30,518 bases of DNA, taken from Bdellovibrionota bacterium. GTDB taxonomy: Bacteria > Bdellovibrionota_C > UBA2361 > JBGSMV01. The notes beneath the pieces are model-generated. The model searched no databases and was not told where the DNA came from. It worked only from the letters and a program-made list of their open reading frames with translations. The first letter of the stretch is position 1. Each line of letters starts with the position of its first letter. The stretch is taken from assembly GCA_044356455.1 (NCBI GenBank), contig JBIKWF010000046.1, positions 1 through 30,518 of the forward strand, read 5' to 3'. This document shows, one piece after another, positions 1 to 30,518 of the stretch. The translations under genes and the position numbers were made by a program.

Positions 1-150
1 TCTTAAGAATGAGCTCGACATAGCCTGGAGAAACGCGCGCTCGGTTGTTTTTTCTGTCTGCGTCCATGGCTGTTCTGACATAGGTTAGAGGTCGCAAATG
101 GAGTTATGGCCCGCCGGGTAGAGAACGTCAGATGCAGCGACTTTCCCCCT
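1..150. repeat. Direct repeat copy 1 (truncated by window edge) of 6404-6553
   Basis: Positions 1-101 are identical to 6504-6504 offset 6403 (i.e. 6404-6504), with a few mismatches afterwards. Both copies are followed by a degenerate GAGCCCC.GCG.AGGGAG element end. Confidence 0.95.
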
Positions 151-376
151 GAGGAGGAGTGAGCCCCAGCGCAGGGAGCGACGAATATAAGCGTACTTGG
201 CCTCAGTATCGGATAGGTACAATATTTTCGTTCTAGAGAACTTTGAATCCGAATTTGCAGGTGGGTGAACCTCCCTTCGCTAAGATGAAGGACTGCATTC
301 TTTGCCATTCTTCTCCTACGAAGAGCTGAGAAGATTTTATAGCGCCCCATAACTTTCTCTGCGAGTATCTCACCAC

Positions 377-1015
377 ATGACTATCCAGGAGTTCCTTCCA
401 AAATATATTCTTGGCTGGAATTGCTACTGCCTCTTTGCCGCTGGACTCATCGTCCTTTACCGAAAGCGTCTGGCCGAAGAAATTCCTCTTTATCTGAGCT
501 TCCTTTTTGTAAAATGGAAGCTGCTCATCTTTTTGCCCGCGTGCCTTTTCGTAACCTTCACGGGACCGTTCACCGATGATGAGACCTGGGACATGATTTC
601 TGGCGGCGGCATGTCGGTTCTTACTTTCCTAACCGCGCCCTGGGCAATTGGAACGATATACAAAGTGCGGCGCTTTGAGCGGCCAGTAGCTTACGGGTTC
701 ATTGCGGTAGCGCTTTGGCTTTTCTCGAGCAGCTGGTTCTATGACGGGTATCTTTTGCTTCGTGATGGCAGTTACACGAATCGCTGGATTGGAAACTTAA
801 TCTTATCCCCGCAGATTTACCTATGCGCCGGTCTATTGTGGAATCTTGAGACAAACGCCGAGGGAAAGATTCGCCTTGGGCATACCCGAAAAGACTGGCC
901 AGCCCCTCCGCCCCCGCAGGACAACTCCTCGCTCCTTCCGATTCTCTGGGCAGCGATTCCCTTAATCCTCATTGCGGCCTATATCATTGTTGCTTTTGTG
1001 GGGTGGCACTTTTAG
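377..1015 (+). CDS. Hypothetical integral membrane protein (212 aa)
   Basis: ATG-started ORF with several hydrophobic, aromatic-rich segments; no family recognised. Confidence 0.8.
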   Translation: MTIQEFLPKYILGWNCYCLFAAGLIVLYRKRLAEEIPLYLSFLFVKWKLLIFLPACLFVTFTGPFTDDETWDMISGGGMSVLTFLTAPWAIGTIYKVRRFERPVAYGFIAVALWLFSSSWFYDGYLLLRDGSYTNRWIGNLILSPQIYLCAGLLWNLETNAEGKIRLGHTRKDWPAPPPPQDNSSLLPILWAAIPLILIAAYIIVAFVGWHF

Positions 1016-1232
1016 CCTGGTCTTCTCACGGACCCGGAGGGATCCCGTGAAATTCCCTAGGTTTAGCTCTCCCGATTATTAGAGAAAATTGATCCTCTTT
1101 TCATTGATGCAGCATTGCATAATTGGGCGAGCAATACTCGCCCCTTCGGTAACATTCAATTGTAAACAACTGCGCGCGTCTCTATGCTTTACGAAGCCTG
1201 CAAGCCGGCATAACGAAGAGCACTAATGTAAT

Positions 1233-1589
1233 TTGGTGAATCGCATGAACAGGCTTCAACCGCAAAAGAACCAAGGGCAGCTAAGAATTCCGGGGCTTGA
1301 TTTAGGGTCGTCTGCCGCTTTGGTGCTGAATGGCTTAAGGGATATTCTTAAAGCTGATGAGGGCCGAAGAATGGACTTGGACGCTATCCAAGTTGTGGCT
1401 ATACCCCTGGGCGATGGGAAATATACAATTGCTGCGGCGCGACCAGAAGATTTTTCTAGCCCCGAGGTTGCAGGAATCGCACGTAGAGGAATCGCCTTTG
1501 CAATTATTGGTCAAAACGAAAGGCTTTTGGTTGCGTACGATCCAGACCGAGCGTCCTTCACCGCGGACACAACAACATCGGCGAAATAG
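1233..1589 (+). CDS. Hypothetical protein (~114-118 aa; start may be the ATG at 1245)
   Basis: Protein-like composition; fills the gap between co-oriented genes. Confidence 0.55.
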   Translation: MVNRMNRLQPQKNQGQLRIPGLDLGSSAALVLNGLRDILKADEGRRMDLDAIQVVAIPLGDGKYTIAAARPEDFSSPEVAGIARRGIAFAIIGQNERLLVAYDPDRASFTADTTTSAK

Positions 1590-1686
1590 TCCTTCGTGGG
1601 ATCACCTGCAAATGCAGCGCTCTATCCGCGGTACTCTTCACTTGTAGCGCACAGTTGAGACAGTCGAAGTTATTAAAGGGGGATGA

Positions 1687-2367
1687 ATGGGAGGAATGCC
1701 TAAAGAGTGGCGAAACGGATTGCTTCTTGTCGCCAGTGTGGCGGTGATAGCTTTCGTAGAGCGCATGATCGACGAAGCGCCGATTCCACTCGCAGCTTAC
1801 GGAGTCTTCTTTGGTGCCGCGGCCTTTCTATTGGTGCATGCAATCAAGACTTTGACGAAGCTTAAAACATTAAGAGAGCACTGCTCTTGGGTTGGAGGAG
1901 TGCTGCTACTTCTCGCCTGGGGCGCTACTTTCGGCGGGGAGAGACGTTTCTGGCTTTACCCCAGTCAATCATGGGCAATTATTTCGCTCATTATTTCCTT
2001 TGGGATTATCCTTATTACCTGTGTTCGATGGAGGCTTTTTACGAAGCCACTCCACCTCGCGGTAGCTGCCCTGCTTGGAGGCTCGATGCTTTGGCTGCCA
2101 CTACGCCACGGAGCCCAATTGCTTTGGCAAGGTTCAGAGGACGTACTGCGAGCTGATATCGTTTCGGAAAGAATCGCGGAACGACCTGGAAGATTCAAAT
2201 GCCCTCGATCGGTGTTGCTTGAGTTTCGCCTACGCGGACAGTCGCTTTGGGTCTGCGAAGATCACGCGCGGGAAATCCCCGCTAAGGACGGGCATGAGGT
2301 CGACGTGAGCGTTCGAGTATCGCCGCTCGGTATTCGACTTTTATCTATTCAGAGAGTTCCCAAGTAA
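1687..2367 (+). CDS. Hypothetical membrane protein (226 aa)
   Basis: About 5 hydrophobic helices followed by a soluble C-terminal domain; purine-rich RBS-like sequence upstream. Confidence 0.75.
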   Translation: MGGMPKEWRNGLLLVASVAVIAFVERMIDEAPIPLAAYGVFFGAAAFLLVHAIKTLTKLKTLREHCSWVGGVLLLLAWGATFGGERRFWLYPSQSWAIISLIISFGIILITCVRWRLFTKPLHLAVAALLGGSMLWLPLRHGAQLLWQGSEDVLRADIVSERIAERPGRFKCPRSVLLEFRLRGQSLWVCEDHAREIPAKDGHEVDVSVRVSPLGIRLLSIQRVPK

Positions 2368-2406
2368 AGCAAAGTTCGGGTGTGTGCTGGGGCTTCTATC
2401 GGGGGG

Positions 2407-2521
2407 CTAGGAGTCTGTCCCGTAGAAACATAAATCTTCATTTCGGACACAATCCGTAGGTGGGCTGTCCCGCTGCCACCACAGCATGTAGTGGTGAGAT
2501 TTCTACGGGACAGACTCCTAG
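2407..2521. mobile_element. MITE-like element: perfect terminal inverted repeats flanked by CTAG
   Basis: CTAGGAGTCTGTCCCGTAGAAA (2407-2428) is the exact reverse complement of TTTCTACGGGACAGACTCCTAG (2500-2521). The interior is non-coding, and the element lies between convergent genes. Confidence 0.7.
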
Positions 2522-2550
2522 CCTCGCTATAGGAAGTTAAAGGGGTGTTT

Positions 2551-4362
2551 CTAACGCACCGTTGCCAACACCGGGCAGCTCCTAACCGTGCGCCTTTTCA
2601 CTATCTCTGCATACGAGAACTCCCAGCGTCCGGCTTTGAGCTTCTGAAAAGAAAAGGTAAGCGCTCTCGATCTAGTAGCTTTTACTGAGCCATTTACCGC
2701 CTTTCGTTTAGGGCCACCAATTGGTTTCGCGGTGAACCGGTACGTAGCACCCTTACGAGCGGGCACAGTAAACGTAGCCTTACTTCGGGTGACTCGCAGC
2801 CTTGGAACACCGAGTGCGCTCACACATCCAACATCAACCGAAACAGTCGGGGTGACGCTCGGCGTGCCAGCGACATTAACGGTTGGGTTAGGTGTAACCG
2901 TCGGCGAACTCGTGGCAGAGGGGGCCTGGGTTGCCGTACCGGTGCTTGTCGGCGTCGGTGTAATAGTCGGCGTGTGCGTTGGCGTGGCGGTAGTAGTAGG
3001 CGTTGGGGTTGGAATCAGCAGCGTGACATTTTGAGCTACATCTTTCGACGCGGGATTGCCCGCGGTATCACGGTACGAAAGCTCAATATCGTAGCTGCCC
3101 TCGGGAATCGGAAAGCCAGAAGAGACAGTCACAAAGCCGCCCGAATTAATATCGGCACCGAAGGGCTCTATTGATGTGGTAATTCTTGAAAAGTCTTGCA
3201 GCGTCATCGACGCTACCGTCGTGTCGGCCTGTTTTAGCTGCACACTAATCGAGCCTGAGAGTGGAGTTTCTCCTAAGAAATAGGCAAGCGGGAAGCTACT
3301 CACATGCACCGCATTTGAATTAGGCGACTCAAGAATCGGAGAGACGGTGCCGTACTGAAATGAAAGAAACAGCGCGCGGTAGCCAAGATCCGAAATCACA
3401 TCGGTGGCGTTTGTGCCATCGGGATTGGCGCGCCGGAGCTTTCCCGGAGGTGGGCTCAGGCCAAACCCAGGATCAGGATCAGCAAACTCTACCCAATAAA
3501 TCTGGTTTGTGTCCGGCTCATAATCGATATCGAATCGTCGATGAGTAAAATCAATTGTCGGGCCTATTACTCCAGTGAGATCTGTCGGATTGCCGCCCTC
3601 CAAACTTGCGGTCCAAATCTGATTGTTGTCCAGGGTATAGAATATCCGGTTGTGAATATAATCGACCGCGACCCCATTGACGCCAGACGAAGCGGATATG
3701 ATCCGCTGACTACCCGAGCCATCAAGATTAACGCGCGTTATTATCGAGGATGATGGGCTCGCGACATAGAGCGTGCGCCGAATCGGATCAATCTCCATAT
3801 CAAAAGGCCTACCAACCTCGTTATCAGGCGAAGTAGCTAGTGTTTGAGGCGCATTTAGAGGCGGGTTGCCGTCGACTAAAGGATTGACGCTACTTGCAAA
3901 CTTAACGACCGAATTACTGGTATCTGGGTAGTAAAGAATTCTCTCCGCACCATCGATCGCAAAGCCGCCAAAAATGTCATGCTCAGGCAAGTTAGAGAAT
4001 GGGAGGGGTCGCTGGAGCACCACCTGATTAGAGTTGTCGGGGTTAACGCTGTAGATCTCATTAAAGCGGCTCACTTGGTTGAGCTCAGTGAGAAAAAACT
4101 TATCGGTGGTCGAGTCAAATTCACAGCCGCGGAGGTACGAGTCACCCCCGGTTCGGACTACCACTGGGTTAGTTCCATCAAAGTCGAAGCTCCTCACCTT
4201 TGCAAAATCCGTTACCGGAAGAGCAAACGTTCCATCGCTACAAACAAAAATCTTGCTTGGAACCGCTGCGGCGCTACCGGCACACAGAAGAGTCCCCGCG
4301 ATAAGCAACGGAGAGAGAGATACACTCGCTAGAAGGGCTTGAACTTTCCCTGAAATTTTCAT
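2551..4362 (-). CDS. Secreted beta-propeller protein (YWTD/LDL-receptor-like repeats) with Pro/Thr linker and basic C-terminal domain
   Basis: Probable start MKISGKVQ (4362) with a signal peptide ending ...AGSAAA. Repeats such as AIDGAERILYY, EIDPIRRTLYV, AVDYIHNRIFY, DYEPDTNQIYWV and RRANPDGT; PTPTPT linker. Confidence 0.8.
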   Translation of the reverse strand: MKISGKVQALLASVSLSPLLIAGTLLCAGSAAAVPSKIFVCSDGTFALPVTDFAKVRSFDFDGTNPVVVRTGGDSYLRGCEFDSTTDKFFLTELNQVSRFNEIYSVNPDNSNQVVLQRPLPFSNLPEHDIFGGFAIDGAERILYYPDTSNSVVKFASSVNPLVDGNPPLNAPQTLATSPDNEVGRPFDMEIDPIRRTLYVASPSSSIITRVNLDGSGSQRIISASSGVNGVAVDYIHNRIFYTLDNNQIWTASLEGGNPTDLTGVIGPTIDFTHRRFDIDYEPDTNQIYWVEFADPDPGFGLSPPPGKLRRANPDGTNATDVISDLGYRALFLSFQYGTVSPILESPNSNAVHVSSFPLAYFLGETPLSGSISVQLKQADTTVASMTLQDFSRITTSIEPFGADINSGGFVTVSSGFPIPEGSYDIELSYRDTAGNPASKDVAQNVTLLIPTPTPTTTATPTHTPTITPTPTSTGTATQAPSATSSPTVTPNPTVNVAGTPSVTPTVSVDVGCVSALGVPRLRVTRSKATFTVPARKGATYRFTAKPIGGPKRKAVNGSVKATRSRALTFSFQKLKAGRWEFSYAEIVKRRTVRSCPVLATVR

Positions 4363-4534
4363 TTTTCGCCTGCCAAACTTACTTGAGAAATTGAACTGTC
4401 TAGGAAGCGCTCCACACGAGCCGCAAGACCACACCTCGAAAAAGGCCTCATCAGAGAGTCCGTGGTCAGAGGACCCCAACTAATGGGCCAACCCGGCCCC
4501 TACTCTGACCCCTTGCGCGAAAGTAATCAACCGG

Positions 4535-4562
4535 CAGCGGGCGTAGCCCCGGTACAGGGAGT
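4535..4562 (+). repeat. Intergenic element, right-end motif only
   Basis: GCGGGCGTAGCCCCGGTACAGGGAGT, matching the family right end (20771-20797 subtype). Confidence 0.85.
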
Positions 4563-4702
4563 CTTAACCATCGATTCCATACTTACCCATAATGTGAGGC
4601 ATTTCAGAGGCATATCGAAGTAGGCTCTTAGCGCACACATTTTGAAATGTGCTAATAACACTGTTAGCTACTGAATTGGCAAACCATATTTTTAGGAACT
4701 TT

Positions 4703-5842
4703 ATGCTTCTACAAAATACCCCCACTGCTCCTGAAGCCATCGTAGCGGCCGCGGATCCGTCTTTGCAACGGGCGGCGTCAGCCCCTCCCTCTACCTTTTT
4801 TACGGAGCGCCCTACTACGGGAGATTCCCTTCGGGATGCGGCACAGCGCGCGGCGACCACCCCACTCATTGCACCTGCCCAATCCAAGCAACCAGTCGAG
4901 AGCTCTCTCCCTGTCGCTATCGAAGAGTTCAGAGTGATTGGCCATAGTTTCGGTTTAACTGGGAAATCGGGAATGCCGTCGGGACTCAGCATAAAGTACC
5001 GCGATCCGGAATCCGGCAAAGAGCTAGTATTCCCTTTATTGAATGGCGAGAGTTCTCTCAGGGGCCATGAAGGAGGGATTGCGAGCGTGAAACTCACGGG
5101 AGTTCGGGCGAAGCCGGATGAGTCGACTCTCCCTCCCGGGAGCCTCTCGTTCTGGCCCAAAGATGCTGTGTGTTCTGTAGAATTCGGTGTGTACAACTCA
5201 AGCAAGCGATTTGTGTACGACGGCAGAATCTATCTCGATAGTAAGGGCTCTCCGGTCGGCGTGGGCATGCATTTTTCCAATACCTTCTCATTTCGCAGAT
5301 TGCACGACTCAAATGTTGTCGACCCGCAGGAATTAATTAATGGGCCAGAAGTACTGGGAACTCGTTTCGCAAAGATATTGGACGCGGAAGCTTCCCCGCA
5401 GAATCTTGCTGAACTAAGGTCAATTATTGCGCGGCCAGATTTTCCGAACATCCTCGAAGCCGCTCAGGCCCATGGACAGGTAGGTGCGTATCTTACCAAA
5501 GAACCGATCACCCACCTTGCCGCCTTCGCTATTCAACTGCGAGAAAAGTATCCCCAACTGCGGACAGAGGACATAGCGAGTCCCGCAAGTATCGCTCTTG
5601 CAACGCAAATTCACGAAAATACGGAAAAATATTTCGGCCGAGGAAAGAAACCAATTGAGAATCTTTTAGCGGTGGCCTCTCCTGATACGCGTTTTGTAGG
5701 CGCACTCGCTTACGAGCATATGTACGCAGGGACCCGAGAGTCCAGAAATGCGACCTTGTTCGAAACCCTGAACCGTTTGTACGGCCAAGCCCCCAATACG
5801 GGCGCCTGTCCCGCTTACTATGCGATGATTAACAGGCCGTAG
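4703..5842 (+). CDS. Hypothetical protein (~379 aa)
   Basis: Long ORF; ATG at 4703 preceded by AGGA; low-complexity N-terminus; no family recognised. Confidence 0.75.
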   Translation: MLLQNTPTAPEAIVAAADPSLQRAASAPPSTFFTERPTTGDSLRDAAQRAATTPLIAPAQSKQPVESSLPVAIEEFRVIGHSFGLTGKSGMPSGLSIKYRDPESGKELVFPLLNGESSLRGHEGGIASVKLTGVRAKPDESTLPPGSLSFWPKDAVCSVEFGVYNSSKRFVYDGRIYLDSKGSPVGVGMHFSNTFSFRRLHDSNVVDPQELINGPEVLGTRFAKILDAEASPQNLAELRSIIARPDFPNILEAAQAHGQVGAYLTKEPITHLAAFAIQLREKYPQLRTEDIASPASIALATQIHENTEKYFGRGKKPIENLLAVASPDTRFVGALAYEHMYAGTRESRNATLFETLNRLYGQAPNTGACPAYYAMINRP

Positions 5843-5951
5843 TGAGAAGTCCAGAAGGTAGATGGCCAACACCTAAGCTCCCTGAGCGGACCGAGCACAG
5901 CAGATTAGCAAACCAGGAGCTGAAGTACTTCGGGTTTCTAATTCTAAAATT

Positions 5952-6225
5952 CTAACCTGTGCCGAGGCTGCTTTTTACTTCGCATACTAGGAACCTTTCC
6001 CCCCGTCCCCTACCGTCTCCTAAAGGAGGCGCCAGGTGACGGGCAAGGTCGCGGCCCCTTTAGGGGACGGACAAGGTCGCGGCCCCTTTAGGGGACGGAG
6101 CACACAAGTATTCAGAGTTCGAGATTTTACAGACTTCTTCGCCGCGAGCCTCCGCCGCCTCGACCGACAGTGCGGTGGGGCCACTTCAGCACACGGCGGA
6201 GAGAGTAGCCCCGGTACAGGGAGTT
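5952..6225 (+). repeat. Full composite intergenic element A (2 forward REP-like units)
   Basis: Left arm CTAACCTGTGCCGAGGCTGC, 2x GGTCGCGGCCCCTTTAGGGGACGGA, conserved middle block, right end GTAGCCCCGGTACAGGGAGTT (6205-6225). Confidence 0.9.
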
Positions 6226-6470
6226 AAAGCTAAGGCTGGTTCGCATACGCGGTCAGGCACCAGATCTCCTTCCAACCTGCGATTTACTATCAGTCGTGTG
6301 AGAACGAGGGGGATAGCTTTGAGGAGAAGCTTGCTAGCCTGTTCTTCGACGCTGAGCTCAGTGGGAACAGGGGGAAGTCGGCCTTCGCGCATTTCCCGCG
6401 CATTCTTAAGAATGAGCTCGACATAGCCTGGAGAAACGCGCGCTCGGTTGTTTTTTCTGTCTGCGTCCAT
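6186..6470 (-). CDS. Possible small hypothetical protein (MDADRKNN...), duplicated at the window start
   Basis: ATG at 6470; the same N-terminus starts at position 67 in the other copy. The 3' end reads into element A, so it may be truncated or spurious. Confidence 0.35.
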   Translation of the reverse strand: MDADRKNNRARVSPGYVELILKNAREMREGRLPPVPTELSVEEQASKLLLKAIPLVLTRLIVNRRLEGDLVPDRVCEPALALTPCTGATLSAVC

Positions 6471-6592
6471 GGCTGTTCTGACATAGGTTAGAGGTCGCAA
6501 ATGGGGTTATGGCCCGCCGGGTAAAGAACGTCAGATGCGGCGCCTTTCCCCCTCGTGGTACCTGCGGAGCAGCGAGCCCCGGCGTAGGGAGT
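6404..6592. repeat. Direct repeat copy 2 of 1-150, plus degenerate element right end (6574-6592)
   Basis: Direct sequence identity with the window start; ends GAGCCCCGGCGTAGGGAGT. Confidence 0.95.
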
Positions 6593-6905
6593 GAAACCCC
6601 TTCCAGTTCCACGTAATTTTTTCAGTCGCCTCGTGCAGTTAGGTGTGCCAGGCCCACGGGAAAAGATAGTGCCCGATTACGGCACATCTTCATGAAAGGC
6701 CTCATATCACTCTCATTAGGAATCGCACTAAGGGGAGGCCATGGCTCCCGGTAGCGCAGTGGCTTCCAAGAGAATGGTCAAATAATCGATCCATAAGGCA
6801 AAGCGAACTAACCACGTCACGGCAACTCTTGACCCACTAACCCGTCCCTTGGCCCGGCGCCCCTGAAATAGGGCCCATAACGATCCCGGCGAGAACTAGA
6901 GCGGT

Positions 6906-9900
6906 ATGGCAAAGCATCATCAGAGGGAAAACCAGACTATTCGCGCAGCTGGAATTGATTCGATCAGAGCCGCCTTACATCAATTAGGCGGAGATGCGAA
7001 CTTTCAGGCTGGGAATGCAGATCAGGCCGTCAGGGCGACATTAGGGGCCCGCGAGAGTGTCTTCGAAAAAGGATGTGACCTTCTTACCCTTGCTTACCTG
7101 TGCGAGGGGAAAGCCCCAATTTTAGATGACGACCCCGCTCTGACTCAAGCGGCAATCGCGATTCTAACTGCAAGAATGCCAGACCAGGTTGAAATCCTCA
7201 GACACGAACTTGCGAAGCCGACCGAAGACCGGGCCCCGCTCGAGCGTCACGGAGCCAAACAAGCACCTGAACTTGCGCCGGTGGGTCTTAAAGCGGCGCT
7301 TCAGGCGATACTGCCGAACGAGCTCGAAACCTCGATTCGCGAAGAAGCGAGTAACGCGGCAAGAGCGGCCATCGAATCGGTCCGTTCCGAACTCGCCAAT
7401 AAGCCTCGGGACGATAATTCAGCAGAGCCCGCCCTTGCTCCTCGCCGTCCCTTAACACTCGATCAGTGGGGACAAAAGAACGAAAACTGGTCCGCGGGAA
7501 GTTGCAGTAGGCCCTACGAATATTTCCGCTGTAATTTTGACGGCAAAATTAGCGGTACAGAGTTACCATTCAGTACCGTAGGAGTGCTGTCAGCTCGTGT
7601 AACTCTGGATGGAGGCCTCACAACCATTCCGGTCGAAGATTATCTCTCTGCCCTTATGAAACGTACGCCGGACATCGCTTCGCTGCGAGACAAGCTTTTT
7701 CAGACCACCGCTCTTCCGGGGTTCAACTCGATTCCCGCGGGGGCTACGCAGATCGCATTCAGCGTCACCGCCGATTCAACTCGAAGGCTTCCTCTTCCCT
7801 TCGGATATCAGATCATCGGAATTAGGTTTCGCGATCAGAACGGCGGTGAAATTTCTGGGGGCTCAGTCGTTCAGAGTTGCCTTGGGGGCGCACACGTTGA
7901 AGTCCCGCCCTCTGTCTGCGCGATTCAATATCTTATTCGTCCTGCATCCGAGCAAGAGGCTTCGCGCAACCTGGAGCTTATCAAAGAACTCTGGACGGTA
8001 CTACCACGCCCCCCCGCACCTCTTACGAGAGAAAGTTTGACGCGCGACGCGATAATTAATCGCCTCTTTCGCACTCCTGAATCCAAAATCGAGGAAGCGC
8101 TAAAAGCGCTTTCGCGCGATAGCATCCCGCTTGGGTACTCGACGTTGCCCGTCGTGGCGAAATTGCACGAGCTCTATTCGAAAGACAGTGCAGGCTTCAT
8201 TCGCGGCTACCGCGTAGGCTCATGTCTTCACTTTAGTCTTCTTGCAATCGATTGTGCCCGTCGCTTCGGCGAGACCGGAATAGTTCTGGGCGGCCTGAAT
8301 GTAAGCGGAGACCAATTTCAAATTGACATAGGACATGCCGTCGCTCTTATCCCCAAAATGAAAGGATGGGGGCCCTTCGCACCAACCGATCTTACTTCAC
8401 TTGCTCGCTGGCCCAGGTATGAGTGGGAGCCGAAGACTCCAATGCGGGGAGTCAACATTGATGCCGGCGCAGAGCGAGCAGGACGCGAGCTGCGTGATTA
8501 CTGCGAGCCAGATTTTATTAGCCATGATTGGGAACACGAACACCCCATCACGCGGCAATCAGTCACTTTGTATATCGAAAACGCGCTCGCCTTTCAGGCC
8601 GCTTTAGAATCTGAGATGCCCTATCCACAACTAAATCGCTTTCTTCGTGAAGCCATTTTTACGAGTGGAGGGAACGCGGAGGTTTCATGCCAGGAATTCT
8701 ATAAGCTTCGGGATATCCCGCTTGGTGATGCTGTCATTGAGCGGCTTCTGCTAGAAACACCCTCGGTGGCCAACGTAGCCGCCGTTGCTAAGTTAATAGT
8801 TGATGCCGCGAAAACAGTTACGGAGCAAAAAGAGGAAATCTCAGGCCGCAATTTCCCCTTCTCCCTTAAGGCACTGACGACACTGTGCGCGCTTCCTGAG
8901 TTCTCCAAAATTGAAGAGACTCTTAGCGCTCCCGCGTTGCGCGTCCTGCTTGCCTTAAGAGGAACGAGCTTCGAGCAAAACAACGCTTCCTTCAGCACCA
9001 TCATTGCTCAGAATTCAGGATCGCTCCTCAAAGCGACCTCAAGCGATGATGCGTTAGCTTCAGAACTCGCGACCGGTTTAGTGAATTGTCTCGCACGCGG
9101 GCAACTAGACAGCGGGGAGGAACGAGCGATTATTGAGTGTTTGAAAGCTCTTGCGGAACAAGCTCCCGAGAAAATCGGAGGAGGCATCGCTCAGATAGTC
9201 TTTGAGTCGACCACATTGAGCGAAGGAGTTGCGTCAGAGTTCCGAAAACTCCTCGGTCACTCTAAAGTGAAATCTGGATTTATTACCAAGCTATCCGCCC
9301 AACTGAGGGACGATTTACCGACTGGGCAGACTCTGGAAACGCTCTTGCCCGAGGCTTTTTCCCTAGAACCTGCCGCAACAGAGATGACGCTTCAACTCTG
9401 CCAACATTACCATCGGAGGGTTCGCAAAAGTGCGGTAGCCTTCGGTCCTGAGATTGAGGGGAACCCTGCCCATATGCTTGCGCTCGCACATATGGGGAGA
9501 ACGGGTGCGGAGCTACTTTCTACTTTAAGAATCCTGTGCAAACACGGCGGCATAGACGCTGAGGCACTCAAGCGCACCTGGCCATCCCTTGCCGATTCCG
9601 ACGTTGCCGCCACAATTGTTGCAAAACTCGAAAAGTCAGAAAGCGATAGCCTGTATCATAATTTTCTGGACTCAGCCGGAGTTGCCATTTCTATTTCTGG
9701 CTTGGGAGCCTCCGGCGTAGAATGGAACACCACAGCCCTTGAAGAATTGTTTGGCCCACAGCACCCCTTGAGCGATTTGAGTCGTCACGTCGCGGCAGAA
9801 ATCCGCCCATGGTCAATCACGAACATCGATAGCCAGATTTGGCAGGATTTTGCTTCCGCATACCCGGGGGAGTGGCAAAAGTATCTAAACTTTGTGCGCG

Positions 9901-10871
9901 ACTCAGCGCCAGGGAACGAATTAGAAACTCGAGTCGCCACGGCTCTCATACTCACGCAGAAGTCCTACAAGCAATTGCTTGTGGCGGGCCGAGAGAGTGG
10001 AAGCGCACCGGGCACGAAGAATGGAGAAGTCACGAGGGCATTTGCAAGAGTTACTCAGCATTATCAACAGAGCTTACCACTCGCTAAGGCAACTTCTATA
10101 CCTGAACGACTTTTAGGACCACTGATTGCAGATTCCCGAGAGCCGCGCTCACGTTATGCTGCGCCGGGCATTTTTAAGCCCCAGGCGACCGATTCAACCA
10201 TCAATGCGAAGCGCTGGATGTTGCATACCCAGAATTGCATGCGAGGGCAGACCGAAAGCGCGCGCGCTCAGCTCGCGGCAATCCCTAACGGTGTCGACTT
10301 CCGGAGTCATCGAAGTTACTCCCCTGGTGACGACGTTCGACACATAGATTGGAACAAATTTGCGAGCCTCGATGAGTTAGTTTTCAAGGAAACGGAAAAT
10401 CACAAATTTAGCAATCCCGTCATCCTGTTAGATGCCCTGTGGCTAGCACATGGATTACGAGCATTCATCGAGCCCGCGAAATCAGCACATACCACCGCCG
10501 ACTTGTTCGGGAATTTCCTGCGTTCGGTATCCCGAGCAACCGGACGAGGAGCGCACGCTATCAAAGTATACGTGGTTAATTCGACCGACGGCGTCATCAC
10601 CTCCTTTGTTGCGCGCTCCGCCAAGGAAATCCCCACAAGGCTTATTCCCGTTGTCGCTGCTCTTGAAGCAGTAGCTGATGCCGAACGTAATGCGAGTCTC
10701 CATCGAGAGATTGATTTTAAAAACCTTGACCTCGTCGCGACAAATGGCATCCGGCTCCTTCCCAATGAGGAGCTATTCGTCGCGTCACTCCCCGCATGGC
10801 AATCAGCAACGATGCGAATCCACAATCCTAAGTTGCGATTCGCTATCCCCTCTTTCTCCAATCGCGGTTAA
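6906..10871 (+). CDS. Large protein (1321 aa) with central transglutaminase-like domain and C-terminal DUF58-like domain
   Basis: DUF58 signature DFRSHRSYSPGDDVRHIDWNKFA near the C-terminus. GSCLHFSLLAIDCARRFG...GHAVALI...PTD resembles the transglutaminase-like Cys-His-Asp core. Confidence 0.75.
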   Translation: MAKHHQRENQTIRAAGIDSIRAALHQLGGDANFQAGNADQAVRATLGARESVFEKGCDLLTLAYLCEGKAPILDDDPALTQAAIAILTARMPDQVEILRHELAKPTEDRAPLERHGAKQAPELAPVGLKAALQAILPNELETSIREEASNAARAAIESVRSELANKPRDDNSAEPALAPRRPLTLDQWGQKNENWSAGSCSRPYEYFRCNFDGKISGTELPFSTVGVLSARVTLDGGLTTIPVEDYLSALMKRTPDIASLRDKLFQTTALPGFNSIPAGATQIAFSVTADSTRRLPLPFGYQIIGIRFRDQNGGEISGGSVVQSCLGGAHVEVPPSVCAIQYLIRPASEQEASRNLELIKELWTVLPRPPAPLTRESLTRDAIINRLFRTPESKIEEALKALSRDSIPLGYSTLPVVAKLHELYSKDSAGFIRGYRVGSCLHFSLLAIDCARRFGETGIVLGGLNVSGDQFQIDIGHAVALIPKMKGWGPFAPTDLTSLARWPRYEWEPKTPMRGVNIDAGAERAGRELRDYCEPDFISHDWEHEHPITRQSVTLYIENALAFQAALESEMPYPQLNRFLREAIFTSGGNAEVSCQEFYKLRDIPLGDAVIERLLLETPSVANVAAVAKLIVDAAKTVTEQKEEISGRNFPFSLKALTTLCALPEFSKIEETLSAPALRVLLALRGTSFEQNNASFSTIIAQNSGSLLKATSSDDALASELATGLVNCLARGQLDSGEERAIIECLKALAEQAPEKIGGGIAQIVFESTTLSEGVASEFRKLLGHSKVKSGFITKLSAQLRDDLPTGQTLETLLPEAFSLEPAATEMTLQLCQHYHRRVRKSAVAFGPEIEGNPAHMLALAHMGRTGAELLSTLRILCKHGGIDAEALKRTWPSLADSDVAATIVAKLEKSESDSLYHNFLDSAGVAISISGLGASGVEWNTTALEELFGPQHPLSDLSRHVAAEIRPWSITNIDSQIWQDFASAYPGEWQKYLNFVRDSAPGNELETRVATALILTQKSYKQLLVAGRESGSAPGTKNGEVTRAFARVTQHYQQSLPLAKATSIPERLLGPLIADSREPRSRYAAPGIFKPQATDSTINAKRWMLHTQNCMRGQTESARAQLAAIPNGVDFRSHRSYSPGDDVRHIDWNKFASLDELVFKETENHKFSNPVILLDALWLAHGLRAFIEPAKSAHTTADLFGNFLRSVSRATGRGAHAIKVYVVNSTDGVITSFVARSAKEIPTRLIPVVAALEAVADAERNASLHREIDFKNLDLVATNGIRLLPNEELFVASLPAWQSATMRIHNPKLRFAIPSFSNRG

Positions 10872-10958
10872 CTTAAGAGTTAAACCTCGATCACGCACGG
10901 CTGAGTTTTCAGGTCAGCGGAGGCTGCAACCCCGGTTAAGCTCGAAGAGTCCTCTATC

Positions 10959-11906
10959 TCAGTCGTCGAGCTTGAGCACCTGCCGAAACACCGCTCCCGC
11001 CACTTGGTAACGATCGTATTGCTCAGACCGAAGTTGCATCAGCTCGTCAGAATTGGCGCACGAGAGAGCCTCGCTCAAAGCTTTCTCTGCTGCCCGCGCA
11101 CTGGGAGAGTGTGGGTCGGCCAGAGCTCTGAGAGGGGCTATGCCAGCCATTTTTAGTCGAAGACTTGCCAACGCGACTTCGAGCCAGGAGGGAACGCTGA
11201 AGTTGAAGTGCACCGAGAATGATTCTTCGCTTGCCTCGGTGGCGTGCCAAACACCTCTTGGCACAAACATAAAATCCCCCGGCTTAAGCTCGACCGGCTT
11301 CGCTTTTGCATAATAGTCGGTAGGCGGAGTGTTATTCCAATAGGTAGAAAGCTCCTCTGGTACATACGGAAGCTCGGAGAGCGAGTAGTGTTCGAGGGGA
11401 TACTCTGCCGTTTCATTCTGAAGTAGAAACCATTTCTTCCTGCCGCGAAGTTGCAGCACGAAATTTAGGTAGGCATCAAAGTGTGGTGAAACGCCGCTTC
11501 CTTTGGCAGATAGATATCCGATCGCTTTGCCAAACGTTCCGGAGGGGACTGTGAGCTCAGAGGTGAGTGTCTCTAAAACCTCGCGCACCCCGGGCACGAA
11601 CATGTCAAGGCAGTCGAATTCAAGCGTAGCGCCCTCGCGGTAGAGCTCGAGGGCGCGTTTGGGTAGCACCGAAACCCGATCTGCGAGGCCCTCTGTTTCG
11701 CGGATGGCAATCGTTCCTAACACCATGATTGGCGAGCGGTACTTCGCGACAAGCGCGGAGACGCTTTGTAAATCGTTGTTTTCGGGCAGTGGAGAGAAGC
11801 GTTCGACTGGACCATGGGTGATGAGGGGCTCCCTCTCCCAATGCTTGTCGCGGAAGGCTTGCACACTAAGATTTCCCAGTAGCTTTTCTAAAACTGTGCG
11901 CGACAT
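10959..11906 (-). CDS. JmjC/cupin Fe(II)/2-oxoglutarate oxygenase (YcfD/ROX-like)
   Basis: HFD...NFVLQLRGRKKW (HxD) and LKPGDFMFVPRGVWH (distal His); FRDKHWEREPL N-terminus. ATG at 11906 with AGGGAG RBS. Confidence 0.9.
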   Translation of the reverse strand: MSRTVLEKLLGNLSVQAFRDKHWEREPLITHGPVERFSPLPENNDLQSVSALVAKYRSPIMVLGTIAIRETEGLADRVSVLPKRALELYREGATLEFDCLDMFVPGVREVLETLTSELTVPSGTFGKAIGYLSAKGSGVSPHFDAYLNFVLQLRGRKKWFLLQNETAEYPLEHYSLSELPYVPEELSTYWNNTPPTDYYAKAKPVELKPGDFMFVPRGVWHATEASEESFSVHFNFSVPSWLEVALASLRLKMAGIAPLRALADPHSPSARAAEKALSEALSCANSDELMQLRSEQYDRYQVAGAVFRQVLKLDD

Positions 11907-11920
11907 AGCGTGCTCCCTAA

Positions 11921-13891
11921 TCAAACAAAAGTAGTGATTTCTGATTCAGTTTCGGTATGCAGATTCTTATCGAGGGAAGAATTCGAAAAAGAGCCAAGGG
12001 TAAAAGCATCCGGCTCACTCTTCTCCGATGCAATGAGGCAATCACGCGCGAAGTCCATAGAGGGGGGCCTCCCCCACTCTCTCAAGCGCGAACTCTGGTC
12101 GAGATTGCCCATGTTCACCAGGCGTATCAGGGCAAAGCTTGAGGCAGGGTCAGAGTCAATCCCCGCCATCAGAGAATTGAGAGACTCCAAATTGACGAAG
12201 TCCCGACCACTCGAGCCAATTGGAAATGCGCGCTCAAGGAGTGCATGCGAATCCATGCGAAGTAGATTCGCCATCATGCGTTCGGTGTAGCGCAGACCTG
12301 GTCCGTAAAAGAAAGGCACCTTTTCACGCGACGTTACTGCGCTTGGCAAGAGAGTTCCCATCGCTGCGCGAAGGATCCGCTTATCCCAGAAGAGTCGAGG
12401 CCGGAGGCTTGGGGGAACACCGAGGCAGAGCTCCACGAGGCGATGATCAAGAAACGGCGTTCGGCCCTCTATGCCAAAGTGGCTGGTCAGGCGATCCTCG
12501 TGCCAGAGATTGAAAACTTCCAAGTCATGCAGCTTGCTCAACTGATAAAACTGCCAAGCGTCCAGCGGCATCGGGCCATGGTCCCGGGGGGAGAGCTCCC
12601 TAATGAGACCTGGAAACTGCTCCCAGGGCGCGAAAGCGCCACCAGCCGCACGGTGCCGGGTGTTCTCGGCGATTGATTCCAGTCCGAGTAGAGCTCCTTC
12701 CCAAGAGTCGTCAAATATCGAGGCGAGCAAGCGGGTATATCCACCATTACATTCATCACTTCCCTGTCCGCTCAGCATTACCCGCAGCGAGGGACGCGCT
12801 GCTTTAGCAGACCGAAGGAGCATGTATTTGAATAGTTGCTCGGGGCCGCAGCTTGGGTTCTCCGTCAGGTGCAGGAGGGCCAGCCATAACTGCGGGTTAA
12901 TCAGCGGGTCAGAGGCGTCGATCCGAACTTGATAGTTCTTTACACCAACTGCGCGTGCAACGTCGCGAGCTCCAACTGCGTCACCGTTAAGCGCAGTGCT
13001 CTGGGTAAGTACGGTGAATGAATCGAAAGAATGCCCACGGCCGCGCCCGATTGCAGCAATTGATGCGGAATCAATACCGCCACTCAGCATCAGCGCGGGC
13101 TCCGAAGAGCTCTCGAACGCCTCGTCGCACGCCGAGCTGAGAATCTCGCGATAGTGCTCGATCCAGGCCTCCTCCTCCGTTTCCTCGGCTGACCGAGGCT
13201 CAGGAATCGCCCAATAGCGTCCAAACGAGAGACTTGTCCCACGCGCGCTTGCCTGAACGTAGCCACCGGGCTGCACGCTCTCGATGCCGCAAAAAAACGA
13301 ACCAGCGGGGCGTGCACTAAAAACTAAGTCCTCGCTAAACCAAGGTTCAGCGAGCGCCGATTCCCAGTCGAATTTCGCCGGGCACCGAGGGCACATCAAG
13401 AGTGCCTTCAGTTCGGAGGCAAAAAAGAGGCTCTCTCCGTCGTAGTGATAAAAAAGCGGCTTGATGCCAAATCGGTCGCGCGCGAGGGTCAGCACGCCTC
13501 TACGCCGGTCCCAAATCGCGCAAGAAAACATCCCTCGCAAGTCAGCAAACGCTTGAGCCCCCTTGTCTTCGAACAGATGCAAAAGCACCTCAGCATCCGA
13601 AGTTCCCTTGAACACATGCGCGCACAGTTCGCGGCGAAGCTCGCGGTGATTATAAATTTCTCCGTTGACTATTGCTACGAGTGCACCATCCTCACTGATC
13701 AAAGGTTGCTGGCCATTGGCGCCGCCTACGATAGACAAACGCTGAAACGCCAGCGAGATTGACTCATCACTGAAATGACTACCAGTGTCAGGCCCGCGGT
13801 GTTGCAGGTGCTGGGCCATTCGCTCGGTTAGCGCATCCCGCTCAGCCCGGACCAGTGCGCCTTTGGTAAAAATGCCCGCTAGTCCGCACAC
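11921..13891 (-). CDS. asnB: Asparagine synthetase B-like glutamine amidotransferase
   Basis: GTG start at 13891 gives MCGLAG (N-terminal nucleophile Cys). Motifs HRGPD, RLSI, NGEIYN, RDRFGIKPLFY, LSGGIDS, SGQGSDE..GGY and RTPFLD. Confidence 0.92.
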   Translation of the reverse strand: MCGLAGIFTKGALVRAERDALTERMAQHLQHRGPDTGSHFSDESISLAFQRLSIVGGANGQQPLISEDGALVAIVNGEIYNHRELRRELCAHVFKGTSDAEVLLHLFEDKGAQAFADLRGMFSCAIWDRRRGVLTLARDRFGIKPLFYHYDGESLFFASELKALLMCPRCPAKFDWESALAEPWFSEDLVFSARPAGSFFCGIESVQPGGYVQASARGTSLSFGRYWAIPEPRSAEETEEEAWIEHYREILSSACDEAFESSSEPALMLSGGIDSASIAAIGRGRGHSFDSFTVLTQSTALNGDAVGARDVARAVGVKNYQVRIDASDPLINPQLWLALLHLTENPSCGPEQLFKYMLLRSAKAARPSLRVMLSGQGSDECNGGYTRLLASIFDDSWEGALLGLESIAENTRHRAAGGAFAPWEQFPGLIRELSPRDHGPMPLDAWQFYQLSKLHDLEVFNLWHEDRLTSHFGIEGRTPFLDHRLVELCLGVPPSLRPRLFWDKRILRAAMGTLLPSAVTSREKVPFFYGPGLRYTERMMANLLRMDSHALLERAFPIGSSGRDFVNLESLNSLMAGIDSDPASSFALIRLVNMGNLDQSSRLREWGRPPSMDFARDCLIASEKSEPDAFTLGSFSNSSLDKNLHTETESEITTFV

Positions 13892-14622
13892 GGAATTTGC
13901 TCCCCGGTTGAGTCCTGTAGCTCCTTGCGCCAGTATGCAATCCATAGCGATTCAACACTTTGTTCTCCGCTCACGAGCGGCAGATCTGTCGGAAGGGAGT
14001 CCAGGCAGTTCACGAGGTCCTCTTCAGCAAAGCTAAATGGCTCTACCGTCATATTGGATAGCCCAGCAGCAGCGGCGTACTCGCGAACGGATTCCATGGA
14101 AAGACTCTCCTCCAGAGCCTCTTTGACGAACCTAAAAAGATGCGGCTCGGTGATGGATTTCGCGAGAAGCTCGCTCATTCTCGAAGCGACGCTCGCGATG
14201 GTATCAAGGAGAATAAGAGTGCCTCCTACTTTCAGAACTCTCCTGCATTCCCGAAGCGCTCGAACGGGATTCTCCCAATGGTGGAAGCAGGAGTACGACA
14301 CGACCAGGTCAAAGGTGCAGTCGGCAAAGGGCAGCGCATGCACGTCAGCCTCGCGCAAACTCCAGCGGCTTTCGGGAACCGAGGACAAGCGCGCGCGACT
14401 AAGTTCCAGCATGGTCTCGTTTATATCCACGCCGCAAATTTTTGCATCGGTGCGGGTAGCAAGCTCGAAGCTTAGATAGCCAGGGCCTGTCCCCAGATCA
14501 AGGATGTTCGATGCGGCCCCCACGTAGGTACGAGAGAGAAAGCTAGCAAGCAGCGCGTACAAGTAGCGCTGATGCCGCTCGACAAACTCCTCGTAGTGGA
14601 AGCAGTCGATTCTGCTTAGCAT
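13879..14622 (-). CDS. Class I SAM-dependent methyltransferase
   Basis: ILDLGTGPG (motif I), GVDIN, ADVHALPFADCTFDLVVS, RVLKVGG. Confidence 0.92.
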   Translation of the reverse strand: MLSRIDCFHYEEFVERHQRYLYALLASFLSRTYVGAASNILDLGTGPGYLSFELATRTDAKICGVDINETMLELSRARLSSVPESRWSLREADVHALPFADCTFDLVVSYSCFHHWENPVRALRECRRVLKVGGTLILLDTIASVASRMSELLAKSITEPHLFRFVKEALEESLSMESVREYAAAAGLSNMTVEPFSFAEEDLVNCLDSLPTDLPLVSGEQSVESLWIAYWRKELQDSTGEQIPCAD

Positions 14623-15104
14623 GGCTTAGCCCCCAAAGAATACTCGAGCTCCAGCTCGTCGCGGAGCGGGATGCCGTAATCGCCACTGCTTGGTATCCCA
14701 GGCTTAAGCAGACGCGATTGCTCAAGAGCATTCCGGTGAAGTGCGCGCAAGGTAAACCCTCGGCGCTGATAAAAACGCAGAGCGTCAACATTGTCGTTAG
14801 TGGTGACAAGCCACACGCGATTGCAGCGCTGACGTTGGGCGATCTCCACTAAGGACGCAAGCAATGCCGTGCCCACACCCTGGTGACGTGAATTGGCATT
14901 GAGGCTCACCACTTCGCACTCGCCATTTGCAATGTGGTAAGTCAGTAAGCCGACAAGGTTCGAATCTGTCTCGGCTACCAGAGCGGGGAGCTCGAGCGCA
15001 TTATGCACAACGCCACGTGACACAATCTGGGGCGTTCCCCAGGATTCCTCAAGGATAGAAGTTGCCGTGGCGCGGTCTCTTTGCTCTATCGGTCTAATAT
15101 TCAT
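14616..15104 (-). CDS. GNAT-family N-acetyltransferase
   Basis: RHQGVGTALL acetyl-CoA motif; TTNDNVDALRFYQRRGF. Confidence 0.92.
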   Translation of the reverse strand: MNIRPIEQRDRATATSILEESWGTPQIVSRGVVHNALELPALVAETDSNLVGLLTYHIANGECEVVSLNANSRHQGVGTALLASLVEIAQRQRCNRVWLVTTNDNVDALRFYQRRGFTLRALHRNALEQSRLLKPGIPSSGDYGIPLRDELELEYSLGAKPC

Positions 15105-15109
15105 AGGCG

Positions 15110-15892
15110 TTATCCTCTTAGTCTTCGTATCAGTGTCCCCCCATCGGGCGTAAGTTCAGCCCCTGTTAGCATCGCAGAGTCATCACTGAGAAAGAAGGCG
15201 ACGCAACGGGCAACATCGAGGGCGGTGGGGACTCGCCCTAAAGGCAAAGAGCCATACATTTCATCACGCACAAGGTCAGGCGAGGCGCCGAGCTGCTCTG
15301 CAAACTTTTCGATTACGACCTCGCCTAAGCGGGTGTTAAGAGTTCCCGGGTTTACGGTATTAACGCGAACCCCCCGGTCGGCAAGCTCGTCGGCGAGCGT
15401 GCGCGAAAGACTTCTTAGACCTGCGTTGGCGACGCCGGCGATGCCAAGTAACGCGGTTGGATCGACGCCTGCTGCCCCCGCAATATTCACTATTGAGCCT
15501 CCGTCGCGCGTGAGATGAGGCAAGACGCACTGAATTAGACTCAGCGTGCTGACCAGCTTTAGATGCAGATAAGACGCGAACTCCTCCAGGTCAGCGCTGT
15601 GCAGGTGCCCAACGCAAGCTTCGCCGGCGTTATTGACGAGGCCATAAATCGGGCCGAAGCGGCTCACTGATTGCGTAACGAAGTTGTTCCGGTCCTCGGC
15701 GCGTGTGATGTCCGCTCTTCTCGCGTGAAGAGAGTCGCTCTGAAGTCCCTCGCGCAGCACTCGGATGTCGCCCTCGGTGCGCGCGCATGTCGAAACCCTT
15801 GCGCCTTGGCTTAGCAGGAGTTCCACGGTCTGCCGACCGACCCCATGAGTTCCACCAGAAACAAGAATATGTGGGCTGTGTGGTATTGGCAT
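15110..15892 (-). CDS. Short-chain dehydrogenase/reductase-fold protein lacking the canonical YxxxK
   Basis: SGGTHGVG, VNNAG, GSIVNI, GVRVNTVNPG and PLGR motifs. AGVANAGL occupies the YxxxK position. ATG at 15892 lies 4 nt after the radical SAM stop. Confidence 0.88.
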   Translation of the reverse strand: MPIPHSPHILVSGGTHGVGRQTVELLLSQGARVSTCARTEGDIRVLREGLQSDSLHARRADITRAEDRNNFVTQSVSRFGPIYGLVNNAGEACVGHLHSADLEEFASYLHLKLVSTLSLIQCVLPHLTRDGGSIVNIAGAAGVDPTALLGIAGVANAGLRSLSRTLADELADRGVRVNTVNPGTLNTRLGEVVIEKFAEQLGASPDLVRDEMYGSLPLGRVPTALDVARCVAFFLSDDSAMLTGAELTPDGGTLIRRLRG

Positions 15893-15896
15893 AGAA

Positions 15897-17072
15897 CTAG
15901 AAGCACTTAGTGTGTGATTGAAGGTTTTCTCCGTAACAGACTTTGAGAAACTCAATAAGCGGGTCTAGCTCCCCGGCCTCAAAGTCCGCGGTCATTTCTC
16001 TATACACTCGTTTCAGATCCTCGCAGTGTCCTACAGGGCCATAGAGGTCTCCGGTATAGAATAGCGCCTGCGAGCGACACCCGCCCTTGCAGATGCCGCG
16101 ATACTCACAAGTTGAGCAGACCGTGAGCTTATCGGGCGTGAAAGAGAGGTGACGGGATTCCCTTTGGCGGCGCAGATAGGTCGCTTCGAAGTCTTCAGTG
16201 AAGACATTCCCAAGTCGAAATTCTGGAATTGAAGTGATAGCCCCACAGTAGTACGCCTCGCCCTTCGCATCGATCTCCCAAGTACGCCCCGACATAGGAG
16301 TGCAATAGGTGGAACATGGATTGCCCAGGCCAGAGAGAGAAATGACCATGCTCTCAATTAAATCGATGCTCATTTCCTCAAAGCGGGTTTTCTCGAAGCG
16401 ATAGAGCTGCGAGAGCACATCCTCGACACCCGCGCGAGTAAGGTCCTGGGTAACACCCGTCCGCTGTCCATAACTCGTCGACACGTGAGTAGTTTGAACC
16501 CCATGAGCGATTCCCCACTCAAGGACGTCCACTACCTTATTGTCGACCACGTTTGTAATCGGAACCGAGAGCGCAACTTTAACCCCGCTTTCCACCATGT
16601 TGTCGATGTTTCCCATGATGCGTGGTAGAAGAGGCAGCCCCCTCACCTTAGCATACGCAACCTCGTCGACCGTATCCATGCTTACCTGGACCGTAACATC
16701 GAGGCTTGCGAGTAGTTTCACGAGTTGGGGAGTACACCCCGTTCCGTTCGTTACCAAGTAGGTCTCGAAGCCGTAGTCCTCCACAGATGCCTTAAGAATC
16801 TCGGGCAGCTCTTTAACTATGGTGGGCTCCCCGCCGCTCACCAACATGACGCGAGTACCTGCGCGTTTAGCCATCTCGAAGATATGAATTATCTGGTCCA
16901 TAGAGAGCCGGTCGTGACTGCCCCGTGTGGCATTCATATAGCAGTAGGAGCAAGTCTGGTTGCAACGGGACGTAATTTGCAGCCACACAGATTTTGGGCC
17001 GCCAGAGCCAGTGAAAAGCCGCTCGTGGGATCTTCCGGCACGGCCGATTGAGACAATTTCAGCGCACGTCAT
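15897..17072 (-). CDS. Radical SAM enzyme with SPASM domain (peptide maturase type)
   Basis: CNQTCSYC (CxxxCxxC), SGGEP, VTNGT, VSMD; C-terminal C...YYC...LGNV...CSTCEYRGICKGGC...C SPASM cysteines. Confidence 0.93.
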   Translation of the reverse strand: MTCAEIVSIGRAGRSHERLFTGSGGPKSVWLQITSRCNQTCSYCYMNATRGSHDRLSMDQIIHIFEMAKRAGTRVMLVSGGEPTIVKELPEILKASVEDYGFETYLVTNGTGCTPQLVKLLASLDVTVQVSMDTVDEVAYAKVRGLPLLPRIMGNIDNMVESGVKVALSVPITNVVDNKVVDVLEWGIAHGVQTTHVSTSYGQRTGVTQDLTRAGVEDVLSQLYRFEKTRFEEMSIDLIESMVISLSGLGNPCSTYCTPMSGRTWEIDAKGEAYYCGAITSIPEFRLGNVFTEDFEATYLRRQRESRHLSFTPDKLTVCSTCEYRGICKGGCRSQALFYTGDLYGPVGHCEDLKRVYREMTADFEAGELDPLIEFLKVCYGENLQSHTKCF

Positions 17073-17091
17073 GTGAATTCCTCTCTGACTG

Positions 17092-17553
17092 TTAAGGCTG
17101 TAACAACGAAATCTGCGCCCGCTCGATGCCCTCTACATGCTCAATGCGCGCCATGAAGCCGCAGGCGCGCGCATGGGCCTCCGCCAAGGCTTTGGCGTAA
17201 GCAGCGAACTCTTCTAGGCTGATATCGAAATAAAAGAATACCTCCGGTAACTCTTCTGAAAACCACATCTTAGACTCAACGACCGCGGTTTCGCCGTGCC
17301 ACTTAACAGAAATTTCGTCGTAGATGAGCCCGCGGCCGCGCACGAACTCTTCAACAAACTGGATAAGCGGCTCAGCGTTGTCGGCAGCCCGTTCAGAGTA
17401 GTAGCCATGGCCTTCGAGCAGCTCGATCTGCCAATCCGCTAGGTCGTGGAGGCCCGAGTCGAGTGCTCGATTCCGCGCGATGACTACCGCCAGATGCCCG
17501 AGCATCCCGAGAGCCTGGTCCCTACTCCAGTGGGTGGTCCGTTGCTCGCTCAT
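17092..17553 (-). CDS. Hypothetical protein (153 aa) within the RiPP operon
   Basis: Start overlaps the RRE stop (TAATG); ends 19 nt before the radical SAM start; no family recognised. Confidence 0.85.
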   Translation of the reverse strand: MSEQRTTHWSRDQALGMLGHLAVVIARNRALDSGLHDLADWQIELLEGHGYYSERAADNAEPLIQFVEEFVRGRGLIYDEISVKWHGETAVVESKMWFSEELPEVFFYFDISLEEFAAYAKALAEAHARACGFMARIEHVEGIERAQISLLQP

Positions 17554-17828
17554 TAGTGTTGCTCAACGCGGGTAATGATGCGCTCTTTCTCCAGCTCGCG
17601 CGCAAGTTCCAGGCAGTCAGCGAGGCATGCCTCAGGAGTGGTGTCATAACTCGCGGCAACCTTTGCCGCGCCAGCGCGCACCGTGGTTTTCCCGTCGAGG
17701 GTTTGAAAAAAACTCGCCGCAGATTCATTCAACGCGAGTCCGGGCTCGATAACGATACCTTTTAGGTACTGGCGAAAAGGTCGCTCTGGATTGTGTTGGA
17801 AGATGAGCTCGGCTTCGTCTTGCGTCAT
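17553..17828 (-). CDS. Stand-alone PqqD-family RiPP recognition element (RRE), 91 aa
   Basis: ATG at 17828 with AAGGAG RBS. LNESAASFFQTLDGKTTV...AASYD...LADCLELARELEKERII fits the PqqD pattern. Confidence 0.88.
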   Translation of the reverse strand: MTQDEAELIFQHNPERPFRQYLKGIVIEPGLALNESAASFFQTLDGKTTVRAGAAKVAASYDTTPEACLADCLELARELEKERIITRVEQH

Positions 17829-17840
17829 GGGAAACTCCTT

Positions 17841-17875
17841 AAATAAAAGCCCCAAAGGCAAAATGCCCAAGGGGC
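17841..17875 (-). terminator. Hairpin plus U-rich tract between precursor and RRE (leaky terminator or mRNA stabiliser)
   Basis: Minus strand GCCCCTTGGGCA-TTT-TGCCTTTGGGGC followed by TTTTATTT. Confidence 0.6.
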
Positions 17876-17890
17876 AAACCTATTTAAAAC

Positions 17891-17959
17891 TTAATGTCCA
17901 CCAGCCGCGTATACGCGACGGAGACGATACAACTTAGGCTTCATGTATTTCGCTTTCAT
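17891..17959 (-). CDS. Putative RiPP precursor peptide MKAKYMKPKLYRLRRVYAAGGH (22 aa)
   Basis: Translated by hand: AAGGAGGAACC-ATG AAA GCG AAA TAC ATG AAG CCT AAG TTG ... GGT GGA CAT TAA. Contains a YxxPxL motif and is the first ORF of the RRE/radical SAM operon. Confidence 0.88.
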   Translation of the reverse strand: MKAKYMKPKLYRLRRVYAAGGH

Positions 17960-17974
17960 GGTTCCTCCTTGAGC

Positions 17975-18001
17975 TTGACCCCGCGGAATCGCAAGAGTCA
18001 A
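17975..18001 (-). promoter_or_regulatory. 5' UTR hairpin just upstream of the precursor RBS
   Basis: Minus strand TTGACTCTTGCG-ATTC-CGCGGGGTCAA; its G-U pairs form only in the minus-strand RNA. Confidence 0.45.
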
Positions 18002-18280
18002 AAAGGCGCAATCGCCAAAACTGCTCGACTGCCCGAGAAATCCAAGCATATCGATTTGGTTGCAGCCAACGCAGAAAGACCGAAGAGGATTCAGAATTGG
18101 TGGCGAGGAGTCTGTCTCCTAGAAAATTCTTAACACTAGATGCTGTGGTGGCAGCGGGACAGCCTACCTACGGATTGTGACCAAAATAAAGATCCTCTTT
18201 CTACGGAACACACTCCTAGTTGAATTGTCTTCGGAATCCTTTGCTGGCGATGGCAAGAGAGAAAGTGCCATAGCTTTGCC

Positions 18281-19009
18281 ATGATTTCCCGAGATAAAAA
18301 GCCCGAGCGTGAAACCCGGCGATGCGCAGAGCCGAATGCGTGGATGTCAGAGTTGTCGCTTGGCCACAACTGCGATTCATGCGATTTCCTTTTGAATCAA
18401 CGACAGAGTAAGCCGAATCGGATTCGGCGCTCGGCAGCTGATGAGCTGCACGCTCCCCAGATGGAAGGTGACGACGACCGATTTGAAAAGCGCGAACAAG
18501 AAAGAGCCCGCGACAAAATGCAGCACCGCGAGGGCCGCAATCAGGGATTTCGTTGCGTGAACTCAGCCTGCCGGTCGTGGGTGCCGCTTCATGATCTGAT
18601 GGGCACTAAGAACCGTAATCACTGCCCGTGCTGTCTTGCCTCAAAGCATGTTGACGAGAAAACCGGGGATCGGAGCGCGGAGTGTGGCTCGCGAATGGAC
18701 GCAATCGCTTTAACGACAAAAAAAGAAAGACAGAACCGATATGCTGAGGAACACGAAAGTCGCGGAGAGCTCATGTTGGTGCATGAGTGTTCCGGTTGCG
18801 GATTCCATCGCATAAACCGCATTGCTGCCGACGATAACGATTATGTGATTCTTAGAGTCTTTGAGCAGTCCTTGAGAATGCCCGAATTACAGCGCTTGCG
18901 CCTTCTAGAGAAAGGGATCGCGTTACTCGGACCGGGCGATTTGGACCTTGTTCGATCACAGTTTGTTGTAGATGAAGGAAAGCCATGGAACCAAAACGAG
19001 AAGACATAA
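18281..19009 (+). CDS. RNHCP domain-containing protein (start uncertain, may be downstream)
   Basis: FRCVNSAC...RNHCPCCLASKHVD...GDR...CG.RM...LVHECSGCG...NRIAADDN. Confidence 0.88.
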   Translation: MISRDKKPERETRRCAEPNAWMSELSLGHNCDSCDFLLNQRQSKPNRIRRSAADELHAPQMEGDDDRFEKREQERARDKMQHREGRNQGFRCVNSACRSWVPLHDLMGTKNRNHCPCCLASKHVDEKTGDRSAECGSRMDAIALTTKKERQNRYAEEHESRGELMLVHECSGCGFHRINRIAADDNDYVILRVFEQSLRMPELQRLRLLEKGIALLGPGDLDLVRSQFVVDEGKPWNQNEKT

Positions 19010-20406
19010 AGTGCCGCGCCGACTATTCGGCGCTGCAACTCGGCGCAGGGGAAAGCCGCGAGAGGTACCCGGAGCTTACCCTAAGTGCTGCGCCCCCAGT
19101 ATTGGATTTGCGAATCGCTGCGGCAGGGGCGCAGGGTTGGCAGCGCGTGCTTGACGAAGAGAAACTGCCGACCGAGGCACTTCCCGCCCCTGACGCCGCT
19201 CGCATCATTATTGCTCCGCTGACTGCGGAGACGTTGGAAAGCGCTCAGAGCGACTTGAAGAATGCTTGGGTTCTCGAGGCGCGCAGCGCCGTGGGTACGC
19301 TCGAGGCACAAGGCTTTCATCTGCCGCCTGTGACCTCCCGAGACAACTTGCCCGTCTCCAGATTTGGCCGGGCAGTTATCATCCAAGCAAACTGCTCGGA
19401 ACAACTGCTTCGCGCTAATAATGAGACCGTCAATGAAGCTCTCGATACCATGCGGCAAGCACTTCGTGTCGCGCATGAGGTACTCGAGGTTCCCTACATC
19501 CATCTATGGTACTACCCCAAAGCTGCCCCCACCGGTTTTCTTTTCCGAGTTGATGTGGACTACGTGGTCCCCGAAGCGCTAGAGAAGTTCGCTGAATTGA
19601 GTGAGCGATTTGGAATTAAGGGTACCTATTTTGTTAATGTGAGTGGAGAAGAAGAGTACGAGGACACCATTGGTCAAGGGATGCTTGAGCGTCCGACAAC
19701 TCCGGATCGCCTCACTCAGTTAAGGGCTATTCAAGCGAGGGGAAATGAAATCGCCAATCACGGCTACTGGCACAACGTGTTTCCCGATGCTGGTGAAAAC
19801 ACGTCTAACATTGATAGAGCGCAGCGAGCTCTATTCGAGTGCTTCGGCCTGCAGTGTGTCGGCTTTGCCGCGCCCGGCGCGGAGAGCACCGACACGCTCG
19901 GCGCCGCGTTAAGCGACTTCGGGTTTAGGTATGTTGCGAATACCTTGGCTGATAACGGAGCGTTCCCCTATAAGCCCTCGAACAATTCAACTTTCTACGA
20001 AATGCCAGGATGCTCGCTCAGCGACCTTGGACTGGAGGGCGTGGGGCTCGAGACCGATCGCCAGACTGTCGTCGCCGATGTGGTGGAGTTTTATAGGTCG
20101 TTGATCGCCGCGCATATTGAGTCGGGGCTCCCCGTATCGCTCATCGTCCATCCGCATTTAGCGGGACATTGCGCCGAAGCGCTTCTGGCCCCCATCTTCG
20201 AGCTCATCGCGGAGCATGGCATTCCGTCATTTACTCATTCTGAGTTTGAGAGCTGGTGGCGACGCAGGGCCGAGGCGAAGTTTGAGGTGGTTTCCTCTTC
20301 CGCCGGAGAGCGCGCACTGCACTGTGAAGTCAGCGATGCCGTAGTAGAGGTACTCTTCAAGGGCGAAAGGCGGCTAATAAAACTTCGGAACGATGTGTCC
20401 TTTTAG
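18985..20406 (+). CDS. Polysaccharide deacetylase (NodB/CE4-like) family protein
   Basis: FRVDVD, GTYFV, EIANHGYWH, GFAAPG and HPH motifs. Confidence 0.8.
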   Translation: MEPKREDIKCRADYSALQLGAGESRERYPELTLSAAPPVLDLRIAAAGAQGWQRVLDEEKLPTEALPAPDAARIIIAPLTAETLESAQSDLKNAWVLEARSAVGTLEAQGFHLPPVTSRDNLPVSRFGRAVIIQANCSEQLLRANNETVNEALDTMRQALRVAHEVLEVPYIHLWYYPKAAPTGFLFRVDVDYVVPEALEKFAELSERFGIKGTYFVNVSGEEEYEDTIGQGMLERPTTPDRLTQLRAIQARGNEIANHGYWHNVFPDAGENTSNIDRAQRALFECFGLQCVGFAAPGAESTDTLGAALSDFGFRYVANTLADNGAFPYKPSNNSTFYEMPGCSLSDLGLEGVGLETDRQTVVADVVEFYRSLIAAHIESGLPVSLIVHPHLAGHCAEALLAPIFELIAEHGIPSFTHSEFESWWRRRAEAKFEVVSSSAGERALHCEVSDAVVEVLFKGERRLIKLRNDVSF

Positions 20407-20410
20407 CGGA

Positions 20411-20797
20411 GTGCCTGGGCTACTTTTACTTTGCTGACCAGAAAACTTTCCCCCGTCCCCTAAAGGGGCCGCGGCTTACGCCCGTCCCCTACCGCCTCCT
20501 AAGGGAGGCGGCGTGGGACGAACGCCGTCGCGTCCCCTTTGGAGGCCGAGACTCGCCTCCTTTAGGAGGCGGCAGGGGACGGACCGGGTCGCGGCACCTT
20601 TAGGTGACGGACCGGGTCGCGGCACCTTCAGGTGACGGAAGGGTCGCGGCCCCTTTAGGGGACGGAGCACACGTGCATTAAGAGCTTGAGATTGTAGCAG
20701 CTTCGTCGCTTCGGACTTACACGCCCCGGCACCGAAGATCGTGACGCCGATGCCGTCTCACGACACAGAAGCGGGCGTAGCCCCGGTTTAGGGAGTT
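20411..20797 (+). repeat. Full composite intergenic element B (3 forward units plus inverted units)
   Basis: Left arm GTGCCTGGGCTAC; CCGTCCCCTA units; 3x GGTCGCGGC(A/C)CCTT(T/C)AGG(T/G)GACGGA; right end 20777-20797. Confidence 0.9.
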
Positions 20798-20943
20798 AAA
20801 TACCGATCCCCTTTACGCCATGTCGCGCGCTACCCTCATTATCTCAAATAATTCCACAATACTATCATCGATTTGCGTTCAAAAACCCCGTTTTTATGCA
20901 AATGGTTTTCGCTTAAGCAAAAGTCGTAAAGGAGCGATTACTC

Positions 20944-23900
20944 ATGTACGTCTTTGACACCTGGGGAAAATGCATGCAAACAAAAATACTACTGACACTC
21001 TTGCTTGGCTCTGCTTTTTTCTCCGGCATTGACAGCCATGCAGCACCGCAAGTCCTGGGGGAAAAGGGCTATCCTACCCCATCATTTGACCCTCTTAAGC
21101 TCAGTGAGCCGCTACCGCCTCAGCAACGAAGATATTTCATTGAATGCAACAATCGCCAGCAGTACCGCGGTGGTCTTGACGGCGCGGTGCAGGTAGCAGT
21201 CACGCTTCAAGCGACTGGATCAAAAGTTCAAATTCGCAGGCCATTCCGCGGAACACTTTTTTGCGGGGCTTCGGTGCTTGGTTCGATAGAACCAACCAGT
21301 CGCCAAGAACTCGAAAATCTTGGCTTTTCCGTCACAGAGGTGAAGAGAATCCGTGCACTCCTTGAGGAGTCTGTTCCGATCCTCGGCATTTCTGAAATAG
21401 TAGATACAGAACTAGGAAACAACAGACCCGCAACTGGCCACGGCATCAGCATCGGGGTAGTCGATTCAGGTACCGACTATAGCCATCCGTCATTGGGTTC
21501 TTGTACACAATCTGAGTTTCTCTCTGGTCGCTGCAGCACGGTGCGTGGTGGATACGATTTTGTAAACAATGACCGGGATCCCATGGACGATAACGGGCAT
21601 GGGACTCATGTGGCAGCGATAGCTGCGGGACGTGGGCCACGTGGGCAAGGAGTTGCTACAGGGGCAGAGCTATATTCACTGAAGGTTCTTGGGGCCGCGG
21701 GTTATGGTTTCGAGGATGACATCATCGCCGCACTTGAATGGGCTCTCGATCCGAATGGCGATGGAGATGCTAGTGATCATATTGATATTGTCAATTTAAG
21801 TCTTGGAAGCTCCGGCTATCCAGGAGCGGAAGGTGGTCCCCTTCCTCGAGCCGCGAACCGACTTTCAGAGTTGGGAGTTCTTGTGGTTGCCGCAGCCGGG
21901 AACGCTGGCGGTAACCAAAACAACAGCACGGTGGGCTGCCCCGCATGCGCCTCGCAAGTGCTTGCTGTTGCCGCTTCGAACAAGGAAAAACTCATCCAAA
22001 ATACTGATATAGCCAACTTTAGCTCCTGGGGTCCTTTCGAATCCTCTCAGGGATTTGTCGGAAAACCGGAACTTACTGCACCTGGTGCTAGAATTTGTGC
22101 CGCTCGGGCGAACGGTACCTCTTCTGACTACCCTGCCTGCCGAGACGACCTTGGACGAATTGCGCTATCGGGCACTTCAATGGCTAGCCCTCATGTCGCA
22201 GGAGCTGCGGCAATTCTCATGGAACTATTCCCTCGCTATACGACCAAGGAAATTCGACAACAGTTAATGAATCTTGCTCGACCGCTTCCCCGCACCTCAG
22301 CGAATCAATCAGGACTCGGAGTCATTGGCCTTGCTGGCCTTAGCACAACGTCGAAAGCGCCTCCGACTATCGACCTCGAAGCAATTTCTCTAGCTACAAG
22401 TGAGGGGCGAGCGACTCTCCGGGCAATCGTGCATGCTCGCCATGGCGTCAAACGAATCGACTTGGCAGCGGCTCCAAGCAGCGCAGGCGATCTGATGAGA
22501 GCAATAGTTTTTCGGGAAATTGAAGTCCCAGGAGCGCCCCGCACCTATTCTCTTGAGGAGCAGCTCGCGCTTCCTCAAGCTTTCGAGTCACCTCAAACTA
22601 TCCTAGTTTCCGTTACTGATCTCGAAGGCACAACAAGCAGAGCCTGGACACAACTTCGTACGGTCAGTGGCAAATTTGTAGTCCCGGAATTATTTGAAAC
22701 TATCGCTGCGAATACTCCTTACGAAGTTATCTTGGGCAATAATGGTCCGCCTATTCCAACTACTTTCTCATTGCGAAACCCGCTGACTGAGCGGACTACC
22801 GGCACCCTCAATCCCATGACTCTGCTAAAAACATCGATTTATGAATTGATTGCACGCCAAACTATGGGTCAGTATTCACGGGTAGTCTCAACTTTTGTGG
22901 AGAGTGATGAGAACCTGCGCTTCGGCTCGCCAATTCAGGCACTCACGCAACCGCAACTAGTAGTTGGAAAATCTGCATTTACGGTAACAGAGTCTAACGC
23001 CCGGTCTGAACCAAACTCTTTGATTACCATAGCCGCTAGATGCGATGAGTACCCATACATGTGCTCACTCGAACTCTCGTCATTACGCCCTTCTGGACAA
23101 GTTAATTGGTCAACAGAAATCGGTGGCACACCAAACGACATTCTTCCGCCACCTATTGAATTCAAAGACTCTTCTCGGAATATTATCTTTACTCTGTCGG
23201 AGTGCAGTGAATACTTCGGTTGTCGCCTGATAGGAGTAGATCGAGCGACAGGACAGTATGTTCCCGGCTGGTCTGGCTCCAGTAGGTTAGGTCTCGATGT
23301 AACTGCGAAGCCCACAATTCATCTAGTGCCGAACGGCAACGGCAGCGACTTTCAGATGGTTGTGTTCGCCCGCTATTTGATAGGATCCTTCTACGGCGAA
23401 ACACCATATCGTGTATCGGTTTTCAACTCATCAGGGCAGCTCGTCAGGCAGTGGTCTCCCGAGGGTGATACCGACCCCTTATTTGAGATAGGTAACACAA
23501 TCGCTACACCAGCCTTTGGTAACTTCGACCAAGACTCGGACATGGAAATAGCATTTCTCATTGCGGCACCAGGATATGTCCCAGGCCGGGATGAAAGAAG
23601 TTCACTTCAAGTGTATAATCTTGATGGTACCAGATTGAGTGGTTGGCCGCGGCAAATTTCAGGCACTTATATTTCGTCAAACGTAATCGCAGCGGATTTA
23701 AACCGCGATGGTCGAGACGAAATAATTGCTCAGACAGGTTGCGGGGCGAACCGCAGCGCCGATTGCGAGTCTGTGTTCGCCTTCATGGGCGACTCAAGCA
23801 TTCTACCAGGTTGGCCTTCACGTATACAGGTCGAAGGGCGTCGAGCTAATTTCTCTGAATTACGTTCACTCGCCGCAGCAGACGTAGACCAAGACGGCTC

Positions 23901-24438
23901 GCTAGAAGTCTTAGCTTGCTTCGAAGCCCACGGTTGTACTCTCCTAGACCGAAACGGAAAAGTATTCAAAAATTCGCCAAAATGGCCTTATGTCCTAGAG
24001 GATCTTCGGGGAATTCTATCTCACGGTCGAGGTGGCCCTTTCCTTCTCGATTTCGATGGGGATGGCTCTTTGGAAATTGCCATCATAGGAGTGGAGGGAG
24101 CAGATGACGTATCTCTCGGCGAGCCCTTTGGTTATAGGCAACGCTGGAAGCTGCGAGTGCTCTCGAACCTAGGACAGCGCCGGCTGGACTTGGAGCAGTA
24201 CTTAAACGAGGGAGCTTTGCCCGATGCTCTCTACGGACGTTGGGCCTTTGGCGATTGGAATGGTGATAGTTTTCTTGAACTGCACTTTGGCGACCGGCCA
24301 CCCAGTCACCTCAATCAACCTGGCCACTCGAGAAGGTCAGGTCACTATGTCCGAGACCTAACTAGAAAGATTCCAAGATCAAGACTTCGCTGGAATGGTA
24401 ATGGCGGAGACCAGCGCAAACTTAATCGTGCCGAGTAG
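20944..24438 (+). CDS. Secreted subtilisin-like S8 serine protease with C-terminal FG-GAP/VCBS-like repeats
   Basis: Catalytic motifs VVDSG, HGTHVAAIAAG, AAAGN and GTSMASPHVAG; signal peptide; ADLNRDGRDEI, ADVDQDGSLEV and DFDGDGSLEI repeats. Confidence 0.93.
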   Translation: MYVFDTWGKCMQTKILLTLLLGSAFFSGIDSHAAPQVLGEKGYPTPSFDPLKLSEPLPPQQRRYFIECNNRQQYRGGLDGAVQVAVTLQATGSKVQIRRPFRGTLFCGASVLGSIEPTSRQELENLGFSVTEVKRIRALLEESVPILGISEIVDTELGNNRPATGHGISIGVVDSGTDYSHPSLGSCTQSEFLSGRCSTVRGGYDFVNNDRDPMDDNGHGTHVAAIAAGRGPRGQGVATGAELYSLKVLGAAGYGFEDDIIAALEWALDPNGDGDASDHIDIVNLSLGSSGYPGAEGGPLPRAANRLSELGVLVVAAAGNAGGNQNNSTVGCPACASQVLAVAASNKEKLIQNTDIANFSSWGPFESSQGFVGKPELTAPGARICAARANGTSSDYPACRDDLGRIALSGTSMASPHVAGAAAILMELFPRYTTKEIRQQLMNLARPLPRTSANQSGLGVIGLAGLSTTSKAPPTIDLEAISLATSEGRATLRAIVHARHGVKRIDLAAAPSSAGDLMRAIVFREIEVPGAPRTYSLEEQLALPQAFESPQTILVSVTDLEGTTSRAWTQLRTVSGKFVVPELFETIAANTPYEVILGNNGPPIPTTFSLRNPLTERTTGTLNPMTLLKTSIYELIARQTMGQYSRVVSTFVESDENLRFGSPIQALTQPQLVVGKSAFTVTESNARSEPNSLITIAARCDEYPYMCSLELSSLRPSGQVNWSTEIGGTPNDILPPPIEFKDSSRNIIFTLSECSEYFGCRLIGVDRATGQYVPGWSGSSRLGLDVTAKPTIHLVPNGNGSDFQMVVFARYLIGSFYGETPYRVSVFNSSGQLVRQWSPEGDTDPLFEIGNTIATPAFGNFDQDSDMEIAFLIAAPGYVPGRDERSSLQVYNLDGTRLSGWPRQISGTYISSNVIAADLNRDGRDEIIAQTGCGANRSADCESVFAFMGDSSILPGWPSRIQVEGRRANFSELRSLAAADVDQDGSLEVLACFEAHGCTLLDRNGKVFKNSPKWPYVLEDLRGILSHGRGGPFLLDFDGDGSLEIAIIGVEGADDVSLGEPFGYRQRWKLRVLSNLGQRRLDLEQYLNEGALPDALYGRWAFGDWNGDSFLELHFGDRPPSHLNQPGHSRRSGHYVRDLTRKIPRSRLRWNGNGGDQRKLNRAE

Positions 24439-24450
24439 CTGCGTGGGTCC

Positions 24451-24510
24451 TTAACTCTACCTATACCGGGGCTACTTACAGCGGAGGATGTAGCCCCGGT
24501 ACAGGGAGTT
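24451..24510 (+). repeat. Minimal 60-bp form of the intergenic element (imperfect hairpin, AAC...GTT ends)
   Basis: TTAACTCTACCTATACCGGGGCTAC-TTACAGCGGAGGAT-GTAGCCCCGGTACAGGGAGTT. Confidence 0.9.
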
Positions 24511-24612
24511 TAAATTCCATAAACTCACGTAACCTGTTAGACTCGCTGTGGCTATGAGATTTCCTACCTAATTAACGTCATCCCGTTGCCGCTGACGGCC
24601 ATAACCCATTGC

Positions 24613-25480
24613 ATGTCTCCAACGGTAACATCAAATTATGCCCCAGAGGGCGGTCCGCAATTCAGCTTATCGAACGAGCAAATCGAGAAGTGGCGGGCCT
24701 TCATGCGTGAGGCAAACGTTTCAGCCCCGCTTATCGAGAGTCAGTTACATACAATTGTTGCAAAAAGTCGGACTTACTGAAGCCCAACAGATTTTACCGT
24801 CGCGTGAGTATCTCGGGCGTGGGATTGAATCGTTAGTCGTATTGCCTGGGAGAAAAGAACTAAATGACTCAATCGCGACAAAAACTGTCGCACTTGTATC
24901 CTCAACATTTCACAGCGATCAATCAGTTCCCCTCGATGAGCGACCCGCCGCGACCTGGGAGCGGTCACTGAGAAAACGGATGAGTGGGGAATCCTATTTC
25001 ATTGAAACTGATCCAGGCTATGAGGGGCATATCGGCGTCTTCGACGCTGTTTTTATCTATTTTGCTCGCAAAGAGCCTACCACTCCGTTGAGCATTGAAG
25101 AGATACCTGACGCACGACTCGTTGGGATACATGGGCTGTATCACTACCTCACGGACCCTACGGTATATTACGGTGTACGATTTGCGGTCGATCCGGAACT
25201 GCAAGGCCAGGGCATAGGCCGGAAAATTATGTGCCATAATCTTCAACAGTGCCTACGACTGGGCGCACAAGAGCGGCAAATTTTTACAGAAGCAGACCCA
25301 ATAAAAAACAAAGCGGTGTTGGAGATCTATGGCAAATGGGGTTTCTTACCCACCGGAAGATCAATGGAATATAATGGGGAGCAGCAAGTTTTCCTCGCTG
25401 CAAAGCTAGCGCCCGGCACTAAGAGCTGGGAGATGGCGAAGCAGTTCGAAGCCGAAGATGGGCCACCAGTAAAATGGTGA
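24613..25480 (+). CDS. GNAT-domain protein, probably frameshifted near 24762-24766
   Basis: C-terminal RFAVDPELQGQGIGRKIM...NKAVLEIYGKWGF GNAT motifs. The N-terminal part appears to lie in a different frame (ATG 24613, stop 24780). Confidence 0.7.
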
Positions 25481-25484
25481 GTTT

Positions 25485-25666
25485 CTAACTCTAACTGTAT
25501 CGGGGCTACTTTTTTACTCTGCATACCAGGAAACCCTACGACCGTCCTTTGTCGCCTACTTTAGGATACGATAGGTGACGGACAAGGTCGCGGCACCTTC
25601 AGGTGACGGACCGGGTCGCGGCACCTTTAGGTGACGGACCGGGTCGCGGCACCTTTAGGTGACGGA
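25485..25666 (+). repeat. Composite element D: left arm plus 3 units, right end missing
   Basis: CTAACTCTAACTGTATCGGGGCTAC, then 3x GGTCGCGGCACCTT(C/T)AGGTGACGGA. Confidence 0.88.
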
Positions 25667-25812
25667 AGACCCAAGAGAGCAGGCAAGCGCATGTGCTGTC
25701 TTAGCGAAGACAGATCCCCCTCATGCAAAGCGAGAGGCCATGCCGCATGGGCGAAGTTTCGACTGCTCTCGCGACTTTTGCCCGTCCGCGCTCAGAGGAT
25801 TAACATCGCCCA

Positions 25813-26847
25813 TCAGAACGTGTCACCTTTCTCCATCTTGTAGAAGAACTTAGCCGGATCAACTTTGTCGCCGGCCGCAATCTCCTCAATACTGATCTCT
25901 CGGGACACATGATACACATGACCGGCGGGCGTATAACAATAACTATGACTAGGGTCGCCACGGTACTGGCCAGGCACAGACCACCCTAGACAGCGTCGAA
26001 AGGGCTCACCCGGGCTCGCTTGATAAAATATTCCACCCGAGGATTCGCAAAGACGGCCTCCCTCGTCGAGGTCCCGATAGGAAAGTTTCCATTTTCTGAC
26101 TTCGGCTCGCCTCTCTAGTTCAGATGGCTCAACAGATTCGCTCCCGAACTCCTTCGCTGTTGGCGTAAAGAGAGAAGAATCAAAGGATTGAACCTCCCAA
26201 CGCTCTCCCTTTCTTGTCGTCCTCATATCTACGTAAATGTCTGCATCGGTATTAAGGTGAAATTCGAGAGGGATCAGCTTGACGAGAGGCTCCTTAGCAA
26301 TCTGTTCGATCTGGCGCGAGATATCCGCCTTCCCGATAACCGGCGTTCCCTCAAAAGTGACCTCACCGGACTCAAGGCTGATTTCTAGAGGTATTGGGAT
26401 CGACTTCTGACCGATGAGCGCCTCCCAGTACTTAGTCTCGAGTTCTGCCTCTCTTCTTGCTACGGCATCTTGCTCCGCCATAGGACGAGAACTGTCATAC
26501 TTGACCTTCATTCGCTCATTCCAGATCTCGTCACGATGAAGGTCGTTTCTGACGTATAATGTACCTAGCACTACTTGGAGGCCCTCAGTTGAAGTAATAG
26601 CCGAACCAGCATTCATCGCTAGTGTGAGATAGAGCTCTTTAGGAATCCCAAGGGTCTCCTTCAAAGCATTCTTTGCAATCTCCACTTCCTTCTCAGGCGC
26701 TTTGCCCCAATTCTCCAGAGTCGCGCGATATCGAGAGGCCCATTCGAGCACAACAGCCGGGGATACTAAGTCCGATGGCGAAGGATATTGGACCTCGCCT
26801 GAAGTCGGCTCGGCATTCGGTGCAAGTCGAATATGTTGAGAGTGCAT
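25813..26847 (-). CDS. Hypothetical protein (344 aa)
   Basis: Long ORF with natural acidic composition; no family recognised. Confidence 0.75.
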   Translation of the reverse strand: MHSQHIRLAPNAEPTSGEVQYPSPSDLVSPAVVLEWASRYRATLENWGKAPEKEVEIAKNALKETLGIPKELYLTLAMNAGSAITSTEGLQVVLGTLYVRNDLHRDEIWNERMKVKYDSSRPMAEQDAVARREAELETKYWEALIGQKSIPIPLEISLESGEVTFEGTPVIGKADISRQIEQIAKEPLVKLIPLEFHLNTDADIYVDMRTTRKGERWEVQSFDSSLFTPTAKEFGSESVEPSELERRAEVRKWKLSYRDLDEGGRLCESSGGIFYQASPGEPFRRCLGWSVPGQYRGDPSHSYCYTPAGHVYHVSREISIEEIAAGDKVDPAKFFYKMEKGDTF

Positions 26848-26913
26848 AGCGATTCTCCGAAAAAATACCCCACAGTCAATCGAAGTTATGGCAGTTCTTG
26901 GAGTAGTAGTAAG

Positions 26914-27141
26914 TTAACGACTAGTCTGTTCAGTTCGAGATCTGCCTGCCGGAGAATCCGAACGAGAAGTTTGTTATCCAACCACCTTCCTAGCAGACTA
27001 CTACACATTATGCCAAACTACGGCACTTTGTCGCTTAAGGAAGAAAGCCAATAATTATGAGGGTTTTTCTAAGTGTCCCGGGGCACTTTTTACTCTGCAT
27101 CCCAGGAAACCTTACGCCCGTCCCCTGAAGGGGCCGCGGCT
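26914..27141. repeat. 228-bp direct repeat copy 1 (copy 2 at 28746-28973)
   Basis: Manual alignment at offset 1832 with about 8 mismatches; includes the element left arm. Confidence 0.95.
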
Positions 27142-27507
27142 TACTCCCGTCCCCTGAAGGGGCCGCGGCTTACGCCCGGGGAAGTTGATCCGCCATAATC
27201 TGATGGACCAAGGTCTCGGCGCCTTCAGGCGACGGACAAGGTCGCGGCACCTTTAGGTGACGGACCGAAGTCGCGGCACCTTCAGGTGACGGAAGGGTCG
27301 CGGCACCTTTAGGTGACGGACCGAAGTCGCGGCACCTTCAGGTGACGGAAGGGTCGCGGCCCCTTTAGGGGACGGAGCATACGTGTATCTAGAGTTCGAG
27401 ATTTTACTGACTTCTCCACCGCGAACCTCCGCCGCCTCTACCGACAGTTCGGCGCGGTGTGGCCGCTTCAGGACACGGCGGAGAGAGTAGCCCCGGTACA
27501 GGGAGTT
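27069..27507 (+). repeat. Full composite intergenic element E (2 inverted plus 5 forward units)
   Basis: Left arm CTAAGTGTCCCGGGGCAC; tandem 27-29-bp units at 27240-27376; right end 27487-27507. Confidence 0.9.
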
Positions 27508-27554
27508 TAAATCTTCACTAATATTCGCGGCCTTTCCTCCGCTCGCTCCCAGTG

Positions 27555-28727
27555 TTATGTCGTCATTTTGAAGGCCTTTTCCAATCCATATCGCAGTTGC
27601 CAGTAATCTTGACCAACGAGTTGCGTAGAAGCTTTCTTTATTTCGGATTTGTCATCATCTCTTAAGTGCCGGCCGATTTCTCCAACCGCCGATGCACTAG
27701 CGCATCTTAGGTACATGTTTAGAGAATTATTCGTTACTACTTCAAGCAATAACGGAATTGCACATATCGCGGTTGCGCCTTGACCTCTAAGTGCGTCGGC
27801 TAATTTGTCCTCCGGTTTTTGTTTAAATGCTGCCAATAAAGCGGATGTTGTAGCTTCAGATTCAGGAGCAATAGACGCAAGCGCCTGGGCCGCTTCAAAG
27901 CGCACTTCTCTATCCTGATGGTTTATTAACTCAACCAATTTCTCAGTCGCGCCCGAACATTTCTCGCCTATATGCCATAATGCACGGGCAGTTTCTGCTA
28001 CGAGACCGGGATCAGTGTGATCAAGAAGCTCAATTAATGTAGGAATTGCCTCCTCTGGGACTATGTCGCCCATGGCACCTAGAGCAGCAACTATTCCAAT
28101 GCTCACATCAACTGGCGCAGACTTCAAAGTGTTTAGAAGATCGGGGATCGCCGCTAGACCAAGCTCACTGATGGCGCTGCGGCAGTAAAAGCACATGCTA
28201 CCAACCTTTAGGCCCCATTCTCCCGTTTCCTTGGCCCCCTCAACTAGTTGATGTAGCGCCGGAAATGAGCTGGGGCCAATGGTATCAAGTGCAAGCGCGG
28301 CCATTCTTCGAACCACCGGATCTTCATTCTTATCCCCAAGAATCTCTGCGAGGATCGGAACTGATTTCTCTTTATTTTCCAGAAACCCCAGAACTCTAGC
28401 TCCAGTGCGTCGGGAATGAGGATTCTCTCCTGTTACCAAGGCAACTGCCAACGGGAACTGCAGCTCGAGCGGAAATTTCGACACCCAATTCTCGATATTG
28501 GCCACCCAAAAATCAGTGTGGGCACCCCTTACGAGGTCTTCAAATTCAAAAATCAGTTCATCGTTACCGCCAATCGCTTCCAACGCGCGCTGTCGTTCGA
28601 CGGTGCGAATGCTAATGGTTGGTGCAATGGGCTGTATTTTGGCGTCAACTGTTCGCGATTCAGCCGAAGGAATTTCGGACGGGCCCGGATATGCGGTCGA
28701 TTTTTTGTTTTTATCACGTTCGATCAT
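27555..28727 (-). CDS. HEAT/PBS-lyase-like repeat protein
   Basis: Repeats such as DPVVRRMAALALDTIG, AIPTLIELLDHTDPGLVAETARALWHIG and DREVRFEAAQALASI. Confidence 0.88.
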   Translation of the reverse strand: MIERDKNKKSTAYPGPSEIPSAESRTVDAKIQPIAPTISIRTVERQRALEAIGGNDELIFEFEDLVRGAHTDFWVANIENWVSKFPLELQFPLAVALVTGENPHSRRTGARVLGFLENKEKSVPILAEILGDKNEDPVVRRMAALALDTIGPSSFPALHQLVEGAKETGEWGLKVGSMCFYCRSAISELGLAAIPDLLNTLKSAPVDVSIGIVAALGAMGDIVPEEAIPTLIELLDHTDPGLVAETARALWHIGEKCSGATEKLVELINHQDREVRFEAAQALASIAPESEATTSALLAAFKQKPEDKLADALRGQGATAICAIPLLLEVVTNNSLNMYLRCASASAVGEIGRHLRDDDKSEIKKASTQLVGQDYWQLRYGLEKAFKMTT

Positions 28728-28745
28728 ATCAAAATTTCCTACAGC

Positions 28746-28973
28746 TTAACGACTAGTCTGTTCGGTTCGAGAGCTGCCTGCCCGAGAATCCGAACGAGAA
28801 GTTTATTATCCAGCCACCCTCCTAGCAGACTACTACACATTATGCCAAACTACGGCACTTTGTCGCTTAAGGAAGAAAGTCAATTATTATGAGGGTTTTT
28901 CTAAGTGTCCCGGGGCACTTTTTACTCTGCATCCCAGGAAACCTTACGCCCGTCCCCTGAAGGGGCCGCGGCT
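28746..28973. repeat. 228-bp direct repeat copy 2
   Basis: Matches 26914-27141. Confidence 0.95.
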
Positions 28974-29205
28974 CACGCCCGTCCTTTGTCGCCTACTTTA
29001 GGAGGCCATAGGTGACGGACAAGGTCGCGGCACCTTCAGGTGACGGAAGGGTCGCGGCCCCTTCAGGGGACGGAGCACGCGTGTATCTAGAGTTTGAGAT
29101 TTTACTGACTTCTTCGCCTCGGACTTACGCGCTCGCGCACCGCGGTTCGGTGCGCCGAGGCGGTCGTACGACACAGGAGCGGGTGTAGCCCCGGCACAGG
29201 GAGTT
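28901..29205 (+). repeat. Full composite intergenic element F (1 inverted plus 2 forward units)
   Basis: Same left arm as element E; right end GTAGCCCCGGCACAGGGAGTT at 29185-29205. Confidence 0.9.
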
Positions 29206-29227
29206 TTAAGACGGCTAGGTTTCTTGG

Positions 29228-29662
29228 TTACCCGATTACCCCCCCCTTCTCTCCTGAGGCGATCTCACGAAGGCCTCCTCCGAGTGCAAGGTTCGTGTAA
29301 CCAGCTTCTGTTTGGGCTGGCGCTAGTCCGATGTAGGTGATTCTTGAAAAATATAGGCCTCTTTTTTGCCCTTCCAGCCAAAGAGCAGGGTCTCGACTGA
29401 ATGGATCCGCCAAGGTCAGTATCTTTCCTGTAATTTCAATTTCTCCTGCAGAGGGATTGCCGGGGAGGGGCATCAGCGAACCGCGCACAGTGAGCACACA
29501 ACCTTTAGATTTTAACAAAAGTAATGCTGCGGCCAATAACTCTGGGTTGCCGCGCAACTCTTCAAAGGAAGGGATCTGCACTGTACCGAGCGAGCCATTT
29601 CTTTCGTGACCTAGCTCATTACCTTCCCCGGGCCGCCTCGTAACGACTAAATCTCGACTCAT
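29228..29662 (-). CDS. Hypothetical protein (144 aa)
   Basis: ATG-started ORF ending 22 nt from element F; no family recognised. Confidence 0.6.
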   Translation of the reverse strand: MSRDLVVTRRPGEGNELGHERNGSLGTVQIPSFEELRGNPELLAAALLLLKSKGCVLTVRGSLMPLPGNPSAGEIEITGKILTLADPFSRDPALWLEGQKRGLYFSRITYIGLAPAQTEAGYTNLALGGGLREIASGEKGGVIG

Positions 29663-29979
29663 ACCATACTCACACGAACTTCAAATTTATGCCTATGTAA
29701 TTGGTCTTTATAGCATCTGTGGAACATAACATATGAGGCTTCCGGCATGAGCCATAGGAAATTTTACTAAAGTGCTATTTAAGCGCCTAGAATCGCTAGT
29801 AGAGGCCATTCGATGAGTCATGACCGAAAGAGGTCGACCGGCAATAAAGCCTCTTCGAATTGATGCGCCCCGATTGTTTCTCCCCTAGCAAATTTCCAAG
29901 CGGAAATCTCACGGGCCTGAAGGGATTCCGTGAGACATGTCGGAGCGGAGTGACATTAGTGCCACCCTCTTTTTTGGCG

Positions 29980-30009
29980 GCGGAGGATGTAGCCCCGGTA
30001 CAGGGAGTT
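29980..30009 (+). repeat. Intergenic element right end
   Basis: GCGGAGGATGTAGCCCCGGTACAGGGAGTT, identical to 24481-24510. Confidence 0.9.
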
Positions 30010-30107
30010 AAAGAATGCATTCTGCACTTCGGTATTGTTCACGAGTTGAATTTGCTACGGCTGCTGTATTATTTAACTAATATAAAAATTAATAACTGGT
30101 AAAACGA

Positions 30108-30518
30108 GTGAGAAATAAAGAGAAGCTTTGGACTGTTTGCCTAAAGTGCCAAGGGCTGGGTAGAAAACGAAAAAAAATTCGAAAATGTCGACGAGTACGC
30201 TACAAGATTGCTTTAGATGAGTTTGAAAAAAATAACGGCGAGGGAATTGTTCCTATTCCTCCGAAACGCCATCCCTATGCCTGCTTGAATTGTTCAGGCA
30301 CCGGCTTGATTCCTGCAAGTAAAAATCGAGAAGCTGATAAAGAGAATTTTCCATGCATTGCAATTATTGGCGCAGGCATTGGAGGTGTTGCACTTGCAGT
30401 TGCATGTTTGCATCGCGGAATCCCATTTACGATCTATGAACGCGATAACGCTTTTAATGATCGTGCTCAAGGCTATGGGCTCACCTTACAACAAGCTACT
30501 AAAGCGATTGAAGGCTTG
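30108..30518 (+). CDS. FAD-dependent monooxygenase with N-terminal CxxCxGxG zinc-finger-like motifs (5' part; runs off the window)
   Basis: Translated by hand from GTG 30108: CLKCQGLG...CLNCSGTG...IAIIGAGIGGVALAVACLHRGIPFTIYERD...QGYGLTL (GxGxxG Rossmann fold). Not in the ORF track because it has no stop in the window. Confidence 0.88.
   Translation, partial: MRNKEKLWTVCLKCQGLGRKRKKIRKCRRVRYKIALDEFEKNNGEGIVPIPPKRHPYACLNCSGTGLIPASKNREADKENFPCIAIIGAGIGGVALAVACLHRGIPFTIYERDNAFNDRAQGYGLTLQQATKAIEGL

What the first reader, a model, noticed from the sequence alone, without database searches (positions are those of the whole stretch)
10959..17959. Candidate novel RiPP gene cluster: precursor, RRE, unknown protein, rSAM/SPASM, SDR, GNAT, methyltransferase, AsnB amidotransferase, JmjC oxygenase
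Seen: nine co-oriented genes, with the eight downstream of the precursor overlapping or separated by at most 19 nt, headed by a tiny ORF with a strong RBS. Known: a stand-alone PqqD/RRE plus a SPASM radical SAM enzyme is the hallmark of peptide-modifying pathways (PQQ, mycofactocin, ranthipeptides and others). AsnB-like enzymes amidate peptide carboxylates in some RiPPs, and JmjC/ROX oxygenases hydroxylate peptidyl His or Arg. Inference: six or seven tailoring proteins act on a core of at most 12 residues, suggesting a densely modified small molecule (crosslinked, hydroxylated, methylated, amidated, possibly acetylated or reduced). I do not recognise this enzyme combination as a described RiPP class, but I cannot confirm novelty without a search.
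Basis: partly seen in the sequence, partly recalled or inferred. Interest (0 to 1): 0.93.

Follow-up and report, generated by a model that had tools for sequence, protein, structure and literature searches.

The report
Histidine-tipped peptide pathway, Bacillus asnH-like
These genes look like an undescribed pathway that turns the histidine end of a tiny peptide into a small molecule, and the same core genes and peptide sit in the long-unexplained asnH operon of Bacillus subtilis, so the idea can be tested in a laboratory bacterium.

Summary
The nine-gene operon is real and very likely a RiPP cluster, but the radical SAM enzyme is not its core. In 9 of 9 related loci fetched (5 enterobacterial plasmids, 3 Bacillales genomes, 1 Streptomycetaceae genome) a 21-22-aa YxxP...GGH precursor lies beside RRE, methyltransferase, JmjC, the unknown protein, AsnB and an MFS (GNAT in 8). 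None has the rSAM, and none has an SDR inside the cluster. One of these loci is the B. subtilis yxbD-yxbC/yxbB-yxbA-yxnB-asnH-yxaM locus. Its 5' 118-nt triplication is three copies of the precursor ORF, differing only at synonymous sites. Best reading, chemistry all inferred: the C-terminal His is amidated (AsnB), hydroxylated (JmjC) and methylated, then released as a small His-derived metabolite, with the GNAT as self-protection. The window is a variant that adds an rSAM and an SDR, lacks the MFS, and has the only Tyr17 precursor. Equal contig lengths tie the rSAM family to these genes on four other contigs, whose DNA I could not see. Ten searches of open-access papers found no description of the locus as a RiPP.

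The parts
17891..17959 (-). Precursor peptide, 22 aa: YxKP leader motif, Arg14, C-terminal GGH; Tyr17 is unique to this copy
17836..17890 (-). Hairpin between precursor and RRE (predicted -23 kcal/mol for these 55 nt); likely sets precursor-to-enzyme mRNA ratio (inference)
17553..17828 (-). Stand-alone PqqD/RRE, 91 aa (YxbA position)
   Evidence: PF05402 E 4e-10
17092..17553 (-). Unknown protein, 153 aa (YxnB position); weak V4R/TRAPP-Bet3/H-NOX-like fold; Arg74 and Glu144 invariant; fused to the GNAT in some relatives
15897..17072 (-). Radical SAM/SPASM enzyme, 391 aa, accessory; no N-terminal RRE; seven invariant auxiliary cysteines
15110..15892 (-). SDR oxidoreductase, 260 aa, accessory; no YxxxK at the usual catalytic position
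14616..15104 (-). GNAT acetyltransferase, 162 aa (YxbD position)
13879..14622 (-). Class I SAM methyltransferase, 247 aa (YxbB position)
11921..13891 (-). Glutamine-dependent asparagine-synthetase-like enzyme, 656 aa (AsnH ortholog) without the C-terminal extension of Bacillales and Streptomycetaceae orthologs
10959..11906 (-). JmjC Fe/2OG oxygenase, 315 aa, ortholog of B. subtilis YxbC
   Evidence: (PDB 7zcc, 1vrb; E 1e-73)

Best explanation
A RiPP-type pathway uses a 21-22-residue peptide as a handle to modify its C-terminal histidine. Shown by comparison: the peptide, RRE, methyltransferase, JmjC, unknown protein and AsnB travel together across at least three phyla. Inferred steps: (1) the RRE binds the YxxP leader; (2) AsnB adenylates the His22 carboxylate and amidates it with glutamine-derived ammonia; (3) JmjC hydroxylates His22, most likely at C-beta; (4) the methyltransferase N-methylates the imidazole or the new amide; (5) the leader is removed, by housekeeping peptidases or by the unknown protein, to give a modified His-amide or (Gly)1-2-His-amide; (6) the GNAT acetylates the freed amine as self-protection, and an MFS exports the product where one is present. 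The window's rSAM and SDR add further tailoring, possibly at Tyr17. About 0.93 that this is a RiPP pathway on this peptide; about 0.55 for the His-centred scheme as a whole; lower for any single regiochemistry.
For: G, G, H, the leader Tyr and Pro and one Arg are invariant in 10 of 10 distinct precursors (17 copies, 10 loci). Tandem copies number 2, 3 and 5 in three Bacillales genomes, each with its own RBS-like purine run; the three in G1182 differ at five positions, all synonymous. AsnB keeps Cys2, the SGGxDS loop and Glu380/Tyr385, the spacing of the carboxylate-activating Glu363/Tyr368 of PesC. JmjC keeps H142, D144, H221 and K157; its next solved relatives after YxbC are the histidyl hydroxylase NO66 (E 3e-9). 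Precedent: in fosfazinomycin an AS-like enzyme and a methyltransferase act on the C-terminus of a 22-mer YxxP peptide, with no dedicated protease (PMC13622209). The unknown domain is fused to this same GNAT subfamily in 9 of 40 homologs scanned. The GNAT is missing from the G883 locus, so it is not needed there as a clustered gene.
Against: No enzyme activity, product or expression is shown. The NO66 similarity is distant, and a JmjC structurally like YxbC hydroxylates a Phe ring in curacozole (PMC11575548). AS-like enzymes also make nitriles, hydrazides and lactams. The window has no MFS, and three family MFS queries found none in its 93%-complete genome. The five plasmid loci are close kin, not independent. 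B. subtilis asnH is reported to complement an E. coli asparagine auxotroph (recalled, no call).
Confidence: 0.55

Rival explanations
1. Same substrate, different C-terminal chemistry: AsnB goes on to a nitrile, closes a ring, or attaches another nucleophile, and JmjC desaturates or otherwise oxidises His or Gly, giving a reactive warhead.
For: PesC makes a nitrile only after a neighbouring hydroxylation (PMC13060819); FzmA attaches hydrazine. This subfamily has its own invariant pocket motifs (E344-x-P346, E351-Q352, N461, E465-D466-R467).
Against: Cys2 and the glutaminase domain are intact; no genes for hydrazine or hydroxylamine supply were recognised in any locus.
Confidence: 0.2
2. The released product is a modified Gly-Gly-His, an ATCUN-type Cu/Ni binder acting as a metallophore or metal-dependent toxin; the GNAT blocks it by acetylating the coordinating amine.
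For: Exactly G-G-H is invariant while positions -4 to -8 vary. ATCUN binding uses the terminal amine, two amide nitrogens and His (PMC7701195 passage).
Against: Gly-Gly may only be a spacer. The reported control of the B. subtilis operon is growth phase, CodY and YlxR. No metal-uptake genes were recognised in the loci. Imidazole methylation could weaken binding.
Confidence: 0.13
3. One reading: the rSAM installs a class-defining crosslink in a core of up to 12 residues and the other enzymes decorate it.
For: Intact SPASM enzyme, closest folds SuiB, anSME, ChlB and CteB-type maturases. The window's precursor alone has an aromatic residue at position 17. The rSAM family co-occurs with cluster genes on four other contigs.
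Against: No rSAM in 9 of 9 related loci or as an ortholog in 4 of 4 genomes searched. Tyr17 rests on one sequence. A crosslink remains plausible as an add-on in this variant (about 0.35), not as the defining step.
Confidence: 0.09
4. Not a RiPP: an asparagine-synthetase operon whose 5' repeats are an RNA-stabilising element or regulatory leader ORF.
For: The title of Morinaga et al. 2010 assigns the triplication a role in RNA stabilisation (seen only as a reference); AsnB passes the TIGR01536 cut-off (337 vs 267 bits).
Against: An RRE in 9 of 9 loci, synonymous-only differences between repeat copies, and peptide-level conservation across genomes of very different G+C. RNA stabilisation and coding are compatible.
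Confidence: 0.03

Closest known systems
Bacillus subtilis yxbD-yxbC / yxbB-yxbA-yxnB-asnH-yxaM locus (function unknown)
   Same: Orthologs of GNAT (40%), JmjC (37%), methyltransferase (44%), RRE (37%), unknown protein (33%) and AsnB (41%), and a precursor identical at 13 of 22 positions.
   Different: B. subtilis has three precursor copies, an MFS, divergent yxbCD and a 747-aa AsnH with a C-terminal extension; the window has one copy, a single operon, no MFS, and an added rSAM and SDR.
Fosfazinomycin pathway (FzmZ, FzmA, FzmH, FzmT; PMC13622209)
   Same: Works alike: 21/22-mer YxxP scaffold peptide, AS-like enzyme on the C-terminal carboxylate, methyltransferase, stand-alone RRE, no dedicated protease.
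   Different: FzmZ ends in VR and receives hydrazine and a phosphonate through kinases and a nucleotidyltransferase; none of these was recognised here. Here the end is GGH with JmjC, GNAT and the unknown protein.
Nitrilobacillins (PesC; PMC13060819)
   Same: AS-like enzyme acting on a peptide C-terminus together with iron-dependent beta-hydroxylation.
   Different: pes uses an MNIO and a HExxH enzyme, M16 peptidases and an R(V/T)DN terminus.
Lasso peptides
   Same: YxxP leader, stand-alone RRE, asparagine-synthetase-fold enzyme.
   Different: No acidic residue in the window's precursor, no B2 peptidase hit, and an intact glutaminase domain.
RRE-dependent rSAM/SPASM RiPPs (PqqE, MftC, PapB, SuiB, DynA)
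   Same: SPASM rSAM plus separate PqqD.
   Different: All 25 listed NCBIfam models score 58-79 bits against cut-offs of 180-650; the rSAM is dispensable in the family.

Membership tests
RiPP (general) | Genetically encoded short precursor conserved beside the enzymes | tested here: met
   9 of 9 related loci
RiPP (general) | Leader-binding RRE | tested here: met
   PF05402 above cut-off; RRE in 9 of 9 loci
RiPP (general) | Enzymes modify the peptide | not testable with these tools
   needs LC-MS/MS
B. subtilis asnH/yxb locus family | Orthologs of YxbB, YxbA, YxnB, AsnH, YxbC, YxbD and the GGH peptide | tested here: met
   33-44% identity, E 1e-15 to 1e-145; gene order from PMC9319509 and PMC10714963 passages
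B. subtilis asnH/yxb locus family | Clustered MFS exporter (YxaM), present in 9 of 9 related loci | tested here: not met
   none in the cluster; not found in G000 with three family queries; genome 93% complete
Lasso peptide | Asp/Glu acceptor in the core | tested here: not met
   the precursor has no Asp or Glu; rule recalled
Lasso peptide | Lasso cyclase and B2 peptidase | tested here: not met
   NF033535 182 bits vs cut-off 525; no peptidase Pfam hit in the eight enzymes
Sactipeptide / ranthipeptide | Cys donor in the precursor | tested here: not met
   no Cys in 10 of 10 distinct precursors
PQQ / mycofactocin | PqqE or MftC maturase above cut-off; Glu/Tyr or C-terminal Tyr core | tested here: not met
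   75.5 vs 381 and 74.9 vs 265 bits; core motifs recalled
Triceptide-like cyclophane | Aromatic-X-X motif crosslinked by a SPASM enzyme | tested here: inconclusive
   Tyr17-Ala-Ala in one precursor; no model above cut-off among the 25 shown of 65
Fosfazinomycin-type scaffold peptide | 21/22-mer YxxP precursor with AS-like enzyme and stand-alone RRE | tested here: met
Fosfazinomycin-type scaffold peptide | RRE fused to the C-terminus of the AS-like enzyme | tested here: inconclusive
   absent in the window and enterobacterial enzymes; 4 of 7 orthologs carry a roughly 90-aa extension that looks RRE-like by eye but has no PqqD Pfam hit
Fosfazinomycin-type scaffold peptide | C-terminal VR, phosphonate and hydrazine genes | tested here: not met
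   ends in GGH; no such Pfam hit in 20 window proteins
Nitrilobacillin | MNIO and R(V/T)DN terminus | tested here: not met

The most novel reading that the evidence does not exclude
This is an undescribed RiPP class that builds a histidine-derived warhead by new chemistry (for example a hydroxylated, methylated His amide or nitrile), in which the YxnB-type protein is a peptide-processing enzyme on a V4R-like fold. B. subtilis makes such a compound from its asnH locus, whose 5' triplication is three precursor genes, and the window's lineage makes a second, Tyr-crosslinked form with a new rSAM subfamily.
Probability: 0.3. Interest if true: 0.93.

Novelty: new variant of a known kind. Interest (0 to 1): 0.85.

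Why it matters
It names a candidate substrate for a set of B. subtilis genes that the papers read here still call unknown (yxbB, yxnB, yxbC-D), including a JmjC enzyme with two deposited structures, and it reinterprets the 5' sequence triplication of the asnH operon as tandem precursor genes. The test is short and can be done in a laboratory strain. The pathway also occurs on plasmids of Rahnella and Cronobacter and in Streptomycetaceae, so the product may matter in microbial competition. The window adds an uncharacterised rSAM subfamily and shows how an rSAM/SDR module can be added to a small-molecule RiPP.

Tried and rejected
The rSAM was not found in 100 relatives of the host, in viral contigs or as an ortholog on plasmids. 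The unknown-protein profile matched 1 of 401 Streptomycetaceae, 0 of 401 genomes of a Myxococcota locus's phylum and 0 of 5, 5, 11 and 4 in small sets. JmjC matched 1 of 401 Bacillales, 2 of 49 Bacillus, 0 of 5 and 1 of 5. No locus with both an rSAM and a visible precursor was obtained. No match in E. coli genomes. Five viral hits to a precursor DNA pattern were chance. No Rfam match; promoter-like sites were no more than chance. No RNA holder listed. Fold searches for the unknown protein gave no Foldseek hit at E 0.001 and a best natural VIA Z of 6.9: inconclusive. The SDR 4 kb from the G1182 locus is 27% identical, like ordinary paralogs, and was not counted as a cluster gene. The JmjC tree puts the other rSAM-linked JmjC (P0103) away from the window's clade, but on a long branch, so no order of gain or loss is claimed. 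Three look-ups of earlier scan findings returned nothing.
Full report
Observation. Pfam gives PqqD, radical SAM, SDR, GNAT, class I methyltransferase, glutaminase plus Asn synthase, and JmjC; the 153-aa protein has no hit. The precursor reads MKAKYMKPKLYRLRRVYAAGGH behind an AGGAGG site and is followed by a hairpin. The cluster's G+C (0.554) is close to the genome's (0.525). Contigs of four lake metagenomes match it with few differences and no conflicting joint.

Finding relatives. The rSAM has 22 homologs besides itself, 12 at 61-84% and 10 at 27-37% identity, but scans built on it were swamped by generic rSAMs. The unknown protein was the useful handle: 48 hits among 50%-identity representatives, with named members in Halobacillus, Anoxybacillus, Alicyclobacillus, Paenibacillus, Streptomyces and Sorangium. 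One homolog led to five plasmids of Rahnella and Cronobacter. Genome searches gave G146 (Streptomycetaceae), G883 (Bacillales), G1182 and G1188 (Bacillus). The family is rare: about 1 in 400 genomes in two samples and 0 of 401 in a third.

What is conserved. All 9 related loci carry a 21-22-aa precursor ending GGH, an RRE, a methyltransferase, JmjC, the unknown protein, AsnB and an MFS (8 by annotation or Pfam, the G146 one read by eye); 8 carry the GNAT. In L163 the methyltransferase and JmjC are annotated in pieces. None has the rSAM, and the rSAM profile finds only partial, generic matches in the four whole genomes (best 104 bits; family members, which are in the model, score 438 or more). 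Over 17 copies and 10 distinct peptides the invariant residues are the leader Tyr and Pro, one Arg and the final G-G-H; positions 15-19 vary. The five plasmids are close kin, so the independent count is nearer five lineages plus the window.

The B. subtilis link. The window's JmjC matches PDB chains of B. subtilis YxbC at E 1e-73, far ahead of NO66 at 3e-9. The JmjC of G1182 reads the same as that chain over the aligned stretch (compared by eye), and the genes around it follow the published order: GNAT and JmjC on one strand, then methyltransferase, RRE, 160-aa unknown, 747-aa AsnB and MFS on the other (PMC9319509 and PMC10714963, passages). Between the two arms lie three copies spaced 118 nt apart, each encoding MKKAYKKPRLFELRRAVAAGGH behind a purine-rich site; the five differing positions are all synonymous. 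Morinaga et al. [quoted passage not shown] That the triplication is these three ORFs is an inference from position and copy number. G883 has two copies and G1188 five. The passages read call yxbB unstudied, yxbC-D unknown and yxnB unique and unknown, and report induction at entry to stationary phase and control by CodY and YlxR.

Mechanism, all inferred. YxxP is a characterised RRE-binding motif (PMC12710340, passages). AsnB keeps the glutaminase Cys2, the pyrophosphate loop and a Glu...Tyr pair spaced like the one PesC needs for carboxylate activation (PMC13060819, first part, section 10 and passages), so Gln-dependent amidation of His22 is the simplest step; nitrile or other outcomes remain open. 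JmjC keeps its iron triad, and hydroxylation of His22 fits both the NO66 relationship and the peptide's conservation, though a YxbC-like fold hydroxylates Phe in curacozole (PMC11575548, passage). The closest worked-out logic is fosfazinomycin: a 22-mer YxxP peptide, an AS-like enzyme and a methyltransferase at the C-terminus, release by general peptidases (PMC13622209, parts 1-3 of 6 and passages). No peptidase was recognised in any of the clusters. The unknown protein folds confidently (pLDDT 93) and resembles, weakly, V4R-type proteins: ATC hydrolase family (TM 0.64, under the tool's naming bar), TRAPP Bet3, BcsD and H-NOX (Z 5.7-6.9). Arg74 and Glu144 are invariant in 40 of 40 sequences. 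It is fused to the same GNAT subfamily in 9 of 40 homologs scanned (of 48 found) and in G1188. That suits either a releasing hydrolase that hands a free amine to the acetyltransferase or a product-binding immunity protein; I could not separate the two.

The window's variant. The rSAM has the CX3CX2C motif and seven auxiliary cysteines in 23 of 23 sequences, with two more cysteines in the 13 close ones; its nearest folds are SuiB, anSME and ChlB at 16-19% identity and no listed NCBIfam model passes its cut-off. It belongs with this family: equal longest-contig lengths pair it with the unknown protein (4,231 nt), with the unknown protein and JmjC (13,897 nt), with an unknown-GNAT fusion and JmjC (8,900 nt), and in Streptomyces sp. 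NPDC017435 with the unknown protein three accessions away. These are coincidences of record data; I saw none of that DNA. The window's peptide is the only one with an aromatic residue at 17, which makes a Tyr-based crosslink a testable lead resting on one sequence. The SDR lacks YxxxK at the usual place. The window has no MFS.

Against this reading. Nothing shows activity, product or expression. The His-hydroxylase link is distant. asnH is reported to complement an asparagine auxotroph (recalled), and the triplication has a published RNA-stabilising role (title only). The missing exporter is unexplained.

Novelty. Ten searches of the open-access library found no paper that treats this locus or a GGH-ending precursor as a RiPP; most hits were seen only as listings. 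Subscription journals, MIBiG and all supplements were not seen, and the AS-like network file of PMC13060819, with about 300 uncharacterised RiPP-linked candidates, may already hold this family. I rate it a new variant of a known kind: RiPP logic like fosfazinomycin's scaffold peptide, not a member of any class tested. Interest 0.85, mainly because it makes the function of a model-organism operon directly testable.

Noticed in passing
window 18134-18193: A short stretch upstream of the cluster has 8- to 20-fold higher summed contig depth in all four metagenomes, with several contigs matching only this piece and diverging on both sides. No Rfam match. Perhaps a conserved coding remnant or repeat; unexplained.
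   Followed up: partly
window 18281-20406 (+): Overlapping RNHCP-domain gene and polysaccharide-deacetylase gene, divergent from the cluster.
   Followed up: no
window 20944-24438 (+): 1,164-aa S8 subtilase with FG-GAP repeats, 3 kb from the precursor; not tested as a maturation protease.
   Followed up: no
window 6906-10871 (+): 1,321-aa protein with only a weak DUF58 match, convergent with JmjC.
   Followed up: no
L163 6829-18656: In this Cronobacter sakazakii plasmid the cluster lies between two IS26 copies; methyltransferase and JmjC are annotated in pieces and the GNAT is short, while precursor, RRE and AsnB are whole.
   Followed up: partly
L162, L164, L192, L193: The enterobacterial clusters sit among toxin-antitoxin and defence-like genes (DUF4263, PemK/MazF, VapBC, nucleotidyltransferase with S-4TM effector).
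   Followed up: no
L168 10059-10300: G146 holds a second, partial copy of the unknown-protein gene with no other cluster gene within 20 kb.
   Followed up: partly
L180 7680-9504: Transposase-like remnants lie right after JmjC in G883, where G1182 has the GNAT; the GNAT may have been lost there.
   Followed up: partly
L189 10424-10906: The YxnB-position protein; YxnB was recovered among RNA-binding candidates in a sporulation study (10.1101/2025.03.21.644579, passage). Not explained by the pathway model.
   Followed up: no

Follow-up and report, generated by a model that had tools for sequence, protein, structure and literature searches.

The asnH operon of Bacillus subtilis, one of the closest described counterparts of the locus considered here, switches on at the transition to stationary phase. 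A 2010 report by Morinaga is said, going by its title, to deal with a '5'-proximal long sequence triplication' and with RNA stabilization in this operon. The gene list given in an excerpt of PMC9319509 runs yxbB-yxbA-yxnB-asnH-yxaM, and no precursor peptide was reported for the operon in the literature searched. The B. subtilis protein YxbC was placed by Iyer et al. in the NO66/YcfD clade (PMC2938197); it is called putative or uncharacterized where it is mentioned, as in an excerpt of PMC11575548, which also names it as the top structural homologue of CzlI. JmjC hydroxylases are known in RiPP pathways, BipG (PMC12707348) and CzlI (PMC11575548) being described as such in excerpts of these papers, and a survey of RREs reported that bacterial homologues of RRE-fused JmjC proteins sit in RiPP-like contexts (PMC12710340).

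The window analyzed here is the whole of a 30,518-nucleotide stretch from a Bdellovibrionota bacterium (GCA_044356455.1 JBIKWF010000046.1:1-30518). It carries a gene cluster that overlaps in content with the asnH operon and includes, at its 5' end, a very small ORF for which a precursor role had been predicted. The features concerned are the following.

17970-17964, minus strand: Shine-Dalgarno sequence AAGGAGG, found by direct reading, with a 4-nt spacer to the ATG
17959..17891, minus strand: putative precursor peptide gene, 22 amino acids, MKAKYMKPKLYRLRRVYAAGGH, from translation and homologues
17841..17875, minus strand: hairpin in the gap from peptide stop to RRE start, with a GCCCC..GGGGC stem and an inner stem, then UUUUAUUU
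17553..17828, minus strand: discrete PqqD-family RRE, 91 amino acids (PF05402, 4.2e-10, above the cut-off)
17092..17553, minus strand: X153, a protein of 153 amino acids that accompanies the peptide and the RRE in all four loci described below
15897..17072, minus strand: radical SAM/SPASM enzyme, 391 amino acids (PF04055, 5.9e-23)
15110..15892, minus strand: SDR oxidoreductase (adh_short_C2, 3.2e-40), directly 3' of the radical SAM gene
14616..15104, minus strand: GNAT acetyltransferase (PF00583, 6.7e-16)
13879..14622, minus strand: class I SAM methyltransferase of the UbiE/Methyltransf_11 type (Pfam)
11921..13891, minus strand: glutamine-hydrolyzing amidotransferase of the asparagine-synthetase type, AsnB (TIGR01536, 336.9 against a cut-off of 267.1)
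10959..11924, minus strand: JmjC_2/cupin Fe(II)/2-oxoglutarate oxygenase (PF08007, 6.9e-16)

The original prediction, made from the sequence of the window, rested on the AAGGAGG motif 4 nt before the ATG and on a stop codon 62 nt before the RRE gene. Both are seen by direct reading of the minus strand: the ORF 17959..17891 translates as MKAKYMKPKLYRLRRVYAAGGH*, and the gap between the end of its stop at 17891 and the RRE ATG at 17828 is exactly 62 nt. Translation also bears out that the window peptide lacks Cys, Ser, Thr, Asp and Glu altogether, so lasso, thioether and lanthionine chemistry remain excluded, as first stated. The ORF matched no family in Pfam or NCBIfam, and among 5.8 billion predicted proteins (22-70 amino acids were considered) none contained three 5-residue words of the 40-residue frame in which the peptide lies. 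The ORF is identical in two lake-metagenome runs (X2 and X11) whose contigs span it; a look for RNA runs containing the stretch returned none. Taken with the homologues described next, these results confirm that the peptide gene is real and unannotated; it is of precursor type and most likely belongs to an uncharacterized, RiPP-like, RRE-dependent pathway.

The prediction further implied that similar short ORFs should lie near orthologous RRE genes, and homologous ORFs of 22-23 amino acids are indeed present in all four loci that could be read, namely the window, a metagenome contig (L085), G228 and G1268. These four stand against about 22 radical SAM homologues and 35 X153 representatives in protein collections, and they hold five gene copies with four distinct sequences, G1268 counting twice. 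L085 has a 23-residue ORF, MQKKKYVQAKVYRLRRAVMAGGH, with a Shine-Dalgarno site, directly 5' of the RRE, X153 and radical SAM genes. A scan based on Shine-Dalgarno sites found MKTYVKPKMFKVRRAVVAGGHRV in G228, directly 3' of the methyltransferase gene. G1268 contains two tandem copies, both encoding MKKEYKKPRAFELRRAVIAGGH; they form an 87-nt repeat, lie 120 nt apart, differ by a single synonymous substitution, and were seen in a separate repeat search, not being reported by TRF. Shine-Dalgarno-like sites precede the ORFs in L085, G228 and G1268 alike. The gene orders of the four loci are as follows.

Window: peptide, RRE, X153, radical SAM, SDR, GNAT, methyltransferase, AsnB, JmjC
L085: methyltransferase, peptide, RRE, X153, radical SAM, SDR, JmjC, AsnB, GNAT, with an M1 peptidase gene upstream
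G228, one operon: JmjC, RRE, radical SAM, SDR
G228, opposite operon: RRE, PhyH oxygenase, FabH-like, methyltransferase, peptide, RRE, X153, UbiA-like, M1 peptidase
G1268: JmjC, divergent from two peptide genes, methyltransferase, RRE, X153, AsnB, MFS

When the window peptide was compared by blastp-short with 1147 six-frame stop-to-stop segments (96,877 amino acids) from the L085, L166 and L167 loci, the two small ORFs came out on top, with E values of 8.5e-6 and 1.2e-5, the next segment having an E value of 0.74. The corresponding tblastn search of the G1268 locus returned the two copies at 1.8e-5 each. Across the five copies Y5, R14, R15, A19, G20, G21 and H22 are invariant. The window and L085 peptides share 14 identical residues, 8 of which are encoded by different synonymous codons, and the G+C content of the three clusters that bear a radical SAM gene is 0.554, 0.71 and 0.614, that of the 20-kb G1268 locus 0.385. 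Judged from this comparison, the gene is conserved in four distant genomes and selection acts on the amino-acid sequence of the peptide, its last four residues included, across a G+C range of 0.385-0.71.

Conservation and the modeled interface described below together lead us to propose that residues 1-15, ending in the invariant Arg-Arg, are the leader and that residues 16-22, ending in the invariant AGGH, are the core, with the consensus [A/V]-x-x-A-G-G-H. The C-terminal part had been named as the core from the outset, and the conserved AGGH behaves like one. The chemistry first suggested for it held up in part. Position 17 is Tyr in the window and Val in all other loci, so that a Tyr17-His22 crosslink cannot define the family and was rejected as its common chemistry. 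Strictly C-terminal, MftC-like chemistry is not general either, since His22 is followed by Arg-Val in G228 and is thus not the terminal residue there. Finally, because G1268 keeps the peptide and shows no radical SAM match in 20 kb, the conserved AGGH is not simply readable as the radical SAM site.

The RRE of the window passes the Pfam threshold and reaches none of the NCBIfam cut-offs for PqqD or lasso PqqD proteins (PqqD 17.3 against 46 bits). Its complex with the peptide was modeled from a 4-row RRE alignment and the 40-residue frame, 18 residues of which are untranslated and were included to satisfy a modeling minimum of 30 residues. The three scores were 0.61, 0.61 and 0.59 against 0.12 for the best control, for a frame of 40 residues and a kind of complex already represented among solved structures; of 157 solved complexes, 116 reach the mark used for such models, as do 2 of 215 mismatched pairs. 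Between runs, agreement in contacts was at least 96%, and the partner pLDDT was at least 54. The modeled interface takes in residues 2-13 of the peptide (20-31 in chain numbering), and the tightest contacts run from P8, K9, L10, Y11 and R12 to RRE residues 31-37 and 71-79, on a surface made up of strand residues 30-37 and helix residues 71-82. Outside the interface lie the untranslated part and residues 14-22, leaving the Arg-Arg pair and the AGGH end free. Solved RRE-leader complexes exist in the PDB, so the score may reflect likeness to these and is no proof of binding.

The model is in line with the earlier view that the N-terminal part is the recognition sequence, given that residues 2-13 are the ones predicted to dock. 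The YxxPxL motif invoked for that purpose survives in a looser form. Its Tyr is invariant and a Y-x-x-P-x-hydrophobic pattern is present, but Pro8, found in three of the four distinct sequences, is Ala in L085, and position 10 may be L, V, M or A.

The hairpin that follows the peptide stop in the window was terminator-like in a scan, with a predicted folding energy of -25.1 kcal/mol and a z score of -2.38. L085 (z -3.57) and G228 (z -1.52) likewise have a stem-loop 3' of the peptide stop; in the latter a 15-bp hairpin comes directly after the ORF, followed by the third PqqD paralogue and the X153 homologue. The window hairpin is probably terminator- or attenuator-like, and it may tune expression even if the peptide is a substrate.

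The radical SAM enzyme is well defined in its motifs and poorly covered by curated models. Its best NCBIfam scores are about 75-79 bits, with cut-offs of 231-650, none of which is reached, and PqqE (6c8v) is its only full-length PDB match (E 3.4e-11). All 20 homologues compared keep the CX3CX2C motif and seven C-terminal cysteines that mark SPASM radical SAM peptide maturases (C37, C41, C44, C257, C276, C319, C322, C328, C332 and C350), and because the motif begins at residue 37 there is no room for an RRE of its own. Among 5.8 billion proteins, 12 close homologues (61-84% identity, the window's own protein excluded) and 10 distant ones (27-37%) were found. The SDR gene next to it is open from 15955, the ATG at 15892 probably being the likelier start, and the two genes are adjacent in L085 and G228 as well.

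X153, whose homologues occur in L085, G228 and G1268, matched nothing in Pfam or NCBIfam and has 35 representatives among 1.84 billion proteins. Its AF2 model has a pLDDT of 92.6; Foldseek returned no match at E<=0.001, the Atlas only hypothetical proteins, and VIA-align gave Z values of 5-6.5 to Bet3/TRAPP, BcsD, YslB and H-NOX, a level ranked as common. Several representatives are X153-GNAT fusions of 314-345 amino acids (P0028, P0036, P0040, P0042, P0043, P0046, P0055 and P0059). A C-terminal GNAT domain was present in all eight representatives longer than 300 amino acids, these being eight of the 12 proteins scanned, and the fusions tie X153 to an acetyltransferase step. The separate GNAT protein of the window bears a weak likeness to HaaN, a RiPP acetyltransferase (28.9 bits, cut-off 250).

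The remaining enzymes are of recognizable families. L085, G228 and G1268 all have a methyltransferase homologue, the one in G1268 at 44% identity (E 1e-59). The AsnB homologue consists of GATase and Asn_synthase domains; a likely GTG start at 13891 would give M-Cys-Gly, and both the glutaminase domain and the N-terminal Cys are kept. Against the lasso cyclase model NF033535 it scores 182.1, the cut-off being 525. The JmjC protein is a homologue of B. subtilis YxbC (PDB 7zcc/1vrb, E 2.5e-74, residues 6-317 aligned), with further PDB matches to NO66 histidyl hydroxylases (3e-9) and the arginine hydroxylase YcfD (7e-6). By family search, no dedicated leader peptidase or exporter was recognizable in the window operon, and Pfam revealed no transglutaminase-type family among the nine cluster proteins. 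An S8 subtilase with FG-GAP repeats (1164 amino acids) is encoded 3 kb away, at 20944-24438, and has no counterpart in the other three loci; as a speculation, it could serve as a leader peptidase acting after Arg-Arg. Divergent from the peptide gene, at 18281-19009, is a gene for an RNHCP-domain protein, also absent from the other three loci.

Comparison of gene content separates a constant set from a variable one. The peptide, RRE, X153, methyltransferase and YxbC-type JmjC genes are present in all four loci, and the order peptide, RRE, X153 is kept in three. AsnB occurs in three of four, as does the pair of radical SAM and SDR genes, which are always adjacent. No AsnB gene lies within 55 kb in G228, and no match to the radical SAM, SDR or GNAT proteins was found in the 20 kb of G1268, where the PqqD-type RRE has 86, X153 164 and AsnB 741 amino acids; these absences indicate that the pathway varies. 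The position of the peptide gene relative to the radical SAM gene is not fixed, the former lying after the methyltransferase gene in G228, in the operon opposite the latter, and the JmjC, AsnB, methyltransferase and GNAT genes are linked to the peptide at least as tightly as the radical SAM gene is. Since G1268 does without radical SAM and SDR genes, the pair looks like an add-on to an older system.

Two of the loci have further features of their own. The G228 cluster (L166 12424-14344 and L167 1142-1399) contains three PqqD-type RRE paralogues, together with a PhyH dioxygenase, a FabH-like ketosynthase, a UbiA-type prenyltransferase and an M1 peptidase, and these extra genes suggest that its product is a lipidated or prenylated variant. 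Just past the JmjC gene of G1268 are IS66-family transposase genes (L170 7680-8935), and on this flank the cluster may therefore be either incomplete or mobile.

The distribution of the cluster is sparse wherever it was sought. Scans of genome and metagenome contigs relied on generic radical SAM motifs. Alignment of the radical SAM enzyme left 80 genome loci, all at or below 33% identity and none orthologous, and 80 metagenome loci, among which L085, at 64% identity to the window enzyme, was the only orthologue. The enzyme was not found in the 60 closest relatives, 123 other genomes of the phylum, 5 further entries and plasmids, and it was found in one of 201 genomes (G228) sampled around a locus labeled Rhizomicrobium, in the family of G061. 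A search of 401 genomes of a Bacillales-type order with the window JmjC protein turned up G1268 and no other, as did a second sample of that order, which drew the same genomes again; an identical protein is labeled Anoxybacillus mongoliensis. X153 was not found in 5+5 entries or in 401 sampled genomes each of the phylum of G328 and the class of G061. In the phylum of the window, 124 genomes yielded this one cluster.

This patchiness (1/124, 1/201 and 1/401) suggests horizontal spread, and the window cluster (10959-17959) looks horizontally acquired. Homologues of the radical SAM enzyme belong to phyla that are not related and differ strongly in G+C content. Roughly 150 nt upstream of the peptide ATG lies one copy of a dispersed repeat of about 88 bp (18106-18193; another is at 2434-2523, minus strand), for which 41 copies of 77-100% identity, the query among them, were counted among the matches listed in its own genome (138 first-look candidates, 40 scored). 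The repeat has no Rfam or tRNA match, and lake-metagenome depth jumps to about 130-390 across it, with loose ends on both sides.

We consider the ORF to encode a putative translated precursor, the substrate of an RRE-dependent peptide-modification pathway, with a probability of roughly 0.7. Its basic N-terminal part (about K2-L13, with Y5, P8 and the aromatic residue at position 11) would bind the RRE as a strand, and the RRE would present the free C-terminal part to the enzymes, the invariant Arg14-Arg15 marking the presumed junction between leader and the core [A/V]-x-x-A-G-G-H. The JmjC oxygenase, a member of the NO66/YcfD clade of ribosomal oxygenases, probably hydroxylates His22 or an Arg, these being the likely sites because its characterized relatives hydroxylate His or Arg, and the methyltransferase would add a methyl group. 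The glutamine-dependent AsnB homologue may amidate the C-terminus. Amidation is the simplest role for it, given that the C-terminus is the only carboxylate of the peptide and that the enzyme retains a glutaminase domain and scores below the lasso-cyclase cut-off; the absence of AsnB from G228, where Arg-Val follows the His, fits this reading, as a single case. The GNAT protein, possibly with X153, would cap an amine, and in the version found in the window a further oxidative or crosslinking step may come from the SPASM radical SAM enzyme together with the SDR encoded next to it. Removal of the leader by a peptidase would then yield a small peptide that is capped and contains His; two of the four loci have a gene for an M1 peptidase next to them. 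How much precursor mRNA is made relative to enzyme mRNA is probably governed by the hairpin 3' of the stop.

It has to be asked whether the ORF might instead be a cis-acting leader peptide, whose translation, together with the hairpin and U-run, does nothing but regulate or stabilize the operon mRNA. In the window, L085 and G1268 the ORF does open the operon at its 5' end, hairpins come directly 3' of its stop, and a role in RNA stabilization is reported, in a title, for the 5' region of the asnH operon. Yet the ORF lies inside an operon in G228, after the methyltransferase gene, and G1268 has identical tandem copies. Selection acts on the amino acids themselves, the last four among them, at G+C contents from 0.385 to 0.71, and a peptide-binding RRE, on which the peptide docks in the model, is always present. 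We regard a purely regulatory ORF as quite improbable; the regulatory and substrate roles are compatible with each other. Further down the scale is a chance open frame without a product. It draws on a length below the size thresholds of gene callers and on the failure of every family model to match, but conservation, synonymous substitutions, Shine-Dalgarno sites and duplication rule out a chance ORF for practical purposes.

A different question is how much of the cluster belongs to the peptide. The precursor might be the substrate of the RRE, X153, methyltransferase, JmjC and AsnB proteins alone, with the SPASM radical SAM enzyme and SDR acting elsewhere, on another peptide or a small molecule, and simply co-located. 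In its favor, G1268 carries the peptide and the other genes without the pair, and in G228 the radical SAM gene is in the opposite operon with an RRE paralogue of its own. Against this, the pair is inside the cluster in all three loci that have it, directly follows peptide, RRE and X153 in one operon in the window and L085, and has no second candidate precursor in view in the window, L085 or G228 loci; moreover, the radical SAM enzyme lacks its own RRE and resembles PqqE and MftC in needing a discrete one. Mere co-location of the pair is thus unlikely, and the preferred reading keeps the radical SAM and SDR step within the pathway of the peptide.

The link to the asnH operon extends from single proteins to gene order. 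G1268 has methyltransferase, RRE, X153, AsnB and MFS genes in the published order, with the JmjC gene divergent like yxbC. PF05402 also matches the B. subtilis control genome, and from this match, the gene order and the protein sizes, YxbA would be the RRE and YxnB would be X153. The window shares the YxbC-type JmjC protein and, MFS excepted, the same genes in another order, the difference being that radical SAM, SDR and GNAT genes were not found in the Bacillales-type locus G1268. Without the radical SAM enzyme, the pathway seems to be present in Bacillus-type asnH operons as well. We found no paper describing such a system, most subscription journals being outside the scope of the search.

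From here one may venture, tentatively and at somewhat less than even odds, that the peptide family is the missing substrate of the asnH operon and the triplication a set of three tandem precursor genes, and that together they represent a new RiPP class with a modified A-G-G-His end (hydroxylated, methylated and amidated), which some lineages, that of the window included, would extend by new chemistry in a SPASM radical SAM/SDR step. Should the connection to B. subtilis be true, the pathway is testable in a model organism. The peptide is a defined 22-residue substrate candidate for several orphan enzymes at once, namely a SPASM radical SAM subfamily that scores below every curated model, the YxbC oxygenase, which has a solved structure and no function, AsnH, and X153. 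The AGGH end and the invariant Arg-Arg also make a simple search pattern for members missed by gene callers. No curated model covers the peptide, X153 or the radical SAM enzyme.

Other known systems resemble the cluster in part. BipG of biphenomycin, CzlI of curacozole and NO66/MINA53/YcfD belong to the same JmjC/cupin family as the window oxygenase; NO66 and YcfD hydroxylate His and Arg, both invariant in the window peptide family, whereas the BipG and CzlI pathways have other precursors and other partner enzymes. Triceptides (including HaaB) and dynobactin are crosslinked RiPPs in which aromatic or His residues take part and a short motif is the target of a SPASM radical SAM enzyme (reviewed in PMC11002830). 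The window shares the SPASM enzyme and has a weakly HaaN-like GNAT, but the scores are low (DynA 73 against 450, WgkB 75 against 650) and the aromatic residue beside the core, Tyr17, is not conserved.

In the PQQ system (PqqA, PqqD and PqqE), too, the precursor has about 22 amino acids, the PqqD-family chaperone is a discrete protein and the SPASM radical SAM enzyme carries no RRE itself. The system differs in its Glu/Tyr pair, the window peptide having no Glu, and in PqqB and PqqC, for which there are no counterparts; the models score 17.3 against 46 bits for PqqD and 75.5 against 381.35 for PqqE. Mycofactocin (MftA, MftB and MftC) likewise combines a short precursor, whose core is C-terminal, with a discrete RRE and a SPASM radical SAM enzyme, and an SDR is a neighbor there too. 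Here the core is AGGH instead of Val-Tyr, the window peptide ends in Gly-His, the His is not always C-terminal, and MftD, MftE and MftF are missing from the cluster; TIGR03962 reaches 74.9 of the 265 required, and the model for mycofactocin-coupled SDRs 106 of 300. Orthology to either system was rejected.

Lasso peptides (A, B1, B2 and C) have as hallmarks an Asp or Glu acceptor at core position 7-9 and a penultimate leader Thr. The likeness lies in the Y-x-x-P-x-L-like leader, the discrete, B1-like RRE of the PqqD type and the asparagine-synthetase homologue. The window peptide has neither the Asp/Glu acceptor nor a Thr ahead of the core, a B2 of the transglutaminase type was not detected, and AsnB passes the model for true asparagine synthases and keeps its glutaminase domain. 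The lasso reading was rejected on these grounds (NF033535 182.1 against 525, no Asp, Glu or Thr, no B2). The peptide does answer, in all four loci, to the general description of an RRE-dependent RiPP precursor, a short and conserved ORF beside an RRE and enzymes.
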